Notes under the pieces: generated by a model
Database searches by the model: none
Told to the model about the DNA's origin: nothing
What the model saw: the letters and a program-made list of their open reading frames with translations, nothing else
Translations under genes and position numbers: made by a program
Assembly (NCBI GenBank): GCA_005881695.1
Contig: VBBT01000104.1
Span: 14,941-78,940 of the forward strand
DNA length: 64,000 nucleotides
Source: Candidatus Bathyarchaeota archaeon
Lineage (GTDB): Archaea; Thermoproteota; Bathyarchaeia; 40CM-2-53-6
Reading direction: 5' to 3'
Shown: piece by piece, positions 1 to 64,000 of the stretch
Numbering within the stretch: position 1 is the first letter of the stretch
How the letters are laid out: every line of letters begins with the position of its first letter

Positions 1-515
1 TTCCAGTGCAGCCGTTCGACCTCTGAGAGGTAGGCCTTCTCTCCGCCTTTCATCTCTGACGGCTTTGCTAGGGGCACGTCAGCCTCGTAGCCTCCCACAG
101 CGGCGTCGAGCTTCTTCATGAGGTCGGCCGGATACGTCCAGGCCTTCCCTGGTTGAATGGGGAATCCGGAGACCATGAATCCGTTTAGTGGGTAAGGGGG
201 ATAGGTCCCTGGAACATTAAAGACTCCAACCCTAAGCCCGGCCTGAGAACAAGTGTCCCAGATGCATCCCATTTCTGGTAATGTCTTACCGTGTTTGATT
301 TGTAGGTCCCTGCCGATGTAGATGAAACCCAGATTCCCTATCTTCGCCGGATTCCTTCCAGTCGCAAAACATTGCCACGCCGGGACGCTTGACGGTGGCA
401 CTATGGATTCTAGAACCCCGTGAACTCCTTTCTTGTAGAGACGCTTGAGATTGGGAAGCCTGTCTATCCACTTGTCAATTAGATGGGGAGAAGCAGAATC
501 CAGGCCAATTATCAT
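1..515 (-). CDS. Alkaline-phosphatase superfamily protein (type I phosphodiesterase / nucleotide pyrophosphatase-like). Partial: the 3' end runs off the window.
   Basis: Manual minus-strand translation from ATG at 515: MIIGLDSASPHLIDKWIDRLPNLKRLYKKGVHGVLESIVPPSSVPAWQCFATGRNPAKIG... The G-L-D-S-x-S and P-S-x-T-x-P-A-W N-terminal signature is typical of the AP/PF01663 family. The frame has no stop to position 1. Confidence 0.5.
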   Translation of the reverse strand, partial: MIIGLDSASPHLIDKWIDRLPNLKRLYKKGVHGVLESIVPPSSVPAWQCFATGRNPAKIGNLGFIYIGRDLQIKHGKTLPEMGCIWDTCSQAGLRVGVFNVPGTYPPYPLNGFMVSGFPIQPGKAWTYPADLMKKLDAAVGGYEADVPLAKPSEMKGGEKAYLSEVERLHW

Positions 516-520
516 CGCCT

Positions 521-1162
521 TCAAAGCTGAGCACCTGGACCCGATCTTCCTTGGTTCTGGCGGGAGAATGCGGTTTCGATCTCGTGAAGTATGTAGTTCC
601 ACACAACCTCGGGAGGGTTGTCAGTGCTAACCCTCGTAAGTCCGAAAACGCGAACGAGCTTGTTGTACTGCTGCTTCTCATTCATGATGTACTCCAAAGT
701 ATGCTCAGGCCGATTAGCGAGAATTCTCTTCTCACTCGCATCGAAGACGAAGGAGATGTCGGGCCGAGGAACCAAACGCGAGAGGAGATTTTCCAGAGGC
801 AACCTCATCCCGTTATCCCACGAACCAGCGATGAGGTCGTACAGATACCTGTCCGCTACGGTGTTGTAGCCGAGGAGCCTACGGGCCCTTATTCCGCCCG
901 CTAAAAGGGGGAGATAGACGAATAAATAGTACAAGGAGGAAACGGTGCGTACAGGCTCTATCTTCTCAAAATCGGCGGTGTCCTTGAACCCAAAGACCCT
1001 TGCTGCCCTTCTCAGTACAAAACCTAGCGGGTCCAGCAGATCTTGATGCCGAAGATAGGAGAATCTTAGACCTTGTTTATTCAGAAGGTAGTAGCACTTA
1101 CCAGCGTTTGTGGACTTGCCTGTTCCATGGGTCCCGCTAAGCGTCACCAGCAAGATTCGCAT
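521..1162 (-). CDS. P-loop NTPase, kinase-like (thymidylate/deoxynucleoside-kinase-like fold)
   Basis: Walker A motif LSGTHGTGKST near the N-terminus; 213 aa; lies in the glycan island. Confidence 0.45.
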   Translation of the reverse strand: MRILLVTLSGTHGTGKSTNAGKCYYLLNKQGLRFSYLRHQDLLDPLGFVLRRAARVFGFKDTADFEKIEPVRTVSSLYYLFVYLPLLAGGIRARRLLGYNTVADRYLYDLIAGSWDNGMRLPLENLLSRLVPRPDISFVFDASEKRILANRPEHTLEYIMNEKQQYNKLVRVFGLTRVSTDNPPEVVWNYILHEIETAFSRQNQGRSGPGAQL

Positions 1163-2278
1163 TCACCAGACCTTTTTGAGAAGCCGATCGCTTGAGACTG
1201 CGTTGACAAAGTTCAAGAACACGAGTGGAGGAGCGAGCAAGCATCTAACCGCGCTTCCTATGCGGCCCCTCGCGGTATCGCGACCTGCTTTGAGGAGGAA
1301 TACCATTACGAGCGCAGGGACCGGAATCCGATAGGGTAGAACCAGCCTGTCCCTTCCCAGAAAAGCAAGCCTGTCGCGCCCGAATCTTCTTTCAGCCTCT
1401 CTTTTGAGATTTGTAACGTGTGGAAAATCGACCTCGCACGCTTCTAAGAATCGCTGTATGGTGGAGAGATAGAAGAGGAAAGCCTCCTGGGTCCCGGTTC
1501 TCTCAATCCCCCTGATTATCTCATGACTGGAACATTTGCGGGTCATATTGGCAAAATCGAGGATGTCAGAGAGTTTCAGAAAGTTGTGACGGAACATCGC
1601 GTGGATCACTCTTATCAGAACTCCATCAACGTCAGATGTGAGCCAAACTTCACGACCGTTCAGATTCTCTTTTCGGCGAGTTTTCAGAACGTCTTCCGGT
1701 GCCAGGTATTCTTCTCCGAGCTGGCTGATGGTGGGGTAGATTTCGAAATCATGAACGAACTTCGGTAGGTAGCAACTGAACTTGCCTACAAGCTTGTCGC
1801 AGTGTGTCAGATCTTGCGGGCGTACTTTGTAGTTGGTTACTAGCAGATCCTTCGCTTTGCGAAATTCAGATGGCGAGGGGATTAGAAAGTCTAGGTCATG
1901 GCCGATGTCAGGTAAGGAGTCGAAAGATTTTATCACTACGAAGGGGACTCCTCGCTCCTCCAGGGCGCGGCTCATTTGATCGAACAACTCCCACGCCTCC
2001 ACTGCTTCCACCTTGGCCTGCTCTCGGACTGGAGGAGGAATCTTCAGCTGGGAAGCTGTCCTGAGCACTACCTTATTGAGCCTGGCTAGCTCCACGAATT
2101 TTTCAGAGTTGAAAGGCAGGGGCTCGTTTCGGAGGAGGACCCGAGCCAGGATGATGGAATCGGACTCTTTTCGGGCGGTCTTCACTATCCCCATCGACTC
2201 GAGAAAATCCATCCTCATATGACCAACCCTCTCAAAGTAGCGACCTGTAGGTTTCGAAGGTCTTCTCGGCCACGTCAT
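1163..2278 (-). CDS. Hypothetical protein (possible nucleotidyltransferase-like, motif GHDLDFLIP)
   Basis: 371-aa ORF adjacent to the glycosyltransferases; no strong family signature recognised. Confidence 0.35.
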   Translation of the reverse strand: MTWPRRPSKPTGRYFERVGHMRMDFLESMGIVKTARKESDSIILARVLLRNEPLPFNSEKFVELARLNKVVLRTASQLKIPPPVREQAKVEAVEAWELFDQMSRALEERGVPFVVIKSFDSLPDIGHDLDFLIPSPSEFRKAKDLLVTNYKVRPQDLTHCDKLVGKFSCYLPKFVHDFEIYPTISQLGEEYLAPEDVLKTRRKENLNGREVWLTSDVDGVLIRVIHAMFRHNFLKLSDILDFANMTRKCSSHEIIRGIERTGTQEAFLFYLSTIQRFLEACEVDFPHVTNLKREAERRFGRDRLAFLGRDRLVLPYRIPVPALVMVFLLKAGRDTARGRIGSAVRCLLAPPLVFLNFVNAVSSDRLLKKVW

Positions 2279-3419
2279 CCCACGACAGAATCATATCGGA
2301 GGCCTTGCTCTTGGACGAGAATGATTTTGGGTTCTCCAGAACCAGGGAAATAGCGTCCACCAATTTTTCCGTCTCGACTGGAGGCTCGACAGGAGTAGCC
2401 AGCCCGGCGGTTACAAACTCGGATAGGGCGGAGGAGTTTGCCACTATGGCAGGGGTGCCAACCGCAGCGGCTTCAGCAACTACGATCCCATAAGCTTCAA
2501 GATAAGATGGGAGAACGAACATGGTGCTCGACTCGTAGAGCTGGTACAGCTCCGGTTTCGTCAATCCCTCCAGCCATTCCACGCTCGACCCTAGCTTGAG
2601 TTGCCCTGCTTGGGACAAGAGTTCTTCCTTGACCGGTCCTCTCCCCACTATAGTGAGTTTGAGAGAGGGGTGCTTTGCCTTCAGGACGGCAAACGCCGTC
2701 AAGATCTTGTCCACATTCTTGTACTTCTCCAACCGGCCGACGAAAAGGATCCTGGGAGACGCAGGCGGAGACCATGAATACCGAGAGAGAAGTTCAGAGT
2801 CCACACCGTTAGGTATCACCGTGATCTTGCGCGCCGCACTGGGAAAGGCCTCGCCCATTATTCCCGCTTCGAACTCCGACACGCAAATCAGACAATCCAC
2901 CCGGTCCATGACCATGCCCAACACGGGTCGAGATGCTTCGAAGAACAGCTCTCCAAGGCTAGAACTGAATTTTCCATGAAAATGAGGAGTGAAGACAATG
3001 GAGCTACGACTCTTGCTTTCAAGGATTGCCGCTAGTGGACCTGGAACATCATGTATGCTGTGCAGGTGGAGAATACGCGAACGACACGCTCGAAGAATCT
3101 TGACAAAACTCGCCGACATTGGAAAATGATAGTTTCCCCCCGGTGCGAATGATCTCACTCTGAATATCGTCGAACCGTTCCCTATGCTCTGGGTCGAGGG
3201 AAGGCCCCCTGAGGGGTCTGTGGTCACAACAGAAACCCTGCGAAACCGGCCAGATGCCCTTGCGGTGAGCTCTGAGACATGAGTCTCCACCCCTCCAATA
3301 TACGGAGGATATCGGGGACTCACATACGTTATGCTCTCCATGACACCCTCTGACCCTAAACTAGGTTGAAAGAGGCACAGCGCGTAATAAACTCTGAAGC
3401 TGACGCGAAGCAGAAACAA
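2232..3419 (-). CDS. Glycosyltransferase family 1 (GT4)
   Basis: C-terminal EAYGIVVAEAAAVGTPAIVANSS motif characteristic of glycosyl transferase group 1; 395 aa. Confidence 0.8.
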   Translation of the reverse strand: MFLLRVSFRVYYALCLFQPSLGSEGVMESITYVSPRYPPYIGGVETHVSELTARASGRFRRVSVVTTDPSGGLPSTQSIGNGSTIFRVRSFAPGGNYHFPMSASFVKILRACRSRILHLHSIHDVPGPLAAILESKSRSSIVFTPHFHGKFSSSLGELFFEASRPVLGMVMDRVDCLICVSEFEAGIMGEAFPSAARKITVIPNGVDSELLSRYSWSPPASPRILFVGRLEKYKNVDKILTAFAVLKAKHPSLKLTIVGRGPVKEELLSQAGQLKLGSSVEWLEGLTKPELYQLYESSTMFVLPSYLEAYGIVVAEAAAVGTPAIVANSSALSEFVTAGLATPVEPPVETEKLVDAISLVLENPKSFSSKSKASDMILSWDDVAEKTFETYRSLL

Positions 3420-3537
3420 GACCTAACCAAATAACAATGGGCAGTCATATATCCAAGGATGTATTTAGCAATACGACTAGATTTGAGATAATTCGCCGGC
3501 ACGCAGGAAATACCTAATGCCTGCGCCGATAGATTCA

Positions 3538-4599
3538 TCATAATAACCGGTTCTCCTCTATCTTTTCCCACGTGAGCTGTTTGTTGCCCCGCGCCTCCTG
3601 ATACAGGGCGGCCAGCATTATCACGTTGTTAGTCAGGTAGGTCGCGCCCATCTGCCTTAGACTGGGAACCAAGACTATCACAGCTAGCCCAGCTAGGGCC
3701 AAGTAGAGAAGCAGTGGAAAGATCGCGACTACCCAGATCGTCAACGCGGCAAATGGGACAAAGAGAATCGGGTTGACAGCGTACAGGAAGAACTCCATCG
3801 GAAAGATAATTCCCGCTGGAGTTGAGCGTCTAGTGAACAGGCGTCGATGACCAAGAAATGCCTGGATCACGTGCTGGCCTCGCCTTATCTTCTGCCTGAA
3901 CCGAGCGCCCCAAACGCCGGGGGTGGGCTCGAAGAACACTACGTCCTCTGCACTGATTGCGCGGAGCCCCTTCTCCACCATCGCCAAAGCCGCATCCGTG
4001 TCATCCCCTCCGATCCGAGTGTCGAAACCTGGCAGATCCGCTCGACGAAAGAGCTGGATTTCCCCTTCGGCGACTGGAGTGCTGTGAATCTTGGACTCGC
4101 CAATTCTCACCGCGCGGTAGATCGACCGGTAGGAATTCTCCATGCCAACAGGCAGACTAGACCCCGGCGCCTGGCTAGCATGAACCCCCGAAACAGAGCC
4201 CACCGATGGATCCGAGAGATATTTTACAGCGTTTCGCAGAGTCTCCTTGTTCCACAAACACTCAGCATCACTGATACAGACGAGCTCTCCCGACGCACGC
4301 TTCAAACCTGTGTTGAGCCCGGACGCCTTACCTCTCCGCTCCGTTTCCTCCAGCACAGCTCCCTTGAAGCCCATTTCCTCGAAGGCCCTCCGGGCTTGTC
4401 GAGCGGTCCCGTCAGACGAAGCACTGTCAACCACGATAAGCTCGACCTTCTCTCTTGGATAATCGATCTCGGCGAGGTTGCGGAGCTTCTTCTCTACTAC
4501 CGGGCTCTCGTTGTATGTGGGAACGATGATGCTTACGGTTGGCTCCCATTCCTTGGAGAGGGTTAGGCCATAGCCTCGTGAAGAGGCCAGTCTCCCCAT
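3538..4599 (-). CDS. Glycosyltransferase family 2 with C-terminal transmembrane region
   Basis: SIIVPTYNE N-terminal GT2 motif and a DxD-like region; hydrophobic C-terminus. Confidence 0.8.
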   Translation of the reverse strand: MGRLASSRGYGLTLSKEWEPTVSIIVPTYNESPVVEKKLRNLAEIDYPREKVELIVVDSASSDGTARQARRAFEEMGFKGAVLEETERRGKASGLNTGLKRASGELVCISDAECLWNKETLRNAVKYLSDPSVGSVSGVHASQAPGSSLPVGMENSYRSIYRAVRIGESKIHSTPVAEGEIQLFRRADLPGFDTRIGGDDTDAALAMVEKGLRAISAEDVVFFEPTPGVWGARFRQKIRRGQHVIQAFLGHRRLFTRRSTPAGIIFPMEFFLYAVNPILFVPFAALTIWVVAIFPLLLYLALAGLAVIVLVPSLRQMGATYLTNNVIMLAALYQEARGNKQLTWEKIEENRLL

Positions 4600-4673
4600 T
4601 ACGCCAAAGTATGCGAGAGGAATCCCGATATGGACGAGGCCGATTAGAACCCAGGCAACGAGGACGAGATTGA

Positions 4674-6329
4674 TCAGGAGAACTCTTCCTCCTTGCGAAT
4701 GTCCCCATGTCGCGAGGCGATTGCCGGGCTTTCGAGGCGGGAGACCTTGAATCCATCACGACCGTACCCGGTCACTAGCTCAAGCTTGAGATCGCCTTGC
4801 CGGTCTTTATCCCCATACTGAATGGACACGTTACCGTCGTGCGTCTCGATCCGGGAGTTGGCCCGATGAGTCCACCACTCGGCCAATTCCCCTAGCGTTA
4901 GAATCTCGCACTCGGGATCAGACCTGAACCTGTCGAGAAGACGATAATACTCCTCCGCATTCTCCGGCTGGCCAAACTCGTAGTCCGGGTGAACCAATAG
5001 GACACACGCGCCGCCAACGCCGCGGATCCATCGCGAAACCCGAAAGAGCTCCTCAACAGCCTCCGAAGCGGGGAGACCGCTCACCCTGATGAGCTGGTGG
5101 TCCTGAGGTAGAGAAACCGGAATCTCTAACACCCCTGACACGAAGAATGGGAAGACAGTTCCGACCCCATGCGGCTTGAGGGATGTGGGAGAGAGAGGTT
5201 CCCAGCTCGGCGCGGAAGAATCGTACATGTATCCTGCCTTTCCCAGCGCCCCCAGTAGTTCTCGTCCATGCTGGAGGAGAGGGGACCTGAACCCTCGAAC
5301 CTCTTTTTTGCAGAGGGATTCAAGTCGGGATTTGCACCTGCCAACCCTTTCCACCTTGTTCTCGAAGCTCTCGAAAATCAGCCGGCCATCATGTTTCGTA
5401 TCGTGCGCTCCAACCTCCCCCGCACTTGCCAGGGAGATCAGTAATTGGGATGAAAGGGGATACCGTTCGCTGGGGATATTCCAGGTCGAACGGACCCCGA
5501 GCTTAGACTCTATGCCCGCGCACCTCCCCGCACCCTCCTCGAGGCCCAGTCTTGTCTCCACATCGTGGGTGATCGCCAGCGCATGGGATTTTCCCTTCCT
5601 CCAGAAAGCTATGCGCGGTATTGCAAGTCCCGTTGCAACAACTAGGCTCGCTAGAAAGATCGTTCGTAGGCATTCAACGGGTGAGAGCTTGTCCTCGGTA
5701 AGTTCTGTGACAGCATCGGGGGCCCTGAATGCTCGACTCCTGATGAAAGAAGGGATTGCTCGATAGGAGAATGGAAACTTTGTGACAAGACGGAATTTTC
5801 TGCTCGGAGCTTCCTCTAATCCCCCTGAGACAAGTCTCGCATATTCGGAGACCAGATCCACCGATGATATGTGAATGTGCGCATCTACGAACTTGGAAAG
5901 CACCGCTGTTTCACCATCGCTAATCACAGGCTCGAGGCCGGGTCCTGAGAACTCGTTCACTCTGGTTCTTATTGAAACGGAGACATCGGGACTAACCGGA
6001 AGTCGAAGAAGGGTCTCCCTCGTATGGAGCGTGAGGCCGTATTCTTTCGCAATATCTTTGGAGTCTTCGGGTCCGGTTGGGAACATAATGACCCCTGCAC
6101 TGGTCTTTGCTTGGGTCCGGGGTATCATCCCAGACGAAACGATAATCTGCTTCTCTTCACGGAGGGGACTGGCAACAAATGGTAATTTCCAGAATTCAGC
6201 GTATTCTCGCAGAACTCGAAGGTCTCTATCCTGTCTTCCTCTCAAAACTATGCCTTGGACGATAGCGGGTTCCATGGCTATTTCTTGACCCCGAGTTTCA
6301 ACATGAATACCGGCCCAACTATCTGCCAC
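4674..6329 (-). CDS. Polysaccharide deacetylase (NodB-homology) domain protein
   Basis: HALAITHDVETRLG and other motifs of the carbohydrate esterase 4 (polysaccharide deacetylase) family; 551 aa. Confidence 0.55.
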   Translation of the reverse strand: MADSWAGIHVETRGQEIAMEPAIVQGIVLRGRQDRDLRVLREYAEFWKLPFVASPLREEKQIIVSSGMIPRTQAKTSAGVIMFPTGPEDSKDIAKEYGLTLHTRETLLRLPVSPDVSVSIRTRVNEFSGPGLEPVISDGETAVLSKFVDAHIHISSVDLVSEYARLVSGGLEEAPSRKFRLVTKFPFSYRAIPSFIRSRAFRAPDAVTELTEDKLSPVECLRTIFLASLVVATGLAIPRIAFWRKGKSHALAITHDVETRLGLEEGAGRCAGIESKLGVRSTWNIPSERYPLSSQLLISLASAGEVGAHDTKHDGRLIFESFENKVERVGRCKSRLESLCKKEVRGFRSPLLQHGRELLGALGKAGYMYDSSAPSWEPLSPTSLKPHGVGTVFPFFVSGVLEIPVSLPQDHQLIRVSGLPASEAVEELFRVSRWIRGVGGACVLLVHPDYEFGQPENAEEYYRLLDRFRSDPECEILTLGELAEWWTHRANSRIETHDGNVSIQYGDKDRQGDLKLELVTGYGRDGFKVSRLESPAIASRHGDIRKEEEFS

Positions 6330-7021
6330 CAGTCTTTCAAAGGAGAAATATGTGAGTACTTTCCCTTCCTGATTTCCGTATAGTCTTTTGAGACCGGTCT
6401 TTCTGCAAACTTGTAGCCTAGTGTGAGAGCCTTGTAGTGCAAATAATACTCGAGCTCGTAGTTGTCAAGCCAGTTCTGCCATACGTTGATTCGCGGGTCT
6501 CTTAGAATCGAGGATCTGTAAGCTCTGAATCCGTTGGTAACTTCCGTGCAATGTACACCGGTCATTGAGGTCCAGATGACTGGAAACAGGCGGGTGAAGA
6601 TGCTTCTGAGGAACGGATTCCTTTCTCGTCGTCCACCGGGGAGAAACCGGGATCCTTGGACGTAGTCCATCCCCTCTTTCAGTATCGGTGTGGTCAGCCT
6701 GGGAATTTCCCTAGGATCATCTTTCCCATTCCCAGCCATCACCACAATCAGGTCAAACTTGTTGTCGAGGGCGCGAATGTATCCTTGCCTGATGGCGTAG
6801 CCGATTCCCTTCCTCTCAGGATTATGGATCAAGTATACTGGAACATTGATACGTTGGCGGGCTTCTTCGATCCGCTTCAGCGTCCTGGGCGAAGGGCTGT
6901 CAGCGACTACGCAAATCTCGTCAACGACGCCCGGCTCGAATCTCTCTAGGACCGTTCCTATTGACAGGGCTTCGCTGTAGATCGGAATTATCGCAAGAGT
7001 TTTCGAAAGCGAGTCCCTTAC
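6278..7021 (-). CDS. Glycosyltransferase family 2 (dolichyl-phosphate sugar transferase-like); N-terminus lacks a canonical start codon
   Basis: The ORF track starts at TTG 6832 (MIHNPERKG...). The same frame continues upstream as VRDSLSKTLAIIPIYSEALSIGTVLERFEPGVVDEICVVADSPSPRTLKRIEEARQRINVPVYLIH, which is the conserved GT2 N-terminal beta-strand and DxD region. There is no ATG, GTG or TTG between the upstream stop and IIPIY. GTA overlaps the acetyltransferase TAA stop (GTAA), or ATA may initiate. Confidence 0.55.
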   Translation of the reverse strand, partial: VRDSLSKTLAIIPIYSEALSIGTVLERFEPGVVDEICVVADSPSPRTLKRIEEARQRINVPVYLIHNPERKGIGYAIRQGYIRALDNKFDLIVVMAGNGKDDPREIPRLTTPILKEGMDYVQGSRFLPGGRRERNPFLRSIFTRLFPVIWTSMTGVHCTEVTNGFRAYRSSILRDPRINVWQNWLDNYELEYYLHYKALTLGYKFAERPVSKDYTEIRKGKYSHISPLKDWWQIVGPVFMLKLGVKK

Positions 7022-7482
7022 CTTTGCAGTTCTCTCTGGCCGACGACCCGGGCTGGATTACCAACTGCGACAGCGTTGCTGGGAATATCTTTTGTAACCA
7101 CGGAGCCGGACCCGATGAGGGCATTTTCGCCGATGGTTACTCCCGGATTTATCGTGCACCCCGCTCCTATGGACGCGAATTTTTTGACCCGTGTCTTGAG
7201 CAGGGACCAGTCACCGCGAGACCTAGGATACTTGTCGTTAGTAAAACTGACGTGAGGCCCAATGAAAACGCCGTCCTCGATCGTTACTCCGGTCGGGATG
7301 AAAACAAACGGTCTGACCTTACAATTATCGCCTATCGTGACGCCTTCTTCGATGTAGACGTAAGCGTCTATTTTCGTGTTCTTGCCGATCGTGCAGCCGT
7401 AAAGGTTTACCTGGTCGTAGACTCGGGAACCTTTCCCGATCCTAGATTTCTTGATAACAGAATATTTCGAGCCGCTCCTCAC
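7018..7482 (-). CDS. Hexapeptide-repeat (left-handed beta-helix) sugar N-acetyltransferase, WbpD/PglD-like
   Basis: Tandem hexapeptide repeats: IGKNTKIDAYVYIEEGVTIGDNCKVRPFVFIPTGVTIEDGVFIGPHVSF; 154 aa. Confidence 0.8.
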   Translation of the reverse strand: MRSGSKYSVIKKSRIGKGSRVYDQVNLYGCTIGKNTKIDAYVYIEEGVTIGDNCKVRPFVFIPTGVTIEDGVFIGPHVSFTNDKYPRSRGDWSLLKTRVKKFASIGAGCTINPGVTIGENALIGSGSVVTKDIPSNAVAVGNPARVVGQRELQR

Positions 7483-8483
7483 TTTGCACGGATCTCCTCG
7501 GCAGTAGGCATCTGAATCTGCATCGTGCGCTCCTGACGGATAGATTCACGTGCAGATTCCAAGACGCTGACTACCCGGGCCCCGAGGACCCCGTCTGACT
7601 GGTTGGAGAAGGGCTTGGAGTCTTGATGGCTGGCTATGCAATTCAGGAAGTGTTCGACCTCTTCCCTCAAGGTGTTGCTAGGCGTGATCGATATCTGCTG
7701 GGTACCCTCCGAAGTCCGGAGAACGCCCTTCTGGTCAGAACAATCCAAATACGCCTCCGCCTTACTCCCGACCACCGTTACCTCTCTCCGTTTCTCTCTG
7801 CTCAACCAGCTAACCTCGACCTGCGCGGTTAGATCTCCTGCATGTTCTGCGGTTATGAAAGCCAACTCCTCGTTCTCCTTTGTCCTGTACCCCTTGCCCC
7901 TACAAGTAACCTTGGTCGGCCACTTGTCAAGGAGGAAGTTGCAAATGTCGAACGGATGCGGAGCGAGATCCGTGATAACTTCTCGGAAGCCTTGGGGAGG
8001 CAGAAAACCTGCCCAAACGAATCGGAGATAGTAAAGATCTCCAAGGACGCCGCTGGCGAGGGCTCTTCTCAACTCCCTAACGCCATTGTTGAACCTGTGA
8101 ATATGGCCCGTGCAGATGACGAGATTATTGTCCTTCGCAAGTTGCACGAGCTGGTACGCCTCTTTCGATCGTAGGGTGAGGGGTTTCTCGACTAGAACGT
8201 TCTTTCCAGCCTTGAGGAAATCGGAAGCAACTTCGAAGTGGGTCGCGTTCGGGGAGCAGATGTGAACCCCGGACAGTTTCGGGTCTGTGAGAAGCTCGTG
8301 ATAGTCCAGTTTGTAGTCTAGGGGACCAAACTCGTTCTGGCAGTGGGAGAGCATAGTGGGAGAGTTGTCGACCACTGCGTGAACTTGGACGCGTCCTGTA
8401 GTTCTGCCAACGTCTAGGGTCTCGCGGATTACCTTCTTTCCCCAATAACCCGCGCCGATGACGGCGATTCTGAGAGGTTCCAC
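7479..8483 (-). CDS. Gfo/Idh/MocA-family NAD(P)-dependent sugar oxidoreductase (WbpB-like)
   Basis: Rossmann motif RIAVIGAGYWGKK. The likely start is GTG at 8483, just after the aminotransferase stop. The longer ORF to 8648 overlaps the upstream gene by 143 nt. Confidence 0.75.
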   Translation of the reverse strand: MEPLRIAVIGAGYWGKKVIRETLDVGRTTGRVQVHAVVDNSPTMLSHCQNEFGPLDYKLDYHELLTDPKLSGVHICSPNATHFEVASDFLKAGKNVLVEKPLTLRSKEAYQLVQLAKDNNLVICTGHIHRFNNGVRELRRALASGVLGDLYYLRFVWAGFLPPQGFREVITDLAPHPFDICNFLLDKWPTKVTCRGKGYRTKENEELAFITAEHAGDLTAQVEVSWLSREKRREVTVVGSKAEAYLDCSDQKGVLRTSEGTQQISITPSNTLREEVEHFLNCIASHQDSKPFSNQSDGVLGARVVSVLESARESIRQERTMQIQMPTAEEIRAK

Positions 8484-8505
8484 GCTCCAAGCCTTCCTAG
8501 GGGTT

Positions 8506-9627
8506 TCAGGAGTCCTGATGAATAGCCTCTCGAACTGTTCGAGAGACCAGACTGACCTGTTGTTCTGTGAGCATCGGGTGCATGGGTAGACTGAGGACCT
8601 CTTTCGCAAGCTTCTCTGATACGGGGAAGGAGCCCTCTGAGAATCCATACTGGCGCCGGTAGTGCGCTTGGAGATGGATTGGGATGGGGTAGTGGATGGC
8701 GGATTCTATTCCGTTCTCCTCGAGCCGCTTCGCGATTCCGTCGCGGTGCTCGCTTCTGATCACGAACAAGTGGTACACGGGGACCTCTTTCGAATTCTCT
8801 TCCGGCGGAAGCGTGATTCCTTCTACGCCTTTGAATTCCCGCCTGTAGAGTTTGGCGATTCCCCTTCTAAGGCTGTTCCACTTGTCGAGCTTTCTCAGCT
8901 GGACCCTGCCGATCGCGGCGTTAACAGTATTCAGCCTCGATGTATATCCGACACGGGACATTTCGTATTTCGACGCCCTCCCACAATCTCTGAAGGATCG
9001 AGCAGCATCGGCAAGTTCTTCCTCGTTCGTCGTTATCATGCCACCGTCACCGCCGACGGTCATGTTCTTGCTAGAGTAGAAAGAAAAACATCCCGCTAGA
9101 CCGAGCGACCCAACTTTCTTTCCATCATACTCCGCACCGTGGGCCTGGCAACAATCTTCAACAATACTGATCCCTCGCTCTTCCGCCATTGCTAGGAACT
9201 CGTCCATTCGTGCTGGCTCGCCGTAGAGATGCACCGGCTCAACTGCTTGGGTTTTCGAGGTAATTTTCTTGGACGCCTTTTCAGGATCCAAGTTGAATCC
9301 GGAATTCTCAACGTCCGCAAACCTTGGTTGCGCGCCTGCGTGAATGATTGCGTTAGACGTTGCGAAAAACGAAAAGGGAGTTGTCAAGATCTCATCGTCA
9401 CCGTGGATCCCTATTGACTGGAAGGCAATTTGTAGCGCAGCAGTCCCTGACGCGGTCGAAACCGCGTAACGCGTGCCGCAGTACCGTGCAAACTCTTCCT
9501 CGAACTTGTAGACACTCTCGCCCATAACGAGCCTCTCGTTTCGTAGAGCGGAGATCCCTGCCTCAATCATCTCTTCATCGACAATAGGCCTCATCAACCC
9601 GACATTGAACCCATGTCGTGTTTGCAC
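8506..9627 (-). CDS. DegT/DnrJ/EryC1/StrS-family PLP-dependent sugar aminotransferase (WbpE/ArnB-like)
   Basis: Family motifs include SGTAALQIAFQSIG and DCCQAHGAEYDGKKVGS; 373 aa. Confidence 0.85.
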   Translation of the reverse strand: MQTRHGFNVGLMRPIVDEEMIEAGISALRNERLVMGESVYKFEEEFARYCGTRYAVSTASGTAALQIAFQSIGIHGDDEILTTPFSFFATSNAIIHAGAQPRFADVENSGFNLDPEKASKKITSKTQAVEPVHLYGEPARMDEFLAMAEERGISIVEDCCQAHGAEYDGKKVGSLGLAGCFSFYSSKNMTVGGDGGMITTNEEELADAARSFRDCGRASKYEMSRVGYTSRLNTVNAAIGRVQLRKLDKWNSLRRGIAKLYRREFKGVEGITLPPEENSKEVPVYHLFVIRSEHRDGIAKRLEENGIESAIHYPIPIHLQAHYRRQYGFSEGSFPVSEKLAKEVLSLPMHPMLTEQQVSLVSRTVREAIHQDS

Positions 9628-9955
9628 GATCGCCTGAGCCTGTTCAGTTCTCGCGATGGCTTCTCCGCTCGTATCTAACTCCGCCTTGCGGAGGGCTTGC
9701 AGACTCGCGAGTTTTAACCCTTCCTAAAGGGAACCACCGATATCAACCGTTGTAATGACAAATAAATCTTGAGATATCTTCTGCCCTCATAATAGTCGGA
9801 GACCTAAGATTGAATAAATACTTCGACGCGCAACAGAACCACCAGAAGAAATGAAGCCGCTTCGTCCTGCAGGGGTCTACCTACCACCAGTCATCCGCAA
9901 GAGTTCATCGAGCCAGCTGGAAACCATCATCATGAATCTGGAGGTCAACCTCTAG

Positions 9956-10987
9956 TTGCGAGTGGCGATAAATGGTTTTGGCCGGATAGGAAGATGCTTC
10001 TACCGGGCGCTCTTGGAGAATCAAAACTCTGACTTGGAAGTCGCTGTGATAAACTCGACTTCTCCACCTCGAACACTTGCGCATCTCTTGAGGTACGACT
10101 CAACCTACGGAACGCTCCCACTTGATGTTAACTGGGACTCGGATAGCATTGTGTGCGCAGGGAAGAAGGTACCGTGTCAAAGCGAGACGACACCAGCAAA
10201 GATCGACTGGGAAAAATTCGAAATTGATGCAGTGTTAGAAAGCACCGGACAACCACTTCAGCGCGAAGTACTTGAGACGTACATCTCTAACGGGGCCGGT
10301 ACAGTGTTAGTCAGCGCTCCCTCGGAAGAAGTGGACATCACACTAATACCTGGCTGTAACTTGGAAACATATGACCCGAATCACCACAAGATCATTTCCA
10401 TGGGCTCATGCACCACAAACTGTCTAGCGACTACTCTAAAGATCATGGACGATAATTTCAGGGTCAAACAAGGATTTGCCACGACAATCCACTCCTACAC
10501 TAACGATCAAAGACTGCTCGACGGGTCTCACGATGATCTTCGAAGGGCCCGAGCGGCAGGCCAATCCCTCATACCAACTCGAACGGGCGCCAGCAAGACG
10601 ATAGGCAAGGTCCTCCCTCGACTTAAAGGAAGAATTACCTGCTCGGCAATAAGAGCGCCCACTTCAACGGTCTCGCTTCTAGACCTCGTCGTCGAATGTG
10701 GTAGCGAGTTGAGCAGGAACGAGGTTAACGATGCGTACGAGCATGCGGCGGCTGAAAACTTGAAAGGAATTCTCGCAGTCTCTCACGAGCCGTTAGTGTC
10801 CGTTGATTACAAAAAGGATCCTCATTCCGCGGTTCTAGATGGGCTCTCAACTGAAACTATCGGTGGGATGGTTCGCATCTTAGCATGGTATGACAACGAA
10901 TGGGCATACGCAATGCGTTTGATCGATACACTGCAACGAATCGACCGCTCTCACGTCACCCCGCAAATTCCCTCCAGAAACGCCTGA
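9956..10987 (+). CDS. gap: Glyceraldehyde-3-phosphate dehydrogenase, type I (bacterial/eukaryal type)
   Basis: N-terminal MRVAINGFGRIGR and the active-site SCTTNCLA signature; 343 aa. Confidence 0.85.
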   Translation: MRVAINGFGRIGRCFYRALLENQNSDLEVAVINSTSPPRTLAHLLRYDSTYGTLPLDVNWDSDSIVCAGKKVPCQSETTPAKIDWEKFEIDAVLESTGQPLQREVLETYISNGAGTVLVSAPSEEVDITLIPGCNLETYDPNHHKIISMGSCTTNCLATTLKIMDDNFRVKQGFATTIHSYTNDQRLLDGSHDDLRRARAAGQSLIPTRTGASKTIGKVLPRLKGRITCSAIRAPTSTVSLLDLVVECGSELSRNEVNDAYEHAAAENLKGILAVSHEPLVSVDYKKDPHSAVLDGLSTETIGGMVRILAWYDNEWAYAMRLIDTLQRIDRSHVTPQIPSRNA

Positions 10988-11228
10988 CAAGCCTCTTGGG
11001 CATGCTTCGTCGCTCTAGTTTTCCCAATTTCCACTAAACGCTGGAGTCAATCTGGATATCAAAGCCTCTCGTGATAAATCAAGATCGTCCTTTCCTTTGT
11101 TTCGCAAAAAAAGTACGCGACTCTTAAATCGACGAACCTCCTCGATGTCTTGAGGGTCAAGCGTCACTCCCCCGGTGCTGCAATGTGAAGCCTAACATCG
11201 AACTACACCTACAGTTGAGGAAGATTTC

Positions 11229-11531
11229 TTGTTGAGCCGATGGGAGTGCTTGGCCGGGCACATCTTTGAGGGCAACTTCTTCTCACCACCAATCACACAA
11301 ACCGCAAGCCCTCCGAGGAGCTTCACAGGCTTTGCCTGTCCAGCTTGCGGCGAAGTCATGACCCTGTCAAGAGAGGAAGGGGCTATGGCGCTACTGAAGC
11401 GTATTCGAGAGTTTATCGGAGAGGTATCTAGAGACCCCCAGTACGTAACCGATGGTTCGTTGATTCTCACCGAAATGGGTCGGCTTGAGATTACCATCAA
11501 GAAACTCGCAGAAGAAGCAGCGAGACCGTAA
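11229..11531 (+). CDS. Small hypothetical protein (CPAC-containing)
   Basis: 100-aa ORF in a 650-nt intergenic region. It overlaps an antisense ORF (11192..11500) of similar quality. Its coding status is uncertain. Confidence 0.2.
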   Translation: MLSRWECLAGHIFEGNFFSPPITQTASPPRSFTGFACPACGEVMTLSREEGAMALLKRIREFIGEVSRDPQYVTDGSLILTEMGRLEITIKKLAEEAARP

Positions 11532-11649
11532 GGTCGACTTATCGACTTCTAATTGCGAGCTCATGCTCTTCAGCGCAGATTTTTGTTTCTAGCCTGACCT
11601 TGGATCCCGAAGATTAGTTTAGAAAGCCAAGACTCTAACGAAAAACGTC

Positions 11650-12165
11650 TTGACAAGTTTCCGTCCGTCTCAATCCGACCTTGTTCGCCTAAAGAATCCG
11701 CTAGGAAAACTCCTCACAGGGACACCCGCAGAAACCATGCCCAAGTTGAGGACGCTGATTCAACAGAGCAAACCCCCTAAAATCACTACAGTTGGTGACA
11801 TAGTATCCCGAGAAACACTAGCAACCGGAATACAAGTCAACCTGAGAATAGTAGACCAGATGACCCTCAGAAAGAGCATCAGCCCAGTCGAGATTAAGGC
11901 GGAGCGGGTTTACCGAGTTAGGAATCCCGCAGGGGTCGTGACAAAAGAAGCGTGGGACGCAATCAAAGAGGCCCTGCAACACAGAGAAGCAGTAGTCTAC
12001 GTGGATGGCGAAGAAGACCTGCTGGCCATTCCGGCTATTCTTGAGTCTCCAGACAAAGCCTTCATCGTCTATGGACAACCATCACAGGGAGTTGTCGTGG
12101 TAATGGCCTCACCCGTGATGAAGCATGAGGTCAGAGACCTGATGAACCGAATGACCCAAGAGTAA
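11650..12165 (+). CDS. DUF359-family protein, putative GTP-dependent dephospho-CoA kinase (archaeal CoA biosynthesis)
   Basis: TVGDIVS and VVYVDGEEDLLAIPAIL motifs match the DUF359/COG1909 family known from the Thermococcus dephospho-CoA kinase; 171 aa. Confidence 0.55.
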   Translation: MTSFRPSQSDLVRLKNPLGKLLTGTPAETMPKLRTLIQQSKPPKITTVGDIVSRETLATGIQVNLRIVDQMTLRKSISPVEIKAERVYRVRNPAGVVTKEAWDAIKEALQHREAVVYVDGEEDLLAIPAILESPDKAFIVYGQPSQGVVVVMASPVMKHEVRDLMNRMTQE

Positions 12166-12189
12166 GAACACTTCCGGCAAAATCGCGAT

Positions 12190-13020
12190 TCAGTCTCGGT
12201 GGAAACTTGCGCATACCATTCCATAATATGTTGGGACCTCATATGAAAGTAGGCTTCCCCGCATCTTGACTACTCGTGTTAGACCCGCAAGCATGGCCAT
12301 CTGCCAGAGGCTATCTGGCTTCGCACTTTCGATGAATCGCTTGTTGAGCCGAGAAATGGATTCGATGCGATTCTTTCGGACTGCTTGTGAGACGAGCTCG
12401 TCATACTTTGCAGCGCTCCGATGATATCCATAAGGCCCAAACTTCTTGTGTGCGTGAGCCTGATCAGCGCTTGCAATGAACACGACGCGTTTCTTTCTCT
12501 TCTCGGCCATCTTGGCAATTGTCGTTCCTAGCGCGACATTTTCCTTTAGGGGAATCTCTCTTGACGGTGTGACAATAACCGTCCTAGCTTTGACCCGTTC
12601 TTCCTTGACGACAAACCACATGGGGACAAGGGTCCCCCAATCCATGGGCATGTCTGAAGCGGGTCCTTCAGCGGTTCCGTAGTTGGCGCCTACGACTGGT
12701 AGATGCTTTCGGGTTGATTCTTGGAGGAGATCTTGCGCGAATTCTCGGTCGCACTTTAGGCTCAGGTTGACTTTTTTTCCTCTTGGACCGTTTAGTTGGC
12801 CTGTTGTGTTTTCGGAGGTCACGATCCCGATCTTGTCTTGAAGTCTCAGGTTGTGCGGGCTTGCGATAACGATCGTGTCAGGTCTCACCTCTCTGATATC
12901 TCTCGCAATCTTGCGCACGGATTCTCTTGTCTTCGCGAACAGGTGCTTGGTTTTCCGTGCTGCCAACTGTGGGATAATGTCCCTGCCGTGTGGCATTATG
13001 CAGGCATATTCTAGAGGCAT
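12190..13020 (-). CDS. Class III extradiol dioxygenase family protein (LigB/DODA-like)
   Basis: The pattern IMPHG...TIVIASPHN resembles the HGSP...VVVSAHW motifs of the LigB/YgiD family; 276 aa. Confidence 0.45.
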   Translation of the reverse strand: MPLEYACIMPHGRDIIPQLAARKTKHLFAKTRESVRKIARDIREVRPDTIVIASPHNLRLQDKIGIVTSENTTGQLNGPRGKKVNLSLKCDREFAQDLLQESTRKHLPVVGANYGTAEGPASDMPMDWGTLVPMWFVVKEERVKARTVIVTPSREIPLKENVALGTTIAKMAEKRKKRVVFIASADQAHAHKKFGPYGYHRSAAKYDELVSQAVRKNRIESISRLNKRFIESAKPDSLWQMAMLAGLTRVVKMRGSLLSYEVPTYYGMVCASFHRD

Positions 13021-13072
13021 TATTGGCCGAGATGTCGCATTGAGCTAGCTTCTAGATGATTCTTACGGTTGC

Positions 13073-14233
13073 CTATTGGCGTCTCCGAAGAAGCGTTGAC
13101 GTGGCTAGTATTGAGGGGAACAATATTCCTGCCCCAACGTAAAAGATCATTTGGATTCCCAAAGCGGCGACAAACCCGCCGATGATATTCCCGATAGCTA
13201 GACCGATGCTTAGAACTATGCTGTAGAGCGCGTTCGCCGAGCCCCTCTTGGCTTTGCCCGAGATATCCCCTACGTAGGCGAGTATTGCCGGGGCAATTGC
13301 GGACGCTAAGAAGAACATAGGCCAGAGCAGTAGCTCGTATTTCACAAAGCCGCCGCCCGGAACGGACCACCCGAAGAGGAGTAAGAATCCGAGTTCTCCC
13401 AACGCTCCAACGACCATTATCCTCGTCCTCCCGATCTTATCGGATATGTGGCCGAACACAATAGCCCCGAGTGCGAAGAGGCCGCCGAGAACTCCAAGGA
13501 AGATGAGCGTATCTCGTGTAACCGGGATGCTGGAGCTGGAGTCTCTGAAGGCTTTTGGTAGTAGAAAGTACATTCCTAGTATTACAGTCTGGGCGATCCA
13601 GACAGGGATTACGGGGCGTATCTTGCCTCCGATTCTTCTCTGTCTTATTTTGGGCTGCTTGAGCTCCCAGACCCTGACCGGTTCCACAAGAAACTTGGCC
13701 GCCAATATTCCGGCGAAGAGGAAAAGCCCTGCAGTCACCCAGAAAGCATACGACAGCCGATCCGCGTAGGAGTTGACTAGTAGTCCTCCGACTCCGAACC
13801 CGAGTCCGTAGCCTCCTAGGTTTGCTAGGTCGAATCCTCCCATCTGCTTCCCCCGATTCGTCAGTTTGGTTGCGTCTCCCAAAAGTGTCAGCGAAGTTAC
13901 TGCGGTGATTGCAGCCGAGACTCCCATCATTGCGTGGAGGACGGAGACGTTCAGCAGGTTTCGGGTAAAGCCTATCGCTGCGGTGAGAATTGTGATCAAT
14001 ATCATTCCGATGATGTGGAGTTTCTTGCGGCTGAACCGGTCCGCGAGACGGCCGATAGGCAGAGCTGAGCCTGCTTCGGACATTGGATAGAGTGCGAGTA
14101 TGACCCCGATAACGTAGCTTGGTGCCTGGAGATAGAGCGGGAAGAGGATTGTTATTGATCCGAATCCAATCCTTGTCAGAAAGACTGCTACGTATAGGTA
14201 TAGCACCATTCGTAGCCCGACCTTACGCGGCAA
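13073..14233 (-). CDS. Major facilitator superfamily transporter
   Basis: Twelve predicted TM segments and the MFS-like loop motif GRLADRFSRKK; 386 aa. Confidence 0.75.
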   Translation of the reverse strand: MPRKVGLRMVLYLYVAVFLTRIGFGSITILFPLYLQAPSYVIGVILALYPMSEAGSALPIGRLADRFSRKKLHIIGMILITILTAAIGFTRNLLNVSVLHAMMGVSAAITAVTSLTLLGDATKLTNRGKQMGGFDLANLGGYGLGFGVGGLLVNSYADRLSYAFWVTAGLFLFAGILAAKFLVEPVRVWELKQPKIRQRRIGGKIRPVIPVWIAQTVILGMYFLLPKAFRDSSSSIPVTRDTLIFLGVLGGLFALGAIVFGHISDKIGRTRIMVVGALGELGFLLLFGWSVPGGGFVKYELLLWPMFFLASAIAPAILAYVGDISGKAKRGSANALYSIVLSIGLAIGNIIGGFVAALGIQMIFYVGAGILFPSILATSTLLRRRQ

Positions 14234-14354
14234 TGAGGCACCTATCTTTGGTTCGGGACTGTGTCGAGCGTGTAATAGGCTAAGTGGTCCTGAAGGTACG
14301 ATTATGAAGAAACTGGGATCAAAACCGGGATGAGTGAGACTGACGAGGAACTGG

Positions 14355-14789
14355 CTATATTCTTCGCGCTAGCTGTAGCACATTCAACCCAATCGCTTCA
14401 TCCTTAGCCTTTACCAGTTTCCCTGAGAGTTTCCATAGACCGATCTCTACCATGTTGGCTGCTGACCCTTCATCCAAATGACCGCCAATTACTGAAAAGT
14501 CCCTTCGGCCGAGGGTTACGTGAACATGAGGGAGGGGCCGGCGGTTCATGGTTGATATGTTGCCGGAGAGGTTTAGGATTTCCAGATCATCTTCGAATGT
14601 TTCGTACTTGTATTGTTTTGTCGTGAAGTCGTAGTGGCCGAGCTTGACCTTGCTCAGCGAGCCGATGCCCTCAAGTAGACTTGCGCTCAGCCTCTTCGCC
14701 GTTGCGAATCGTCGGAGGGATTGGAGAATGTCGTCGCCGGATTCGAGCCTCATGACATACTTGTCGCTTCCTAGTTGTGTGTAGATCAT
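14355..14789 (-). CDS. PPC-domain (DUF296) protein
   Basis: The ...LPHVHVTLGRRDFSVIGGHLDEG motif is typical of the DUF296/PPC fold; 144 aa. Confidence 0.55.
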   Translation of the reverse strand: MIYTQLGSDKYVMRLESGDDILQSLRRFATAKRLSASLLEGIGSLSKVKLGHYDFTTKQYKYETFEDDLEILNLSGNISTMNRRPLPHVHVTLGRRDFSVIGGHLDEGSAANMVEIGLWKLSGKLVKAKDEAIGLNVLQLARRI

Positions 14790-14856
14790 AAAAAGTCGGG
14801 CTGGTAGGTTGCGATTAAACCTAGTTGGTCTAGTGCACTGTCGTGGTGGGCTCTTT

Positions 14857-16161
14857 CTATGCGGCTACTGGAACGGTGGATGAGCCGTAGGGAATCACCG
14901 CAACATCCTTCTCGTACAGCTTCTGGTCGAGTGTTCTCAGCGCGTCGTCTATTGATCTGAAGAATTTGATCCTAGTCTTGCCCAAGAACTCCTCAACTGG
15001 GGGAGGCGCTATAGGTGAGACCACGATGAAGTCTGTCTTCTTGTCGTCCAAGGAGAAGCGGTTCGGCTTCTGCGAGGCCTCTGTGACCTTTCCCAGCTTC
15101 GCTCGCTTCTTCAAGTCCTCGATTACCATCTCAGGTTCCATCTTGCCGTAGGTTTCCATCTCGGCCTTGAACGCGTCTCCTCCTATCCCCGTTTCAAGCG
15201 CGGCAAGCAACAATACCGTGGACTTGGGCTGGTGCGAGGGATTCACGAGGCCCGCGCCGAAGGTTGCAGCCTTGAGGGCCTGGTACAGGTTTGTTCCAGC
15301 GGGTCCGTCCGCAACCGAAATTACGAGAGCGGATGGTCGGGAGGTGACAGAATGGGCTCTCCGGGAATAGTTCTCGGCGAGTTGTTGGTGCGCAAGGTTA
15401 GGATCTCCATACGCCGCTTTAACCAGTGTTCCGTCCTGGTTGAGGACGAAATCCAAGATTCGATGCTCTATCTTCATGAACTCGCGAAGAACGTTAGGTA
15501 CCTCGTTCATGTCCTCCCTCGTAGGGTTGCCTTTGATCGCAAGCTCTCTGCAGTTCGGGTTTCCGATTACGTATCCGTGATTGGTGGTGATGGTCTTGAG
15601 TCCTGAGCAGCCGGGAAGGAGCGCCTTCGCCCCTCCCTCGTAGCCCGCGAAGTAGTGTGGTTGAACGTTGAGGGTTGAGATTAGAAGATCTCTGTCGAAC
15701 AATTCCTTGTTCAGCTCGACGGGCGTGCCTCTGCTTGTGACTCCTATCCACTCGTACTTGCTCGAGGGGTTCTTCACCGAGCTTACTCTGATGTTCTTCT
15801 GGTAGCGTTTGTAGATGTCTTCTCCGACTACTTTCTTGATGAAATCTGGCTCAGATGGAACATGGGTTCCGCCCGCGCAGATGATCTTGATATCATCCGT
15901 CTTTGGTTCTATCAAGTTGATGAGTTGTTGGATGAAGGGTGAGTGTTTCCGTGTGAAGTCGGAGAAAATGATGGCGGGGCTCCAGCACTTTTCTCTCTCG
16001 AACGGTTTCGCGCCTATCGGGGCTGCAAGGGCTTCTCGGAAAGCGAGTTCGACCGGCTTCGTTGGGAGGGGTGGTGGTCTTATCCATCGGAGCTTCTCGG
16101 GGGATAGGAGTTTGCTGCCGCCGAACTGGTCTAGAACGGAGAGGCTGACCGTGCTGGTCAA
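14857..16161 (-). CDS. LarA-like (DUF2088) nickel-pincer-dependent racemase family protein
   Basis: 434 aa with the N-terminal DUF2088-like region KIICAGGTHVPSEPD and a Gly-rich central region. The assignment comes from motif memory only. Confidence 0.5.
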   Translation of the reverse strand: MTSTVSLSVLDQFGGSKLLSPEKLRWIRPPPLPTKPVELAFREALAAPIGAKPFEREKCWSPAIIFSDFTRKHSPFIQQLINLIEPKTDDIKIICAGGTHVPSEPDFIKKVVGEDIYKRYQKNIRVSSVKNPSSKYEWIGVTSRGTPVELNKELFDRDLLISTLNVQPHYFAGYEGGAKALLPGCSGLKTITTNHGYVIGNPNCRELAIKGNPTREDMNEVPNVLREFMKIEHRILDFVLNQDGTLVKAAYGDPNLAHQQLAENYSRRAHSVTSRPSALVISVADGPAGTNLYQALKAATFGAGLVNPSHQPKSTVLLLAALETGIGGDAFKAEMETYGKMEPEMVIEDLKKRAKLGKVTEASQKPNRFSLDDKKTDFIVVSPIAPPPVEEFLGKTRIKFFRSIDDALRTLDQKLYEKDVAVIPYGSSTVPVAA

Positions 16162-16279
16162 GGCTAGGGCTGATCTCTGATTGTAGCCGATTTAAGGATT
16201 ATAGAATCTGATCTTGCCTATGGCTGTATTTTTGTAGACAAAGAAAGGGGTCCGCCCTTTGCCTAGGGCGGATTGAAGC

Positions 16280-16633
16280 TTAGCGGCCTGAGGTATTGGA
16301 GGTGGCCACGGACGCACCCTTGAAGGTGTATCCGAGGAATCCTCCGATGAGGCCTAGGATCAATCCGACAAAGTTCAGTGATATTACCGAGAAGACGAGC
16401 ACGAGTATTGACCCTATTTTCCTCTGAGCCGCGTTGTTGTACAGCAGCCAAGATCCGACGAGCGTCAGTATGCCTGCGATGCTTCCCCATACCAGGATCA
16501 TTGTTGAGCTGATTCCTGGTATCAGCAGGGAGCTGACTGTGGTGGCGATGAAGGCACTGATCAGGGTGATTAGCCCTGCGAGCGCTGACAGCGCGAAGGC
16601 TGCTGTAGGCTTTGGTGCAGTGTTTGCTGCCAA
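16280..16633 (-). CDS. Small integral membrane protein
   Basis: 117 aa with 3-4 hydrophobic helices. The overlapping alternative-frame ORF (16263..16772) is Arg/His-rich and judged spurious. Confidence 0.4.
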   Translation of the reverse strand: MAANTAPKPTAAFALSALAGLITLISAFIATTVSSLLIPGISSTMILVWGSIAGILTLVGSWLLYNNAAQRKIGSILVLVFSVISLNFVGLILGLIGGFLGYTFKGASVATSNTSGR

Positions 16634-17153
16634 AGTTCATCCTTACAGGTAACCCACGCTTGTAGACTATCAACGAACTGTAACCCCCGAGCCTGTGCAT
16701 GGCGCACCCCGATGCACAATCACGGCAAAGATTCTGCAAAGCACTTCGGCCCCGCTTACAAAAGGCTCTCATGAGCCTGGAAGGCGCCGGTATTCAATTT
16801 CACCAAGGAAGAACCTCTGGGCAGCGACCTGTGAACGTGGATTTTTTTTGGCGATTTCACGAAGGGCGCGGCGCGGGAAAATCGACCACCCCGGGGGGTC
16901 ACATAATAGTTAGCGAAAAAAGAATAGTTACATAAAAAAAGGAAGATTTGTAACGGGTGAAAATTAGGGGCGACCGACTGTTTGGGAGAGGCATGCCTAT
17001 TCTTGGAAGGAATAGATTGCCGTCAAGATGGTTGCGGCATGTGAACTTTTGTTGCGGGTCGTGGGATGGAACAGATGGCACCATCTCCCATTGTCAGTCT
17101 CATCCAAGGTTAATCTATTGAGCCCCCCGTAGGCCAATCTTGGAAAATACGGG

Positions 17154-18098
17154 ATGAAGTACAGAGTTCTAGGTAAGACAGGCCTAAAGGTCAGCGAGGT
17201 AGGCTTCGGTGCTTGGGCAATTGGAGGCAACGCTCATGGAAACAGTTACGGGCCCACCGACGATAAAAAGTCGCTCGAAGCGATAGGGAAAGCGCTAGAG
17301 CTGGGATGCAATTTCTTCGATACAGCCGATGTCTACGGTCACGGACACAGCGAGGAGCTGCTTGGCCAAGCCCTCAAGGGCCACCGATTAGAGGTCATTA
17401 TCGCAACGAAGGTAGGTGGTGACTTTTATCATGGAACTCCTCGAATGAATTTCAACTCTGACTATCTGGAGTTTGCTCTAGGGAAAAGCTGTGAAAGACT
17501 GGGCACTGACTACATTGACCTCTACCAACTCCACAATCCCCCAATCCAACTGATCAAAGATGGTAGGGTCTTCAAGATCCTTGACAGGCTCAAAGCCTCG
17601 GGAAAAATCAGACACTATGGGATCTCGATTCACGATCCGCAAGAAGGGCTCCTGGCGATGAGAGCGGGCGAACTAGGAGCCATCCAGGTAGCATTCAACA
17701 TCCTACGACAGGAAGCCAAGAACCAACTCTTTCGAGAAGCGACAAAGAACAATGTCGGAATCATCGCACGAGAACCACTAGCGAACGGATTCCTTGCAGG
17801 TAAACTGAAGGCGGAATCCACCTTTCCCCAAGGAGACATCAGGCACAACTTCCCCCCCGACTATATCTCGCAACTCACACTGGCAGCGGATAGGTTGCGG
17901 TTCCTGGAATCGAACAAGCGAACCCTCGCACAGGCAGTCTTAAGGTTCGTCCTTGACCACAAGGACATATCTACGGTGATCCCAGGAACGAAGACTCGAG
18001 AGCAGGTGGATGAAGACTTCGCTTCCTCTGAATCACCTTCACTGACCGGTGAGGAACTTCTTCGTATCAAGTTCCTTCGAGAACAAGCGTTCGCATAG
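17154..18098 (+). CDS. Aldo/keto reductase
   Basis: AKR signatures GFGAWAIGG, DTADVYG and LYQLHNP; 314 aa. Confidence 0.85.
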   Translation: MKYRVLGKTGLKVSEVGFGAWAIGGNAHGNSYGPTDDKKSLEAIGKALELGCNFFDTADVYGHGHSEELLGQALKGHRLEVIIATKVGGDFYHGTPRMNFNSDYLEFALGKSCERLGTDYIDLYQLHNPPIQLIKDGRVFKILDRLKASGKIRHYGISIHDPQEGLLAMRAGELGAIQVAFNILRQEAKNQLFREATKNNVGIIAREPLANGFLAGKLKAESTFPQGDIRHNFPPDYISQLTLAADRLRFLESNKRTLAQAVLRFVLDHKDISTVIPGTKTREQVDEDFASSESPSLTGEELLRIKFLREQAFA

Positions 18099-18125
18099 CA
18101 CGAACCATCCGAGACACGGAGGAGA

Positions 18126-18728
18126 ATGATGAGATATCTCGTGAGGCTGGCTAACAAGCAGGGCTACACGCCCAGAGACGTCAAGCTGCTTCAAGCAAAG
18201 ATTCGAGAATTGCTGGGCTCTGCTGATAAGATCGGCAACCTAAGAATAGGCACGAGCACGATCGAGTTCGACCTCTTCGCAGAGCAAACCGACCTCAACG
18301 GATCCAAGAGTCTCCTAGAGACCAAGATCTCTAAGGTGGTGACACTCAGATCTCTTGAATCTCGTGTCTCGATCGGAGGGAAACAGGAAGCGTTGCGAGA
18401 AGCAATCGATTTGTTCAATCAGGAAAGATTCTGGGAAGCCCACGAGGTCCTTGAAGAGATATGGCATCCCGCAACGGGCGTCGAACGAGACATTATTCAG
18501 GGCCTGATCCTGACTGCTGCAGGGCTCGTTCATTACCAGAAAAACGAAAACGCTGTTTGCGTCTCAATTCTTGGAAGGGCTATGGAAAAGCTGGGCGCTC
18601 TCGACAATTTCAAGGGTCTTGACATCAAACGCCTGAGAGCCGGTATTGAGCAGATCCAGAAAGACAACATGCCCAAGTTGCTCCAGGTCGAGTGGGTCAA
18701 AACGAAAACCCACAAAGAACCCCCGTGA
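18126..18728 (+). CDS. DUF309-domain protein
   Basis: C-terminal LFNQERFWEAHEVLEEIWH matches the DUF309 signature; 200 aa. Confidence 0.55.
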   Translation: MMRYLVRLANKQGYTPRDVKLLQAKIRELLGSADKIGNLRIGTSTIEFDLFAEQTDLNGSKSLLETKISKVVTLRSLESRVSIGGKQEALREAIDLFNQERFWEAHEVLEEIWHPATGVERDIIQGLILTAAGLVHYQKNENAVCVSILGRAMEKLGALDNFKGLDIKRLRAGIEQIQKDNMPKLLQVEWVKTKTHKEPP

Positions 18729-18784
18729 AGAGTATCTGTACCCTTTTAGCGGAAGAATTCAAGCGGAACTAAGGGGACGCTTCC

Positions 18785-19390
18785 ATGGCATTTGTAAACA
18801 TTGACAACAGATACTCCAGCGCCCTAGCTATCGTAGCCGGCGTTATTCTCACATTGACGAGGCCTGTCCTATCGAGCCTGTTGCCAGGCACTGCATCGAA
18901 TCCATGGGCTGCTCTATTTACGAGACTTTCTGCAAACGGGGTAACTGTGTTCTGGGTACTAGCAGGCATTCTCTCGATACTAGTGCAGATCGGGGGAGTC
19001 ACGATCGTTCTGGGGGGTGTGCTCTGTTATGCAAACCATCTGAGGCTAGGAAAGGAACTCGTTGGATTCGGAACAACCTTTGGACTGGTCGACCTTTTGA
19101 CCACAGTACCCGCTCTCGCATCAAGCAGTTATGGACCTCCGCTTTGGATCGCCTGGGTAGGCCTCTTCTTTGCTGTCTTCGCGGATAGACACATCAAAGG
19201 CCCAAAGGACTCCTATGCTGGGGAAGTGAGAAAGCTCTTCGTTTCTCTCCGTTCCCGAATGAGGCGGGAGAGAGTTTCCAAGAAGAAGAGGGAACGACAA
19301 GCAAGGAGATCGAGGGCTAGGAAAAGAGCTGCAAGAGATGCGGGAGCGTCAACGAGACCAGGCAAATTCGGCAGCGACGGCGACGACTAG
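18785..19390 (+). CDS. Membrane protein with a highly basic C-terminal tail
   Basis: 4-5 TM helices followed by RRERVSKKKRERQARRSRARKRAARD; 201 aa. Confidence 0.4.
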   Translation: MAFVNIDNRYSSALAIVAGVILTLTRPVLSSLLPGTASNPWAALFTRLSANGVTVFWVLAGILSILVQIGGVTIVLGGVLCYANHLRLGKELVGFGTTFGLVDLLTTVPALASSSYGPPLWIAWVGLFFAVFADRHIKGPKDSYAGEVRKLFVSLRSRMRRERVSKKKRERQARRSRARKRAARDAGASTRPGKFGSDGDD

Positions 19391-19609
19391 TGCCAGTCCT
19401 CCGCCGAGGAGAATTGCCGGGGTGTGGAGAAGGGCAAAGCCTCCGACAACAACTACGAGTATGACGAGTAGTACTAGAAGATCGGCGATGAGGTTCTTGT
19501 CCACTTGATCCGTAACAACCAATCCTCCGTCCCCTAGGCTCATCTCGCGGAATGTTCAGCGGGCAGCCTGAAACTGTACATAAGCTCTGCTCCGCTTTCC
19601 CAGTTTGGC

Positions 19610-20461
19610 CTAGCCGGTGATGGATCGTATTAGGAGTAGAATGTTCCTCTTTCGCTCGCGCATCCTTCTTTTGCTGTAGTTGTACCATTCTGGTCCATAG
19701 GGAATGTACTCGCTTACCCGATATCCTTCCTCGATCAAAGATGGCTTAATGTCATCCCGAATCCCTTTCAACATCTGAAACTCGAAGTCTCGTTTGTGAT
19801 CTTTCGCCAGGTTTCTAGCTGCATCGATGAGTTTTCCGTCATGCGTCCCGATACCGAAATGGTCTCCGTCCTCGAAGAGCGTCGCCATGAGCTTGAGATA
19901 GTTGGCCTCGACATCGCTTCTCCTCTTGTAAGCTAACTCTGTGTTCTCAGGGTAGGCACCCTTCACCAACCGGACCATTCCTCCTCGGGCAATGATATCT
20001 TTGAGATCAGACTCGGTTCGTTTCATGTTTGCCTGCAGACAAACGCCCAGGCGCCGATGGCTAGGAAGAATTTCTAAGTATGTCCTTACAGTTGCCTCGG
20101 TGTAAGGTGAATTTTCCATATCTATCCAGACAAACTCGCCATAGATTTCAGCCCTATCGATGATGCTCAGGAGATTCGTTTTGTAGAGAGAAGGATTCGC
20201 AGCGAGCCCAATTTGGGATGGTTTTACAGAAATTGTCCCGTCTATTTTCTCTGCTTGTAGCCTATCGAGGAGTTTGAGGTATTCTTCGGTGTAGCTTTGA
20301 ATAAGCTTCTCGTCCGGGGTGTGCTCTCCTAGCCGGTTGAGGATTGCCCTAAGTTTTCTGCTGTTTGCGTTGTGGGCGACTTTGATTGCATCTTCAAGCG
20401 AATATCCTGCGATCCATCTCTTTGCGACACGGTAGAGAAGTCTTTCAGTTAACCCTGGCAT
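19610..20461 (-). CDS. Proline dehydrogenase family protein
   Basis: PRODH-like motifs throughout (VKPSQIGL, MVRLVKGAY); 283 aa. Confidence 0.65.
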   Translation of the reverse strand: MPGLTERLLYRVAKRWIAGYSLEDAIKVAHNANSRKLRAILNRLGEHTPDEKLIQSYTEEYLKLLDRLQAEKIDGTISVKPSQIGLAANPSLYKTNLLSIIDRAEIYGEFVWIDMENSPYTEATVRTYLEILPSHRRLGVCLQANMKRTESDLKDIIARGGMVRLVKGAYPENTELAYKRRSDVEANYLKLMATLFEDGDHFGIGTHDGKLIDAARNLAKDHKRDFEFQMLKGIRDDIKPSLIEEGYRVSEYIPYGPEWYNYSKRRMRERKRNILLLIRSITG

Positions 20462-20542
20462 GACGTAAGGACCTGATATCGTGCAACCTTGGAACCGGAT
20501 TGACGAAATTTCTTGAGGTTAAAGCTTTCATCTTTCTAGCCA

Positions 20543-21649
20543 CTAGAGTATGGCCTCTAGAACGTCTAGTGCCATGGGGTATTCTTCCGGCCCGGAGGCG
20601 TCTCTTGCAATCGACGGTAAGTTCTCTCTTTTGATTCCGTAGTCGCCTAATCTTTTGAAGAGTCCGAGCTCTTTGACTAACTCTTCGACTTGCTCGGCAG
20701 CGGACAGGGCCTGTTTGCTTTCGCTCAGCCCTTTCGAATCTTGTCCTTCTGCTCCAGCGATCAAGGACAGCCTGTGTGGATATTTCCGAGCCTGGTGTCT
20801 CATTACCTCAGCAAGCGTCAGGCATGATGTGATGCCATGAGGTATGTTCCAGGTAGCACCGATCACGCGACCTATCGCGTGGCTCAGCCCGGTCCCGACA
20901 CTTTGGACTCCGGCGAAGGACATCCATGCCGCGGATTGACATGCGAGACGGGGGCCTATTTCGGTGGGATTGTTGGCGGAGAGCTTGAGATTTCGGAAAA
21001 GGAGTCTGATGGATTCGAGCGCAAGAGTGTCAACGTATGGTTGGTGTCTAGGCGAGTAAATGGATTCGACTGCATGGTCGAGACTTCGGATTCCAGTGCA
21101 AGCCCAGAGCCAGGATGGAGTATCACCTGTTATTTTCGGGTCGAGGAAGATGAAGCGTGGAACGAGCCTTGGATCCCGAATCCCGGTTTTTCTTTTCGAG
21201 GTGTCATCTGTCATTCCTGCTGAGTGTGAGAATTCGGCGGCTGAGAGTGTTGTAGGAATCGCGAGATGAGCAATGATGGGCTTAGCGAAGCTTTCTGACA
21301 GCTCCTTGACAGCGATCTTTGTCGAGTCGATAGGGCTACCGCCTCCGAGGCTGATGAGAGAATCAGCTCTTGCCCTTTGTACTTCACTGATTGCTTGTTT
21401 TACGCCACTTATCGGAGCGTGCTGTTTGATGCCCGAGAAGACCCCAACGAGCTTTCGTCCTGATGCCTTCTCGACGGTATCTACAAGTCTTGTCTTCTCG
21501 GCGATGGTTTGTCCTGTTATCACGAATGGACGCTGTGACCTAATTTTGTCAAGCTCTCCGGCTAGCTGAGCGATTGAACTGGGTCCAAAGTGGACCCTCT
21601 CGATGGGCAGGTAGGAGTACTCGCCGCTGACGACTTCCAAATTTGACAC
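20543..21649 (-). CDS. Iron-containing alcohol dehydrogenase family (maleylacetate reductase-like)
   Basis: Fe-ADH family features including the GGGSPIDSTK motif; 368 aa. Confidence 0.75.
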   Translation of the reverse strand: MSNLEVVSGEYSYLPIERVHFGPSSIAQLAGELDKIRSQRPFVITGQTIAEKTRLVDTVEKASGRKLVGVFSGIKQHAPISGVKQAISEVQRARADSLISLGGGSPIDSTKIAVKELSESFAKPIIAHLAIPTTLSAAEFSHSAGMTDDTSKRKTGIRDPRLVPRFIFLDPKITGDTPSWLWACTGIRSLDHAVESIYSPRHQPYVDTLALESIRLLFRNLKLSANNPTEIGPRLACQSAAWMSFAGVQSVGTGLSHAIGRVIGATWNIPHGITSCLTLAEVMRHQARKYPHRLSLIAGAEGQDSKGLSESKQALSAAEQVEELVKELGLFKRLGDYGIKRENLPSIARDASGPEEYPMALDVLEAIL

Positions 21650-21685
21650 GAGTGTCAGCTTCGGATTCGGAAGTGTACGGTCCGT

Positions 21686-22861
21686 CTATTTCTTGGCGGG
21701 TGTCTGCCAGCTGAAGGGATAGTTGGGATCGTCCAGCTTCTCAGCAATAGAGGTCACTTTCAACGGCTTCTTAGTCTCGATCATGATTGCAAGTTCATTG
21801 GTGGAGTCTTTTCCTAAGCTCGCTTCGACGGCCCCTGGCTGGGGTCCGTGGTGTACTCCTCTCCGGTGGAGAGTGAAGGATCCTACTTCGATTCCTCGGC
21901 GGCTGCTGAAGTCTCCGCTGACGTAGTAGAGAACCTCGTCGCTGTCGATGTTGCTGTGGTTATACGGGACGGGAATGGCTTGAGGGTGGTAGTCGAGTTT
22001 TCGCGGAACGAACGATAGCACATCGAACCCCGGTGCTTCGAAAGTCTGATGGATAGGTGGCGGTTGGTGAACGCGGCCGGTTAGGGGCTCGAAATCGTTG
22101 ACATTGAAGATCCAGGGATAGAGATAGCCGTCCCATCCGACAACATCGATTGGGTGATAGTCGAAAACATAGGACATTAGCGAGTTGTCGATCTTGACCC
22201 GGACCTCGAATTCTCCCGAATCGTTGTGTGGGACAAGTTTCTCTGGCCGACGGAAATCTCGGTCCGCGTAAGGTGCCAGTTCTACCAACTGGCCGTAATC
22301 GTTTCTATATCGCTTGGGAATCTCGATGGGCCCCGCGGATTCGGTTATCATGAACCTATTGTCTTTTCCATCTAGGTCTATTCTGTAAGTGGTCCCTCGC
22401 GGGACGACAACGAAGTCCCCCTCGCGGAAGTGTAAGGTCCCGAAGACAGACTCCAAGCTTCCTTTTCCTTCATGGATGAAGTATAGCTCGTCTCCCTGGG
22501 CGTTTCTGAAGAACCAGTCCATGCCATGGGAGGGGCGGACAGTTGAGACGAAAACATCATCATTGTAGAAGAGTGGCTGGCGTCCTTCGACCGGGTCCTT
22601 TGCCAGCTCGGAGTTCTTGGTGCGGACGTGGTGATGACGATGGAGGTCGGGCTGCCAGCGAGTTATCGCGAGCTCTTTCAGTTTCTTGATGTGAGACACT
22701 CTCGTCGGCGGGTTGATGTGGTAGAGGGTTGAGTAGACGCCCGAGAATGCTTCTGTCCCGAAAACCTCTTCCTGATACAATGACCCGTCTGGTTTTCGGA
22801 ACTGTGTATGCCTCTTGGCTGGAAGTTTGCCGAGGCTGTAATAACTAGGCAATTCGGTCAC
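21686..22861 (-). CDS. hmgA: Homogentisate 1,2-dioxygenase
   Basis: Bicupin with motifs FVVVPRGTTYRI, VVGWDGYLYPW, PVPYNHSNIDSDEV and HGPQPG. These parallel the human/bacterial HGD motifs FLIVPQ, VVAWHGNYTPY and PPYYHRNCMSEF. Confidence 0.75.
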   Translation of the reverse strand: MTELPSYYSLGKLPAKRHTQFRKPDGSLYQEEVFGTEAFSGVYSTLYHINPPTRVSHIKKLKELAITRWQPDLHRHHHVRTKNSELAKDPVEGRQPLFYNDDVFVSTVRPSHGMDWFFRNAQGDELYFIHEGKGSLESVFGTLHFREGDFVVVPRGTTYRIDLDGKDNRFMITESAGPIEIPKRYRNDYGQLVELAPYADRDFRRPEKLVPHNDSGEFEVRVKIDNSLMSYVFDYHPIDVVGWDGYLYPWIFNVNDFEPLTGRVHQPPPIHQTFEAPGFDVLSFVPRKLDYHPQAIPVPYNHSNIDSDEVLYYVSGDFSSRRGIEVGSFTLHRRGVHHGPQPGAVEASLGKDSTNELAIMIETKKPLKVTSIAEKLDDPNYPFSWQTPAKK

Positions 22862-23868
22862 TCTGACCTTTTCTCGGGGCGTATAACTTTGTTTCTCAAC
22901 GCTCCAAGTCTTTCGATCTCAAGCTCTACGATATCTCCGGGTTTTAGCCAGGGATGAGCATCCTCTCCGAGTTCCAGCAGGGACCCTGTTCCTACCGTTC
23001 CCGATCCGAACACTTCTCCTGACTGGAGCTGAACAGATTGTGATGCCCGAGCTATCATCTGGGGGAAGGTCCAGTGCATTTTGTCCATGTTTCCCATTGA
23101 CAATTGTTTGCCGTTGACTTTGGCGGTCATCTTGAGGTTGAACTTTCCAGGGCCGGTTTTTCGATCTTGTAGCTCGTCGGGTGTGACGAGCCAGGGTCCG
23201 AGGGACGTGGCGAAGTCCTTGGCCTTAGCTGGGCCGAGACCGATTTTCATCTCGCCCACCTGAACGTCTCGTGCACTCCAGTCGTTCATTATGGTGTAGC
23301 CCACGATGTGGGCTTCAGCTTCTGTCTCGGGTATGTCGATTCCGCCTCGCCCGATTACGCAAGCAACTTCCAGTTCGTAATCGAGAGTCTTAGTGTAAGC
23401 TGGATAGGGCACATTCTCTTCGGGACCGTAGACCACGCGCGGGTTAGAGTAGTAGAAGGCGGGGAACTCGTACCATTCTTGCGGCATCGGAAGGCCTCGT
23501 CGTGCTCGGGCCGACTTGACGTGGTCTTCGAATGCGTAAAAATCTCGTAACGTGGGAGGATCTGGAATCGGAGTCTTGATCCCAGCATCATCAGTCCGAG
23601 TCATGAATCGGTGAACATGCTCAGGCGCGACTCTGTTGAAGATCCGCCACGACACGGATTGAAGGTCATCCAGGAGTTTGGGGTTCCTGGATAGGATCTG
23701 TTTGATGGTGGGTGCTGCGGGTAGGTCTCGAATTGATCGTGGAGCCGGAATCTTCAGCTTCTCAGCTACGCTAGTAACTCGATCGATCTCTAGTATCCAT
23801 TCTCCCCACAGCAACCCAGTACGAGTCTTGTTCGGCGCTTTCTTTGTGCTGTAGGCGACCAGTTTCAT
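22858..23868 (-). CDS. Fumarylacetoacetate hydrolase family protein
   Basis: FAH N-domain plus the catalytic domain (GEMKIGLGPAKAKDF, GEVFGSGTVGTGSLLE); 4-nt overlap with hmgA. Confidence 0.75.
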   Translation of the reverse strand: MKLVAYSTKKAPNKTRTGLLWGEWILEIDRVTSVAEKLKIPAPRSIRDLPAAPTIKQILSRNPKLLDDLQSVSWRIFNRVAPEHVHRFMTRTDDAGIKTPIPDPPTLRDFYAFEDHVKSARARRGLPMPQEWYEFPAFYYSNPRVVYGPEENVPYPAYTKTLDYELEVACVIGRGGIDIPETEAEAHIVGYTIMNDWSARDVQVGEMKIGLGPAKAKDFATSLGPWLVTPDELQDRKTGPGKFNLKMTAKVNGKQLSMGNMDKMHWTFPQMIARASQSVQLQSGEVFGSGTVGTGSLLELGEDAHPWLKPGDIVELEIERLGALRNKVIRPEKRSE

Positions 23869-23874
23869 CTGAGG

Positions 23875-24963
23875 CTAGAGATTTCCCCGTTTCGCCTGCT
23901 CAGCTTCGATGGACTGGAACAGGGCCTTGAAGTTGCCTTTCCCAAACGATTCGCTCCCCTTCCGTTGGATAAGCTCGAAGAACAGTGTGGGCCGGTCTTG
24001 GAGGGGTTTGGTGAATATCTGGAGCATGTAGCCCTTCTCATCCTTGTCCACCAATATGCCAAGGCGTCTTAGATCATCTATCCTCTCCGAGATTCCTCCG
24101 ACGCGTTTAGGAAGCTCCGCATAGTAGCTGTCGGGTGTGCGCAGGAACTCTATTCCCCGCTCGGCCAATCTTGCGACGGTGGCGACGAGGTCTTCGGTGG
24201 AGATGGCGAGGTGTTGTACGCCGGCGCCCTTGAAATAATCTAGGTATTCTTGTATCTGCGATTTTCTCTTTCCCGCGGCGGGCTCGTTGATCGGGAACTT
24301 TACCGTCCCGCTGGGATTGCGCATGACCTTGGAGCGGAGGGCGGAGTATTCGGTGCTGATGTCCTTATCGTCGAAGCTGATGAGCTGGGTGAACCCGAAA
24401 ACGTTGCCGTAGAACTCTACCCAATAGTCCATCTTTCCCTCTTCTACGTTGGCGACCACGTGGTCGACGTGTTTCAGGCCGACAGACTCCTCTTTCCCTG
24501 GGAATGGTGTGTATCCTGGGGCGAATATTCCGCGATAGTCGTGACGTTCAATGAACGTATGCACTGTATCGCCGTAGGCTGCGATGGCGGCGCCTCGGAT
24601 CGTTCCATGGTCGTCTTTGAGTATCTTGGGTGCTTGTATTCCCTTGGCGCCGCGCCGAAGGGCTTCTTTGTATGTCCAGTCGACATCTTTGACTCGCATG
24701 GCAACGTCGGCTACACCGTCTCCGTGGGTGATTACGTACCTAGAGATAGGGTGGTCGGGGATGAGAGAGGAGGTTAGTAGGAGTCGGATGTCGCCTTGCT
24801 GCATGAGATAGGATGTCTTGTCTTTGACTCCTGTCTCAGGTCCGCTGTATGCGACGGGTGAAAAGCCGAACCCGTTTTTGTAAAAGTAGCTTGCCTGCTT
24901 CGCGTTTCCAACGTAGAGCTCGACGTAGTCTATTCCTTCTATGGGCAACGCGTCGTTCTTCAA
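23875..24963 (-). CDS. hppD: 4-hydroxyphenylpyruvate dioxygenase
   Basis: VOC-fold HPPD motifs GIDYVELYVGNAKQASYFY, QQGDIRLLLTS and a C-terminal EFF/QRKG region; 362 aa. Confidence 0.85.
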   Translation of the reverse strand: MKNDALPIEGIDYVELYVGNAKQASYFYKNGFGFSPVAYSGPETGVKDKTSYLMQQGDIRLLLTSSLIPDHPISRYVITHGDGVADVAMRVKDVDWTYKEALRRGAKGIQAPKILKDDHGTIRGAAIAAYGDTVHTFIERHDYRGIFAPGYTPFPGKEESVGLKHVDHVVANVEEGKMDYWVEFYGNVFGFTQLISFDDKDISTEYSALRSKVMRNPSGTVKFPINEPAAGKRKSQIQEYLDYFKGAGVQHLAISTEDLVATVARLAERGIEFLRTPDSYYAELPKRVGGISERIDDLRRLGILVDKDEKGYMLQIFTKPLQDRPTLFFELIQRKGSESFGKGNFKALFQSIEAEQAKRGNL

Positions 24964-25090
24964 TCTGGATCGTCGACCGGTGATCTATGTTGAACCTTTT
25001 AACTTATTTCTTGGCTACGAGATGGAGATACTAGGGTGGCAGTAGGTTTGCCATTCGGCAGTAGTCTCTGTCGAGACATTCTATTCTTGG

Positions 25091-25924
25091 TTAGATGAGG
25101 TTATCAGAGAAGAAGCCTAGTATGAGCTTCTCGACTTCGTCCGGTGCGTCCTCCGGAACGAAGTGGCCTGCCTTTACCTGGGTCAACTTTGCGTTTGGAA
25201 TCATCTTGGATATTCTCTCAGCGTATGTCGGAGGCGATTTTCCTGTTCCCCAGATGATTAGCGTTGGAACCTTCAGCCGAGAGAGACCCTGCTCTATCTC
25301 CTTCATCGGTTTGAAGCTCGGATGCGTGGGCGAGTCTGGGAACATTCTGGGAAATGCTTGGTAGGCTTTCTTCGCCTCGTCGTCCGGGAAAGGTGCCCAG
25401 TAGGCTTCCATGGCGGTCTCGGGGATGTTCTCGGGATGGAGGGATGATTCCTTGATAATCGCGGGAGTGATTTTTGCGGCTACTTGAGGAGGAAGTCGAT
25501 AGTCTGATGTAAGGAAGGTGTTCATGATGACCAGGCCGGCGACGTTTTGCGGGTGTCGTATCACGTACTGCATTGCTAGGGGTCCTCCCCAATCGTGTAG
25601 GATCAGGATTAGATTCCTGAGACCTAGAGATTCGATGTAGCCAGAGACTATCCTTGCATGATGTGGAAAATCATGGAGGTCCGGGTTTGGCTTGTCTGAT
25701 TTTCCGAATCCCATTAGATCGAATGCGAGAGCTCGATGACCGGAGTCGGTGATGGCTGGGACGAGGCGCCTCCACATGTATGACCAGGCTGGGTTTCCGT
25801 GGACCATTACAACTGGACGAGCGCCGGAGCCCTCGTCCACGTAGTGGATTGCGAGCCCGTCTAGGTGAACCCATCTTTCTGGGAAGGGCCATCCGTCAAA
25901 GTATGGCCAGCCTTGTCGGATCAT
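25091..25924 (-). CDS. Alpha/beta hydrolase (haloalkane dehalogenase / epoxide hydrolase-like)
   Basis: HGNPAWSYMWR near the N-terminus, the nucleophile elbow HDWGG, and a C-terminal His; 277 aa. Confidence 0.75.
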   Translation of the reverse strand: MIRQGWPYFDGWPFPERWVHLDGLAIHYVDEGSGARPVVMVHGNPAWSYMWRRLVPAITDSGHRALAFDLMGFGKSDKPNPDLHDFPHHARIVSGYIESLGLRNLILILHDWGGPLAMQYVIRHPQNVAGLVIMNTFLTSDYRLPPQVAAKITPAIIKESSLHPENIPETAMEAYWAPFPDDEAKKAYQAFPRMFPDSPTHPSFKPMKEIEQGLSRLKVPTLIIWGTGKSPPTYAERISKMIPNAKLTQVKAGHFVPEDAPDEVEKLILGFFSDNLI

Positions 25925-26160
25925 CTACAAGCCTCTTGCAAGCAGCCTGTTCGTTGACGAGATGCGCCGCCCCGTTGTGATATAGGGATTTAGTAGCCTC
26001 GGGCCGCCCATTCAGGTATCGAGTTCTTGACTCTGCTCGAAGATTATTTCCTGAGGATTTCACAAACATTCTGACATTTCCTCTGGATAAAGGTCCAGAT
26101 TCCTCGGGCAGAAACTGTAATATCCGGTTGCCGCCGCAACACCGTTTGAGCTGACATATT

Positions 26161-26988
26161 ATGGACTGGGGAATGAAAAACCGGCTTTCAAGAATGATCA
26201 AACCTGAAACCGGAAGAACGGTAATGCTTGCGGTGGACCATGGCTACTTCATGGGTCCCACCCACAAGCTGGAAGAGCCTCGGAAAACGATCGAGCCTCT
26301 TCTGGCATACTCTGATGCGATAATGTGCACGCGTGGGGTTCTCCGGACCTCTATTGACCCGAGATCCAACGTGCCTATTGTCCTTCGGGTTTCAGGTGGA
26401 GCTAGCATTATCGGGGATTCATTGACTAACGAGGCCATCACAACTTCTGTGCGCGATGCTGTTCGGCTTAACGTTGCAGCGATGGCTCTTTCGATCTTTA
26501 TTGGATCTGCTCACGAGCATCAGACCTTGACGAACCTTGGCAGGCTTGTGAATGAGGGCGAGGAGCATGGTATTCCGGTTCTCGCTGTTACGGCGGTGGG
26601 CAAGGAGTTGGAGAAACGAGACGCTCGTTACCTCGCTTTAGCTTGTAGAATCGCTGCGGAGCTGGGGGCGCATTTTGTCAAGACATACTATTGCGAGGAT
26701 TTTGGAAAAGTTGTCAAAGGCTGTCCAGTGCCTTTGGTTGTGGCCGGAGGACCCAAGCTGGCGACAGAACTGGACGCGTTTCAACTCGCCCACGACGCAA
26801 TTCAGGAAGGGGCTGTGGGAGTGGATATGGGCCGGAACATCTGGCAATCAGATCATCCCGTGCCAATGATCAGGGCCATTCGAGAGGTAGTGCACGGAGG
26901 CGCAACTGTAAGGGAAGCCCAGGAAGTATACAACCAGTCAAAGAATACGAAACAGGAAGTAATCGTAAGACCATCTGCTGTACGATAA
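26161..26988 (+). CDS. DhnA-type class I aldolase (archaeal FBP aldolase or ADH synthase family)
   Basis: LAVDHGYFMGP, the Schiff-base Lys region VKTYY and the VVAGGPK motif; 275 aa. Confidence 0.75.
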   Translation: MDWGMKNRLSRMIKPETGRTVMLAVDHGYFMGPTHKLEEPRKTIEPLLAYSDAIMCTRGVLRTSIDPRSNVPIVLRVSGGASIIGDSLTNEAITTSVRDAVRLNVAAMALSIFIGSAHEHQTLTNLGRLVNEGEEHGIPVLAVTAVGKELEKRDARYLALACRIAAELGAHFVKTYYCEDFGKVVKGCPVPLVVAGGPKLATELDAFQLAHDAIQEGAVGVDMGRNIWQSDHPVPMIRAIREVVHGGATVREAQEVYNQSKNTKQEVIVRPSAVR

Positions 26989-27716
26989 TCGTTTGGGGGA
27001 GATTATCGATTACTAGGAAGCTATACTGGGAAGAGCCGTATTCCAAGGATTTCGTCGGGAAGGTAGTTACGGTCGAAGGGCAAGCAGTTGTTCTGGACCA
27101 GACACTCTTCTACCCACGGGGTGGCGGTGTAGCTTGCGACACCGGGACCCTGAACGCGTCAAAGGTCCAAGAGACAACAAAAGCTGACGACAAGATACTC
27201 CACACGATGGAATCCCCTTCATCTTTGAAGGTTGGAGACAAAGTGACAGGACGGGTCGATTGGGAAAGAAGACATACTCTGATGAAGATGCATACTGCGG
27301 GCCACCTTCTCAGCTCCCTGTTCTATTCGAGGGCCAACTGCCGAATAACAGGGAACCAGATCGACGTGGACCGGTCTAGAATGGACTTTAACCTGGAATC
27401 GTTCGATCGGACTCAGATTGAGGGATACGTGACAGAAGCCAATGAACTGATCACAAAAGACGCACCAGTCAAGACCTACTTTCTGGAACGAGGGGAAGCC
27501 CTCAAGCTCCCCGATATGGTGAAGCTCGCAGAGGCTGCGCCACCTGCGGAAGCCCAGCTTAGAATTGTCGAGATCGAAGGCATAGACCGTCAAGCCGACG
27601 GAGGACTACACGTGTCCCATCTCAAAGAGATCGGACAAATACAGCTACTAAAGCTGGAGAACAAGGGAAAAACGAACAGAAGACTATACTACGATACACA
27701 AAACCCCGTCAAGTGA
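26985..27716 (+). CDS. alaX: AlaX-M-type alanyl-tRNA editing protein (AlaRS N-domain plus editing domain); no canonical start
   Basis: LYWEEPYSKDFVGKVVTVEGQAVVLDQTLFYPRGGGVACDTG (AlaRS-like N-domain) followed by HTAGHLLS...C...GGLHV (editing-site zinc motifs). The conserved N-terminus begins right after the aldolase TAA stop. The only candidate initiator is ATA overlapping that stop (ATAA) or a nearby ATT. The first ATG (27205) would delete the conserved N-domain. Confidence 0.6.
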   Translation: MIVWGRLSITRKLYWEEPYSKDFVGKVVTVEGQAVVLDQTLFYPRGGGVACDTGTLNASKVQETTKADDKILHTMESPSSLKVGDKVTGRVDWERRHTLMKMHTAGHLLSSLFYSRANCRITGNQIDVDRSRMDFNLESFDRTQIEGYVTEANELITKDAPVKTYFLERGEALKLPDMVKLAEAAPPAEAQLRIVEIEGIDRQADGGLHVSHLKEIGQIQLLKLENKGKTNRRLYYDTQNPVK

Positions 27717-27833
27717 AAATTATCAATATCTATCACCTAATCAACCTCAAGTCTATCGTCCAACATAACAAAGATCTTCGATCCCGTCTGGACAACATCT
27801 GATTGAATATCTCGACGACAAATCATTTCAACG

Positions 27834-28406
27834 TCACCATTTTTCGTAGTGAACGAAATCTTTCAGAGGTCGTCTTCCACGGTTCAACGACGGCGAGGGA
27901 ACGTTGCTAGCATGGTCTGGGTAACCTAGCGATAGAACTCCGACCGGCTCGTAGTGTTCAGGGATGCCTAGTTCCTTTCTCAGAATTCCTGGTTTGAAGA
28001 TTCCAACGCTGCCCGCGAAAGACGCTGCTAGCCCTTCGTTTGCAGCTGCTAGGAATACTAGCATGCAGCTACATCCGACGTCGAAATACCAGAACGGGAC
28101 GGGCCAGTCGATCTCTTTTCCTCCCGAACGGATCTTATCAGGTTCATGATAGCGATCGTGGACAATCCTCTCGCTGACGCAGGGTATCAGTAGAACAGGG
28201 GCATCGCTTCTCAGGTCCCTTAGCTCCCGTATCCTCTTTCGTCTCGCTTGGTCGGTTACGACTACGAATGCAACCTCCTGGCTGTATCCGGCGCTGGGAT
28301 AATGTTGGGCGATGGAGAGAATCCGTTCGACTTTTTCTTTTGGCACGGGGTCTGGTTTGAAGGCTCGAATCATTCTACGGACTAGAACCGTTCTCGTGAA
28401 GTCCAT
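27834..28406 (-). CDS. Nitroreductase family protein
   Basis: N-terminal RRMIRAFKPDPVPKEKVERIL and the FMN-binding fold pattern; 190 aa. Confidence 0.75.
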   Translation of the reverse strand: MDFTRTVLVRRMIRAFKPDPVPKEKVERILSIAQHYPSAGYSQEVAFVVVTDQARRKRIRELRDLRSDAPVLLIPCVSERIVHDRYHEPDKIRSGGKEIDWPVPFWYFDVGCSCMLVFLAAANEGLAASFAGSVGIFKPGILRKELGIPEHYEPVGVLSLGYPDHASNVPSPSLNRGRRPLKDFVHYEKW

Positions 28407-28539
28407 CTTGGATGGGCCTTGTTCTGGGCCTCTTCAAAAGCGTGTGTGGGCGAGTCGCGGGTTTTTATCCGGCTTCGCTCCGATTCGCTGAGCGAACGGC
28501 TGTACAGGTGTTCCCTGCGGTTTCAGAATTGATGATGGG

Positions 28540-29475
28540 TTGTCCATGATTACATTCGAGAGAACTGGAAAACGATTTGGCGATCTTGACGCTGTCAAAG
28601 ACTTCTCCATTACGATCAAGGATGGAGAGATTCTAGGACTTCTCGGTCCGAACGGTGCTGGAAAGACCACTCTGATGCTTATGATGGGAACGGTATACCG
28701 CCCCACCAGCGGGACGATAACAGTCAACGGCTTTGACGTTGTAAAGCAACCTAACGAAGTTAGGAGACTGATCGGAATCGCTTTCCAGGATCCACGGGTG
28801 GACGGTATTCTGAGCGGGTTCGAGGTGTTGAACTGGCACCTCAAAATGACCACGACCTTCGACAAAGACGAGCGCCGACGTCGTGTGGAAGAGGTCCTGA
28901 AAGCTCTCGACCTCTGGGAGGCACGCAAGAAGCGGACCTGGCTGATGAGTGGAGGTATGAAAAAGAAGGTTGAGGATGCGAAGATACTGGTTCAGCGGCC
29001 GAGCATAGCGGTCTTCGACGAACCCACCGCCTTCCTCGACGTCCCGAGCAGATTGCTGGTCTGGAAGATGATCCGGCAGCTGAGGGACGAGGGATCGACC
29101 GTCATCGTTGCCACGAACATGATGGACGAGGCTGAACGTCTCTCCGAGAGAGTTGCAATAGTCAACAAGGGCAAGCTGGTTGCGAGTGAAACCCCGGAAC
29201 AATTGAAGGGAACCGTAAAGGGCGGAGAAGTGCTAGAGCTTACCGTGAACGATGGGTCCGAATTCAGACCGGACATGTTGACCAAGTACCCAGAGGTCCA
29301 TGATGTCAAGAAACAGGACAACAAGATCCTGGTCTTCCTCAACTCAGGCACACTTCTTCTTCCCAAGATAGTCGACACCCTGAGCACTCAAGGGTTCAAG
29401 ATCGAAAGCGTCAAACTGAAGGAGGTCAGTCTGGAAGATGTCTTCCTCACCTACACCGGCCAACGACTCGAGTAA
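28540..29475 (+). CDS. ABC transporter ATP-binding protein
   Basis: Walker A GPNGAGKTT, signature LSGGMKKK, Walker B IAVFDEPT. Confidence 0.85.
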   Translation: MSMITFERTGKRFGDLDAVKDFSITIKDGEILGLLGPNGAGKTTLMLMMGTVYRPTSGTITVNGFDVVKQPNEVRRLIGIAFQDPRVDGILSGFEVLNWHLKMTTTFDKDERRRRVEEVLKALDLWEARKKRTWLMSGGMKKKVEDAKILVQRPSIAVFDEPTAFLDVPSRLLVWKMIRQLRDEGSTVIVATNMMDEAERLSERVAIVNKGKLVASETPEQLKGTVKGGEVLELTVNDGSEFRPDMLTKYPEVHDVKKQDNKILVFLNSGTLLLPKIVDTLSTQGFKIESVKLKEVSLEDVFLTYTGQRLE

Positions 29476-30250
29476 GACCACAGTAGTCGCAGAATCGCCC
29501 CGGCATCTCATCCTTCAGATGGCTCTCAGAGATGTATCGGTCCTGTTCAGGACCCCATGGATCATCATAACCCGAGCTCTTTCCTTCATCATACAACTCT
29601 TTGTCTTTGCCTTCCTCATTAGTGGACTCATCCATATTCCAGGGCTCAATTTCTTCGAGTACTACGCTGTTGGGAGCGTAGTAGCGACGATCGCTTCCAT
29701 CTCGTTCGTCATCGGCTACGACATCTTCGAAGAAGCAGAAGAGGGAGTACTCGATTATCTGCTAACGCTTCCAATCGCAAGACGGCAGTTTATCGTTGGA
29801 CGAGCGCTTGGCGGGGCTATGAGAGCCATAATCTACACCATACCAATGTTTGTCATCGTCGCCTTTCTCTGGGGGTTCAATCAGCCGCTCTCGATCCTCA
29901 CAGCTCTCGTATCGCTCTTCCTCCTAGCCTTCGGTGTTACTGGCATGTCGATAACCGTGGCCGTGAGCGTGAAGAGCGCTAACAGATTTGACGTGGTTCT
30001 CGCTCTCCTCGAGCTCGCTGTGTCAAGGGGAAGCACGGCTCTCTACCCAATCGCTTTCATGCCGGTCTATGTCTCGTTGTTCGCGCCTTTCTCGCCGGTT
30101 TCGTTTGCCGCTGACACTGCACGCAATTCTCTTGTCGGGTTCACTCTGGACCTTCCCGCGATCGCGGGGCTAGTAGCGTTCGTCGTAATTTTCCTCGGGT
30201 TGGGCGCTGCGTTCTATTTCCGCCGTCTAGAAGGAGGAATCTACGGTTGA
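29438..30250 (+). CDS. ABC-2 type transporter permease
   Basis: Six hydrophobic segments downstream of the ATPase. The true start may be an internal Met near 29519. Confidence 0.6.
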   Translation: MSSSPTPANDSSKTTVVAESPRHLILQMALRDVSVLFRTPWIIITRALSFIIQLFVFAFLISGLIHIPGLNFFEYYAVGSVVATIASISFVIGYDIFEEAEEGVLDYLLTLPIARRQFIVGRALGGAMRAIIYTIPMFVIVAFLWGFNQPLSILTALVSLFLLAFGVTGMSITVAVSVKSANRFDVVLALLELAVSRGSTALYPIAFMPVYVSLFAPFSPVSFAADTARNSLVGFTLDLPAIAGLVAFVVIFLGLGAAFYFRRLEGGIYG

Positions 30251-31014
30251 GCAATACGCGACTCATCCCGCTGATCATCGAGCGAGACGTTCGGATCCTC
30301 TTCTCCGACGCGTTTCTTGTCGCGATAATGTTCGCAAACTTTGCGATCGACCTCTTTGTGACAGCCGCGACCTTCGGCCGGCTCGTTACCGGCCAGGGCG
30401 CGAACTACTTCCTCTTCATCGCGCCCGGTTCGAATCTCATAACGGCGATGGTTGCCGCTTTCCAGTCAGGCAGAGATGTGTGGCGCGAGAAGTACATCAA
30501 AGACCTGACCTCGTACCTTCTGACCCTTCCGGTGCAGAGGCCGGTGCTCGCCTTCTCAAGGGTTCTAGGCGGTGTTGTGAGGAGCGTGATCGCAACTTTT
30601 CCAGGGACCCTTGTCATATGCTACCTCTACGGGATTCTACTGACCCCGAAAATTTTCGTAGCATACTTGATAGTCGGCCTATTCTCATTGGGAATAGTCG
30701 GCCTCTCTATGGCTATTTCCGCCTTTTCTTCGAGCATAGAAATGTGGGTCACTGTCAGAAGCGCCATCCAGCTCTACCTATCCTTTCTCAGCGCCCTATT
30801 CTACCCAGTGAGCGTGTTTCCCACCTTTCTAGCACCGATAGTTTCATCAAACCCTATGACATGGGCTATTCAGGCATTCCGGCAACTGTCGCCAATTTCT
30901 TTCCCACAAGTCCCCGCTGGCGATTCCCTTGGGTCGATACTAATTCTTGCCGGACCCTCACTCACCTTTGCCTTACTCGGAACCATCTGCTACATCTGGT
31001 ACTCGAAACTCTAG
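30247..31014 (+). CDS. ABC-2 type transporter permease (second subunit)
   Basis: Hydrophobic 255-aa ORF with a 4-nt overlap onto the preceding permease. Confidence 0.6.
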   Translation: MSNTRLIPLIIERDVRILFSDAFLVAIMFANFAIDLFVTAATFGRLVTGQGANYFLFIAPGSNLITAMVAAFQSGRDVWREKYIKDLTSYLLTLPVQRPVLAFSRVLGGVVRSVIATFPGTLVICYLYGILLTPKIFVAYLIVGLFSLGIVGLSMAISAFSSSIEMWVTVRSAIQLYLSFLSALFYPVSVFPTFLAPIVSSNPMTWAIQAFRQLSPISFPQVPAGDSLGSILILAGPSLTFALLGTICYIWYSKL

Positions 31015-31080
31015 GGGCTATCCTGACTTAGCTCATGGGCGGTGTTAATCGCTTACAGCCACGTCGTGGCTTCCATCGGG

Positions 31081-31623
31081 TTAGGGGTTCACGTTAATTT
31101 TCCCATTCTGCATGAACACATGGATCGGACAGGAGATGTAACAGTAGACCGTAAACGAGCCTAATTGATTAGCGGTAAACGTCACATCACTACACTTGCC
31201 GGGACCCAGCGCAAATCCGCTGAAGTAGCGCTGTATCGCAAACCCATGAGACTGAATTGTATCATTGTTTATGACATGAATCGTAACGGTTCTCCCCATG
31301 GTAACATTCATTATAGGCCAAGAGCCGCTTTGGAACTTGCTACCGTTGAACCCGACATTCATCCCTTCGTTAGCCATGACGACGACAAAGTAGGTAGAGC
31401 TTGCCGGCACGCTCGCGGGTCGGGCCCAACAGTTGGTTGTCCCGAGACCGAAGAAATGAAACTTATACGCCGCAGCGAAAAACCCGGTGACTGCCACGAC
31501 GATGAGTACGATCACAAGCACCCGTCGCAAAAGTCTTGTTCGCGGGAGTTCTTCCCCGCTTGAGCTCCCAGCTAGCTTTCCGTTACTACTAGTCTCTGAG
31601 TGGACCGGCAAGGTAAGTTGCAT
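31081..31623 (-). CDS. Membrane-anchored blue copper (amicyanin/plastocyanin-like cupredoxin) protein
   Basis: N-terminal TM helix, then a cupredoxin domain. Ligand pattern: ...INNDTIQSHGFAI... and YCYISCPIHVFMQNGKINV. Compare amicyanin YHCTPHPFMRGKVVV, with ligands His, Cys-x2-His-x2-Met. A paralog sits at 38968..39372. Confidence 0.6.
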   Translation of the reverse strand: MQLTLPVHSETSSNGKLAGSSSGEELPRTRLLRRVLVIVLIVVAVTGFFAAAYKFHFFGLGTTNCWARPASVPASSTYFVVVMANEGMNVGFNGSKFQSGSWPIMNVTMGRTVTIHVINNDTIQSHGFAIQRYFSGFALGPGKCSDVTFTANQLGSFTVYCYISCPIHVFMQNGKINVNP

Positions 31624-31800
31624 GGAAACCTAACTACGCTACGAATATGGGAATGTACAGACTGGCGTCCAATGATTAAGAAAGCTATGGCTCAAACTGC
31701 GAACAAGAAACCAGTTAATCCCGCACTCAAAGGATATTCTTTGTCCTGTTCGTAACTTGAGCCAAAAACCCTTAGAACACTCCAGTCGATACATCTGTTC

Positions 31801-32607
31801 ATGCTGGGATTCGCTGAGAGTTTCCTCCCGTGGACTGCATCGACGCTGATTCCCGCGTTTGTAGGGTTACTCCTTATCGTGTTGGTAGGAATGAAATTAC
31901 AGGCAAGATACGTTGCCGCGTTTGCTTTCGGGATTTTGTTCTGGTTTTTCGTGGACACGATAACCGGGGCAGCAAGCCTCGATGTCAACTCGGGTTTCTC
32001 CGGAGGCCTAGGTCAACTTGCAATGATAGGGCTCTTTGTTATCGGCCTGCTCTTCTTCTTTTCAATTGATCGGAATCGAAATATCTTCTCGCCTGAGTTA
32101 GCAATTGGAAAATATGGTTTGGCGATACCCTTGCTAGTTGCGACGGCATTAGGAGTGCACGGGCTCGGCGAGGGCGCAGCCTTCGGGGGAACAGCTGCGC
32201 TGACAACAAGCACGTCCCTTCTCGACACATTCGGCGGCGTTTCCGGCGGAGTAGCGTACGTTCTACACAAGGCACTTGAACCTATGATAATAGGCGCTTG
32301 CTATTGCGCATACTCTATCCAACACGCTAAGACTACTACAGTTCGCCTGAGAGACCTTGCAATTCTGAGCATAATCTTCACGATTCCCTCGCTCATCGGC
32401 GCTGCCAGCGGCTATTACCTAACCTACGACAGCAGCTACTTCTACGCCCTGGGCACCGGAACAGCAATCTATGCCGCGGTGAGGCTCTTTGGACCGATGT
32501 TCAACAAGGCGAACCCTGCAAGCTCGAAGGAATCGATGACGATGGCGGTGCTCATAACCCTTGGACTCCTAACAATCTATTTCGCTGCCTTATTCCATTC
32601 AGGCTAA
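31801..32607 (+). CDS. ZIP-family (ZupT-like) metal cation transporter
   Basis: 8 TM helices; HGLGEGAAFGG and LHKALEP motifs resemble the ZIP TM4/TM5 H-x-x-x-EG signatures. Confidence 0.4.
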   Translation: MLGFAESFLPWTASTLIPAFVGLLLIVLVGMKLQARYVAAFAFGILFWFFVDTITGAASLDVNSGFSGGLGQLAMIGLFVIGLLFFFSIDRNRNIFSPELAIGKYGLAIPLLVATALGVHGLGEGAAFGGTAALTTSTSLLDTFGGVSGGVAYVLHKALEPMIIGACYCAYSIQHAKTTTVRLRDLAILSIIFTIPSLIGAASGYYLTYDSSYFYALGTGTAIYAAVRLFGPMFNKANPASSKESMTMAVLITLGLLTIYFAALFHSG

Positions 32608-32737
32608 TGTCAAGCCGCCATCGCCTTTCTCTCGTCGATTGAGAGCGGCGTGAGTTCGATGGAGGTGTCGGGTTTCAAGGCTCTCCGGAGATCTGAGGCT
32701 CTGATCTCGCTGGTTACCTCTGGACCTTTCGTCGACT

Positions 32738-33124
32738 CTATCGGACCACGAGGAGCCTGACGGTTTTCAGCTTCTTCTCTTTCTGGAAGGCACTAGTCAT
32801 CGAAGCGACCTTCCTCCCTTCCCCCTCTAGGAGAAAGAGTTCGAAGCAATTGTTTTGGCCCATCTTATTGTGAATATGGGTTCGCACAATGTCATCATAG
32901 GCATGTTTCAACCTAGTGATTGGCTCTTCATTCGACTCATCGTGTGTAACTACGAGGATTGCAGCTACTCGGCCGATGAGTGACGCTTTCTCTCTTGAGT
33001 CAGATAGTAGGAGACGTATTGCGGCTCTGACTACGTCAGATCTCCCTGCGTATCCTTGGGATTCCTGAATCGCTGTCATCGAATCGACCAGTTCGTTGGG
33101 TAACGAGACGCTAACGATGGGCAT
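32738..33124 (-). CDS. nikR: Nickel-responsive transcriptional regulator NikR
   Basis: Ribbon-helix-helix N-terminus VSVSLPNELVDSMTAIQESQGYAGRSDVVRAAIRLL plus a C-terminal metal-binding domain with H-x-...-H-I-H-...-C (VTHDES...RTHIHNKMGQNNC); 128 aa. Confidence 0.8.
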   Translation of the reverse strand: MPIVSVSLPNELVDSMTAIQESQGYAGRSDVVRAAIRLLLSDSREKASLIGRVAAILVVTHDESNEEPITRLKHAYDDIVRTHIHNKMGQNNCFELFLLEGEGRKVASMTSAFQKEKKLKTVRLLVVR

Positions 33125-33218
33125 GTGTCTGTGCCATAATAATTTCCAGCTGACTCCTTATATTAGGATTATTAAAATCCGGAAAATACTTAATAATTCC
33201 ATCTCAATCTCGCGTAAC

Positions 33219-34085
33219 GTGATCCCTCTTCTCCCAGAATGGATCGTTCTCTTGCTTGGCTCTCTGGGTCTCGGAATGCTCCACGGGGTCATTCCGGACG
33301 AACACACTTGGCCAATCACTTTCAGCTATTCAGTGGGATCAGCTACAGGGAGAGGAGGAATGCTCTCGGGAACGTTCTTCGCCTCAGCTTTTACACTCCA
33401 ACGCGCAATTATGGCTCAGCTCGTCTACTTCGCCCTCGCTAGTTATCTCGCCTTTGACGAGGGCTTGAACGCGCTTGTCTACGTGGCGGTCGGGATCGCG
33501 ATGTCCCTTGCGGGGTACTTGATATTGTCTGGGAAATTGCCGTCTTGGCATCCCCTTGCTCGATTCCTGCGCACTCATGCTAGAACACATTACGACGAGA
33601 AAGGCATCTCAAGACGAGTTCCCACACACTGGTGTGTAATCCATGGATTCATCGCGGGCTTCGGTGTCGATACAGGCCTCTTCACCACTTTCATCTACTT
33701 GGTCGCTGTTCCAGCGATGCCAGCAGCGTATCTTGGATTCGCACCTGGAGCGGCATTCGGCTTTGGCACACTAATCGTGCTGCTTGCGATTGGTTCAGTG
33801 TTCGGCGGTGTCCTCCAGATCGCGAAGAAGTGGGGTCCGGAGCGAGTCCAGCTCTTCGGCACAAGAGCCGGGGCACGCAGCCTATTTTACGGCGGGATAA
33901 TATTCATCATCGCGGGAATACTCTTCCGAACCGGTATACAAGACACCATTCCGCTGGATTTTGGAAATCTGATTGTCTTAGCGTTTATGATCGGGGTAAT
34001 CGTTCCGGTAATGATCGTCACCTGGAGAGAAGTCAAAACGATCCCTGCGCCTGAAGCATTGACTCATATCGCCAGATCTTCCTGA
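33219..34085 (+). CDS. NicO/RcnA-like nickel/cobalt transporter family membrane protein
   Basis: LHGVIPDEH in TM1 resembles the NiCoT H-x4-D-H signature. It is divergently adjacent to nikR. The proposed start is GTG 33219, because the annotated upstream part of the ORF is AT-rich and promoter-like. Confidence 0.45.
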   Translation: MIPLLPEWIVLLLGSLGLGMLHGVIPDEHTWPITFSYSVGSATGRGGMLSGTFFASAFTLQRAIMAQLVYFALASYLAFDEGLNALVYVAVGIAMSLAGYLILSGKLPSWHPLARFLRTHARTHYDEKGISRRVPTHWCVIHGFIAGFGVDTGLFTTFIYLVAVPAMPAAYLGFAPGAAFGFGTLIVLLAIGSVFGGVLQIAKKWGPERVQLFGTRAGARSLFYGGIIFIIAGILFRTGIQDTIPLDFGNLIVLAFMIGVIVPVMIVTWREVKTIPAPEALTHIARSS

Positions 34086-34380
34086 CCCTGCACGGGCACG
34101 TTTACCCCATCACTATCGGATAAGTTGGGGCGGGAGCGGGATTTGGATACCAGTTTACTGGTACACATAAACGGCTCATGGGCAATCCCTCCCAAGAGTT
34201 CACACACAGTGAGCCACTCTAATTCCAATAATTAACGTTGAACAATGAAACTTTCCGTGAGGTGGGTTTCCAGCCGGACGCAGGTTTCAAGGGATTCAGA
34301 CGCAACACTTTTACTTTTGTAAGGCACAGCGCTTAAGTGGCGCTTTCGAAGCAGGTCACGTGCAGTCTCTTGGAAACTGA

Positions 34381-35137
34381 GAAGTGCTCCTATTGTGGGG
34401 CGTCCGTCAAGAAGGAGAATCTGGGAGGACATGTTGAAAGAGTTCACCCCAAACGGTCTAGGTCGTTCGAGGCCAGGCCTAAGACGGTAAGTAAATCTAT
34501 CAAGACTGGTTCCTCCTTTCGTACCCATCGAAAAAGAAACATCGCGATTCTATCCTTGGTGCTGTTGACAGTTATCGGGATTGCCGTTCTCGCCTTTCCA
34601 GCGCAGAATATGAATATGCCAGGAACAAATCCAGGTCCAGCCTCCCCTGGGTCTATTGAACAGTTCAGTTATTTGAACCAGCAGGTGAGTCGTTGTTTGT
34701 GGGGTGCAAACATGGGAGACGAAATGGGCTACACGAATTGGATTAACGGGTTGGCAGACGATACTTACCTTCAGGGAGCCTGCTGTAACCCTATGGTCGC
34801 AACGGACTACCAGAATCAAATTTCCGAACTTTCGAACTATACGTCTTTGTCTTCGCTGATTGCTAAAGACCCGTATAACATCCCATCTCAGGTTGCAAAG
34901 GCTGATATTGCTGGGGGAAAACTGATTCTCACTAGTGACCAGCAGTCCGTCCTCGCAAATGCCGCAACCTTGTCAAAGGAGAATTGGTGTTGTTGCCAGT
35001 GTTGGAGCTGGTATCAGCACGAAGGACTCGGCAAGATTTTGATTGTCAACTACGGATACTCTGCACAACAGGTCGCTCGTGTCATTGACCTCGAGGCGTG
35101 CTGTGGTACCGGTACCGGCCCTATGAGGATGAATTGA
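34381..35137 (+). CDS. Membrane-tethered protein: N-terminal C2H2-like zinc finger, basic linker, one TM helix, Cys-rich extracytoplasmic domain
   Basis: ETEKCSYCGASVKKENLGGHVERVHPKRS...FRTHRKRNIAILSLVLLTVIGIAV aligns closely with the N-terminus of the 37256..37876 protein. The extracytoplasmic part has CC, CCCQC and CC clusters. The start is proposed at TTG 34381 by analogy with the paralog; the ORF track starts at 34337. Confidence 0.5.
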
Positions 35138-35402
35138 GATGGGCTTGGTGGCTCAATCTATCTCATCCATCTTACCTTTCCCATCGCTCTCCCCTCTGGA
35201 GAATCTGTGACAAGCGGAATCCCTGGCGAAGAAGCTGATAATGCTGTAAGGATACGCCAGTTTCGTCTGACAACATCCTTTGAAGGAAAGTACTCTCCTC
35301 TGCTGTCCACTTCGCCCGTACTGATAATATGGTACGCGGAGCCTAAGCTATTTTCGATGTTAAACTAAGGCCGTGGAGAACTGATTCCGTCGACCCGATA
35401 CT

Positions 35403-35711
35403 TCAGCAGGATCCATTCATGTTGTATTGCTGCATCATCGCCTGGCACTGTGCCATATCATATGACCCCATCATGTTCGCGCATTGAGACATATCATTCG
35501 AACCCATCATGGATTCGCATTCAGTCATATCAGTGTGATCCATCATCGACTGGCACTGAGCCTGTATAGAGCGTGGATTTCCCATCATGTTACTCATCAT
35601 CCCCCAGCCGGTAGGTGAGTGCATAGCCGCCTGCGCATAGACTACCGCACATACAGCAAATAGGGTTACTGAGATGGCGACAATAACTGCTAACCTGCGT
35701 CTTTCTCCCAT
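35403..35711 (-). CDS. Secreted methionine-rich repeat protein (putative Cu(I)-binding, CopM/PcoE-like)
   Basis: Signal/anchor helix, then repeats C-x-SMMGSNDMSQC / ANMMGSYDMAQC / QAMMQQYNM. These are M-x-x-M / MM motifs; 102 aa. Confidence 0.5.
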   Translation of the reverse strand: MGERRRLAVIVAISVTLFAVCAVVYAQAAMHSPTGWGMMSNMMGNPRSIQAQCQSMMDHTDMTECESMMGSNDMSQCANMMGSYDMAQCQAMMQQYNMNGSC

Positions 35712-35882
35712 TCCTTAGGTCACATCCGCGTCTTTCCACACTGAGACGGTCACAGGACATAGTTAGCCCTTTCCGCATCAAAAGAGGAAAGATCTCATGC
35801 CTACAGACGGTAATATCGTCCAGTGGAAATTAGTAATCGACTGACTTTCCCTTTGTTCCCTTATCGGGGCCAAACCTAGGCG

Positions 35883-36161
35883 CTAGCTCGTTGTTCTTCT
35901 CAGTGCGTATTTTCTGAGAAAGTGGGTGTAGGTCTCCTCGCTGCAGACGAATGGAATGTCCGGCCGCCCTTCGATCTTGACCTCAGCGTCAATTACCACA
36001 GTCGGGACCACCGTCACCCCGTACTTCTTCGCCAGGTCCATGTTCTCGGACACGTCGTGGATTGTCAGCTGGCAACCGTTGCATTTGCCTGCCTCAATCT
36101 CGTTCACGAACTCGACGCAGAGTGGGCATCCCGCGGAGAATACTTCGATTTTGTGCGGCAT
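35883..36161 (-). CDS. Small thioredoxin-fold protein (CxxC)
   Basis: VFSAGCPLCVEF redox motif plus a second CNGC; 92 aa. Typical of the Thioredoxin_3 / small glutaredoxin-like family. Confidence 0.55.
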   Translation of the reverse strand: MPHKIEVFSAGCPLCVEFVNEIEAGKCNGCQLTIHDVSENMDLAKKYGVTVVPTVVIDAEVKIEGRPDIPFVCSEETYTHFLRKYALRRTTS

Positions 36162-36236
36162 AGACCTTACCCTCTCTGGAGGAGATATTAATACTTCAAC
36201 GTTCCAAGCCTATGTCCCAATTCAAGCTGTACACCT

Positions 36237-36971
36237 ATGGCATTTGGAGTATCTTCTTCATTAGCATGCGTGACCTGCGGTTGTAGAGAAACCTCATGTG
36301 AAGGCTGCCATACCCCCTCGGACTGCTCCAACTGTGCGTCATGCTGCTGCAATACCTCTCATCAGTCATGGAGACAAGCGAGAATCAGGAATGGAATCAA
36401 GATCGAATACATCAGCTCGGGATGGATGACGGTTGAGGTTTTGGGGTCGATTGGATTTGGAGTGGTTGCCGGAAGTTTCGCCCTATTGGCGTTCGGGGGC
36501 GATAGTCTGATTGAACTGATTTCTGGCATCGCAGTCTTGACAAACTTGCGAAAGGACTCCAGTAGCAATACCGGTAATGGAATGTACGGCAAGAGGACGG
36601 AACAATTCACGAGCGCGCTGCTCTTCGCTCTTATTCCCGTCATTGGGTTAGGCATGGTTTATTCGTACTTTTCGGGGTTGAAGCCAGAGGGATCGGTACT
36701 GGGGATCGCGATAGCTATCGGAGCGGTTATCGTGATGCCTTATCTGTACGTTGAGAAGAAAAAGATAGGGAGAGAGACTCGGTCGCTGCCTCTCTCGATT
36801 GATGCTATAGAGTCGGTGACCTGCATTTTCATGGCCGTAGCTCTCCTCGGTGGCCTTCTTGCAGAATATTTCTTGGGGATCTGGTGGGCTGACTATCTAG
36901 CGACTGGTGTCATACTCGCATTCGTGGCGAAAGAAGCTGTTGAATCATACGGCGAAATCCGTGAAGAATGA
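36237..36971 (+). CDS. Cation diffusion facilitator-like metal efflux protein with Cys-rich N-terminus
   Basis: N-terminal CVTCGCRETSCEGCHTPSDCSNCASCCC, then TM helices with FALLAFGGDSLIELISGIAV, which resembles the CDF motif ALLADAGHMLTD. 244 aa, shorter than typical CDF proteins. Confidence 0.5.
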   Translation: MAFGVSSSLACVTCGCRETSCEGCHTPSDCSNCASCCCNTSHQSWRQARIRNGIKIEYISSGWMTVEVLGSIGFGVVAGSFALLAFGGDSLIELISGIAVLTNLRKDSSSNTGNGMYGKRTEQFTSALLFALIPVIGLGMVYSYFSGLKPEGSVLGIAIAIGAVIVMPYLYVEKKKIGRETRSLPLSIDAIESVTCIFMAVALLGGLLAEYFLGIWWADYLATGVILAFVAKEAVESYGEIREE

Positions 36972-36998
36972 AGAGCCGCCTTTCTCTCTTCAGGTAAA

Positions 36999-37179
36999 TG
37001 GTGCGGGGGGTGGGATTCGAACCCACGAAGGCCTACGCCACGGGATAGCACACCCGCGCTTCGCGAGGGCATTGATCGTTCCTAAGCCCTCGCGGAATTG
37101 GGTCTTGAGTGTAGCGCGCGCATGCCAAGCGCGACCCGCCCATTTAGTCAGATGTTTGACCTGACTCTGGTACCCCCGC
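36999..37179 (-). tRNA. tRNA gene with a large intron or introns (anticodon unresolved)
   Basis: Minus-strand sense 3' end: gtgggTTCGAATcccac-cccccgc-a-CCA, giving T-arm, 7-nt acceptor strand, discriminator and CCA. The complementary 5' acceptor strand gcggggg is 181 nt upstream (rc of 37173..37179). The roughly 105 extra nt include a perfect 9-bp hairpin, cgcgagggc...gccctcgcg, consistent with one or more introns. Confidence 0.5.
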
Positions 37180-37255
37180 TAGTTAGATGCGGGCTAGTCA
37201 TCTCAAATATGCCTTCGGGAAAGGTCATCGGCAAGTGGTTTAGGAACAACAGGCG

Positions 37256-37876
37256 CTAAGTTGCGAGCGTCATCACAATCTGCTGCGGCTTGTCCCTAAG
37301 CACTACGTCTTGTGTGGCCGAAGGTAGGACTTGCCCGTCGACGCTGACGGATGAGACGGGATGCCCGTTGATGCTGCTTCCATCGGAGGGTTGTCCCCAG
37401 ATGGCCAGGAACTGGTGCAGTGTAAAGTCTCTAACTGTATTCGATTCAACGTGGATAAGCCCGCTAGTGTCGTGGGTGTGTATTGGTGCCAAGCCGCTCA
37501 AACCATATTGATCTAGAGAATGGTCCTTCCATAGACTTGGATCAATCCCGATTTGGGCGGGGACCTGCACTGGGCTACCGTTCAAGGTTATGGAGAGTTG
37601 CGGATGGATATGCATGCGCAGAGTGTTGGCTGCAACAAACTCTACAGCAACAATTGAAACTCCCATAACAGCAAGCACAATGAGTGAAAGAAGTAGCATG
37701 TTTTTCTTCTTGTGGCTTCGGAAGGCTGAAGGGGCTCTGGCCAGGGGCACCGTCTTGGGTTGAACGAGGGACCCGGCTCGTCTTGGGTGCACCTTTGCGT
37801 AGTGAGACTTCAGATTCTCTTTTTTAACTGGGCTCCCGCAGACGGGACATTTCTCAGATTCCAATAACAGTATCAT
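37256..37876 (-). CDS. Membrane-tethered protein: N-terminal C2H2-like zinc finger, TM helix, extracytoplasmic HTHD-motif domain
   Basis: MILLLESEKCPVCGSPVKKENLKSHYAKVHPRR (C-x2-C-x11-H-x4-H), a basic linker, a TM helix, then ...LAPIHTHDTSGLIHVESNTVRDFTLHQFLAIWGQ. It is a paralog of 34381..35137 at the N-terminus and of 38091..38702 in the extracytoplasmic domain. Confidence 0.5.
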   Translation of the reverse strand: MILLLESEKCPVCGSPVKKENLKSHYAKVHPRRAGSLVQPKTVPLARAPSAFRSHKKKNMLLLSLIVLAVMGVSIVAVEFVAANTLRMHIHPQLSITLNGSPVQVPAQIGIDPSLWKDHSLDQYGLSGLAPIHTHDTSGLIHVESNTVRDFTLHQFLAIWGQPSDGSSINGHPVSSVSVDGQVLPSATQDVVLRDKPQQIVMTLAT

Positions 37877-38090
37877 ACCACAGCTGAAAGCTAAGAACTT
37901 GTCCCTATTGGAGTCATTATCCGCCGTTAGTCAGAGAGAGAATTTGTCTTGACCACCTTGAGGCTTCCTTCACAGCTAAGACGGTTCTCTTGATCGTTCG
38001 CGCCACGTCCGGTAAGTTAGAAGGGAATGCAGCTAGGCAACCTGCAGTCGCGCTGAGCAGACGGAAAGTATTATTGGACGCAGACATTTC

Positions 38091-38702
38091 TTGGATGCCT
38101 TCGGAGGCGGGCGCTTGGCGAAGACGAGCAGGAAGCAGAGGATTTTACAAGATGTCCAGAGAAAGCGCCGCCAGAGAGCAGTAGTAACAGCGATCATAGC
38201 GGCAATCCTTATCGCTGTGATAGTCGGAGGCATTTATGCGCTCATCCTACCCAAAAACGAGCAGACTATACTCATACCAGCTAATATCGGGTTTGACAGC
38301 AGTTGTGCAAGGCCGCTGCACACCCATGACGTCTCCGGAACAATTCATGTTGAAACAAATGTAAATCAGAACTATTCAATCGCCGATTTCTTTCTGATCT
38401 GGGGAAAAGTTTTCAATAGCAGCGGAATATTTCAGTCGAACCAGCCCTTACCTTCCTACTTGAACTGCATAACAGGTACTCTGCTTTACCACTCCCATCC
38501 AACACTGACCATCATATACAAGAAAGACTTCCCAACTCAGATCAACATGACCGTCAACGGCACACCGGTGTCACCTAACCCAAATCCGAACCTTCAACTG
38601 CCCCGAAACGCTGCAACCCCGAGTGCACCCTGCACCCCAGGACCATGCGAGGCTTTCAGTATCGTCATAACGTATGGTCCAGGCATACCAGCTAGCTTCT
38701 AG
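38091..38702 (+). CDS. Membrane-anchored HTHD-motif domain protein (paralog of 37256..37876, lacking the zinc finger)
   Basis: Basic N-terminus, a TM helix, ARPLHTHDVSGTIHVETNVNQNYSIADFFLIWGK, and a C-terminal Pro/Cys-rich tail PCTPGPCEAF. Confidence 0.5.
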   Translation: MDAFGGGRLAKTSRKQRILQDVQRKRRQRAVVTAIIAAILIAVIVGGIYALILPKNEQTILIPANIGFDSSCARPLHTHDVSGTIHVETNVNQNYSIADFFLIWGKVFNSSGIFQSNQPLPSYLNCITGTLLYHSHPTLTIIYKKDFPTQINMTVNGTPVSPNPNPNLQLPRNAATPSAPCTPGPCEAFSIVITYGPGIPASF

Positions 38703-38967
38703 TAAAAGCCGCAGCGGCTTGAAAGGAGAGTGCCTGCTCCAGCGTATCTCCTCCGAATCCGTTCAGAGGACGTCTCCTCGCGTCTTTCGGGGGTAACTTT
38801 TTGCCCAAACCACTTGAATGCTCCGAATTGCGCTTACTGAATTCCCACACTGAATGACACGGACCATATGTGCCAAGACTCTTTTAGTTGGTTTCCTGTA
38901 CGGTAAATCCGCCTGGCTACTCCACCCCAAGACAGGTTTCGAGAGCAAACTATTGAGAACTAGCGAG

Positions 38968-39372
38968 ATGGTCGTAATCGCGCTCGTTGCCGCATCTCTC
39001 GCAGCAGGCGGAGTGTTCGCAGTAGTACTCAGCCCTCCCCCGTCTCCTTGCTCGGGAGCGACAGGAGCGATTCGGTCCTTTACAATTATGGTAGATTTGA
39101 CAGGTTACAACGGGAGCCAATCTCACAACGGTTCTTGGCCTGTCGTTTCGGTTCAGCGTTGTGACAATGTGGTTTTCACAGTTATCAATAACGACACCCA
39201 ATCTCATGGGTTCGCAGTGACCTATTACTCCAACGCCGGTTTGGAGCTTGTAGGAGGTGCACGCCAGACGCTGAAGTTTCAAGCTACAAGGACTGGAGAG
39301 TTCCAGATATATTGCACGATCAAGTGCTCGGTTCACTACCTAATGCAAAATGGTCTTCTAAACGTAACCTAA
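38968..39372 (+). CDS. Membrane-anchored blue copper (amicyanin/plastocyanin-like) protein, paralog of 31081..31623
   Basis: INNDTQSHGFAV and YCTIKCSVHYLMQNGLLNV match the same His / Cys-x2-His-x2-Met pattern as the paralog. The start is proposed at ATG 38968, just before the TM helix. Confidence 0.6.
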   Translation: MVVIALVAASLAAGGVFAVVLSPPPSPCSGATGAIRSFTIMVDLTGYNGSQSHNGSWPVVSVQRCDNVVFTVINNDTQSHGFAVTYYSNAGLELVGGARQTLKFQATRTGEFQIYCTIKCSVHYLMQNGLLNVT

Positions 39373-39395
39373 GCATCCCTGGCGAACAAACAATC

Positions 39396-40916
39396 ATGCG
39401 ACTATCATACGCGATCGCGCCAATCCTGATCCTCATTTTCTTCTCCACACCAGCGTCCTACGCAACTCCCCTCACTCGTGCAGTTAGCCAGCCAGATATT
39501 GTTCAATCCAGTCCTCAATCCTACGTAACTTTCATGCAGAAACCTCTAGATTCGAGCCCCAGCCCATGGGTCCTTTATCCAACAGACACGGTCGTGTGGG
39601 TCGCAGGAATATCCTCAGGAACGCCGCCGACCTCTCAGATCCGGGAATACTTCATAGTGAATGGAACTTCGAAACCCGTAGCCAATCTCCCGAACGTAAT
39701 AGTCAGCTCCTTGGTTGCTGATTCTCTGGGCCGAGTTTGGTTCACCGACAATTCGACACTTGCATACTACGACAGCCAACGCCTGACCGTGAATAAGACG
39801 ATAACTTTTCCTAACCAAAACCTAGAGTACTTGGCGCTAGATCATCAGGAGAGAATATGGATGACAGTGTTGGGACCTAATGGCGCCAGCAACGTCGTCA
39901 TGTTCGATCCCACTAATAGTTTGAACCGGACCTATCTGGTTCCGACCACCAACGCGTTCATTCAAGGAATAACCGCAGCTCCAGACAATACAGTATGGTT
40001 CGCAGAAGCCGGGTCGATGAAGCTTGGTCATCTTGCCTGTGACAGCTGCGACATCACCGAGTTTCCTTCACCTTCGTCTCTCAATCTAGCAGCGCTTTCA
40101 CAGGTGGCGGTTGATAGATCAGGCAACATTTGGTTCACCGATCATGCGGGCGACAACCAATTTGGAGTGTTTGACTCACATGCCAATACTTGGAAGATTT
40201 TCCCTATCGGTTATTGTCCAGATGCTTGTGTTTCCGGCCTTCCCAACGCCATTTTTGTTGACGCATACAACAAGATCTGGTTCTCGGAACACATTGCTGG
40301 TAGAGTAGGACGCTATGACCCCTCTACTGGTGTCTTGACAGAATATGTTGTCTCTCTCACTCCCAACGCTTTCCCATTGATCTGGTGGGCAAGCCCTGGG
40401 CCCAACAATCTCGTATGGTTTGTTGCAAACGGACTCGGCGAGGTAGGCTACATCAACGCGAGCCTACCCCTTCCGCTGACCCTTACTGGACCTTCAGGGG
40501 AGGTTGCAATCCAAAAAGGAACCACATTGAACATTTCTGTCATCGTAGACTCTCAAGCCCTACAAACCCTGTCCTTCGGCGTTTCTCCGTTGACTCAAGA
40601 CCAAGAGTCTTCGAACTCTCCTGCCCAATTGTACGGGTCTGGGCCTTCAGACATCGGGCCGAACAATAATCCTCAGGCGGTCAACATCGGCATTTCTGCG
40701 GCCTGGAGTGCGATCTCTGGGGCCCGGTACGTAGCTCTCACCGCCACTGAGGGCAACGTCGCAGTAACCATTCATGTCAAAGTAGTAGTTGTTGAGAGTT
40801 CGGTGCCTTTTGTCGCTTTAGGTTTCTCATCCTCGATCGTTCTTGGAGGTTTCGCAATCTACTTGCGAAGGCCTAGGAAACCTAAGCTCCAGCCCTTGAA
40901 AAAAGTCAGAAGGTAG
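39396..40916 (+). CDS. Secreted beta-propeller protein with WF(T/S)(D/E) blade repeats and a C-terminal TM anchor with basic tail
   Basis: Signal peptide MRLSYAIAPILILIFFSTPASYA. At least six repeats: RVWFTDNS, RIWMTVLG, TVWFAEAG, NIWFTDHAG, KIWFSEHIAG, LVWFVANG, reminiscent of Vgb-lyase / NHL-like propeller blades. The C-terminus VPFVALGFSSSIVLGGFAIYLRRPRKPK resembles archaeosortase-type sorting signals. Confidence 0.5.
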   Translation: MRLSYAIAPILILIFFSTPASYATPLTRAVSQPDIVQSSPQSYVTFMQKPLDSSPSPWVLYPTDTVVWVAGISSGTPPTSQIREYFIVNGTSKPVANLPNVIVSSLVADSLGRVWFTDNSTLAYYDSQRLTVNKTITFPNQNLEYLALDHQERIWMTVLGPNGASNVVMFDPTNSLNRTYLVPTTNAFIQGITAAPDNTVWFAEAGSMKLGHLACDSCDITEFPSPSSLNLAALSQVAVDRSGNIWFTDHAGDNQFGVFDSHANTWKIFPIGYCPDACVSGLPNAIFVDAYNKIWFSEHIAGRVGRYDPSTGVLTEYVVSLTPNAFPLIWWASPGPNNLVWFVANGLGEVGYINASLPLPLTLTGPSGEVAIQKGTTLNISVIVDSQALQTLSFGVSPLTQDQESSNSPAQLYGSGPSDIGPNNNPQAVNIGISAAWSAISGARYVALTATEGNVAVTIHVKVVVVESSVPFVALGFSSSIVLGGFAIYLRRPRKPKLQPLKKVRR

Positions 40917-40924
40917 ATTCTGGG

Positions 40925-41233
40925 TCAAAGAAGTTCTATTTCGATAAAAACATCGTCAGGCGCTCTTATCCTCATCAATCTCTTCAAAAATCGTTCATTC
41001 GGGTCCACGTCAATGAGGCGTTTGTGAATCCTCATCTCCCACTTGTCGAACGTGTGTGTTCCTTGTCCTGCTGGCGATTTTCTTGATGGGACGATGAGCT
41101 TCTTGGTTGGCAGGGGTATGGGTCCTTTCAGCTTGACGCCTGTCTTGTCAGCTATGTCTCGGATCTCTGTGCAAATCGTATTGATGTCCTGAGGGTCAGT
41201 GCTGGAGAGGCGAATTCTAGCTTTGGAAACCAA
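40925..41233 (-). CDS. rps10: 30S ribosomal protein S10 (uS10)
   Basis: [46 protein letters not shown]...; 102 aa. Confidence 0.9.
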
Positions 41234-41638
41234 CCCAAGACACCTTCATTGTCCACCTTTGTAGCGAAAGGTTAGGGCGGGTCCGGTGCTGTTAAAAACC
41301 TTGGTGTAAACTCGCGGAGACCCGAGAAACCGAAAAGATTGCGATAGATGTGAGAGTATCCTGCCAGTGAGTCCCGGTTGGCGACAGGTTGAGGGCGGGC
41401 TTACTTGACGCCTAGTCTAAGTTTCGAGGCCCGCATACATCTTTGCTTCTCGCTGTACGCGAAGCGGGCTAGGATGAGGAGTGTTCCCAGAGATAGAAGC
41501 ACCAGGTGCATATGCCGCGGTAACTTTTCTTCCCGAGAAAAACCTATCGGTTAAGCATGCGAGCGAGACCAACAATTCATGGACCCTTGTTTTGGGTCCG
41601 GGGTTACCCTTTCCGGGAAGGAGACGAATTGCGTGAGG

Positions 41639-42937
41639 TTAGCCTTTCGTGATGATCTCTTTGACTACGCCGACGCCGACGGTGCTGCCCATGTCCCGGA
41701 TAGCAAACCTCCCGAGTTCTGGAATGTCCGAGAACGCTTCCAAGACCATGTTGTGCAAGGGCTTCATCTTCACTAGGGCACTGTCGCCGACCTTGAGGAA
41801 ACTAGGCTTCTCTTCAACCACCTGACCTGTTCGTGGGTCGATTTTCTTGATAAGTTCCTCGAAGGTCACTCCGACCGTCGCTGTGTGCGCGTGCAACACT
41901 GGGGTGTATCCTGCGGCGATGGCAGTTGGGTGGTAGATGATAATGATCTGTCCAATGAACTCTTTCGCGATCGTCGGTGGCTTGTCCGTGTGGCCCATGA
42001 CCTCTCCCCGTCCGATCTCGTTCTTTGCAACGCCTCTGATGTTGAAGCCGATATTGTCTCCAGGCTCAGCCTTCGCCATCCGTACGTGATGGGTCTCGAT
42101 CGATTTTACCTCACCGAGCTTTCCGGAGGGATTGAAGATGACCTTGTCACCATCTTTCACAACACCCGTCTCGACACGTCCCACCGGGACGGTGCCAACA
42201 CCAGTAATGGTGTACACGTCCTGAATCGGAACGCGAAGAGGCTTGTCCAAGGGCTTCGGTGGCGGAATGAAATCGTTGAGCGCATCGTATACTGTAACTC
42301 CCTTGTACCACGGTGTGTTCGTACTCTTCTTCGATAGGTTGTCACCAAGCCATCCGCTGGTCGGGACGAACGGGACCTTCGAAACGTCAAAGCCCACAGT
42401 CTTCAGCAATCCTTCCAGCTCTTTCCGGCACTCCTTGTACCGTTCCTCAGAATATTTGACCGTCTGATCATCCATCTTGTTGATGGCTACGACCAAGTTC
42501 TTCACTCCGAGAGTTCTTGCAAGGTAGGCGTGTTCTCTCGCTTGTCCTCCAGGTCCCACGGCGACTTCGAATTCGCCCTTTTTACCGGAGACGACAAGGA
42601 TTGCGACGTCTGCCTGGCTTGCACCGGTGATCATGTTCTTGATGAAGTCCCGGTGTCCGGGCGCGTCGATGATCGTGTAGAAATTCTTCGGTGTCTCAAA
42701 CTTTTGGAAAGAGAGATCGATCGTGACTCCTCTCTCCCTCTCTTCCTTGATCGTGTCTAGGACCCAGGCGTACTTGAAAGTATCACCTGCTCCTGTCTTT
42801 TCAGATTCTTTCGCGTACTGCTCGATTGTCTTCTGGTCAATGTATCCTGCGTCGAACAGAAGGTGACCTGTCAGCGTACTCTTTCCATGGTCAACATGAC
42901 CCATCACTATCAGGTTCAGATGGGGCTTTGCGGACAT
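41639..42937 (-). CDS. tuf: Translation elongation factor 1-alpha (aEF-1alpha)
   Basis: GHVDHGKSTL, DAPGH, NKMD, and full-length similarity to archaeal EF-1alpha; 432 aa. Confidence 0.95.
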   Translation of the reverse strand: MSAKPHLNLIVMGHVDHGKSTLTGHLLFDAGYIDQKTIEQYAKESEKTGAGDTFKYAWVLDTIKEERERGVTIDLSFQKFETPKNFYTIIDAPGHRDFIKNMITGASQADVAILVVSGKKGEFEVAVGPGGQAREHAYLARTLGVKNLVVAINKMDDQTVKYSEERYKECRKELEGLLKTVGFDVSKVPFVPTSGWLGDNLSKKSTNTPWYKGVTVYDALNDFIPPPKPLDKPLRVPIQDVYTITGVGTVPVGRVETGVVKDGDKVIFNPSGKLGEVKSIETHHVRMAKAEPGDNIGFNIRGVAKNEIGRGEVMGHTDKPPTIAKEFIGQIIIIYHPTAIAAGYTPVLHAHTATVGVTFEELIKKIDPRTGQVVEEKPSFLKVGDSALVKMKPLHNMVLEAFSDIPELGRFAIRDMGSTVGVGVVKEIITKG

Positions 42938-42988
42938 TGTCTTAGTTCAAACTCCTTTCTCGAAACGGAGAGAGAAAACACCTCGGTT

Positions 42989-43008
42989 CTTTATAAAAAG
43001 GCTCGTGT
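42989..43008 (+). promoter_or_regulatory. BRE/TATA-like promoter element upstream of the GC-rich oxidoreductase gene. It shares an extended motif with the gdh upstream region.
   Basis: ctTTATAAAAAGGCTcGTgt at 42989 and ttTcATAAAAAGGCTtGTcc at 44487. Both sit about 70-130 nt upstream of plus-strand ORF starts. Confidence 0.4.
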
Positions 43009-43122
43009 GAGAGCCTGACACTTCTCATACCCGGATACCCACAGCCAAACTACTTTTCTGTGCTGACTGGTTCAACAGTTGAAGGCGTACTTGTCGCTTT
43101 CCACGGATCCGCCGCGTACAAT

Positions 43123-44259
43123 TTTTTAGGAGAGAAAGATGTGAAGACCGCTATGAGCAAGGGTGCAACCAGGATTCGTGTCGGCATCATCGGTGCCAAC
43201 CCGGATCGCGGATGGGCGGCGCAAGCACACATTCCTGCTTTGAAGTCGCTCTCGGATGACTTCGAGATCACTGCGCTGTCCACCAGCCGACGCGAATCTG
43301 CCGACGCCGCCAGCAAGCTCTTTGGAGTGCCTGTCGCGTTCGACAACCATCAAGACCTCGTGAACAGCGCTGCCGTTGACGTCGTCGCCGTCACCGTGAA
43401 AGTGCCGTATCACCTCGAACTAGCGTCTGCAGCGCTTGTCGCCGGCAAGGCTGTGTACTGCGAATGGCCGCTCGGTAACGGCTTGAGTGAGGCGCGGATC
43501 TTGGCCGCACTGGCGAAGAAGAAGGGCGTCCTAGCGGTGGTGGGACTGCAGGCCCGTTCTGCGCCGTCGGTGGCTTACACGCATGACCTGATCAGGCAAG
43601 GTTACGTCGGTGAGGTGCTCTCCACAACGTTGATCGGTTCAGGAATGGGCTGGGGACCAACGGTAGAGCCGTACAACGCCTACCTCAACGACAAGAAAAA
43701 CGGCGCGACGATGCTCTCGATCGCGCTCGGCCACGCGGCGGACGCGCTGTGTCACTGCCTCGGCGAAGTGCGAGAACTCTCGGCCACCATGACAGTGCGC
43801 CGAAAGTCCTTCACGATCACGCAGACGGGCGAAAGCAAGCCCATGACCGCGGAGGATCAGGTGTGCGTCACCGGACTGCTCGAAGGCGGGGCCGCGCTCT
43901 CGATCCACTATCGCGGCGGCGTTTCGCGCGGCACCAACCTGCTCTGGGAGATCAACGGCACCGAGGGCGATCTGCAGCTCACCGCCGCAGGCGGCCAAGC
44001 CCAGATCTTCGAGATGACGGTACACGGTGGCAAGGGCGCACAGTCCTCCCTCGAGGTCCTGCCCGTGCCGGAGCAGTATCGGTGGTCGCCGCCGCAAGGC
44101 CCTTCCACCAACGTCGCCCAAGCGTACGCGCGTTTCGCCCGCGACTATCGAGAGGGGACGCATTTCTGCCCCACGTTCGACGACGCGGTCACGCGCCATC
44201 GCATGCTGAACGCGATCGAGACGGCCGCGGCAACCGGTCAGCGTCAAACGCTCGGTTGA
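43123..44259 (+). CDS. Gfo/Idh/MocA-family oxidoreductase on a GC-rich segment
   Basis: IRVGIIGANPDRGWAAQAHIPAL NAD-binding N-terminus. Local GC is about 65-70% against about 50% for the neighbours. Antisense ORFs in the same region are GC artefacts. The ORF track starts at 43060; the Met at 43123 immediately precedes the Rossmann fold. Confidence 0.7.
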   Translation, partial: FLGEKDVKTAMSKGATRIRVGIIGANPDRGWAAQAHIPALKSLSDDFEITALSTSRRESADAASKLFGVPVAFDNHQDLVNSAAVDVVAVTVKVPYHLELASAALVAGKAVYCEWPLGNGLSEARILAALAKKKGVLAVVGLQARSAPSVAYTHDLIRQGYVGEVLSTTLIGSGMGWGPTVEPYNAYLNDKKNGATMLSIALGHAADALCHCLGEVRELSATMTVRRKSFTITQTGESKPMTAEDQVCVTGLLEGGAALSIHYRGGVSRGTNLLWEINGTEGDLQLTAAGGQAQIFEMTVHGGKGAQSSLEVLPVPEQYRWSPPQGPSTNVAQAYARFARDYREGTHFCPTFDDAVTRHRMLNAIETAAATGQRQTLG

Positions 44260-44622
44260 TCCGGCGAGAAGCATTCCCTAAGAGGGAGTAGGGAGCCAAC
44301 CGCCGACGGAGTGCATCCTTCCCAAGACAGTTGGTGAAGTAGCCCGGAAGACATGATCTATAGTAGCGGGCGGTTCGCTATTGCCATGCGTGTTCCCCCA
44401 GGAAAAATGGGGAGGGCTTGAGCTACGGGTTTGTGTAACGAAAATACCGTGATATGGGCTAACGAAGAGTGAGGGTTTTCCCTGTTTTTTCATAAAAAGG
44501 CTTGTCCCTCAGTTTCCACTCTTCCCACTCGATGAAAATTTAGAACTAGGTTTTTCCCTGAATTATGAAGAAAGGTCTAAATGGGAAGTTTCTCGCCGCT
44601 TTCCGATTCGAAGGCATATTGA

Positions 44623-45912
44623 TTGCTAGAGACCACTTCTAAGCACGAAGCTGCTCCTTCAAGCCTCGGCATGCAGAAAACCCAGTACGACATTGCTGTG
44701 GAACAGTTCCAGCGGGCAGCTGACCTGATGAAGCTGGACCAGAACGTTCAGGAGATTCTTCGAAAGCCTCGAAGAATTCTCAGCATAAACTTCCCTGTCA
44801 AAATGGACGATGGCAGAATCCTTCTCTATCAAGGATTCAGAAGCCAGCACAACAACGCCCTGGGACCTTACAAGGGCGGAATCAGATACCACCCCAACGT
44901 CACCATCGAAGAAGTAAAGGCGTTATCCATGTGGATGACATGGAAGTGCGCGGTCGCAGGCATTCCATTCGGGGGCGCGAAAGGAGGCGTCACAGTTAAC
45001 CCGAAACTCCTGTCCAAACACGAACTGGAGAGGCTTTCCAGAACGTTCTTCTCGCTCATAAGCGAAATCGTGGGTCCATTCCGCGACATACCTGCGCCTG
45101 ACGTGTACACCGATTCTCAAACGATGGCGTGGTTCATGGATGAGTATAGCAAGATCGATCGGAACAATGCCAACGCGGTCGTTACTGGTAAGCCGCTGAT
45201 AATAGGAGGCTCCCTCGGAAGAGATTCGGCCACCGGGAAGGGAGTCGCGGTCAGTGTTGAGGAAGCTGCGAGACATCTCAAGATTGACCTGAAGAAGGCA
45301 ACCTGCGCGATCCAAGGCTGGGGAAACGTAGGCTCATTCGCCCACATGTTTCTTGAAGAAGCCGGAGTCAAAGTTGTCGCCGTCTCCGACTCGAAGGGAG
45401 GGATTCACAAGAAAACAGGCCTCTGGTTCAACGAGGTCGCGGCTTACAAGAAGAAGAATACGAGCATGGCGAACTTGCCCTCGTCCGAGAACATTTCGAA
45501 TGAAGAACTCCTCGAACTAGATGTAGACATACTAGTACCAGCAGCACTAGAAGACGTCATCACTGACACTAATGCTCGAAACATTAAGGCAAAGCTAGTC
45601 GCTGAAGGCGCGAACGGACCGACGACACCGGAGGCAGATGACATACTCTTCAAGGAAGGCATCACCCTGATCCCCGACATCCTAGCAAACTCTGGGGGAG
45701 TAAGCACGAGCTACCTGGAATGGGTGCAGAATCTCCAACACCTCTGGTGGACCGCTGAGGAAGTAGACCATCGTCTGACAGCTATAATGAAGAAGGCCTT
45801 TGCTGAGGTCTGGAAGACCAGCCAAGAACAGAATGTGAACATGCGTACCGGCGCCTACGTTTACGCAATCGGCAAGGTTCAGGACGCTATGCAGATCCGA
45901 GGATGGGTCTAG
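44623..45912 (+). CDS. gdhA: Glutamate dehydrogenase (Glu/Leu/Phe/Val dehydrogenase family)
   Basis: GGAKGG catalytic Gly-rich motif (FGGAKGGV) and NAD(P)-binding GWGNVG; 429 aa. An alternative start is at 44671. Confidence 0.9.
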   Translation: MLETTSKHEAAPSSLGMQKTQYDIAVEQFQRAADLMKLDQNVQEILRKPRRILSINFPVKMDDGRILLYQGFRSQHNNALGPYKGGIRYHPNVTIEEVKALSMWMTWKCAVAGIPFGGAKGGVTVNPKLLSKHELERLSRTFFSLISEIVGPFRDIPAPDVYTDSQTMAWFMDEYSKIDRNNANAVVTGKPLIIGGSLGRDSATGKGVAVSVEEAARHLKIDLKKATCAIQGWGNVGSFAHMFLEEAGVKVVAVSDSKGGIHKKTGLWFNEVAAYKKKNTSMANLPSSENISNEELLELDVDILVPAALEDVITDTNARNIKAKLVAEGANGPTTPEADDILFKEGITLIPDILANSGGVSTSYLEWVQNLQHLWWTAEEVDHRLTAIMKKAFAEVWKTSQEQNVNMRTGAYVYAIGKVQDAMQIRGWV

Positions 45913-45927
45913 AAGACCTCTAGGCAG

Positions 45928-46398
45928 TCAGTCTAGCAACGCGGTAAGCTTCCGTTCCTCGCGTGCCTCATCCGCCATAGCATCCATCGCCATCTTGTGA
46001 GTAACCATGTCGGTATCTCGAGTCTTGCTGGCGAGTCTCTGGTAGAATTCGAGCGAGGATCTTTCAAGTTTCAGGCTTTCCTTGATCATCGCTTTCAGAT
46101 CATTTCCCCTTCGCGGCGGGTCCGAATAAGAAAAGAAAGCTTTCTTTTCCCACTCTACTGGTTTTGATATGGGGACTCCTCCGAGCTGTATGATTCTCTC
46201 CATGAATCTTGAGGCGTGGTCCCATTCTCCGTCAGCCATCTCCTTGAAGAGCTTCGAGAGAGGTAGAGAGCTTATTCCGCTAGCGATCTTGCTCAAGTAG
46301 AGGTATCGAAAGGCAGCCAAGGTTTCTCCGGCAAGAGCTTGGTTGAGGTCATCGAGAAGCGTCGGTTCCCTCTTGACTGACAAGACTGGTCGAACCAT
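45928..46398 (-). CDS. Ferritin-like diiron-domain protein
   Basis: AGETLAAFRYLYLSK ... EWDHASRF ... four-helix-bundle E/H pattern. The start is proposed at the internal Met MVRPVL. Confidence 0.45.
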   Translation of the reverse strand: MVRPVLSVKREPTLLDDLNQALAGETLAAFRYLYLSKIASGISSLPLSKLFKEMADGEWDHASRFMERIIQLGGVPISKPVEWEKKAFFSYSDPPRRGNDLKAMIKESLKLERSSLEFYQRLASKTRDTDMVTHKMAMDAMADEAREERKLTALLD

Positions 46399-46520
46399 TG
46401 CATAGCCTCCGGGAGTCTTTTTAGCCTTATTCCAACAGCCAGATGTTGTGGAAATCACAAAGCCGAGCACGATTGACGGACGGGGCCCTGAAAGTGTCTA
46501 GCCGCGCAACCTCAACTCAC

Positions 46521-47363
46521 TTGACCTCCTACCTGACGCTGATACGACCCCCAAATACCATCATGATCGGGCTTGGAGTGGTCATTGGCGAAGCGATAGG
46601 TCTCGGCAAGCTCCCTGGACTTCGAGAGGCCGTTTTCGGGTTCCTGACCGCATCACTGATGATGGCCGGGACAATGGTGGCCAATGACGTTTACGACGTT
46701 GAAATTGACAGGGTCAACAGCCCGCAGCGACCTCTCCCTTCCGGAACGGTAAAGACCAGAGACGCCGTCGTATTGGCAGTAGCACTTTCAGTGGCTGCGA
46801 TAGGGTTCTCCGCGCTTCTCGGTCTATGGACGTTTCTAACTGCACTTCTCGCCCTTGCTCTGATGGTTTACTATAACACGAGGGGAAAGAAGACTGGCCT
46901 GATAGGAAATGCGGTTGTAAGCTTCAACGTCGCCCTGCCTTTCTTCTACGGAGGGCTCGCCGTGGGTAATTCGATCCGGCCCCTACTGTTCATCTTCTCC
47001 GTTGTCGCATTTCTCGCGAACTTTGCCCGAGAGGTTGCGAAGGGAATCGCTGACGTGAAAGGCGACAGCCTCCGTCAAGTCCGGACCCTGGCCGTGGTTA
47101 GGGGAACCAAGGTTGCAGCACTAGCATCTGCGGGACTGTTTATCGTCGCGGTTCTGCTGAGTTTCCTCCCGCCGTTTCTCGAGACAATCTCCTGGCTGTA
47201 TTTTCCTCCCGTGATAGTAGCCGACGTTGGCTTTCTGTATTCAGCGTACAGGTTGATGGGCAATCAGACGCCTGAGAATGTTCGAGCAGTCAAACGACAT
47301 GTTCTGCTATGGATGCTGTTAGGCCTTGTGGGTTTTCTTTTGGGCGGCGCCGCTCTCCTTTGA
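46521..47363 (+). CDS. UbiA-family prenyltransferase, probable (S)-2,3-di-O-geranylgeranylglyceryl phosphate synthase
   Basis: NDVYDVEIDRVNSPQRPLPSG, the Asp-rich UbiA motif, plus 8 TM helices. It neighbours the mevalonate-pathway genes. The TTG start at 46521 retains the conserved LIRPPN segment. Confidence 0.65.
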   Translation: MTSYLTLIRPPNTIMIGLGVVIGEAIGLGKLPGLREAVFGFLTASLMMAGTMVANDVYDVEIDRVNSPQRPLPSGTVKTRDAVVLAVALSVAAIGFSALLGLWTFLTALLALALMVYYNTRGKKTGLIGNAVVSFNVALPFFYGGLAVGNSIRPLLFIFSVVAFLANFAREVAKGIADVKGDSLRQVRTLAVVRGTKVAALASAGLFIVAVLLSFLPPFLETISWLYFPPVIVADVGFLYSAYRLMGNQTPENVRAVKRHVLLWMLLGLVGFLLGGAALL

Positions 47364-48638
47364 CCTGGACATATCGAGCAGAATTTCCCTAGCCCTATCC
47401 AGGCGGATCTTCCGCTCGACGACCATCTTGTCCGCCACCAGGTCGATTAGATCGCTTTGAGCTCCAGCCATTGCGGCAATATTTCTAGCGTGAAGAGACA
47501 TGTGTCCCTTCTGAATTCCCTCTGCTGCCAAGGCTCGTAGTGCGGCCATGTTCTGAGCCAAGCCCACTGCTGCCATGACCTCGCCAAGTTCGCGGGCCGT
47601 CTTCACGCCGAGGATCTTTAGGCATATCTTCGCCATGGGGTGGACGGCGGTGACTCCGCCGATGATTCCGACGGCGGCTGGGATCTCGATCGTCCCGACT
47701 AGGTTTCCGTTGGAGTCTTTCTTCCATGTTGTGAGGGGAGAGTAATGTCCAGTTCGTGCAGCGTAAGCATGGGCCCCTGCCTCTATTGCACGAGTGTCAT
47801 TCCCGGTCGCTAGGCAGACGGCGGTTACGCCGTTCATGACTCCCTTGTTATGGGTCGCACATCTGTACGGGTCAGCGGCGGCAAACGCGTACGCCTCCAC
47901 AATGCCATCGACGATGTCTTCGCCACCGAGGGCTTCTTTCGAAACTGTCGTTGTGGCCTTGGCAACCCTTCTATCTGCTAGATTTGAAATGATCCGCAGT
48001 CGGGCTTGACCCTTGGAAATCTTCTCAACCATAGGTGCTACAGCTTCGGCCATCGTGTTGACGACATTGGCCCCCATGGCGTCGCGGCAGTCAACCAGAA
48101 GCTCAACAATAACCAATGTTCCAACTTGGCTCGGTAGGATCCTGACGCGGAGATCTTTTGCCCCTCCGCCCATCGAGAGTAGTGTTGGGTCCTGCTGGTT
48201 GGCTTTTTCGATGATCTCTTTTCTTGCCGAGAGAATTTCCTTTTCAGCATCTTTCGGCGAGGGGCATTTCACTATCTGGATCTGGCTGATCATCACAGGC
48301 TCGGTGCTGGTGGCTGTGAAGCCGCCTGTTGGTCTTGCCATCTTGGCCGCGTTGCTTGCCGCTGCGACTACTGATGGCTCTTCTATGGCCATCGGCACTA
48401 AGTAGTCTCTACCGTTAATCAGAAAGTTGGTAGCGATTCCGAGAGGGATCGGGAACATGCTGATGACGTTCTCGATCATTCGTTGCGCAGTCGCACTCGG
48501 CATTGTTCCGTTGGCTAGGGTCTGAGCCTCCTCGGAAGTTAGACCTGCGAACTCTTTGACGATTCTGAGCCTCTCTTCCAAGGGAAGCTTGTAGAACGAA
48601 GCAATGGTTGAGCTTCTGTTTAGAACCGACGTTTCCAA
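47319..48638 (-). CDS. hmgA: Hydroxymethylglutaryl-CoA reductase (class I, archaeal type)
   Basis: DAMGANVVNTMAE, GTIEIPAAVGIIGG and other HMGR signatures; 439 aa. Confidence 0.9.
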   Translation of the reverse strand: METSVLNRSSTIASFYKLPLEERLRIVKEFAGLTSEEAQTLANGTMPSATAQRMIENVISMFPIPLGIATNFLINGRDYLVPMAIEEPSVVAAASNAAKMARPTGGFTATSTEPVMISQIQIVKCPSPKDAEKEILSARKEIIEKANQQDPTLLSMGGGAKDLRVRILPSQVGTLVIVELLVDCRDAMGANVVNTMAEAVAPMVEKISKGQARLRIISNLADRRVAKATTTVSKEALGGEDIVDGIVEAYAFAAADPYRCATHNKGVMNGVTAVCLATGNDTRAIEAGAHAYAARTGHYSPLTTWKKDSNGNLVGTIEIPAAVGIIGGVTAVHPMAKICLKILGVKTARELGEVMAAVGLAQNMAALRALAAEGIQKGHMSLHARNIAAMAGAQSDLIDLVADKMVVERKIRLDRAREILLDMSRSKESGAAQKKTHKA

Positions 48639-48640
48639 AT

Positions 48641-49174
48641 CTAGGCCTCTGGCAGACCTAGGTTTTCCTTTCTCAATTTGCGAAATGCGATCGGAAACCA
48701 GGGAGTGTATTTCTCTGGATTCTCGTCCACATCATTTTGGAGCTCGGTGAGGGTGATCCATTTCCAGTCGTCTACCTCTTCAGGATTCGGTTTCGGGTCT
48801 CTATCATATTGACCGACAAAGACATGATCGAACTCGTGTTCTGTCAAGCCGCTCTTCTGGTCGGTAGCCTTGTACACGAAGCTGAAGGTCTCCTTCAGCG
48901 GGGTATCAAAGCCCAACTCCTGCTTCAGCTTTCTATGGACTGCAGCCTCCAGTTTCTCACCCTTTGTTGGATGACTGCAACACGGGTTACTCCATAAGCT
49001 CTGAAAGTGGTGTTTTGCTTTCGACCTAAGTTGGAGAAGCGCCTCGTTCTTGGAATTGAAGATGAAGATGGAAAAGGCTCTGTGCAGTTTCCCGCCATCG
49101 CGATGAGCTGCTAGCTTTTCTTCGTATCCGATTGGATTGTCTTTCTCATCAACTAGGACAATGATTTCAGGCAT
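48641..49174 (-). CDS. idi: Isopentenyl-diphosphate delta-isomerase, type 1 (Nudix)
   Basis: HRAFSIFIFNSKNEALLQLRSKAKHHFQSLWSNPCCSHP, the Cys/Glu catalytic region, within a Nudix fold; 177 aa. Confidence 0.8.
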   Translation of the reverse strand: MPEIIVLVDEKDNPIGYEEKLAAHRDGGKLHRAFSIFIFNSKNEALLQLRSKAKHHFQSLWSNPCCSHPTKGEKLEAAVHRKLKQELGFDTPLKETFSFVYKATDQKSGLTEHEFDHVFVGQYDRDPKPNPEEVDDWKWITLTELQNDVDENPEKYTPWFPIAFRKLRKENLGLPEA

Positions 49175-49242
49175 TTTCTTTCTCTGTTTGTCGAGGTAGG
49201 AACCGCTCTTTTTCTGCCTTTCCGACTGGAGTCATTCGAGGA

Positions 49243-50235
49243 TTAGTCGACTCCTCGCACGTCAAGGGACACGTTGTAAATCGTTCCTCCACGCGTTCGT
49301 AATTCCCTCGCAATCCTCGATCGAGCCTTTTTGTCCGCGCACAGCGCTATGATACATCCGCCGCCTCCGGCGCCCGTGAGTTTGGCTCCGAGAGCTCCTC
49401 CTTTCCTGGCCGCAGCCACAAGTCTATTTAGCATGGGTGTTGAAACGCCAATCTGACGGAGTAATTCGTGGTTTCTGTTCATCAAGGACCCCAGCTCGTT
49501 GTCGTCTTCGCTCTGTAGAGCCTTGACCACGGCGTTCGACAATGTATTGATCTCCTCTAGATGAGTTTGAAACCCTTCTGTTTGTTCCCGGGACCTTTTG
49601 ACTACCGACCCTACCAAAGCTTTTGTTGACCGGTGAATTCCCGAGTCACATACAAGAATCATTGGTGGTCGTTTGACGTTGACCGACTTGATCTTTGAGG
49701 GTTTTCTGAACTGAATGATTCCGCCATATGTGCAAGTTGCCTGGTCGACCCCCGAAGGGTGTCCGTGAAGATAGTTCTCTGGAATGAAAGCGAGCTTGAA
49801 AATTTCTCGTCGGTCGAGTCGCGTTCCTCTCGATTTGGCTACTGCGGAGATGGTTGCGACCGTAGTAGAGGCAGAGGAGCCGAGGCCTGCGCCGATAGGA
49901 ATCTGGCAATTGGCATCTACATGGACGCTTCGTTCTTCGGTTCCTAGGTGGTCGAGTGTAGCACTCGCTGCGAGGCGTAGTGGTTCTAGAAGCTCTTGAT
50001 TCTCGGCAGAGGACGATCGTTTGTCGGCGTCGCCGACTAGATGAAGCGGAATGTCAGCAGTTACTTCAATTCTGCCACTCTGAGATGGCCTTACGTCTAT
50101 CTTTGAGTAGAGATTGACAGCCATCGCGACAGCTGGTGCGCCGAGGACGACGAATTGTTCTCCTGACAATATGATTTTTCCAGGCGCTCTGGACGAGATG
50201 GTCGATAGAGAAGTTGATGGCGAGGACGAGCTCAC
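49243..50235 (-). CDS. mvk: Mevalonate kinase (GHMP kinase)
   Basis: APGKIILSGEQFVVLGAPAVA, GLGSSAS GHMP motif. The start is proposed at GTG 50235, overlapping the upstream TGA stop (GTGA). The longer annotated N-terminus of about 50 aa is unsupported. Confidence 0.8.
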   Translation of the reverse strand: MSSSSPSTSLSTISSRAPGKIILSGEQFVVLGAPAVAMAVNLYSKIDVRPSQSGRIEVTADIPLHLVGDADKRSSSAENQELLEPLRLAASATLDHLGTEERSVHVDANCQIPIGAGLGSSASTTVATISAVAKSRGTRLDRREIFKLAFIPENYLHGHPSGVDQATCTYGGIIQFRKPSKIKSVNVKRPPMILVCDSGIHRSTKALVGSVVKRSREQTEGFQTHLEEINTLSNAVVKALQSEDDNELGSLMNRNHELLRQIGVSTPMLNRLVAAARKGGALGAKLTGAGGGGCIIALCADKKARSRIARELRTRGGTIYNVSLDVRGVD

Positions 50236-51080
50236 TTCGTAAATGCGATCGCCGCGTAACCAACTACTGAACGCTTGTCCCCTGCCGTGTCTCCACTCGT
50301 CTGGTATGATAGCAACTTGGCCTGTTTCGCGCCAAGGATCTTGGACGCGTGTATGACAGCCGTGACGGGGCCGTATCCGCATGCTGACACGTGGTTTTCT
50401 TCGATCATGTCCTGGAATTTTTTCTCGTCCATTTCGAGAACCGCCTGGAGGGCTTCCATGTCCTTTTTCTTCGCCGCTTCGTGGGATTCGTAGTGGGTCC
50501 AGTCTGATGAGGCGATAAGCATCGCTCCTGTCCCAGTGGAGGCTTTGGCGATAGCGTTGCCTATTTCCATGCTCGTTTCAAGGTCTTGAAGCATCATGCA
50601 GATCGGCACGAACTGGAAACGTCTTGGATAGATGAATTGTAGGAAGGGAAGTTGGACTTCTATCGAGTGTTCTCTCTTGTGAGCTTCCTCTTCGACATCG
50701 ATTAAACCCGATAATCTCGTAATGGAGGAAGCTAGCAAGCTGTTGACAGGAACCTCACCGAGCGGAGTTGCCCATTGCCCCTCAGTCATTGTTGAGACGC
50801 CGCTTCCGTAGCCGGTATGGTTCGGCCCCAGGATTATCACGGACTTTCTCAAGCCTGAAGTGGCCAAGCGATAGTAGCTGTTTGCAGCGACGGGTCCAGA
50901 GTAATCGTAACCCGCGTGTGGAACAACGATCGCCACAAGCTGGTCGTCAGGTATGGCGGGAACGGATGGAATAGATCTTGGTCCGAGAGGATGCAGGAAA
51001 CAGTTGTGTATCTGGGTCCGAAGCGCGCCTTCAGTATCAGGGTAGAAGGTGCCTGCTTGTGCTGGAGGGCGTGTTTTCAC
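50232..51080 (-). CDS. Memo-like protein (AmmeMemoRadiSam system protein B family)
   Basis: AGTFYPDTEGALRTQI ... VVPHAGYDYSGPVAA ... ILGPNHTG. GTG start overlaps the rps2 stop (GTGA). Confidence 0.75.
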   Translation of the reverse strand: MKTRPPAQAGTFYPDTEGALRTQIHNCFLHPLGPRSIPSVPAIPDDQLVAIVVPHAGYDYSGPVAANSYYRLATSGLRKSVIILGPNHTGYGSGVSTMTEGQWATPLGEVPVNSLLASSITRLSGLIDVEEEAHKREHSIEVQLPFLQFIYPRRFQFVPICMMLQDLETSMEIGNAIAKASTGTGAMLIASSDWTHYESHEAAKKKDMEALQAVLEMDEKKFQDMIEENHVSACGYGPVTAVIHASKILGAKQAKLLSYQTSGDTAGDKRSVVGYAAIAFTK

Positions 51081-51757
51081 GCCTCTCCACCGGAAGCTCG
51101 TCCCATGGGCATGGCGGCAAGCTTCGTTTCAAAATCATCCACCGTCAGCGGAATCGTTCCATCTTGAGGGAGCTCTCCTCTTTCGCGGAGCACCTGTCTG
51201 GCAAGTAGCCAGTAGACAACAGCTAGGGCTCTCCTGCCCTTGTTGTTTACCGGAATCACGAAATCAACACCAGCAAAGACGTTGTCAGTGTCGCATAGGG
51301 CTATGACGGGCACGCCGACGGATGTGGCTTCTTTGATCGCTTGCCAGTCAGCTCGAGGATCAGTGACCAGAACCACCTGCGGCTCGGCGTGATGAGGCTG
51401 TAAAGGATTCGATATCAACCCTGGCATGAATCGGCCTACAATCGGAACCGTTCTCGTTATCTCCGCGAACCTTTCCACGGGGGTCTTACCGTAAAGTCTG
51501 GAGGATACTGCCAGCACTCTGCCAGGATCGAATCGGCCCATGAACCTCGCGGCGATTTTTATCTTCTCGTTAGTATCGCCAATGTTGAGGATGAACAGGC
51601 CGTCGGGGCGGACTCTGAAAATGTACCTTTCCATGTCCACGGTCTTGATTCGTGTGCCTATGTGGAGGCCGGCTGCCAAGAGCTCTTCGAGGGAGAGGAG
51701 GAGATTTTCTGCTCTCGGTATCGCTTCCCTATCCTCGATGTCTTGGCTTTCCAACAT
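51077..51757 (-). CDS. rps2: 30S ribosomal protein S2 (uS2)
   Basis: AAGLHIGTRIKTVDMERYIFRVRPDGLFILNIGDT...; 226 aa. Confidence 0.9.
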   Translation of the reverse strand: MLESQDIEDREAIPRAENLLLSLEELLAAGLHIGTRIKTVDMERYIFRVRPDGLFILNIGDTNEKIKIAARFMGRFDPGRVLAVSSRLYGKTPVERFAEITRTVPIVGRFMPGLISNPLQPHHAEPQVVLVTDPRADWQAIKEATSVGVPVIALCDTDNVFAGVDFVIPVNNKGRRALAVVYWLLARQVLRERGELPQDGTIPLTVDDFETKLAAMPMGRASGGEA

Positions 51758-51767
51758 GGTTCCTCGT

Positions 51768-51992
51768 CTATATGATCTCGGCTCGCTTCTTGGCGGAGAC
51801 TTGGGGGTACTTTAGGAACTCGTCGATTATTTCGACGTGAGTTATGAGCATTCTTCGACAGCAGTATCGTCGGATCCCTAGCTCGTCCAGCACCTTGATG
51901 GGCCTGTCGCCAGCCCTGACTCGAAGGCTGAACGTTTCCCATTTGTCAGCTATCTGCTTGCCGCAGGTGAAGCATCTTACCGGGATGATCAT
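51768..51992 (-). CDS. rpoN: DNA-directed RNA polymerase subunit N (Rpb10 homolog)
   Basis: [21 protein letters not shown]...[17 protein letters not shown] zinc-binding CxxC...CC motif. The start is proposed at the internal Met (51992). Confidence 0.85.
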
Positions 51993-51999
51993 TTCATTC

Positions 52000-52410
52000 T
52001 TACCTGTACGATTTCTGTTTTCTCCGTCGTGCACTTGGCCCGCCGAACTTTTTCGGTTCGGTTACTCGTTGATCCCCAGCCAGCATTACCCTGTCGAAGG
52101 CGATGAAGTTCTTTCTCAGCTCGCTGCTCTTTGTCCACGAGGCAAGTGATCGCGCGATCGCAATTCTGGCCGCCTCAGCTTGGCCCATGAAACCTCCACC
52201 ATTAACGGATACGCGGATGTCCACTCCTTTGGCTCGTTCCCCAGCTATGATGAGCGGTTCTTGGATCTTCATCCGGACGACCTCGGGACTAACATAGTCG
52301 AGAGAATGATCGTTAAAGTAGATTCGACCTTTTCCAGGTTTCACGACAGCGCGGGCTATCGCGGTCTTTCGCTTACCCGTTTCGAGAACAGGTTTCTTCT
52401 TCTCACTCAG
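52000..52410 (-). CDS. rps9: 30S ribosomal protein S9 (uS9); apparent CTG start overlapping the rpl13 stop
   Basis: (M)[36 protein letters not shown]...[19 protein letters not shown]...RRKQKSYR. The only in-frame initiator-like codon between the rpl13 stop (52407..52409) and the conserved [11 protein letters not shown] is CTG at 52410..52408 (CTGA overlap). The ORF-track N-terminal extension lies inside rpl13. Confidence 0.8.
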
Positions 52411-52868
52411 GCGGGAATGCCTCCAATCTCTTCCGCTAGCTGAGCAACAGTGATGAAGGGAACTCTCAGCTTTGACGCGTTCGCATGAGACACAGTGTTG
52501 TAGGTTTTTCCTTCGTACTCCTTTGGAATCCCAATGTAGACCATGACTCGGTGGAAAGCCTCCTTTCCATGCGTCTTCTTCCAAGGGAGCATTCCTCTGA
52601 TAACTCTCCGGACGTAGTTGTCAGGCCTTCTAGGATGAGTTGGAGCCTTATCCTGGCTACCGAGCGTTCGCGTTTTCAGTTTTGTCTTCGCCCGCGCGAC
52701 AACTCGGGCCTTTGTCCCAGAGATGATCGCACGTTCAGCATTCAACACGACCATCTTCTTCCCCTCCAAGGCTTGCTTCGCAACGTAACTCGCCATTCTT
52801 CCCAAAATCAGATTAGATGCGTCAACAACTTCCTCTTCCGGCGAGAGGCTTGCAACCATTTTTTTCAA
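52407..52868 (-). CDS. rpl13: 50S ribosomal protein L13 (uL13)
   Basis: MKKMVASLSPEEEVVDASNLILGRMASYVAKQALEGKKMVVLNAE...; ATGA overlap with rpoD. Confidence 0.9.
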   Translation of the reverse strand: MKKMVASLSPEEEVVDASNLILGRMASYVAKQALEGKKMVVLNAERAIISGTKARVVARAKTKLKTRTLGSQDKAPTHPRRPDNYVRRVIRGMLPWKKTHGKEAFHRVMVYIGIPKEYEGKTYNTVSHANASKLRVPFITVAQLAEEIGGIPA

Positions 52869-53500
52869 CTTTCAGTCATTCCTCCAAGTCCTTCTCCGAA
52901 GCCTACGGATTTTGCGTTAATGATCCGTGCTGCCTCGAGGACAATCTTTTCGGGAGGCATAGTTCCAGTCGACTCGACAAGGAACGTGAAAGTTCGAGCT
53001 TTCTCGTCATAGTTGTAGGTCGCGGCTGAGACAGATTGCCATTTCGCGTGGACATTTCCTCTCCCCAACCGGGCGTATGCTTCGAGCTTGATCCTTTGGC
53101 CTGCAGTGAGTTTCACTATAGGGATCTTGTCCGAGACCGGCTTGACCTCCGGATTCTCAGGCTTAAGCTGGGAGGAGTATACCACCTCAATTGGTTCAGA
53201 GGCTTCTATCTCTAGCGAAAATGACGCCCGGCATTTCTCGCAGCCCAACTCGCTCTTACAGGTGCATTCTTCCGGTAGATTGTAAGAGCCGTCAGTTGTG
53301 ACAGGAACCAGTCCGAGTCGGTGCGCAAGAATCTCATCATACATAACGGAGTTATTCTCAAGGATCATGACGTCGTCAATCGCCATCACCGGAATCTCTG
53401 AAATCATTATCCGGCGTAGCGCGTTGGCAAAGGCTGGCGATACGTCTGAAAGCACGAAGCGGAGGGTCTCTTGTTCCTTGCTCAGGAGTTTAATGTCCAT
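52865..53500 (-). CDS. rpoD: DNA-directed RNA polymerase subunit D (Rpb3 homolog)
   Basis: LRFVLSDVSPAFANALRRIMISEIPVMAIDDVMILENNSVMYDEILAHRLGLVPV; 211 aa. Confidence 0.9.
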   Translation of the reverse strand: MDIKLLSKEQETLRFVLSDVSPAFANALRRIMISEIPVMAIDDVMILENNSVMYDEILAHRLGLVPVTTDGSYNLPEECTCKSELGCEKCRASFSLEIEASEPIEVVYSSQLKPENPEVKPVSDKIPIVKLTAGQRIKLEAYARLGRGNVHAKWQSVSAATYNYDEKARTFTFLVESTGTMPPEKIVLEAARIINAKSVGFGEGLGGMTES

Positions 53501-53645
53501 CTAGCTATCATACTTCCAGGATGAAGGTGACCCGGGCAAGCGGTCCGGACTTTATTTAAAGCTGACGAGAAAATGAGCCCGAAAAACCAGAACAGCCACG
53601 GAAACAGCCCCGCAGGTGGGCATTGTTATCGTAGGTAGTGAGTTG

Positions 53646-54188
53646 CTAGATCGAGAAGAAGAGGATTCCAAAGTAGATATTGACCAGCCCGATCGCGATA
53701 GCGATCGGTGGAAAGGCTAGCACTGAGCCTACGAACTCAAAAATGTCCTCGACGAACCTCAGCAAGACGTAGATTGCGAGAGTTGCAATGAGGAAGACAA
53801 CCACGAGAACGGTGGTGCTTGTAAATATGGATGGGAGAAATGTTCTGAGAAAGTATGCTATCAGCAACCCCAACGCGAGGGAGAGGAGAGAGGCCCAACG
53901 AACGTTTCGAATGGGACGTGAGATAAGAAGAATCCCGAGTAGAATCATCGCCGGCAAGAAATACTTCAGATAGGGCGAACTTGTCGACGATGCAACAGCG
54001 TCAGAAATTGCGCCCGAGAGAAATCCGAGGCTGAGGGCATAGTCAACTGCGACTATGAGCACTAGTATGCCGACAGCGAACCCTAGAACGGATAGCGCGC
54101 GTCCGAGCGCCTGAGAGACGCGTTTGAAGAGGGGGGCGCAGGCACAGATTCCTCCTGCAACTAGTATTATGCCTGCCGAGAAGACCAT
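53646..54188 (-). CDS. Hypothetical integral membrane protein (occupies the position where rps11 is usually found)
   Basis: 180 aa, 5-6 TM helices, no recognisable family. Confidence 0.4.
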   Translation of the reverse strand: MVFSAGIILVAGGICACAPLFKRVSQALGRALSVLGFAVGILVLIVAVDYALSLGFLSGAISDAVASSTSSPYLKYFLPAMILLGILLISRPIRNVRWASLLSLALGLLIAYFLRTFLPSIFTSTTVLVVVFLIATLAIYVLLRFVEDIFEFVGSVLAFPPIAIAIGLVNIYFGILFFSI

Positions 54189-54236
54189 GATCTGTGCTAG
54201 TCTCGGATGGAGTAAGTGCTCAGTTTAAGTGGCTTG

Positions 54237-54923
54237 CTACTTTTTCTCTGGTTCGGGCTCAGCTGCCAGTTCTTCCTCTGGCTCGACAAGTACCAAAGGC
54301 TGCTCCGCCTGAACTTCTTCTTTGACCTCCGGCGGAACCGCTGGGAGACCAGTTATGGCGGGCACTGCGATAGGCGCCTCCTCTATGACCCTGGCAAGTC
54401 TCTTGCCTCCGGGCGCCGCTCGCGCAGGGTGCTGCGCATTCGTCAGTGGGCTTCTCTGGTTGAAGGCTATTCTTGACTCTTCATCTCGCTTGACAATGTA
54501 ACTTGGCACTGACACAATCTCGTTTGCGATGCTGATGTGTCCATGACTGACGAACTGACGTGCCTGGTGAATACTCCTCGCCAGTCCCGACCGGTAAACG
54601 ATTGTTTGGAGACGCCTCTCCATCAAATCCTTGACATTGAGATCGAGGATATTATCGACACTGGCAGATTCCGGTAAGATTCCAAGCCGAGCGAGACGTC
54701 TAAGGTACTGGGTTTCAATCTGGGATTTTTGTTCTTCTGATCCGCCGAGGAGAGATCTTGCTATCCCGCGAATCTTCGATAGCATCGTCTCGTGACGCCT
54801 GAGTTCCCGCTTGTTTCTGAGGCCATACTCACCAAGGAGATGGAGTTCGGCTTCGAGTTGTTCCTTTCGCCATGGATGGCGAGGAGTCTCGTATGTCTTT
54901 CTCGGCTTTCTCGGATCTCCCAA
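54237..54923 (-). CDS. rps4: 30S ribosomal protein S4 (uS4) with an acidic/Pro-rich C-terminal extension
   Basis: MGDPRKPRKTYETPRHPWRKEQLEAELHLLGEYGLRNKRELRRHETMLSKIR... plus an S4 RNA-binding domain. The extra C-terminal 45 aa are rich in E/P/A/V. Confidence 0.85.
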   Translation of the reverse strand: MGDPRKPRKTYETPRHPWRKEQLEAELHLLGEYGLRNKRELRRHETMLSKIRGIARSLLGGSEEQKSQIETQYLRRLARLGILPESASVDNILDLNVKDLMERRLQTIVYRSGLARSIHQARQFVSHGHISIANEIVSVPSYIVKRDEESRIAFNQRSPLTNAQHPARAAPGGKRLARVIEEAPIAVPAITGLPAVPPEVKEEVQAEQPLVLVEPEEELAAEPEPEKK

Positions 54924-54926
54924 GTA

Positions 54927-55427
54927 TTAGTCCTTCTTCTCTTCCTTCTTCCCTGTCGCTGCCGCTCGTGCCGCTTCCATGAGGACCTTCTTCTTGACTC
55001 CCACTGCCTTTCCGGAACGCCCTGTAGTTCTTGTTCGCTGGCCTCTCACTTTCAATCCAAGGGAGTGTCGGATCCCCTTCCAGCTCTTGATATCCTTCAT
55101 CAGATCGATATCGGCCTTGTTTCTGAGAGCGAGATCCGGGCCAACAAGGTGCATGTCCCGCCCACTCTCGATATCCTTTCTGCGATTGAACAATCGTGAG
55201 GGTATCCCATGCTTCGCCGGATCCTTGATGACGTCCTCTAATCTTGCAATCTCCGTCTCGCTGAGACTCCCTATCCTCGCCTCAGGGCTGATCCGGGCTA
55301 CTTTCACGACAGCTTGGGCGAAATTCGGCCCAACTCCTCGTATCCTGCTCAGCCCGAACGGCACCTTCTTGGTCCCATCCACATCCGCTCCGAGTACACG
55401 GAGGATGAGCCTAAACTCTCTTGACAT
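54927..55427 (-). CDS. rps13: 30S ribosomal protein S13 (uS13)
   Basis: LRVLGADVDGTKKVPFGLSRIRGVGPNFAQAV...; 166 aa. Confidence 0.9.
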   Translation of the reverse strand: MSREFRLILRVLGADVDGTKKVPFGLSRIRGVGPNFAQAVVKVARISPEARIGSLSETEIARLEDVIKDPAKHGIPSRLFNRRKDIESGRDMHLVGPDLALRNKADIDLMKDIKSWKGIRHSLGLKVRGQRTRTTGRSGKAVGVKKKVLMEAARAAATGKKEEKKD

Positions 55428-55600
55428 CGCGCTTACACGAGGAAGAGGAAGCCTACCTCATCGCTTAATTTAACGTTTCGACTTTGCGACAGCTTTGCGC
55501 CTCACGAAACAAACGCTTAGCAAGTTTATGTCTGATCCGTTTTGGATCTCCCAAAGTGATCTTGTTTTCTCAACTCCAAGTTTCCGTTTCGGTTGCAAAC

Positions 55601-55675
55601 TTTTTTCTCCGGTGAAAAAGTTCGTACAACGAAAATTTTCTACGACAGCAGATTTTTTTCTCACCGGAAAAATTT
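55601..55675. promoter_or_regulatory. Two near-palindromic TTTTTC-N-CCGG-N-GAAAAA elements in the rps13/speH divergent intergenic region. A third copy lies at 56215..56234, after the speH stop.
   Basis: 55601 ttttttctccggtgaaaaag; 55653 tttttttctcaccggaaaaattt; 56215 ctttttcaccgggaatacgg. The first is an 18-nt near-perfect inverted repeat centred on CCGG. Confidence 0.45.
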
Positions 55676-55779
55676 ACCGACGAACTCGGTCTATGTGTAA
55701 ACAATTCTTAAATACGTCACGCGCCTTGTTGGCCATTCATCCGAAAAAAATTCGCGAGAAAGAGAAATCAACTCCAGAA

Positions 55780-56202
55780 ATGTTCGGACCTCATCTTACA
55801 CTGGATTTGTCGGAGTGTAATCCTGAAAAGCTCTCCGACCTTTCTTACATCTACAATCTCCTAGATGAGCTTCCGGATGTTATCGACATGCACAAGATCA
55901 CCGCGCCATACGTGTTCGTCTACAAACCGAAAGGGAATCCAACAGAGTGGGGGATCAGTGGCTTCGTGATCATTGCCGAGAGCCACATCAGTATTCACAC
56001 TTTCCCAGACAACAAGCATGCGTTCATGGACATTTTCAGCTGCAAACAATTCGACATTCACACGGCTGTCAACTACATCACATCCAAACTTGAGGCCCAG
56101 AAGGCGGACAAGAGACTCTCGGGAAGAGGAAAAGAGTATCCGCGCCAGGTCATCGCCGCAAGAGAAATCGTGGCAAGGTCCCGCCCAACGCTCAAGCACT
56201 AG
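55780..56202 (+). CDS. speH: S-adenosylmethionine decarboxylase proenzyme (pyruvoyl-dependent, SpeH type)
   Basis: MFGPHLTLDLSECNPEKL...GISGFVIIAESHISIHTFPDNKHAFMDIFSCKQFD. The ES/HIS processing site and the FSC motif are present. The ORF-track 5' extension (55495..55779) is AT-rich, repeat-containing non-coding sequence. Confidence 0.8.
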   Translation: MFGPHLTLDLSECNPEKLSDLSYIYNLLDELPDVIDMHKITAPYVFVYKPKGNPTEWGISGFVIIAESHISIHTFPDNKHAFMDIFSCKQFDIHTAVNYITSKLEAQKADKRLSGRGKEYPRQVIAAREIVARSRPTLKH

Positions 56203-56321
56203 ACGCAGAGAACACTTTTTCACCGGGAATACGGATGGATCCGCTGGCCGGAGTACGCATCACAACGAAACCTTAAATGACGTATTCCATCGGCGAGTGA
56301 CAAAGCTCCAGAAGTGAGACT

Positions 56322-56618
56322 GTGCCAACCATAGAAGTCGGACGCGTCTGCGTCAAACTCAATGGGAGAGAGGCCGGCCGCAAATGCGTCATAGTCGACG
56401 TTATCGACAAGAACTTTGTTCTCATCACGGGACCCAAGAAAGTGAACGGAGTCCGTCGTCGTCGAACCAACGTCAAACATGTTGAACCGACCCCGGAGAC
56501 CATCGAGATCAAGAAGGGCGCAGCTGACGAGGACGTCGCCAAAGTAGCTGAAAAGGCGAAGAAGACAGACTATCTGAAAGAGATAGTCACAATCAAAGAG
56601 ATCAGCGTAGCAGCCTAG
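56322..56618 (+). CDS. rpl14e: 50S ribosomal protein L14e
   Basis: MPTIEVGRVCVKLNGREAGRKCVIVDVIDKNFVLITGPKKVNGVRRRR. KOW-like. Confidence 0.85.
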   Translation: MPTIEVGRVCVKLNGREAGRKCVIVDVIDKNFVLITGPKKVNGVRRRRTNVKHVEPTPETIEIKKGAADEDVAKVAEKAKKTDYLKEIVTIKEISVAA

Positions 56619-56715
56619 TAAAAGACCAGACTGCGATCAGCGAATCCTAATCCAACCTAGATTGTGGACAACCACATCGTCTACGACAGTTTAAGAATCA
56701 GAAATCGCTCCATCC

Positions 56716-57776
56716 GTGGTGGAGAAAAGTCGGTTGTCACAACAGGCTCCCTGGAATAAGTCACAGAAATTGCTCGTCAAGCTCGACGAGGAGACAGACC
56801 CGGCGTTAGGCTGTCCGCCAGAGAAGAGGACGATTGATCAGCACATCCGGTTCGGTCTGATCAACCTGGATAAGCCCTCAGGCCCATCAAGCCACGAAGT
56901 CGTCGCTTGGGTCAAACGTCTCCTTCGGTTGAACCACGCTGGCCACGGTGGAACTCTAGAGGTCCCCTTCGGGGCCGGAGTAATCCGATGGTCACCGGCG
57001 TTCTTCCGCTCGCCCTAGAAGACGCTACCAAGACGATCCAGGCATTCCTCCTCACCGGGAAGGAGTACGTCTGCCTAATGACAATGCACGGCGACGTCGA
57101 CCAGACCAAACTCCGCGGTGTACTGGAGGAATTTGTCGGCGACATATTCCAGAAACCCCCAGTGAGAGCCGCGGTCAAGAGGGAAGTCCGGAAAAGAACA
57201 ATCTACTCGATCGACGACGTAGAAATTGATGGCAGACAGGTTCTATTCCGCGTCGCCTGTCAGGCAGGAACCTACATCCGGAAACTAGTTTACGATGTCG
57301 GAGAAGTTCTCGAAGTAGGCGCTCATATGCGAGAACTCCGCAGAACGAGATCCGGATCCTTCACCGAAAGGGACGTACATTCACTCTACGATATACTCAA
57401 ACTCTCTCAGGCCTCTTCGGACGACAGGGAAGGGATGGTCCGGCAAATCATCAGACCGATGGAAGACGCGTTCGACTATGTTCCGCGAATCTACATTCGC
57501 GACTCTGCCGTTAGCTCAATATGCCACGGGGCAGATCTTGCTGTTCCTGGGATAGTCAAGCTAAGCGAGGGGATACGTCCCAAGACCGCGATCGCGCTTT
57601 TTACGCTCAAAGGAGAACTCGTCGCATTATCAAGAGCCCTTATCGGAACCGAACAGATGATGAAGGACGAGCGCGGGCTCGCTGCTAAGACGGTTAGAGT
57701 GATCATGCCGACTGACACCTATCCCAAGCTGTGGAAACCGAAGCACCGTCGTTCCGTGGTAACCCAGTTCAATTGA
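56716..57776 (+). CDS. cbf5: tRNA/rRNA pseudouridine synthase Cbf5 (H/ACA RNP catalytic subunit); interrupted by a 23-nt intron at 56961..56983
   Basis: Exon 1 (frame 1) ...LINLDKPSGPSSHEVVAWVKRLLRLNHAGHGGTL and exon 2 (frame 2) PMVTGVLPLALEDATKTIQAFLLTGKEYVCLMTMHGD... Removing ggtccccttcggggccggagtaa joins cta-ga|t-ccg, giving GHGGTL-D-PMVTG. That is the universal TruB/Cbf5 catalytic motif GTLDPxVTG, with the Asp codon split by the intron. The intron folds into a cCCC-UUC-GGGg hairpin. Confidence 0.8.
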
Positions 57777-57781
57777 CAAGC

Positions 57782-57946
57782 TTGAGCACGAACAAGGTCA
57801 CGTTCGTCTGCAATTGTGGAGATGAGATTACGGTCGAGGTTAATCCTGATCAAGAAAACGAGGTTGTGTGTCTAAAGTGTGGCCAGCAATATCGGTTCTT
57901 TGGACAGAGTGTTCTGAGATGGGGCGGCAGTTCAGGTGAAGAATAA
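57782..57946 (+). CDS. Small zinc-ribbon protein
   Basis: (M)STNKVTFVCNCGDEITVEVNPDQENEVVCLKCGQQYRFF. A C-x-C...C-x2-C ribbon; TTG start just after the cbf5 stop. Confidence 0.4.
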   Translation: MSTNKVTFVCNCGDEITVEVNPDQENEVVCLKCGQQYRFFGQSVLRWGGSSGEE

Positions 57947-58777
57947 CACTGAGATTGCGACCAGTGTCCAAAGCGGGATGGCGACAGCCGCCCAGATCTT
58001 TCGATCCCACGTGTAGACCTTCTGTCCATCTAGTATGAAGAAGGGTATCATGTTGAACGCGCCAAGCCAGATATTGATCTGAACTCCCACTCGGAGGAAG
58101 TGGAAAGCGTTGCCGACTACCAAGTCCCCAAAGCCTAGAGCAGTGGAGCCCGCCAGAGCGATGGCGAAGATCGCGGCGGCTGCGATGTTGACCATGGGTC
58201 CGACGAGAGAGATTACTCCATTGGCCTTCCGATCGATTCCCTCGCCAAAATAACTCGAGCGTGAGGCGATGTATACGGCTCCGGGGGCGGCGAAGATGAA
58301 GGTGCCTTGTGAGATTACTGCGAACAAGAGGGCCATGATTGCGCCTACTGTCCAGAGTTTGAATTCTGCCCAACATCCATAACGTTGGGCGCTGAACTTG
58401 TGCGCCAACTCGTGCCCCAGGAATCCCGTTCCGATAACTAAGAGCGTTAACAGAAAGACCTCCAATACCTCTAGGGGTCTTAGGCCACTGAACACGTATC
58501 TCATCGAGAAACTGAGACCAAGGACGAGGAGAGCAGCGCTGAGCGCGTAGAGTTCTCGGCTTGATATTGAGGAGAGCTTTGGCGCTCTGATAAGTCTCAG
58601 GTTTGTCCCGGTTGAGCGCCGTTCGACTCGGATGATGGGCTTTGGGGCTCGTGCTTGCTGGATGTTGGGGCATTCGTGGTTTTCGGGGAGTCGGTGGTAG
58701 ACGCAGTGAACACGGCCGCAGTATCTGCATACGTAGGGGATGAATTCTTCCGCCCCGCAGACGGCGCAGCGTTCCAT
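57932..58777 (-). CDS. AN1-type zinc finger fused to a site-2-protease-like (M50 family) intramembrane metalloprotease
   Basis: N-terminal CAVCGAEEFIPYVCRYCGRVHCVYHRLPENHEC (AN1-type C6H2 pattern). The membrane domain has HELAHKF (HExxH) and ...AFNMIPFFILDGQKV (the LDG motif of M50/S2P). The overlapping 57840..58730 alternative-frame ORF is Arg-rich and judged spurious. Confidence 0.6.
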   Translation of the reverse strand: MERCAVCGAEEFIPYVCRYCGRVHCVYHRLPENHECPNIQQARAPKPIIRVERRSTGTNLRLIRAPKLSSISSRELYALSAALLVLGLSFSMRYVFSGLRPLEVLEVFLLTLLVIGTGFLGHELAHKFSAQRYGCWAEFKLWTVGAIMALLFAVISQGTFIFAAPGAVYIASRSSYFGEGIDRKANGVISLVGPMVNIAAAAIFAIALAGSTALGFGDLVVGNAFHFLRVGVQINIWLGAFNMIPFFILDGQKVYTWDRKIWAAVAIPLWTLVAISVLFFT

Positions 58778-59077
58778 GATTGTTCAGTGATTGTCTGCTT
58801 GCCCACTTAAAATCGTGCCTGCGAGGGGGATACTTCGTAGTAACGACCGTGTGTGTTGGTCGGTTACGCGAGGCTTAGAATCGTATCTCACGACTTGGCC
58901 GATTCAAGGGTGGCGTCCCCCGGGCGCGGACACTGCCATTCGCCCGTTAAGGGTTGACGGCTGGCCCGCACCCACCGCCACTCTAGTTCTTACTTCTCGA
59001 ACGGTCGAAGTTTCAGCAGCTGTTTTGGGTTTCTTTCCCAAAGGGGAAAATAGTTCCTCGTAAACGGGCTTAGGCTG

Positions 59078-59195
59078 GGCCGGGATTCCTGAGCCTGGTA
59101 CAGGGCAGTCCACTAGAACCGTGTGGGCCAAAGCCTGGAAAAATGGGCTCCTGTCAGCCTGTGGTCCTTGCGGGCCGCGTGGGTTCAAATCCCAC
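59078..59195 (+). tRNA. tRNA gene, probably containing an intron (anticodon unresolved; D-arm and T-arm are canonical)
   Basis: gccggga-tt-cctg-agcctggta-cagg ... gtggg-TTCAAAT-cccac-tcccggc-g-CCA. The 7-bp acceptor stem, D-arm, T-arm and encoded CCA are all present. About 40 extra nt lie between the D-arm and T-arm, so a canonical anticodon arm cannot be drawn without removing an intron. A possible class II variable hairpin is ggtcc-ttgc-gggcc. Confidence 0.5.
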
Positions 59196-59335
59196 TCCCG
59201 GCGCCAACCTAAGAATCAGCTGTGACGAGCATGTTTTCTTCGGTGTGTTTGGTGCATCTCTTTCGGCCCGAGTCTTCGTATTGCTCTCTTGTGAATATAC
59301 TTGTTGAGAGGATTTAGTCCTAGGGTTTTTGAGAA

Positions 59336-59686
59336 ATGTCGGATCCCCCGTATGATGTCGAGAAAGATCCGTATCCATTGATGTCTAAGTGGCGCCAGTC
59401 CGAGAGGCATAGTATGATCGCGGCGTTAAGGGATCTGATCGACGAGGCTTCCAGGATGTCAAAGTCCAAGCGCGCTCCAGCAAGCGAGAGGATCAGGTGG
59501 ACCCGTCTTGCAGGCCAGTTGATCTGGTACAAGGACGCAATTCTGAGGAGTATGAGCCTTGAATCCATGGAGAATGAAATGTTCGTTATCAAGAAACAAG
59601 TCTTCGAAAAGAAACCGGAACAAAAACCTCCACCAGGCTACATGTACCCAACCTTCGCTGAGCCCGCCAAGAGATCAGAAACCTAA
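59336..59686 (+). CDS. Hypothetical protein
   Basis: 116-aa ORF with ordinary composition between the tRNA genes; no family recognised. Confidence 0.35.
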   Translation: MSDPPYDVEKDPYPLMSKWRQSERHSMIAALRDLIDEASRMSKSKRAPASERIRWTRLAGQLIWYKDAILRSMSLESMENEMFVIKKQVFEKKPEQKPPPGYMYPTFAEPAKRSET

Positions 59687-59998
59687 GAGCAGGGATAAAG
59701 TCCACGAATTTCGGGCGTATCAGCTAAGATGAGCCGATAATCAGCCCAGAACTCGATTCCAAGCAGGCGATTTTGAGAGCATAGATTTCCACGCTTGTCA
59801 CTCGGGGATTCCACGGGGATCAAGAAATCCTGGATAAGCCGATAACGAATCCGTCTCGAAAAAACAAGCCCAGAATCCCACCCGGACAGAAAGAGGATCC
59901 CGAAAATAAATTTGTATAACTTTTGCAGAGTCCCCGTGTGCCAGAGTGGGAGAGACAAAAGCCCGAAGGGAACGAAAGCCGTTGTTTGATTGTGAGTT

Positions 59999-60112
59999 TG
60001 GTGCGGGAGGTGGGATTCGAACCCACGAACCCCTACGGGACAGGCGCCTCAGGCCTGCGCTTACACGACCCTTGATCGAAGGGTCTCTTTGACCTGGCTT
60101 GGCAACTCCCGC
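59999..60112 (-). tRNA. tRNA gene with extra sequence (intron), possibly class II tRNA-Leu(GAG)
   Basis: Minus-strand sense: gcgggag-tt-...-caggc-cTGAGgc-gcctg-tcccgtaggggttc-gtggg-TTCGAAT-cccac-ctcccgc-a-CCA. Acceptor, T-arm and CCA are clear. There is a 5-bp stem with a 7-nt loop, cUGAGgc (U33, GAG, G37), followed by a 14-nt variable arm. About 28 extra nt in the D-region include the hairpin gaccctt-cgatc-aagggtc. Confidence 0.45.
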
Positions 60113-60299
60113 ATACCAAGTCTATTCCCGTATCGCAATGGAACAGATGCAAGCCCCTAATTGGCTTTCCCCGCTCCATCCAAATCGGGTCTGGATCAAG
60201 AGTACTGGAAAAACGTTTAATTCCGCCGCGACCGGTTCCCACAAACGCTCAGACTAGAGCATGCTCTAGCAGCTAAGATCACACACGTGAACCCCTGCC

Positions 60300-60746
60300 A
60301 TGACCACCGCAAAGAGAAAGACAAGGAAGCTCAGAGGGTCTAGATGCCACGGGTGGGGACGCTCGGGCCAACACCGAGACTCCGGAATGCTCGGCGGTCA
60401 TGGTAATGCGGGCTGGAAACGCCACAAATGGTCCGCAGTCATACGTTACAACCTGGAGATGGGAAGCAGAGGATTCCACCCCGTTAGGCAGAAGATAACC
60501 AACGCGATCAACGTAGGAGACCTGGTCCTACAACTAGACCGGCTGATAGAAGAGGGCTCCGCGAAACAAGCCGGCAACATCGTCGAGGTTGACCTTGGAA
60601 AGGCCGGCTACCAGAAACTGCTGGGAAACGGCAGGATAAGCCAGCCGCTAAGAATAATTGTTGCGAAGACCTCCGAACGTGCCCAAGAGAAGATCGGAAA
60701 AGCAGGCGGAGAAATCGTTCTCCCAACAAAGAACAAACAGGACTGA
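60300..60746 (+). CDS. rpl15: 50S ribosomal protein L15 (uL15)
   Basis: MTTAKRKTRKLRGSRCHGWGRSGQHRDSGMLGGHGNAGWKRHKW...; 148 aa. Confidence 0.9.
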   Translation: MTTAKRKTRKLRGSRCHGWGRSGQHRDSGMLGGHGNAGWKRHKWSAVIRYNLEMGSRGFHPVRQKITNAINVGDLVLQLDRLIEEGSAKQAGNIVEVDLGKAGYQKLLGNGRISQPLRIIVAKTSERAQEKIGKAGGEIVLPTKNKQD

Positions 60747-60764
60747 TCACTAACGGTCAGGTTC

Positions 60765-62252
60765 ATAGAGCTATTCCAACCCCTGACCAGAATTCTCCCC
60801 GGAGTCAAATCGCCCCAGAGAGAAGTCGGCTTCACCGAGAAGCTGATCTGGACAGCGGTCACACTAGTTGTCTATCTGATAATGTCAGAGACTCCTATCT
60901 ACGGAATCACGCATAGCGGGGCGGGCATAAACGATCAGTTCGGCCCTCTACGAGTCATCTTCGCATCCAACCGCGGAACACTAGTCGAACTCGGAATTGG
61001 ACCAATAGTCACAGCCGGACTAATCCTCCAAGTGCTCTCCGGCTCCAAGATGATCAACGTCGACTTCACAAACCCAGCTGACAGAGCGCTGTTCACAGGC
61101 GCAAGCAAGGTACTCTCGGTGTTCATGACTATCTTCGAGGGAATAGCCTTCCTGATAGGAGGAGCGTACAACGTACAAAACTCAGCGGGCCAACTTATCA
61201 CGCCCAGTCTACAATCTCAATTCCTAATTCTCGTCCAGCTCGTAGTCGCAGGAGTAGTGATCATACTTCTGGACGAGATGCTTCAGAAAAACTGGGGCTT
61301 CGGCAGCGGAATCAGCCTCTTCATAGCCGCAGGAGTCTGCCTCTCCATAGTATGGAGTACACTCGGGCCAATATCACCGGTCGCAGATGGGAAATACTTC
61401 GGCGCGATCTTCGCCTTCGCCCAGTCGATCGGGCCAGTACTCTCAAACCCGGGAAGCTTCTCCGCCTGGCAAAGCGCGCTCTACAGAGGCGGAAGCGGGC
61501 TCCCCGACATGGTCGGACTATTCACAACCCTCGGCGTGTTCATCCTCATAATCTACCTGAACGGCCTACGAGTCGAGGTCCCGGTCTCATACGCCAGATA
61601 CCGAGGCTTCCGAGGACGCTTCCCAATCAAGTTCTTCTACGTATCCAACATACCCGTCATCTTCGCCGCCGCCCTATTCGGAAACATCTTTTTCATCGGA
61701 CAACTCCTCTTCCAAAGATACAATCCCACGTGCTCCAGCACAGGCCTGAACTTCTGGCTCAGCCTATTCCCCGGCTGCTTCGTACCCACCAGCTCAACCA
61801 ACGCCCAACTCGTCCCCAGCAAAGGACTGGCATACTACACATTCGCCCCAAGATCCATCACCGTCGTCCTTCAAGACCCCATCAGAGCCGCAGTATACAT
61901 GGGAATCTTCGTACTCGCCTGCGTCTTCTTCGCCGTCACATGGGTGGAGGTAGGCGGAATGGATTCGAAGACAGTCGCAAAACAACTGATCGACTCTGGA
62001 ATGCAAGTAGAGGGATTCAGACGTTCTGGCACTACGATAAGACAAATCCTCGACCGCTACATACCGACCGTGACCATCATCGGAGGAATTGTCATAGGAA
62101 CCATAGCGGCAGGCGCTGACTTCCTCGGCGCCTTCGGCACCGGAACAGGGATTCTACTAACAGTAGGCATCATCGAACAATACTACGAGATACTAGTCAA
62201 GGAAAGAATCACGGAAATATACCCTGGAGTCAAGGGATTCCTCGGACAGTGA
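60765..62252 (+). CDS. secY: Preprotein translocase subunit SecY; conserved N-terminus lacks a canonical start codon
   Basis: The ORF track starts at ATG 60882 (MSETPIYGI). The same frame is open back to the rpl15 TGA stop and encodes FIELFQPLTRILPGVKSPQREVGFTEKLIWTAVTLVVYLIM. Compare M. jannaschii SecY ...LIPILEKIPEVELPVKEITFKEKLKWTGIVLVLYFIM (TM1). No in-frame ATG, GTG or TTG is present. Candidate initiators are ATA 60765 and CTG 60783. Coordinates around here may be off by one in my reading. Confidence 0.85.
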   Translation: MELFQPLTRILPGVKSPQREVGFTEKLIWTAVTLVVYLIMSETPIYGITHSGAGINDQFGPLRVIFASNRGTLVELGIGPIVTAGLILQVLSGSKMINVDFTNPADRALFTGASKVLSVFMTIFEGIAFLIGGAYNVQNSAGQLITPSLQSQFLILVQLVVAGVVIILLDEMLQKNWGFGSGISLFIAAGVCLSIVWSTLGPISPVADGKYFGAIFAFAQSIGPVLSNPGSFSAWQSALYRGGSGLPDMVGLFTTLGVFILIIYLNGLRVEVPVSYARYRGFRGRFPIKFFYVSNIPVIFAAALFGNIFFIGQLLFQRYNPTCSSTGLNFWLSLFPGCFVPTSSTNAQLVPSKGLAYYTFAPRSITVVLQDPIRAAVYMGIFVLACVFFAVTWVEVGGMDSKTVAKQLIDSGMQVEGFRRSGTTIRQILDRYIPTVTIIGGIVIGTIAAGADFLGAFGTGTGILLTVGIIEQYYEILVKERITEIYPGVKGFLGQ

Positions 62253-62261
62253 GCCAAGAAC

Positions 62262-62852
62262 GTGTCGCACACCATCATAGTAGCAGGCATACCAGGGGTT
62301 GGCAAGACCACTGTTCTCCAAGAACTGGAAACAGTTGCGCGCGAGAAGAGCATTCCGCTGAAGATAGTGAACTTTGGAAACGTGATGAACGAACTGTTCA
62401 AGAAACGTGGAAAGACCGTTCATCGAGACCACATGCGCCGCCAAGACCTTGAGCTCCAAGCCAAGGTCCAGGAGCAAGCCGCGCGCGAGATCGGAAAAAC
62501 CGCCGGCAAATCAGCCCTCGTGGTTGACACTCACATGTTCATCAGAACTAAAGACGGAATCTGGCCTGGAACGCCGCGAAGAGTCCTGGAGCAACTCCAT
62601 CCGGGACTGATCATTCTGATCGAAGCGGATCCCGAGGATATTGCGAGGAGAAGGAATGCGGACAGAACGCGCGAGAGAGACAGCAAGACAGTAGACGAGG
62701 CCCGGACCGATCTAGAATGGTCAAGATACATGGCAAGCGCCAATGCAGTTCTTGCGGGTGCTCCCATCCAGATTGTCCTGAATCCTGATGGGCATCAGAG
62801 AAGAGCGGCGGAGGACCTATTAGCGCTGATCCAGAAGCGGACCCTGCAATGA
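62262..62852 (+). CDS. adkA: Adenylate kinase, archaeal type
   Basis: IIVAGIPGVGKTTVLQEL P-loop, in the archaeal AdkA arrangement after secY; 196 aa. Confidence 0.9.
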   Translation: MSHTIIVAGIPGVGKTTVLQELETVAREKSIPLKIVNFGNVMNELFKKRGKTVHRDHMRRQDLELQAKVQEQAAREIGKTAGKSALVVDTHMFIRTKDGIWPGTPRRVLEQLHPGLIILIEADPEDIARRRNADRTRERDSKTVDEARTDLEWSRYMASANAVLAGAPIQIVLNPDGHQRRAAEDLLALIQKRTLQ

Positions 62853-63403
62853 GCTTCATCGACGACATTCTCAACACGCTAGCAGCCCCTCTTCGTCAAT
62901 ATAGTCATCCACCCTCTGCGACACTCCTAGTGCTGGGTGCGGCGATCGTTCTCTCGCTCATCACAATGTCCGCCAACAGGTTCCTTGTTAACTACAAGAT
63001 GATTGCAAACTCGAGACGTGAATACATGGCTTGGACGAGTGCAGTGCGCAAGGCCAAGAAAGACGGAGACGAGAAGGCGCTTGAGAAGCTTATGAGACGT
63101 CAGTCGGCTATGATGAAGATGAGCTCGCGCTCGACCTTCGAGCAGTTTAAGACATACCCAATCACGATCATCCCTTTTCTCTTGATCTACTACACGGTAG
63201 TCAGGGCGATCGGCTCGATCCCAGTAGCGTACGCACCGTTCCTCCTCCCATTCACCACAGCGACGGCCAACGGCATGTTTTCAGTACTGTCCCTGTTCTA
63301 CTGGTATCTTATCTGCTCGTTTACCCTGAGCATTCCACTTTCAAGGCTATTTGGAGTCCAATCTTCGTTCTCGATGACTCCAGCAACGGGAGATTCTAGT
63401 TGA
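62849..63403 (+). CDS. DUF106-family membrane protein (archaeal Oxa1/EMC3/TMCO1-superfamily insertase homolog)
   Basis: Conserved position after adk. Three TM helices with a coiled-coil insert; YPITIIPFLLIYYTVVRAIGSIPVAYAPFLLPF; 184 aa. Confidence 0.7.
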   Translation: MSFIDDILNTLAAPLRQYSHPPSATLLVLGAAIVLSLITMSANRFLVNYKMIANSRREYMAWTSAVRKAKKDGDEKALEKLMRRQSAMMKMSSRSTFEQFKTYPITIIPFLLIYYTVVRAIGSIPVAYAPFLLPFTTATANGMFSVLSLFYWYLICSFTLSIPLSRLFGVQSSFSMTPATGDSS

Positions 63404-63672
63404 CGCGCCCATCGCAGAGGACTAGCGGACGCCGAAAGAAAGTGCTCACTCTACCGTCTGGAATTCGGTCTATCCACTTTGAAGCCAAGGCGCACAGCAG
63501 CGCGCAATGCTCGCGATGCGGAGCAGAGTTACATGGAGTAGTGACGGGGAGACCGGTGGGCGTGGCAAAGAGCTCGCGTGTTCCCTCGCGTCCGTTTGGT
63601 GGAGTACTGTGCGGGAACTGTTTGGCATTTGAGATTAGACGAGTTGCTCGCGCGTCAGGTCCCATCGATTGA
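63400..63672 (+). CDS. rpl34e: 50S ribosomal protein L34e
   Basis: ...CSRCGAELHGVVTGRPV...GGVLCGNC. C4 zinc motif and basic composition typical of L34e; 90 aa. Confidence 0.8.
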   Translation: MTRPSQRTSGRRKKVLTLPSGIRSIHFEAKAHSSAQCSRCGAELHGVVTGRPVGVAKSSRVPSRPFGGVLCGNCLAFEIRRVARASGPID

Positions 63673-64000
63673 TTGTGACCGTTAGCGGGCCGCACGGGTC
63701 TGGTAAGTCTACATACGCGGCGAAGCTGGCCGGATCACTTGGTCTCCGCCACGTGTCGGCTGGGTTAATGTTCAGAAGGCTGGCAGAGGAGCGACAGGTC
63801 CTGCTGGAAAAATTTCAGGAACTGGCTGCCACGGATCCGAGTATCGACCGGTTGGTAGACGAAAGAACGATGGCAGAGGCGGAAAGGGGGGATGTCGTGG
63901 TCGATGGGCAACTCGCCGGGTGGGTTTTGAAAGAGATCTCTGATCTGAGAGTCCTATTGACTGCACCTTTAGTGGTGAGGCTGGAGAGGATTGCGGCACG
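63669..64000 (+). CDS. cmk: Cytidylate kinase, archaeal type. Partial: the 3' end runs off the window.
   Basis: (M)IVTVSGPHGSGKSTYAAKLAGSLGLRHVSAGLMFRRLAEE. P-loop GPHGSGKST; TTG start overlapping the rpl34e TGA (TTGA). Confidence 0.8.
   Translation, partial: MIVTVSGPHGSGKSTYAAKLAGSLGLRHVSAGLMFRRLAEERQVLLEKFQELAATDPSIDRLVDERTMAEAERGDVVVDGQLAGWVLKEISDLRVLLTAPLVVRLERIAA

Follow-up and report, generated by a model that had tools for sequence, protein, structure and literature searches.

A mosaic neighbourhood of metal-homeostasis genes in a soil Bathyarchaeia genome, with a candidate pair of copper-handling membrane proteins

Gene content and setting of the region

A 10 kb region of a soil Bathyarchaeia genome was read in a first-pass annotation as a metal and copper island built on membrane proteins of no recognizable family. 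This raised the question of whether its genes form one system, and what role the novel proteins might play. All 13 features that the annotation had listed were found within the 64 000 nt stretch analysed (hereafter the window), at or near where it had placed them (Table 1). Several of the labels were wrong, however, and the gene orientations alternate, with at least eight transcription units present, such that the region is not one operon. Its chromosomal slot, flanked by an ABC-2 transporter on one side and S10/EF-1alpha on the other, is conserved, and its gene content varies between relatives. No Cu-ATPase was found in the window. The region is best read as a mosaic neighbourhood of metal-homeostasis genes, rather than one machine.

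Table 1. Features of the region, with positions in the window
Feature	Position	Strand	Description
CupA	31081..31623	-	Membrane-anchored single-domain cupredoxin, CuA-like ligand set
TM268	31801..32607	+	Multi-pass membrane protein, distant ZIP-like candidate, paired with cupredoxin
NikR-type regulator	32738..33124	-	Ribbon-helix-helix metal regulator; NikR_C 48.7 bits, 8.7e-13; RHH_1
Permease	33360..34085	+	Multi-pass, first annotated as NicO; divergent from NikR; 241 aa in databases
P5	34337..35137	+	C2H2-like finger 34385-34447, TM helix 34544-34600, 8-Cys helical (predicted) ectodomain 34613-35134
Met/Cys-rich protein	35403..35711	-	Small, exported; four C-x2-MM-x3-DM-x2-C repeats
Trx3	35883..36161	-	Small CxxC thioredoxin-fold protein; Thioredoxin_3, 43.8 bits, Pfam 2.7e-11; no signal peptide
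CDF transporter	36237..36971	+	Membrane domain (Cation_efflux 42 bits, 1.2e-10), 11-Cys N-terminal extension, no C-terminal dimerization domain
tRNA-Leu(CAA)	36999..37179	-	Encoded CCA; introns 37143-37153, 37110-37134, 37042-37099
P9	37256..37876	-	C2H2-like finger 37787-37849, TM helix 37631-37699, His-rich 'HTHD' ectodomain 37259-37624
P10	38091..38702	+	TM anchor and divergent HTHD ectodomain, no finger; 195 aa in databases
CupB	38854..39372	+	Second membrane-anchored CuA-like cupredoxin, directly upstream of propeller
Beta-propeller	39312..40916	+	Secreted, C-terminally anchored, Vgb-lyase family; alternative start 39396

CupA and CupB are paralogous (46 % identity), share the ligand pattern H-x34-C-x3-C-x2-H-x2-M and find their best matches in the CuA domains of NosZ and COX2. 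CupA additionally gave partial matches to the C-terminal CuA domain of NosZ and to nitrosocyanin; its ligands are kept in seven homologues, and a jackhmmer search extended to COX2. The annotation had therefore counted two cupredoxins correctly, but the amicyanin (type-1) identity given to them was ruled out by the CuA-type ligand spacing and CuA-domain matches. The secreted beta-propeller was borne out by a Vgb_lyase profile match (68.5 bits, 5.5e-19), and L005, L010, L012 and many metagenome loci retain its pairing with a cupredoxin gene. The only invariant residues of the propeller were H250, H299, E298 and D289, and it thus lacks a CuZ-like histidine set. A propeller homologue is also present in the Nitrosotalea copper cluster.

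The transporter labels fared less well. TM268, annotated as a ZIP transporter, had no Pfam, NCBIfam or PDB match; a Zip score was reached only through a 272 aa homologue in L037 (33 % identity, E 9e-34) and was itself sub-threshold (21.3 bits, where the cutoff is 35.1). TM268 adjoins a cupredoxin in the window, L005, L015 and L037. In the supposed NikR-NicO pair, NikR was supported by profile, but the permease had no match in Pfam, NCBIfam or the PDB; their pairing is kept in L005 and about 13 metagenome loci. The Cys-rich CDF exporter was recovered by its membrane domain and cysteine extension; as the database call (181 aa) would cut TM1, we infer that the longer ORF is preferable. The Met-rich repeats were evident in the translation of a protein for which profile searches gave no family match, and its gene was found in 8 of 59 loci, all from close relatives. 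Trx3, a CxxC thioredoxin as annotated, was present in 26 of the 59, in other lineages adjoining P9 and preceding a Cu-ATPase or propeller gene. Co-conservation held for a core pair, an HTHD gene adjacent to a gene for a Cys-rich protein, but not for the NikR, permease, CDF and Met-rich genes, which were confined to close relatives and are best read as lineage-specific additions.

The tRNA gene within the region is real, although neither ARAGORN nor Rfam at gathering score detected its unspliced form: in silico removal of three introns yielded an 87 nt tRNA-Leu(CAA) called by ARAGORN. The L005 and L010 copies are 86-87 % conserved, and their differences cluster in two internal stretches lying in proposed introns two and three. 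Its location had been taken to hint at acquisition by integration, and gene content around it does vary among relatives; in L005, an amino-acid permease gene is flanked by a 19 nt stretch identical to the tRNA 3' end. In the window, however, that 3' end is not repeated as an att site, its sole other match being a different tRNA at 59999. There is no integrase-like ORF in the window, and the GC content of the region (0.49-0.53) is like that of most of the window. Furthermore, the tRNA, P9, a cupredoxin and the propeller share the ABC-2-to-S10 slot in L005 and L010, which represent two other genera. A genomic island integrated at the tRNA gene is accordingly very improbable.

Architecture of P5, P9 and P10

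The three novel membrane proteins had been described as paralogues, two of them bearing fingers. Fingers are present on P5 and P9, but pairwise comparison indicated a domain-shuffled set and not one family. P5 and P9 have only the N-terminal finger and TM helix in common (48 % over 83 aa), P9 and P10 only the ectodomain (32 % identity, with a second HSP out of order), and the comparison of P5 with P10 found nothing in common. In P10, which is limited to close relatives, the HxHP strand is placed after the HTHD/IHVE motifs, not before. The P5 and P9 ectodomains had no match in Pfam, NCBIfam or solved folds, in agreement with the annotation. That of P9 comprises approximately 120 aa with invariant HxH, (HTHD) and IHxE motifs, and is predicted to be beta-grasp-like, with only moderate model confidence around the His motifs (pLDDT 56-66); that of P5 carries eight invariant cysteines in the pattern C, CC, CCCxC, C, and is predicted to be all-helical. 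Both proteins are best interpreted as type-II membrane proteins with outward-facing ectodomains.

The HTHD domain is widespread, comprising 2447 clusters at 50 % identity. Among the best 149 of these, 102 representatives had an N-terminal TM helix and 105 had all three His motifs. A subclade that has lost the HTHD histidines adjoins a subtilase gene, with no metal genes nearby, which favours the copper reading given below.

Gene neighbourhoods and a probable role in copper handling

Adjacent HTHD and Cys-rich genes were observed in Nitrosotalea (L020-L023), Kaiserbacteria (L032) and Bathyarchaeia (L010, L037 and the window). An HTHD gene lay within 3.5 kb in 20 of 25 P5-selected loci with both flanks available, and a P1B-type ATPase within 10 kb of the HTHD gene in 12 of 25 reference-genome loci, neither set being phylogenetically independent. 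The reference-genome loci also hold TRASH or CsoR regulators and DsbA. Overall, the recurrent neighbours of the two genes were P1B Cu-ATPases, TRASH/CsoR copper sensors, DsbA or thioredoxins, CuA-type cupredoxins and the Vgb-lyase-like propeller. The order in Nitrosotalea is HTHD, Cys-rich gene, Lrp/TRASH regulator, HMA-bearing P-type ATPase, second HTHD, DsbA and propeller; in Kaiserbacteria it is DsbA, Cys-rich gene, HTHD, CsoR-family repressor and a P-type ATPase with a His-rich N-terminus; Bathyarchaeia display P5-P9-Trx3-ATPase and ATPase-P5-P9. Of the copper and nickel module originally proposed, the copper link is thus supported, whereas NikR and the permease are not co-conserved beyond close relatives. 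As the two genes neighbour each other, and copper pumps as well, in three widely separated groups of microbes, these membrane-anchored His-rich and Cys-rich proteins are probably new copper-handling proteins.

We give slightly better than an even chance to P9 and P5 being an extracytoplasmic copper-binding and transfer pair in which the finger serves as an accessory anchor on the cytoplasmic side; metal binding, the identity of the metal and the direction of transfer are suggested by gene context and conserved residues. The two proteins, which form the conserved core of the region, would bind copper on the outward side of the membrane, the His domain of P9 as Cu(II)/Cu(I) and the Cys domain of P5 as Cu(I) thiolates. 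They would work downstream of Cu(I)-exporting P1B ATPases, either retaining exported copper or handing it to extracytoplasmic copper proteins. Candidate acceptors in the window would be the two CuA-type cupredoxins, each gene-paired, with the propeller or the ZIP-like permease. Thioredoxin-fold proteins (Trx3, DsbA, TlpA-like) may maintain the cysteine redox state. The finger would be a module gained in Bathyarchaeia and in a small number of further lineages; given its presence also on a TlpA-like redoxin of CuA-assembly type, docking or orienting would be likelier than signalling.

The thioredoxin-fold neighbours may instead reflect extracytoplasmic thiol-disulfide chemistry by the pair, not copper trafficking: repair of copper-induced mis-oxidation, or re-oxidation of DsbA where DsbB/VKOR is missing, in which case the His site would serve as a catalytic metal centre, and a disulfide relay would be provided by the 8-Cys domain. 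DsbA is a neighbour in Nitrosotalea, Kaiserbacteria and Parcubacteria, Trx3 adjoins P9 at many loci of Bathyarchaeia, a Redoxin/ResA-like domain forms part of one HTHD fusion protein, and the finger-TM anchor is also found on a TlpA-like redoxin beside VKOR. Passages of one report link copper and redox homeostasis through the Dsb-like proteins of Scs (PMC10907172). However, DsbA is missing from the window and many Bathyarchaeia loci, and copper exporters and sensors are the most consistent distant neighbours. P5 also has vicinal CC and CCCxC motifs, which typify metal thiolate sites and are unusual features for a disulfide relay. We consider this explanation rather unlikely, and a sensor role for the finger-TM proteins, as originally suggested, more doubtful again. 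As trans-membrane signal transducers, they would sense outside copper through the ectodomain, while the finger and basic juxtamembrane stretch bind DNA or RNA or sequester a regulator, as in ToxR or zinc-binding anti-sigma factors. Strict conservation extends over the residues of the finger and the basic FRSHRKRN stretch, the module is carried on three different ectodomains, divergent classical C2H2 fingers were present in 8 of the best 149 HTHD representatives, and one homologue had a faint GAGA-finger match. Yet the ectodomains also occur on bare TM anchors in Nitrososphaeria, Patescibacteria and planctomycete-like bacteria, so that their function needs no cytoplasmic output. One finger-TM cargo is an enzyme, the TlpA-like redoxin, whose gene in the L005 assembly lies beside those of VKOR, CtaA, COX2 and COX1. 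Unrelated membrane proteins of archaea commonly carry a zinc ribbon at the N-terminus, ahead of a lone TM helix, and a single C2H2 finger rarely confers specific DNA binding.

Fortuitous or heterogeneous clustering, with HTHD as a general cell-surface or hydrolase-type domain in a variable chromosomal region, would fit the alternating orientations and differing gene content noted above. It would also fit the several P9 homologues in unrelated contexts (L006/L007, L008, L038) and the several HTHD proteins with non-metal neighbourhoods or with fusions to FG-GAP, DUF4214, GSDH or PMT_2. Against this, at least five lineages, spread over three phyla, repeat the association with Cu-ATPases, TRASH/CsoR and the Cys-rich partner, and by our own rough estimate, based on genome size, a Cu-ATPase is expected in only a few per cent of random 20 kb windows, well below the proportion observed. 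We therefore regard such clustering as improbable, and marginally less credible than the sensor role.

Comparison with known systems

CupA and CupB have the spacing H-x34-C-x3-C...H-x2-M in common with the CuA domains of COX2 and N2O reductase, but are stand-alone and membrane-anchored, with one residue fewer from the second Cys to the His. The propeller beside CupB, unlike N2O reductase, has no CuZ-type histidine set and gave no NosZ match. Likeness of HTHD to the DUF4430/transcobalamin beta-domain, a beta-grasp ligand-binding fold (e.g. PDB 3u7z), is limited to marginal scores and 10 % identity; the Pfam match fell below threshold, and the His motifs are unique to HTHD proteins. ZAS anti-sigma factors and ToxR-like regulators display the same order of cytoplasmic domain (a zinc-binding mini-domain in ZAS), one TM helix and extracytoplasmic domain. 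The finger here is C2H2-like, however, whereas that of ZAS is HxxxCxxC; a cytoplasmic domain is missing from some proteins with these ectodomains, and an enzyme is among the cargoes. To our knowledge, sigma factors are absent from Archaea.

Copper chaperones and CuA-assembly factors of the extracytoplasmic space (PCuAC, Sco, CopC, YcnI and CusF), along with the thiol reductase TlpA, are likewise small membrane-anchored or periplasmic domains with conserved His/Met/Cys ligands, and their genes likewise lie near Cu-ATPases, cupredoxin or oxidase genes and thioredoxin-fold partners. The likeness to TlpA extends to the cox cluster redoxin with the same finger-TM anchor. In contrast, P5, P9 and 44 HTHD-family members gave no profile match to any family of this group, and both the predicted folds and the ligand motifs differ. 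Scs (suppressor of copper sensitivity) and other Dsb-like systems, together with Cys-rich periplasmic copper proteins of the CopG type, also place DsbA-like proteins alongside copper tolerance genes, and the Cys-rich motif of CopG (CxCC) likewise contains neighbouring cysteines. The partners found here, however, show no relation to theirs in sequence or predicted fold, and the P5 ectodomain has no predicted thioredoxin fold.

A parallel in arrangement may be drawn with archaeal cop clusters (CopA with CopR/CopT in Sulfolobus and Pyrococcus), whose canonical form, according to passages of two reports, is an HTH-TRASH regulator adjoining a P-type ATPase (PMC7830388, PMC3595675). CopA and a TRASH regulator are both absent from the window, and the HTHD, Cys-rich, DsbA and propeller genes were not found as cop-cluster components in the literature searched. 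Nitrosotalea, on the other hand, likewise has an Lrp-type HTH and TRASH regulator by an HMA-bearing P-type ATPase, and relative to the canonical clusters these four genes constitute extra components.

Gene order of the region and its recurrence in other genomes

The region is bounded by an ABC-2 transporter (28540–31014) and by rpS10/EF-1alpha (40925–42937), and comprises genes of alternating orientation, which implies at least eight transcription units and excludes a single operon. A repeat search revealed no common operator-like motif, the sole real repeats being the paralogous finger-coding and cupredoxin-coding segments. Scans for sigma-70 promoters and terminators returned hits at chance level and have no relevance to an archaeon. 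The window host is a soil archaeon belonging to the Bathyarchaeia; relatives of the encoded proteins bear the name Candidatus Bathyarchaeota/Bathyarchaeia, and public metagenome assemblies at JGI and ENA include identical contigs. The 1 kb bin at 43–44 kb displayed a GC content of 0.61 vs approximately 0.52 elsewhere in the window, coinciding with a 399-aa ORF (43060–44259, + strand) that matches a Gfo/Idh/MocA-type oxidoreductase gene called in locus L002; as this ORF is missing at the equivalent position of the Bathyarchaeia locus L005, it may be a recent acquisition.

Features of the region (window positions)
Feature	Positions	Strand	Type
CupA	31081–31623	−	ORF
TM268	31801–32607	+	ORF
NikR	32738–33124	−	ORF
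Permease	33360–34085	+	ORF
P5	34337–35137	+	ORF
Met-rich protein	35403–35711	−	ORF
Thioredoxin_3 protein	35883–36161	−	ORF
CDF	36237–36971	+	ORF
tRNA	36999–37179	−	
P9	37256–37876	−	ORF
P10	38091–38702	+	ORF
CupB	38854–39372	+	ORF
Beta-propeller	39312/39396–40916	+	ORF, two possible starts

Two sets of loci were compared with the window: reference genomes chosen by P9, which carries a His-rich ectodomain (HTHD), and metagenome loci chosen independently by the ectodomain of P5, which is Cys-rich. The conserved unit is the pair of an HTHD gene and a Cys-rich gene; a protein of thioredoxin fold, a CuA-like cupredoxin and the propeller accompany this pair, which recurs beside copper exporters and sensors. 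Nitrosotalea-type loci display the order HTHD, Cys-rich gene, 4-TM protein, Lrp/TRASH regulator and P-type ATPase with two HMA domains, followed by a second HTHD, DsbA, a Vgb-lyase-like propeller, rhodanese and a third HTHD. In a Kaiserbacteria locus the order is DsbA, Cys-rich gene, HTHD, DUF302, SHOCT, a CsoR-family repressor, a P-type ATPase with a His-rich N-terminus and a CDF protein. A P-type ATPase related to the HMA-bearing Nitrosotalea pump was found in the fetched flanks of 12 of the 25 loci from P9-selected reference genomes. Of the 25 P5-selected metagenome loci whose flanks reach 2.5 kb or more on each side, 20 carried an HTHD gene no more than 3.5 kb away, often within 500 bp. 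Recurring orders in the P5-selected loci were S10-P5-P9-Trx3-propeller-cupredoxin (Trx3 being the Thioredoxin_3 protein), P5-P9-Trx3-ATPase and ATPase-P5-P9. Across the 59 P5-selected loci, the propeller was present in 35, a cupredoxin in 31, Trx3 in 26 and the membrane protein TM268 in 15, with NikR and CDF in 13 each, the ATPase in 12 and the Met-rich protein in eight.

The first-pass annotation had described a copper/nickel island. Its association of finger-bearing membrane proteins with copper genes survives for the HTHD/Cys-rich pair beside copper exporters and sensors, but does not extend to the Met-rich protein, CDF, NikR or its neighbouring permease, whose co-conservation is confined to loci with a P5 at least approximately 72 % identical to that of the window, apart from a few loci at 47–57 % P5 identity that still carry NikR and the permease. 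NikR, permease, CDF, thioredoxin and Met-rich protein are ordinary metal-homeostasis content of a variable chromosomal slot.

Two side observations concern the comparison loci. A 166-aa protein of around four TM helices, which contains a CASC motif and lacks a Pfam match, is encoded between the genes for the Cys-rich protein and the TRASH regulator (L021, 11080–11580, + strand); it is kept in all four Nitrosotalea-type loci and absent from the window. The contig of locus L010 (DASPWZ010000032.1), deposited as 'Candidatus Dormiibacterota bacterium', contains archaeal EF-1alpha and S10 genes 89–93 % identical to those of the window and carries the P5-P9-propeller-cupredoxin set, which points to probable mis-binning of a contig from Bathyarchaeia.

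Two ectodomain families and a shared C2H2-like finger anchor

The three membrane proteins had been considered paralogues, those with a finger being candidate sensors or chaperones; the kinship did not hold on comparison. P5 and P9 have only their first ~85 residues in common (48 % identity), covering the finger, a basic stretch and the TM helix; P9 and P10, a protein with a TM helix and a divergent HTHD domain, share only the ectodomain (32 % identity), and P5 and P10 have nothing in common.

The P5 ectodomain has eight cysteines (C, CC, CCCxC, C), all of them invariant across Bathyarchaeia, Nitrosotalea and Kaiserbacteria. None of 33 close relatives displayed a Pfam match, and a PDB sequence search with P5 returned no match. 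In the P9 family, H89, H91, H142 and E144 are invariant and the HTHD motif nearly so. A profile of the ectodomain matched 2447 clusters (50 % identity) at E≤1e-3 among 1.84 billion representatives, mostly proteins of 150–220 aa with an N-terminal TM helix, whilst some carry it in tandem or as a fusion with FG-GAP, DUF4214 or Redoxin domains. The domain has no Pfam or NCBIfam model, and PDB sequence searches with P9 and the HTHD profile found no match. Profiles of PCuAC, Sco, CopC, YcnI and CusF likewise matched none of P5, P9, P10 or 44 diverse HTHD-family members. HTHD and IHVE fall on successive predicted strands (132–135 and 140–144). In a beta-hairpin, side chains i and i+2 lie on one face, so the arrangement would suit a metal site borne on the sheet.

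Two variants of the domain were observed. In P10, the HxHP strand follows the HTHD/IHVE motifs instead of preceding them, and BLAST against the P9 ectodomain gives a second HSP that is out of order, a sequence arrangement that suggests circular permutation or partial duplication. A subclade of P9 lacks the HxH and HTHD histidines (LLTRD replaces HTHD) and retains the finger-TM anchor; it always adjoins a subtilase (Peptidase_S8 and PA) with no metal genes near (L013, 7463–10642; L039, 4489–7672), and may represent a functional shift of the domain.

Ligand pattern and predicted fold agree with the C2H2-like character assigned to the finger. Its pattern is C-x2-C-x11-H-x4-H, the middle spacer being one residue shorter than the classical x12; the four ligands do not vary among 32 P9-family sequences, and all P5-family sequences with a preserved N-terminus have them too. 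An AF2 model predicts a beta-beta-alpha fold for the P9 finger (strands 7–9 and 16–18, helix 19–29, pLDDT ~80). Scores against the Pfam C2H2 clan were 18.5 bits for P5 (zf-H2C2_5, cutoff 27) and 14.6 bits for P9 (zf-Di19, cutoff 27.5), whilst P0153, a protein with the same finger-TM module, exceeded the zf-Di19 cutoff at 28.8 bits. P0153 carries the module on an AhpC/TSA-Redoxin (TlpA/ResA-like) ectodomain, and its gene, from the same assembly as L005, adjoins VKOR, CtaA, a cupredoxin, COX2 and COX1. Scanning every fetched locus for the motif revealed finger-TM paralogues of the P5 and P9 families only. Other phyla have the same ectodomains without the finger, and the TlpA-like enzyme P0153 carries it; the finger is probably an accessory cytoplasmic module. 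Separately, an N-terminal CxxC...CxxC zinc ribbon precedes the TM helix of other single-pass proteins (L010, 16996–17562, − strand; L038, 6122–8077 and 8566–9057), a combination that is common on unrelated archaeal membrane proteins and not specific to metal genes.

Cupredoxins, transporters and the tRNA gene

The paralogous cupredoxins CupA and CupB had been labelled amicyanin-like blue copper proteins, a label contradicted by the absence of a PF00127 match and by two cysteines conserved in CuA spacing. Their best matches were the NosZ CuA domain and nitrosocyanin, and an iterative search reached true COX2. The pattern H-x34-C-x3-C-x2-H-x2-M is kept in all seven bathyarchaeal cupredoxin homologues. 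Compared with the CuA motif H-x34-C-x3-C-x3-H-x2-M, window-type cupredoxins possess all five ligands and the H-x34-C spacing but have x2 before the second histidine, unlike the true COX2 of locus L034, which has x3. Judged by ligands and matches, CupA and CupB are CuA-like rather than amicyanin-like. Profile searches bore out the propeller label (Vgb-lyase family). A split NosZ-like enzyme, with CuA domain and propeller encoded separately, was considered and rejected: the propeller had no NosZ or NF052460 (L-NosZ) match even at E 10, and it lacks the seven-histidine CuZ set, only two histidines being invariant among nine propeller homologues.

Both domains of NikR were present (NikR_C 48.7 bits, cutoff 22; RHH_1 20.6 bits, cutoff 20.5), with H-x-H...C ligand candidates visible in the sequence, and the thioredoxin label was likewise upheld by profile search. 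For CDF, the profile search confirmed the Cation_efflux membrane domain (42 bits, cutoff 26.6) and gave no ZT_dimer match; the protein stops directly past the membrane domain, whilst the CDF protein of the Kaiserbacteria locus carries both. The CDF ORF of the window opens with an 11-Cys stretch (36237–36420; CVTCGCRETSCEGCHTPSDCSNCASCCC), which public gene calls drop by starting 63 codons later, a start that would truncate TM1. TM268 had been called a ZIP transporter and the permease NicO. TM268 has no PF02535 match even at E 10; its 33 % identical homologue in L037 reaches 21.3 bits against Zip, below the cutoff of 35.1, so a distant ZIP relationship is possible. The permease has no PF03824 match, nor any other Pfam, NCBIfam or PDB match, and its conserved divergent pairing with NikR is the only support for a NicO/NiCoT identity. 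PDB sequence searches with TM268 also gave no match.

The reported tRNA gene is genuine. After in silico splicing (RNA positions 27–37, 46–70 and 81–138 removed as inferred introns), ARAGORN called an 87-nt tRNA-Leu(CAA); the unspliced sequence escaped ARAGORN and reached 22.9 bits in Rfam, below the gathering score of 29, over the acceptor and T arms only. The 181-nt stretch is conserved at 86–87 % in two other Bathyarchaeia contigs, with changes clustered in two internal stretches that lie within the second and third proposed introns, one of them folding into a hairpin and showing compensatory changes. Neither ARAGORN with default settings nor Rfam at its gathering score found a tRNA anywhere in the 64 kb window. 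Allowing introns, ARAGORN called tRNA-Pro(GGG) (59079–59206, + strand) and tRNA-Gly(CCC) (59999–60112, − strand) with one intron each, so that each of the three tRNA genes seen in the window is intron-bearing. In L005, from a related genome (GCA_030157145.1), the tRNA-Leu (7025–7205) has an exact 19-nt copy of its 3′ end 1.7 kb downstream (8917–8935), the two bracketing an amino-acid permease gene (7470–8789); this looks like the att-type scar of a small insertion in L005, not in the window.

Proposed function and relation to known systems

On balance, both ectodomains more likely than not bind copper and pass it on or hold it at the outer face of the membrane, the metal chemistry as a whole being inferred. 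Thiol-redox partners would support these ectodomains, and the CuA-like cupredoxins would be their likely clients in the window organism. Thiol-disulfide chemistry instead of copper trafficking is a rival reading that we consider unlikely, the pair recurring beside copper pumps. That the genes cluster fortuitously appears very improbable given the same recurrence. Some P9 homologues do occur in unrelated gene contexts. Integration at the tRNA gene, hinted at in the first-pass annotation by its position inside the region, is scarcely credible: the region contains no integrase-like ORF, no repeat of the tRNA 3′ end and no GC deviation, and the tRNA slot and core genes are common to L005 and L010.

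Trans-membrane signalling via the finger is a quite improbable alternative. The architecture predicted for P5 and P9 fits that of membrane-tethered one-component or anti-sigma-like regulators, but the ectodomains are also found elsewhere with no cytoplasmic domain, and one finger-TM cargo is an enzyme. In a more elaborate form, which we hold to be a long shot, the finger and basic juxtamembrane segment would be a true signalling or assembly module that couples copper status read by the His-rich and Cys-rich ectodomains to a cytoplasmic partner (DNA/RNA, a Cu-ATPase or the small thioredoxin) and also organizes a dedicated CuA-assembly line. If true, these archaea would have their own equivalent of ToxR-type or anti-sigma-type regulation across the membrane, constructed around a eukaryote-like zinc finger, and in place of Sco/PCuAC an assembly line made up of the TlpA-like reductase and the HTHD and 8-Cys proteins.

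Returning to copper handling by the ectodomains, extracytoplasmic copper movement is poorly understood in archaea, and the same gap exists for monoderm candidate-phyla bacteria; for ammonia oxidisers, copper uptake mechanisms are stated as not well understood (PMC7785015). The two unannotated ectodomain families beside copper pumps and sensors in Nitrososphaeria, Bathyarchaeia and Patescibacteria provide small, soluble-domain candidates that may bind, transfer or buffer copper. HTHD alone accounts for approximately 2400 sequence clusters without a family model, and even plain Cu(II) binding via HxH/HxE would annotate many proteins. Neither family was found in a limited literature search that included a Nitrososphaera viennensis copper-limitation paper. 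In sum, the profile libraries used appear to contain no description of either ectodomain family, of the pairing of the two or of their fusion to an anchor with a C2H2-like finger, whilst the kind of system to which they would belong, extracytoplasmic copper homeostasis or copper-centre assembly, is already known.

Follow-up and report, generated by a model that had tools for sequence, protein, structure and literature searches.

The locus considered here lies in a 64-kb window (the whole stretch of DNA that was analyzed) and raises a simple question: why should two proteins with unrelated outward-facing domains begin with the same small zinc finger, set shortly before a membrane helix? The original prediction likened this arrangement to one-component transmembrane signaling proteins of the anti-sigma or CadC kind. 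We favor a different answer, to which we assign a probability of about 0.55: the shared segment would be a type-II cassette, composed of a head and an anchor, for redox, metal and folding factors that act outside the cytoplasm, and the zinc finger would be its docking head. The two genes and their constituent elements are as follows:

34337..35137, plus strand: gene A, coding for a finger-linker-TM-Cys-rich ectodomain protein (open reading frame; 266 aa from the GTG at 34337, 255 aa from the TTG at 34370)
34385..34447, plus strand: zinc finger of A, CSYCGASVKKENLGGHVERVH, C-x2-C-x11-H-x4-H, with AlphaFold strands at 3-5 and 12-14 and a helix at 15-25 (pLDDT 84-88)
34448..34540, plus strand: basic, predicted cytoplasmic linker of A, P27-N57, R/K-rich in sequence and disordered in the AlphaFold model (pLDDT 33-45)
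34541..34597, plus strand: TM helix of A, IAILSLVLLTVIGIAVLAF, I58-F76 counted from the TTG start, from a hydropathy scan (AlphaFold helix 55-74)
34598..35134, plus strand: Cys-rich helical ectodomain of A, with nine invariant Cys in the elements C, QGxCCxxM, WCCCxCW and LExCCG
37256..37876, minus strand: gene B, coding for a finger-linker-TM-HTHD ectodomain protein (open reading frame; 206 aa, ATG start)
37787..37849, minus strand: zinc finger of B, CPVCGSPVKKENLKSHYAKVH, C-x2-C-x11-H-x4-H, with AlphaFold strands at 7-9 and 16-18 and a helix at 19-29 (pLDDT 84-93)
37643..37699, minus strand: TM helix of B, MLLLSLIVLAVMGVSIVAV, M60-V78, from a hydropathy scan (AlphaFold helix 54-84)
37259..37642, minus strand: HTHD ectodomain of B, beta-rich, with the His cluster MHIHP...HTHD...IHVE

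The alignment of A with B is confined to their N-terminal 83 residues, 40 of which (48%) are identical and 73% positive (BLASTP, E 2e-23), and a forced global alignment of the C-terminal parts returns 25% identity, which is noise. Thus, the two proteins do have a common N-terminal module followed by unrelated domains, as had been claimed; the claimed succession of a C-x2-C-x11-H-x4-H motif, an R/K-rich segment and a TM helix is exact in both, and the coordinates originally given were correct to within ~10 nt. A six-frame scan of the window for the pattern C..C.{9,14}H.{3,5}H recovers these two fingers and no third one. Translation of gene A could begin at either GTG 34337 or TTG 34370, the latter opening the peptide METEKC. 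Close relatives of A (P0157 and P0158) have an ATG where the window has GTG 34337, and in both paralogs of a related locus (L001) a stop codon stands immediately upstream of the METEKC TTG start, which is therefore the sole start possible at or upstream of the finger in that locus. On these grounds A could use either of its two starts, and its finger is part of the coding sequence with both. The exact protein of A (P0156) is present in JGI soil metagenomes, and that of B occurs on 12 soil-metagenome contigs with its neighbors unchanged. The window as a whole has its nearest genomic relatives among soil Bathyarchaeota MAGs and carries the archaeal markers aEF-1alpha with an eEF1A C-terminal domain, SecY with a Sec61 plug, HMG-CoA reductase and mevalonate-pathway kinases.

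With the module as query, word-indexed protein searches yielded just 2 and 7 matches, so that an exhaustive search of representatives was needed. Run with HMMER over 1.84 billion representatives, it recovered 149 matches at E <=1e-3, 59 of which display one or two fingers and then a TM helix; the x2/x11/x4 spacing is identical in all 59 of these TM-bearing representatives. In an alignment of 53 modules, drawn from homologs clustered at <=50% identity, the metal ligands C6, C9, H21 and H26 do not vary at all, and N17 and L18 are conserved to at least 90%, which answers the doubt whether the Cys and His residues would persist in homologs. The 28 finger codons, compared across six genes (A and B, a pair from L001 and single genes from L003 and L004), have accumulated substitutions at codon positions 1:2:3 in the ratio 87:51:225, with 148 synonymous versus 105 non-synonymous changes; judged by these patterns, the finger codons are under purifying selection. 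The same codon-position pattern, along with the L001 start at METEKC, speaks for the module being coding rather than a 5′ non-coding segment. Hence, the notion that it is a chance resemblance or a non-coding 5′ leader is refuted on three counts, namely the E-value between the two modules, the codon bias and the invariant ligands, and we give it practically no credence.

With regard to fold, AlphaFold models the finger of both proteins as two short strands followed by a helix, i.e., a beta-beta-alpha unit (pLDDT 84-93), and these models point to a genuine C2H2-type finger, in line with the C2H2-like domain initially proposed. Its nearest PDB-profile matches are the consensus zinc finger 1mey (E 7e-4) and the GAGA factor 1yui (E 0.02-0.03), and its nearest Pfam families are zf-Di19, zf-C2H2_4, zf-C2H2 and GAGA, all below cutoff for A and B. 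The most consistent weak Pfam match is zf-Di19 (PF05605), recovered by 15 of 18 HTHD-class members with a best E of 3e-4, with GAGA matching three of the 18. B scores 14.6 bits against the zf-Di19 cutoff of 27.5, and one relative of the DUF929 class lies just above that cutoff (27.8 vs 27.5 bits). The finger of A reaches 18.5 bits with zf-H2C2_5 and at best 18.5-18.7 bits among the classical C2H2 families, against a Pfam cutoff of 27 bits, and the best classical C2H2 Pfam score for B, 12.2 bits, is below the gathering threshold. The classical C-x2-4-C-x12-H-x3-5-H spacing is replaced by one with x11 in 59 of 59 representatives and in 122 of 123 matches from a metagenome scan described below. 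We found no Pfam or NCBIfam model for the finger-TM architecture, and literature searches found no published description of the finger-linker-TM-ectodomain architecture.

The remainder of the module is a linker and a membrane anchor. In the AlphaFold models of both A and B the linker is disordered and the TM helix long; the hydrophobic helix comprises 19 residues in each. Net charge is +2 over the eight residues that precede the TM helix and 0 over the 15 that follow it, whatever the class, a pattern that fits the cytoplasmic finger and extracytoplasmic C-terminal domain supposed at the outset. This positive-inside bias and the single TM helix fit an N-in/C-out, type II signal-anchored topology for A and B. 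The linker as a whole has a net charge of +4/+5 in the HTHD and Cys-rich group and of +1 in the thioredoxin class; its R/K-rich character, taken in the original prediction to be part of a signaling module, is therefore strong only in the former group and cannot be upheld as a trait of the family.

To what kinds of domains is this module joined elsewhere? Among 50 full-length TM-bearing homologs, the partner domains detected with Pfam are AhpC-TSA/Redoxin/thioredoxin (16), DUF1573 (4), FtrD-like (3), cyclophilin (2) and SCO1/SenC (2); some 15 HTHD and 5 Cys-rich ectodomains have no Pfam family, and the sole sensor-like ectodomain is a weak dCache_1 match in one of the 50. As an independent check, we scanned metagenome contigs with a degenerate DNA pattern for CPVCGxxVKxENLxxH, which leaves the second His and everything downstream unspecified. 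The scan gave 123 matches in 120 contigs: the second His is at x4 in 122 of the 123, a TM helix lies <=70 aa from the finger in 115, and, with few exceptions, 2-9 aa separate the finger from the N-terminus. The complete proteins recovered are thioredoxin-like (38), HTHD (38-39), Cys-rich (20), DUF929 (4, a three-TM type) and DUF1573 (2). Sought beyond the window and cataloged by its fusion partners, the module is thus a widespread cassette with several ectodomain types, and the finger-linker-TM unit recurs in many uncultured archaea. Fingers of this type also occur without a TM helix: they make up soluble tandem arrays of 3-18 copies, and large CHAT-like proteins have them at the C-terminus; across 26 multi-finger proteins, 87 of 106 fingers have the x11/x4 spacing.

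The module of A shares 65% identity with that of the L001 HTHD gene and 64% with that of its own ortholog, and the Cys-rich ectodomains of A and this L001 ortholog are 91% identical. Module identities do not, then, sort by ectodomain type, which supports the view of the module as a transferable unit. Its head is both exchangeable and dispensable: in one HTHD paralog of the window a basic peptide takes the finger's place, and some Cys-rich proteins have a different head of ~75 aa. By eye this alternative head appeared Myb- or HTH-like, an assignment that we dropped because it found no support in Pfam or the PDB.

In the window, the two genes are part of a metal-homeostasis cluster at ~31-41 kb, the other members of which are:

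31081-31623, minus strand: second copy of a cupredoxin-like gene, recognized as a paralog by an ad hoc HMM (E 1e-29)
31801-32607, plus strand: membrane protein in the left part of the cluster
32738-33124, minus strand: NikR (Pfam NikR_C, E 8.7e-13; RHH_1)
33096-34085, plus strand: membrane protein, also in the left part
35403-35711, minus strand: small anchored Met/Cys-rich protein between A and B
35883-36161, minus strand: Thioredoxin_3 protein (Pfam, E 2.7e-11), which also adjoins the Cys-rich gene in a related locus, L013
36237-36971, plus strand: cation-efflux (CDF) protein (Pfam Cation_efflux, E 1.2e-10)
38091..38702, plus strand: HTHD paralog without a finger (open reading frame), consisting of a basic N-terminal peptide, TM helix and HTHD domain, with orthologs that recur beside finger-bearing genes
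38854..39372, plus strand: TM-anchored cupredoxin-like protein, YCTIKCSVHYLM, a conserved neighbor of the HTHD class (weak Pfam Cupredoxin_1 match)
39396..40916, plus strand: Vgb-lyase-like beta-propeller with a C-terminal TM helix, a conserved neighbor (NCBIfam VgbA, E 9.4e-14, below cutoff)

The gene order of the left part (31081..34085) is retained in L013, and the same cluster genes recur in that locus and in the exact-match soil contigs. A tRNA-like element lies between the CDF gene and gene B. The cupredoxin-like protein at 38854..39372 has NCBIfam matches to the NosZ C-terminal domain (E 1.3e-9) and to nitrosocyanin (3e-5), both below cutoff, and an ortholog of the propeller at 39396..40916 has a Pfam Vgb_lyase match. 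A split NosZ-like arrangement is one conceivable reading of this cupredoxin and propeller.

As for the ectodomains themselves, AlphaFold yields a confident beta-rich model for that of B and a moderately confident helical one for that of A, and neither has a match in profile searches against PDB sequences, Pfam or NCBIfam. The Cys-rich domain constitutes a small family of ~39 clusters, all at least 51% identical, with nine invariant Cys and conserved Met, beyond which no relatives are detectable; a conceivable link to the PCYCGC family finds no Pfam match at E <=1. Neither A nor B has a thioredoxin-family match, their models being helical (A) and beta-rich non-thioredoxin (B). Judged by their residue content and neighbors, the HTHD and Cys-rich domains are probably metal-binding or metal-handling. 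The putative metal site of B would comprise H88, H90, H133, H135, H142 and E144.

The neighborhoods of related genes were surveyed with ad hoc HMMs on six-frame ORFs, with the seeds checked against Pfam (those for VKOR being confirmed as PF07884) and the spurious R/G/P-rich ORFs of high-GC loci filtered out. A VKOR gene is found <=3 kb from the thioredoxin-class gene in 36 of 38 loci, and <=1 kb from it in 27 of the 28 that have at least 700 nt downstream; the thioredoxin class and VKOR are an enzyme pair. One thioredoxin-class gene resides in a VKOR-CtaA-COX2-COX1 cluster. In the HTHD class, a DUF6114 Met-rich membrane protein is encoded <=1 kb away in 17 of 25 loci with enough flank, and the TM-anchored cupredoxin and the Vgb-lyase-like propeller <=3 kb away in 17 and 18 of 38 loci, respectively; more distant members adjoin a plastocyanin-like gene, a P-type ATPase or an FKBP. 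One DUF1573-class gene closes a copper operon of the composition TRASH-regulator / HMA-P-type-ATPase (CopA) / SHOCT / YHS.

We accordingly picture the system in the following terms, in which the coding status, fold, conservation, gene neighborhoods and fusion partners are shown, and the Zn binding, the topology, the lack of signal-peptidase cleavage, the handling of metals by the ectodomains and the docking role are features that we infer. A and B would be bitopic type II (N-in/C-out) membrane proteins, whose first ~27 residues would bind one Zn ion and form a beta-beta-alpha C2H2 finger, Di19/GAGA-like in its spacing, followed by a linker of 23-36 residues that is positive near the membrane, one TM helix and a functional domain outside the cell. 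The cassette is common to a limited range of domains concerned with redox chemistry, metal handling and folding outside the cytoplasm, the commonest being the thioredoxin-like domain beside VKOR; in the window it bears the His-cluster HTHD and 9-Cys domains within the NikR/CDF/cupredoxin/propeller cluster. The module may fix the topology and hold the ectodomain at the outer face of the membrane, with the finger as a putative docking head for one common cytoplasmic ligand rather than a means of paralog-specific transcriptional output.

The single-ligand part of this proposal draws on the finger helix. In 58 TM-anchored fingers, the apparent conservation of which is inflated by their having been gathered with a query-derived profile or pattern, helix position -1 is occupied by K/R in 52, +2 by E/D in 46 and +3 by N in 56, and the K-x-E-N-L helix is also kept in both paralogs of one genome. 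In 205 tandem-array fingers these same positions vary, with +3 being N in 61 and R in 55; thus, the fold does not require N at +3, which is selected in the anchored proteins. A helix that is near-fixed even between paralogs of one genome argues for one common cytoplasmic ligand and against paralog-specific operators, and thereby against a set of one-component regulators. Since the cassette tethers outward-facing redox, metal and folding domains, it resembles an anchoring or docking head and not a signaling device. A point to be held against the docking or anchor reading is that a plain anchor alone would not need a conserved Zn domain.

The main rival, which we regard as unlikely, is a membrane-tethered nucleic-acid-binding regulator comparable to ToxR/CadC, wherein the ectodomain senses a periplasmic-side cue (metal or redox state, for instance) and the finger and linker bind DNA or RNA and thereby alter gene expression. 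Helix positions -1, +2 and +3 are the base-reading positions of canonical C2H2 fingers, as in Zif268- and GAGA-type recognition, and the K-x-E-N-L-x-R signature resembles GAN-reading helices and that of the GAGA finger. The conservation of K/R, E and N at precisely these positions makes nucleic-acid binding possible, as does the fact that the closest solved or profile matches of this C2H2 fold (1mey, 1yui and the Pfam GAGA matches) are DNA-binding fingers. Further points in its favor are the soluble tandem arrays, typical of nucleic-acid binders, that contain the same finger, the very basic linker of A and B, the weak dCache_1 match in one family member, and the second small helical head of some Cys-rich proteins with its possibly HTH-like appearance. 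However, regulators of different regulons should differ at the helix positions, and the recognition helix is the same across the ectodomain classes and in both paralogs of one genome; moreover, a single finger reads only ~3 bp. The partner domains are mainly catalysts and chaperones, with a VKOR partner the commonest among them, the basic linker is not family-wide, the HTHD paralog works without a finger, and a conventional regulator, NikR, is already present within the cluster.

A more specific version of the docking head would have the K-x-E-N-L helix bind a universal ligand, such as the rRNA of membrane-bound ribosomes or Sec/SRP, with the cassette serving a co-translocational folding and metallation hub. 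We deem this improbable; it is permitted by the common helix, the restricted repertoire of maturation factors, the nucleic-acid-like signature and the short linker. If it were true, the VKOR-partner thioredoxin, the cyclophilin, the Sco-like proteins and the Cu/Ni-handling HTHD and Cys-rich domains would be stationed where unfolded exported proteins emerge, in an archaeal hub for co-translocational folding and metallation organized from the cytoplasmic side. It is also rather improbable, and a little more so, that the module is a long cleavable signal peptide, such that the ectodomains are released, leaving a finger-TM stub that is either a by-product or serves some other purpose. Small residues do come after the helix (VAA|N for B, PAQ|N for A) and the ectodomains are of a secreted type, but a folded n-region of ~55 residues is atypical among Sec signal peptides, thioredoxin-like VKOR partners and Sco/TlpA-type proteins normally function membrane-tethered, and the strong conservation of the finger would be left unexplained. 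The least likely of these options, for which we see a very slim chance, is a cytoplasmic metal or redox switch, in which the Cys2His2 site reports cytoplasmic Zn/Cu or thiol status, as through displacement of Zn by Cu(I), and controls how stable or active the outward metal-handling protein is. Copper and metal contexts do recur in the family and a CxxC pair is capable of binding Cu(I); against this purely speculative scheme, the same finger is found on cyclophilin and general thioredoxin/VKOR pairs, which have no metal link, and the conserved K-x-E-N surface is not accounted for.

The cassette is of wider interest. Knowledge of how proteins are oxidized, folded and supplied with metal outside the archaeal membrane is sparse, and the cassette offers a simple sequence signature for factors of this kind, including the likely substrate-facing partner of the archaeal VKOR and two probably metal-binding domains. 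That such proteins keep a zinc finger facing the cytoplasm would imply an undescribed link between the cytoplasm and extracytoplasmic maturation, be it docking, localization or regulation. Furthermore, a class of fingers usually regarded as eukaryotic and DNA-binding, the C2H2 fingers, is common in archaeal membrane proteins.

Several known systems invite comparison. Classical C2H2 fingers, Di19 (PF05605) and GAGA (PF09237, 1yui) have the same predicted beta-beta-alpha fold and Cys2His2 ligands as the archaeal finger. The latter is one residue shorter than the classical C-x12-H and has V and L at the positions occupied by F and L in the classical core; it has the H-x4-H of the GAGA factor, and Di19 fingers have the same x11/x4 spacing. 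The likeness to Di19 and GAGA is known here from sequence profiles and models, with the window proteins below all Pfam cutoffs, and the archaeal finger differs from both in occurring singly, right at the N-terminus and ahead of a TM helix, in an archaeal host. The Di19 proteins of plants are transcription factors with C2H2-type zinc fingers (PMC12109150, PMC13299491). The UBZ4 ubiquitin-binding fingers (RAD18, PDB 5vf0) have Cys as the last ligand, after x3, unlike the archaeal H-x4-H, and their matches are not significant; they serve only as an example that such a geometry can be protein-binding.

The likeness to signaling systems, from which the original prediction drew its anti-sigma/CadC-like interpretation, does not extend beyond general layout. 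ZAS anti-sigma factors (zf-HC2) and bacterial zinc-ribbon-TM proteins likewise combine a small Zn domain in the cytoplasm with one TM helix and an external domain that varies. However, the ZAS motif H-x3-C-x2-C binds a sigma factor, whereas the archaeal finger has its ligands in the order C, C, H, H, a different fold and enzyme partners. Pfam gives no zf-HC2 match at E <=1, inspection of ORFs surrounding the window genes and the related loci revealed no sigma-factor gene, and, to our knowledge, archaea lack sigma factors altogether. ToxR/CadC proteins are likewise bitopic, with a variable domain outside and, as might be the case here, a nucleic-acid-binding head inside. Their head is a winged-helix OmpR-type domain paired with a dedicated sensor, in contrast to the single finger, invariant helix and catalytic or chaperone ectodomains of the archaeal family; indeed, the head of the latter is a 27-residue finger without a Pfam match to the OmpR-type winged helix. 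With catalysts and chaperones as partners, a regular pairing with VKOR, a fixed helix, and neither a ZAS nor a winged-helix domain, the signaling interpretation is not sustained.

Anchored oxidoreductases offer a further parallel. TlpA/ResA/DsbA-like proteins, SCO1/SenC and VKOR-associated thioredoxins likewise have an N-terminal signal anchor and an outward catalytic domain, and relatives bearing the cassette carry Redoxin, AhpC-TSA and SCO1 domains and adjoin VKOR, CtaA and COX genes. A thioredoxin fold with CxxC is present in many of these relatives and absent from A and B, the ectodomains of which are uncharacterized. The known TlpA/ResA/DsbA-like and SCO1/SenC proteins have a plain or lipid anchor without a cytoplasmic zinc finger. 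Thus, C2H2 fingers and signal-anchored periplasmic-side factors are each already known, and their combination in the archaeal cassette is a variant built from these familiar parts.

The C2H2 finger is not the only cytoplasmic head found ahead of the Cys-rich ectodomain typified by gene A: a second, different head of ~75 aa, reading MTDWERVERLRADGVSWDKVA...GRALRxLYFQRRSR and followed by a TM helix, also precedes it in the homologous proteins P0179-P0183 and P0187-P0189 and at 7992-8852 of the related locus L016. This head returned 0 matches in Pfam or PDB, and the genes coding for it are adjoined by those for a sulfocyanin-like cupredoxin and a CDF protein. The HTHD domain of gene B, too, has a finger-less paralogue in the window, in which a conserved basic N-terminal peptide (SRKQRILQDVQRKRRQRA) replaces the finger ahead of the TM helix; its orthologues repeatedly adjoin finger-bearing genes elsewhere. 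This paralogue and the other window features considered here are:

16283-16636, minus: distant DUF6114-like ORF, away from the metal cluster (~31-41 kb)
31081-31623, minus: second cupredoxin-like paralogue, recognised at E 1e-29 by an ad hoc HMM
35403-35711, minus: small anchored protein of extreme Met/Cys content
36999-37179, minus: tRNA-like element, directly downstream of gene B
38091-38702, plus: HTHD-domain paralogue without the finger
38854-39372, plus: TM-anchored cupredoxin whose C-x3-C-x2-H-x2-M motif (YCTIKCSVHYLM) is CuA-like
39396-40916, plus: Vgb-lyase/lactonase-like beta-propeller with a TM helix at its C-terminus

The finger itself extends beyond membrane proteins. Among the multi-finger matches (P0013-P0148; also P0031 and P0050), the same C-x2-C-x11-H-x4-H unit builds soluble tandem arrays of 3-18 copies, one of which is labelled DksA in its source, and large CHAT-like metagenome proteins carry three copies at the C-terminus. 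As for the HTHD domain, alignment A5 revealed that its HxH and HTH histidines are jointly absent in a subset of versions (P0023, P0026, P0038), with T134, G139, E144 and W160 being invariant despite this loss. Such joint loss fits a single, optional metal site that these histidines would form.

The metal cluster is flanked by the second cupredoxin-like paralogue. The Met/Cys-rich small protein, which is without a family match, displays repeats of the form MMGNP..., MMGSNDMSQC and MMGSYDMAQC, and may bind Cu(I). The 3' end of the tRNA-like element is GGGTTCGAATCCCACCCCCCGCACCA, and a matching GCGGGGG lies ~170 nt upstream, which suggests a candidate intron-containing archaeal tRNA; ARAGORN reported no tRNA for this element, and the Rfam tRNA match is confined to 37002-37059 (22.9 bits, under the 29-bit gathering score).

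The propeller is the constant partner of the TM-anchored cupredoxin, both in the window and in the related loci L001 (12387-14581), L004 (6721-8751) and L013 (140-2112). L001 (DASPWZ010000032.1) is labelled as a MAG of the bacterial Candidatus Dormiibacterota; it encodes an archaeal-type EF-1alpha and S10, is syntenic with the archaeal window and the Bathyarchaeota contig L002, and is probably mis-binned. The window cupredoxin is matched by the NosZ C-terminal domain model TIGR04246 (E 1.3e-9, under cutoff), by the nitrosocyanin model and, weakly, by that of the clade III lactonase-type NosZ. The pair could constitute a novel copper enzyme, be it split, NosZ-like or of another kind.

Finally, where the finger-TM module is joined to a thioredoxin-like ectodomain, a VKOR gene almost always follows (L018-L137, and L008 at 6001-7171), the count being 36 of 38 loci, with the VKOR seeds checked against Pfam, and some of these gene pairs are embedded in a CtaA/COX2/COX1 cluster. 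Together, the two proteins probably make up the archaeal disulfide-forming pair of VKOR and its partner.

Follow-up and report, generated by a model that had tools for sequence, protein, structure and literature searches.

Two divergent genes lie next to each other in the 64,000-nucleotide stretch of Candidatus Bathyarchaeota DNA analyzed here (hereafter, the window). P1 (37256..37876, minus strand) is an ORF of 206 aa for a type-II membrane protein, in which a transmembrane helix links a cytoplasmic C2H2-like zinc finger to a His-rich ectodomain. P2 (38091..38702, plus strand), an ORF of 203 aa, runs from a basic N-terminus through a transmembrane helix (38178-38246) to a His-rich ectodomain of permuted order; judging from homologues, its true start is probably the TTG at 38115, which would give a protein of 195 aa. 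The two ORFs, separated by a 214-bp spacer, are present as described in the original prediction, and the paralogy claimed there is borne out by BLASTP (32% identity over 114 aa, E 2e-13). Both contain the motif HTHDxSGxIHVE, represented by HTHDTSGLIHVE in P1 (37445-37480, minus strand) and by HTHDVSGTIHVE in P2 (38319-38354, plus strand). A regular-expression search of all six frames finds the motif at exactly these two sites in the window, against an expected count of 0.015 per shuffled window. In P1 it comprises H133, T134, H135, D136, G139, H142, and E144 on a beta-hairpin, and its residues in P2 are invariant in the alignment of the P2 clade (A4). A foreign-island origin is rejected, the composition being uniform.

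The original prediction recognized this motif in both genes but missed a third conserved element, HxHP. In P1, the element reads HIHP (aa 89-92, with H89, H91, and P92; 37601..37612, minus strand), is on the first beta-strand, and lies upstream of HTHD. In P2, it is found at aa 134-137 (38490-38501), downstream of HTHD, and the segment is thus transposed relative to P1. The transposed segment, PLPSYLNCITGTLLYHSHPTLTIIY (38445..38519, plus strand; aa 119-143), comprises the HxHP strand and one conserved Cys. By BLASTP, aa 119-141 of P2 align to aa 41-64 of the non-permuted homologue P0167 (E 5e-8), with which the remainder of P2 is colinear (E 2e-26). The permuted order is common to all of P0121-P0152, i.e., the rearrangement is clade-wide, and the conserved family residues are also invariant in this clade (A4). 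P2 has 73 homologues, and an ortholog is located in the syntenic locus L002. The AlphaFold2 model of the permuted ectodomain is poor (pLDDT 54). If the metal binding proposed below holds, this clade-wide transposition would be a natural experiment in the survival of a metal site under changed topology.

Only one of the two genes had been credited with a zinc-finger N-terminus, and this is the case: CX2CX12HX4H can be read directly from P1 (CPVCGSPVKKENLKSHYAKVH, 37787..37849, minus strand) and is absent from P2. The transmembrane anchor of P1 (37631..37699, minus strand; approximately aa 60-82) is a hydrophobic stretch preceded by RSHKKKN, for which the positive-inside rule predicts an N-in/C-out topology; the ectodomain (37259..37630, minus strand; aa 83-206) contains no cysteine. 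P1 has 479 homologues, of which all named ones are from Candidatus Bathyarchaeia, and an ortholog is located in the syntenic locus L001. The layout of finger, transmembrane helix, and ectodomain is kept across the Bathyarchaeia homologues, and also occurs in the unrelated-looking protein P0226. Elsewhere in the window, the N-terminus of an ORF at 34337..35137 (plus strand) shares 48% identity over 83 aa with the finger and transmembrane module of P1, and is joined to an unrelated Cys-rich ectodomain (CCCQCWSWY), a homolog of which sits in the Nitrosotalea cop cluster (L044). P1 might be a one-component transmembrane sensor, with the ectodomain sensing a ligand or metal and the finger signaling via DNA, RNA, or a regulator; the retained layout, the same module on a different ectodomain, a nearby NikR regulator, and ECF sigma genes near bacterial family members (5 loci) are all consistent with such a role. 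We nevertheless regard it as highly improbable. P2 and the great majority of the family have a signal anchor only, without a cytoplasmic domain, so that sensing could be at most a lineage-specific addition; the finger is short and, despite its C2H2 spacing, falls below threshold for every Pfam zinc-finger model (E 0.013-0.34, including zf-Di19 at E 0.04 and zf-C2H2_4 at E 0.34); and the spacer (37877-38090) has no evident DNA target.

The two paralogues had also been described as flanking a tRNA gene, which is not the case: there is no tRNA in the spacer, where the best Rfam match is at chance level (E 0.15) and a weak 10-nt inverted repeat is the sole structure found, and neither ARAGORN nor Rfam (at the gathering threshold) calls a tRNA around P1 and P2. 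The only tRNA-like element near the two genes (36999-37179, minus strand) lies beyond P1, 77 nt downstream of the P1 stop and between P1 and a CDF exporter gene. Its acceptor strands read GCGGGGG/CCCCCGC, its T-arm reads GGTTCGAATCC, and CCA is encoded; positions 36999-37057 give a weak match to the Rfam tRNA/tmRNA clan (E 6.6e-5). ARAGORN makes no call on 36999-37179; the length of 181 nt presumably implies introns, and brute-force intron removal followed by ARAGORN yields Glu, Ala, Pro, Leu, or Ser calls depending on the cut.

The ectodomain of P1 and P2 belongs to a very large, unnamed, pan-prokaryotic family, defined here operationally as an extracytoplasmic domain of approximately 120 aa with HxH(P), [LI]HTHD, Gx[IL]H[VI]E, and an invariant Trp; P1 and P2 each carry every one of these elements. 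The family comprises at least 3437 cluster representatives across Bacteria and Archaea, with members in Streptomyces, Micromonospora, Arthrobacter, Mycolicibacterium plasmids, and Paraburkholderia, as well as in Nitrosopumilus/ammonia-oxidizing archaea, marine Poseidoniales, and Patescibacteria. Genome loci were gathered with a degenerate DNA pattern for the motif, and all 120 were confirmed by the family HMM (E < 1e-14). In three homologue sets that were not selected by motif, H89, H91, H133, H135, and H142 are 96-100% conserved (H89 and H91 97-100% across the family), E144 93-100%, D136 78-93%, T134 98-100%, and W160 100%; in alignment A1, which covers 58 diverse sequences, H89, H91, T134, H142, E144, and W160 never vary. 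Loss of conservation at the His, Asp, and Glu positions, which the original prediction had named as grounds for rejecting a metal site, is therefore not seen. HTHD is replaced by LLTRD in one subclade of Bathyarchaeia (P0113, P0117, P0120), which nonetheless persists.

AlphaFold2 gives a confident model of the P1 ectodomain (pLDDT 94.1, pTM 0.88), with the motif pairs on strands E8-10 (HIHP), and E52-54 and E60-65 (the HTHD hairpin). Mean-field covariation (low-gap rerun; the all-column run was dominated by gap artefacts) provides a weak signal in which the couplings R87-I132 and I132-E144 place the three motif strands side by side, the latter coupling supporting the beta-hairpin. With this register (87 with 132, 132 with 144), H89, H91, T134, D136, H142, and E144 would all point to one side of the sheet, and H133 and H135 to the other; weak as the signal is, it suggests that the five His need not all share one site. 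As modeled, the ectodomain is a compact beta-rich fold, in which the strands bearing HxH(P), (P)[LI]HTHD, and Gx[IL]H[VI]E are neighbors and are followed by a helix that ends in the invariant Trp.

The domain had not been recognized when first noted, and database searches agree. P1 and P2 have no Pfam domain match, only sub-threshold zinc-finger or transmembrane noise; 18 relatives from Bacteria and Archaea likewise give no match on the domain in Pfam, NCBIfam, or PDB sequences, and the corresponding region of the ten multidomain members scanned has none in Pfam. Precomputed Pfam annotation is '-' for all 313 listed homologues, and the window proteins have no NCBIfam match above the curated cut-off. 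With the threshold for a PDB match set at E ≤ 1e-3 (sequence/profile or Foldseek), sequence and profile searches return no match for the ectodomain, and Foldseek returns no significant match for the P1 model (best E 0.11); a known non-metal-binding family, which would have spoken against a metal site, is thus not among the matches. RefSeq and PLSDB name the homologues 'hypothetical protein', and the names of family cluster members are uninformative. A literature search on the 'HTHD' motif found nothing relevant, and keyword searches of a Nitrososphaera copper-limitation transcriptome study (PMC7785015) gave no passage on the His-rich family. The family appears to be unstudied. A 'DUF4115' UniRef label on P0459 was checked and not reproduced, and readings as an M23/LAS peptidase, Cu,Zn-SOD, or NosZ-like protein were dropped, having no HMM or fold match in their favor and the beta-propeller encoded nearby having few His.

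The weak returns from Foldseek (E 0.11-2, probability ≤ 0.38, TM ≤ 0.39) are all beta-grasp proteins: the transcobalamin/haptocorrin beta-domain, ThiS, MoaD, Urm1, the streptokinase beta-domain, and the superantigen C-terminal domain. Several of these bind soluble ligands, and some family members are fused to adhesin-like modules, as might be expected of a domain that binds no metal, i.e., a module that resembles beta-grasp proteins and binds ligands or proteins, or else a small hydrolase, with the His used for catalysis, hydrogen bonding, or pH sensing. We consider this decidedly unlikely, given that the seven conserved His, Asp, and Glu are arranged as i, i+2 pairs on adjacent strands, that the gene context is repeatedly metal-related, and that no hydrolase family is matched. 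Metal sites are characteristically built from such pairs, as in carbonic anhydrase, cupins, and Cu,Zn-SOD.

Judged from the sequences of the encoded proteins, the part of the window around P1 and P2 is a metal-homeostasis island. Its genes encode NikR (32738-33124, minus strand; Pfam NikR_C, E 8.7e-13); a membrane protein, in the same metal-homeostasis neighborhood (33096-34085); a Met/Cys-repeat protein, recognized from its sequence (35403-35711, minus strand); a Thioredoxin_3 protein (35883-36161, minus strand; Pfam E 2.7e-11); and the CDF exporter, which has a Cys-rich tail (36237-36971, plus strand; Pfam Cation_efflux, E 1.2e-10). The conserved downstream neighbor of P2 encodes a membrane-anchored cupredoxin-like protein (38854..39372, plus strand) with CuA-like motifs (HGF and CxxxCxxHxxM). 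It matches Cupredoxin_1 at E 0.005, and its match to Thermus ba3 COX2 (CuA domain, E 0.0024) brings the ligand motifs into register; orthologs and a paralog align with it, and the window contains two CuA-like cupredoxins. It is followed by the Vgb_lyase-like beta-propeller (39312..40916, plus strand; Pfam PF24684, E 5.5e-19), which has a C-terminal transmembrane anchor and is the third of a conserved triad. The propeller adjoins family members in L001, L002, L003, L125, and L126, the loci in which the combination of family member, cupredoxin, and propeller recurs, whole or in part. ZnuABC and NikR are encoded upstream in L126; L124 has no metal context. The clues as to the metal disagree: Ni is indicated by NikR; Zn by ZnuABC, the CDF exporter, and a membrane protein (31801-32607) read by eye as putatively ZIP-like; and Cu by CopA, PCuAC, SCO1, and the cupredoxin.

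Elsewhere, in several separate lineages, family members share operons with PCuAC, SCO1/TlpA, CopA, or VKOR plus thioredoxin. PCuAC is the direct neighbor in Pseudonocardiaceae (L006), where it and the family gene overlap by 4 nt, in Streptacidiphilus (L090), at a distance of 6 nt, and in L085, at a distance of 25 nt. CopA is adjacent in Nitrosotalea (L044) and Nitrosopumilus (L048), and in L076 a CopA with an N-terminal cupredoxin domain precedes the family gene. L044 encodes two family members together with a NikR-like protein, CopA, a DsbA-like protein, and an Lrp-family regulator, the Cys-rich C-terminus of which is putatively TRASH-like. A TlpA-like Redoxin gene stands beside the family gene in 8 Eremiobacterota/Vulcanimicrobiota loci, most of which have SCO1 nearby, and precedes it in Amycolatopsis (L004), where CopA is nearby. 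In Poseidoniales (L065, L074, L098, L105), Trx-like, VKOR, and family genes overlap or abut; in L064 the family gene comes after VKOR, and a Trx-like gene lies close by. A gene for a Trx-fold protein, SCO1, VKOR, PCuAC, or CopA lies within 3.5 kb in only 22 of the 120 sampled loci, and the association is lineage-restricted. Thioredoxin-fold proteins, VKOR, and an epimerase are the only types that recur among 195 immediate neighbors, and genes of the thioredoxin fold are frequent in every genome.

Fusion partners in the ten multidomain members scanned are all extracytoplasmic (Redoxin, cyclophilin/CHRD/dockerin, Ig-like, SpaA, and FG-GAP), with Redoxin/AhpC-TSA fusions in two of the ten (P0215, P0243). 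On an Anoxybacillus amylolyticus plasmid, the family domain forms a C-terminal extension of SkfF (of the 678 aa, TIGR04405 covers only aa 3-459), which is not followed by an SkfH ORF. The skf cluster encodes SkfH as its putative thioredoxin, and a Cys1-Cys16 disulfide is present in SKF (PMC8172795). These fusions, together with the Poseidoniales clusters, the TlpA-like genes of Eremiobacterota and Amycolatopsis, the DsbA-like gene of L044, and Thioredoxin_3 genes near family members in the window and in L048, would suit a metal-dependent redox catalyst that works with thioredoxin-fold proteins (as a thiol oxidase, a terminal acceptor of electrons from a DsbA-like protein, or a Cu(II) reductase), the metal being catalytic and not cargo. 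We give this reading a minority chance. Thiol chemistry would have to be metal-based in P1, the ectodomain of which is cysteine-free; the conserved Cys pair of most other family members looks structural, so that the Trx and VKOR neighbors may simply be required for its folding; the SkfF fusion stands alone (0/120 close relatives); and the adjacency of PCuAC, SCO1, and CopA fits a metal relay at least as well.

A metal relay is the reading that we prefer. Transmembrane anchors with basic N-flanks, together with the extracytoplasmic fusion partners, indicate a location outside the cell; the N-termini of P1 and P2 would be in the cytoplasm, and their C-terminal domains of approximately 120 aa outside. 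The conserved His, Asp, and Glu and the metal and thiol-redox gene context support the original prediction of a metal-binding site; binding itself we infer from the conservation of five His plus Glu/Asp, the model strands, and the metal-related operon contexts. The five His, Glu, and Asp may form one or two transition-metal sites on the sheet. The domain would bind or relay metal outside the cell, with copper favored and Ni or Zn possible, and it would work alongside thiol-disulfide oxidoreductases and copper chaperones or pumps. For Bathyarchaeia, the client is likely to be the CuA-like cupredoxin encoded immediately downstream. We put the chances as evenly balanced that this is a new extracytoplasmic transition-metal-binding domain, with copper favored, acting in a metal relay alongside thiol-disulfide enzymes: a new family with a known kind of job.

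A bolder proposal, which we offer as speculation with a small but real chance of being right, is that an ancient new-fold metallodomain of Bacteria and Archaea is a missing component of extracellular copper handling, either as a Cu(II)-capturing relay to PCuAC/Sco/cupredoxin, or as a copper-dependent thiol oxidase able to substitute for thioredoxin/DsbB-type partners; in Bathyarchaeia it would also be wired to a zinc finger for transmembrane signaling, and one clade would tolerate transposition of a ligand strand. Should metal binding hold, thousands of 'hypothetical proteins' would gain a function, and extracytoplasmic copper trafficking (CuA/cuproenzyme assembly, copper tolerance) would gain a new player, of particular weight in organisms that lack part of the chaperone set. 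Being small, confidently modeled, and present in cultivable hosts, the family lends itself well to structure determination and metal analysis.

Among known systems, membrane-tethered regulators and anti-sigma factors of the zf-HC2 type resemble P1 in architecture, with a Zn finger in the cytoplasm joined through a single transmembrane helix to a domain outside; however, the P1 finger is C2H2-like and not HxxxCxxC, and most family members are finger-free. Archaea are not known to have sigma factors. Beta-grasp proteins (transcobalamin beta-domain, ThiS, MoaD) are of similar size and share a mixed sheet with one helix, but the Foldseek scores are at chance level and these proteins lack the His motifs. 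The three-His sites of alpha-carbonic anhydrase, cupins, and Cu,Zn-SOD likewise have i, i+2 ligand pairs on neighboring beta-strands, which is an analogy only: the folds are unrelated, no homology is detected, and the family has up to seven candidate ligands. CopC/YcnI-type proteins are also beta-rich single domains outside the cytoplasm, their His-dominated sites likewise suit Cu(II), and like the family they occur in Actinomycetota and ammonia-oxidizing archaea; they differ in their motifs, show no sequence or fold match, and have an N-terminal His brace that the family lacks. Sco1/SenC and TlpA-type thioredoxin-fold proteins of CuA assembly occupy the same compartment and share neighborhoods with the family (Eremiobacterota, Amycolatopsis), some members of which are fused to Redoxin, yet they have a different fold; there is no HMM match, and P1 is without CxxxC/CxxC, its ectodomain being devoid of cysteine. 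PCu(A)C (PF04314) is similarly small, beta-rich, extracytoplasmic, and membrane-anchored or secreted, with conserved ligand residues and Sco1/TlpA-type gene company. Unlike PCu(A)C, the family has neither a PF04314 match nor the H(M)X10MX21HXM motif with its Met ligands, and the method that gave no PF04314 match on the family did detect the true PCuAC genes next door. Because a real PCuAC adjoins the family gene in L006, L085, and L090, the domain accompanies PCu(A)C rather than replacing it.

The C-terminal domains of P1 (37256-37876, minus strand; 206-aa ORF) and P2 (38091-38702, plus strand; 203-aa ORF), two neighbouring genes of the window, share a His-rich motif (HTHDxSGxIHVE), the regular expression for which matches the six-frame translation of the window only at 37445-37480 (minus strand) and 38319-38354 (plus strand), against an average of 0.015 matches per window in shuffled windows. 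The genes lie head-to-head across a 214-bp spacer and encode paralogues (BLASTP E 2e-13; 32% identity over 114 residues); the original prediction of a divergent pair, with a zinc finger in one gene only, is upheld, in that CPVCGSPVKKENLKSHYAKVH (CX2CX12HX4H) stands at the N-terminus of P1, ahead of a basic segment and a hydrophobic helix, and P2 has the basic segment and helix only. By the positive-inside rule, the shared domain is predicted to be extracellular in both proteins. P2 is probably 195 aa long, with its start at TTG 38115, because homologues such as P0121 start at the equivalent position. The tRNA gene said to be flanked by the pair is not found in the intergenic spacer. A tRNA-like sequence of 181 nt lies 77 nt downstream of P1 (36999-37179, minus strand), with a T-arm (GGTTCGAATCC), acceptor strands complementary to each other, and a CCA encoded in the DNA; it is not called by ARAGORN or Rfam at standard settings, presumably owing to several introns, given its length. 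With its intron option, ARAGORN calls two further intron-containing tRNAs near 59-60 kb, Pro(GGG) (59079-59206, plus strand) and Gly(CCC) (59999-60112, minus strand).

The zinc finger of P1 (37787-37849, minus strand) and the transmembrane helix after it form a module that recurs in ORF 34337-35137 (finger at 34385-34447, plus strand; 48% identity over 83 aa; E 2e-23), where the unrelated ectodomain is Cys-rich (CCCQCWSWY) rather than His-rich; the Cys-rich ectodomain has a homologue in a Nitrosotalea cop cluster (L044:1198-1878). This sharing of the finger with a neighbouring protein would fit a sensor role for P1, but we consider such a role highly improbable, as it leaves unexplained the greater part of the family, which is finger-less.

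As first noted, the domain is not one that is recognised: P1 and P2 have no match in Pfam, NCBIfam, or PDB sequence or profile searches, and the same is true of relatives from Trinickia, Paraburkholderia, Amycolatopsis, Arthrobacter, Streptomyces, Kitasatospora, Nitrosopumilus, Aeropyrum, Curtobacterium, and others, those on RefSeq plasmids being annotated as hypothetical proteins. In an alignment of 58 homologues, H89 and H91 (P1 numbering), which form an HxHP element upstream of HTHD, are invariant like T134, H142, E144, and W160; the motif as originally described is thus incomplete, with HxHP as its third part. Across 387 distinct homologues, pooled without motif selection, sequence-weighted frequencies are 0.98 for H89, H91, H133, and H135, 0.99 for T134 and H142, 0.96 for E144, 0.84 for D136, and 1.00 for W160, such that the His, Asp, and Glu positions of the candidate metal site are conserved (0.84-0.99), as the original prediction requires. 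Some positions are lost in occasional members, including P0216 and one Bathyarchaeia subclade of P1 relatives (P0113, P0117, P0120), in which LLTRD replaces HTHD with HIHP and IHVE kept; in this subclade one putative metal site may be lost or altered. The AlphaFold2 model of the P1 ectodomain, built from the 58-sequence alignment, is confident (pLDDT 94.1, pTM 0.88), and comprises seven strands (8-10, 13-18, 21-23, 52-54, 60-65, 92-99, 119-124) and one helix (73-80), with HxH, HTH, and HVE on one strand each. R87-I132 and I132-E144 are among the strongest long-range couplings in low-gap columns, a weak covariation signal that suggests that the three motif strands lie side by side; its register, taken literally, would put H133 and H135 on the face opposite to that of H89, H91, T134, D136, H142, and E144, and there may be two sites instead of one.

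In P2, the HxHP strand is absent upstream of HTHD and now lies downstream (38445-38519; residues 119-143; LPxYLxxC...YHSHPxLxI). Residues 119-141 (PLPSYLNCITGTLLYHSHPTLTI) match residues 41-64 of the non-permuted homologue P0167 (E 5e-8; 67% identity), and the remainder of P2 is colinear with P0167 (E 2e-26) apart from a gap of 25 residues, which coincides exactly with the new site of the moved segment. All members of the P2 clade (P0121-P0152) have the new order, with every candidate ligand still invariant. The ancestral order is seen in P0185, which has the same place on the chromosome (locus L126: family gene, small cupredoxin, propeller, S10, EF-1alpha), so the strand moved within a lineage of positional orthologues. 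For P2, the AlphaFold model (pLDDT 54) is too poor to place the moved strand in three dimensions.

An exhaustive profile search recovers 3437 representatives of 50%-identity clusters at E <= 1e-3 (2309 at E <= 1e-10), and a degenerate DNA pattern for HTHDxxGx[IL]H[IV]E finds at least 120 loci in GTDB species genomes, all 120 of those listed being upheld by the family HMM (E < 1e-14). Hosts include Actinomycetota, Chloroflexota, Eremiobacterota, Patescibacteria, Burkholderiaceae, Oxalobacteraceae, Gemmatimonadota, Acidobacteriota, and Nitrospiria, as well as Nitrososphaerota, Poseidoniales, Thermoplasmata, Micrarchaeota, and Aeropyrum. Members are typically 150-240 aa with a signal anchor; larger ones are fused to modules that are all extracytoplasmic (Redoxin; cyclophilin with CHRD and dockerin; Ig-like, SpaA, DUF4214, or FG-GAP).

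A thioredoxin-fold, SCO1, VKOR, PCuAC, or CopA gene lies within 3.5 kb at 22 of the 120 listed loci, in tight, lineage-specific arrangements. PCuAC abuts the family gene in L006, where the two overlap by 4 nt, in L085 (gap of 25 nt), and in Streptacidiphilus L090 (gap of 6 nt); a TlpA-like Redoxin does so at eight Eremiobacterota/Vulcanimicrobiota loci, mostly with SCO1 nearby. In Amycolatopsis, the family gene comes after a TlpA-like gene, with CopA 2 kb off, and in L076 it comes after a CopA that bears a cupredoxin domain at its N-terminus. Within 7 kb, Nitrosotalea L044 encodes two family members, one of them of P1 type and sharing the LWKDHSLDQYG insert of P1, along with a NikR-like protein, CopA, and a DsbA-like protein; the same 7 kb also encode the Cys-rich ectodomain homologue and an Lrp-family regulator, the Cys-rich C-terminus of which can be read as TRASH-like. 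In Nitrosopumilus L048 the family gene is situated between two P-type ATPases, beside a homologue of the window's Thioredoxin_3. Trx-like, VKOR, and family genes overlap or abut in Poseidoniales (L065, L074, L098, L105), and VKOR precedes the family gene in L064. When Pfam matches are counted without preselection among 195 immediate neighbours, only thioredoxin-fold proteins (about 8-10), VKOR (5), and an epimerase (6, confined to one lineage) recur; the context signal is therefore patchy, though real, and any one of these associations may stem from a single evolutionary event.

The Redoxin fusions and VKOR operons support the main rival explanation, in which the domain would use a metal to act as redox partner for thioredoxin-fold proteins. 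To these can be added the skf (sporulation-killing-factor) operon of Anoxybacillus amylolyticus plasmid NZ_CP015439.1 (L129; 4396-6432), in which the SkfF permease is extended at its C-terminus by the His-rich domain (220 aa) and is followed by no ORF for SkfH, the putative thioredoxin of the skf cluster (PMC8172795). SKF has a disulfide (PMC8172795), and the domain may functionally substitute for SkfH, a single anecdote that points toward thiol chemistry. The P1 ectodomain is Cys-free, however, and thioredoxin and VKOR may merely fold disulfide-containing members; we regard a redox-partner function as unlikely.

Between 28.5 and 40.9 kb, the window looks like an island of metal-homeostasis genes. 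The island opens with an ABC-2 exporter, followed by a membrane-anchored cupredoxin-like protein (31081-31623, minus strand), a membrane protein without a Pfam match that is ZIP-like by eye (31801-32607), NikR (32738-33124), a second membrane protein (33096-34085), and the Cys-rich protein with the zinc-finger module. A small exported protein without a Pfam match (35403-35711, minus strand) has four tandem MxxCxxMM repeats of ~12 aa (QAQCQSMM, MTECESMM, MSQCANMM, MAQCQAMM) and resembles a Met/Cys-rich binder of the Cu(I) type. Next are Thioredoxin_3 (35883-36161) and a CDF (Cation_efflux) exporter (36237-36971, plus strand), the N-terminal tail of which has an unusually high number of Cys (about a dozen within the first 40 residues; CVTCGCRETSCEGCHTPSDCSNCASCCC). 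Beyond the tRNA-like gene, P1, and P2 are a second membrane-anchored cupredoxin-like protein (38854-39372, plus strand) and a Vgb_lyase-like beta-propeller that is anchored through a C-terminal transmembrane segment (39312-40916, plus strand). The two cupredoxin-like proteins are paralogues, both with HGF and CxxxCxxHxxM; the second aligns weakly (E 0.0024) with the CuA domain found in Thermus ba3 oxidase, and compared with cytochrome oxidase subunit II they are CuA-centre-like without the rest of the subunit. Both Cys are kept in the L001 orthologues, the L126 relative has one Cys, and the L002 ORF is divergent at its C-terminus. The family gene, cupredoxin, and propeller also stand beside S10 and EF-1alpha in L001, L002, and L126, the last with ZnuABC and NikR in addition; the arrangement is partial in L003 and L125, and L124 has neither it nor ZnuABC/NikR. 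The propeller is kept beside the family gene and cupredoxin in Bathyarchaeia (window, L001, L002, L125, L126), with two copies in L125.

Paired His/carboxylate residues at i, i+2 on three adjacent strands outside the cell would form a transition-metal site, which is the simplest explanation for pairs that are near-invariant pan-prokaryotically and retained despite strand rearrangement; a non-metal ligand-binding or catalytic beta-grasp-like module is distinctly unlikely. A site of His, Asp, and Glu residues would be suited to Cu(II), Ni(II), or Zn(II). Copper is favoured because of PCuAC, SCO1/TlpA, CopA, and the CuA-like cupredoxin in the gene context; NikR, ZnuABC, the CDF exporter, and the putative ZIP-like protein keep Ni and Zn as candidates. 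The domain would capture metal and relay it to copper chaperones or cupredoxin clients, beside thiol-disulfide oxidoreductases, a role that in our judgement has an even chance of being correct. Family size, cultivable model genera, a confident model, and a natural strand transposition make the domain a good experimental target, of interest to metal-homeostasis specialists as something to test. It belongs to none of the families tested, and we infer a candidate function only, namely a new family with a known kind of job: in its predicted way of working it is closest to known periplasmic metallochaperones, from which it differs in fold and motif.
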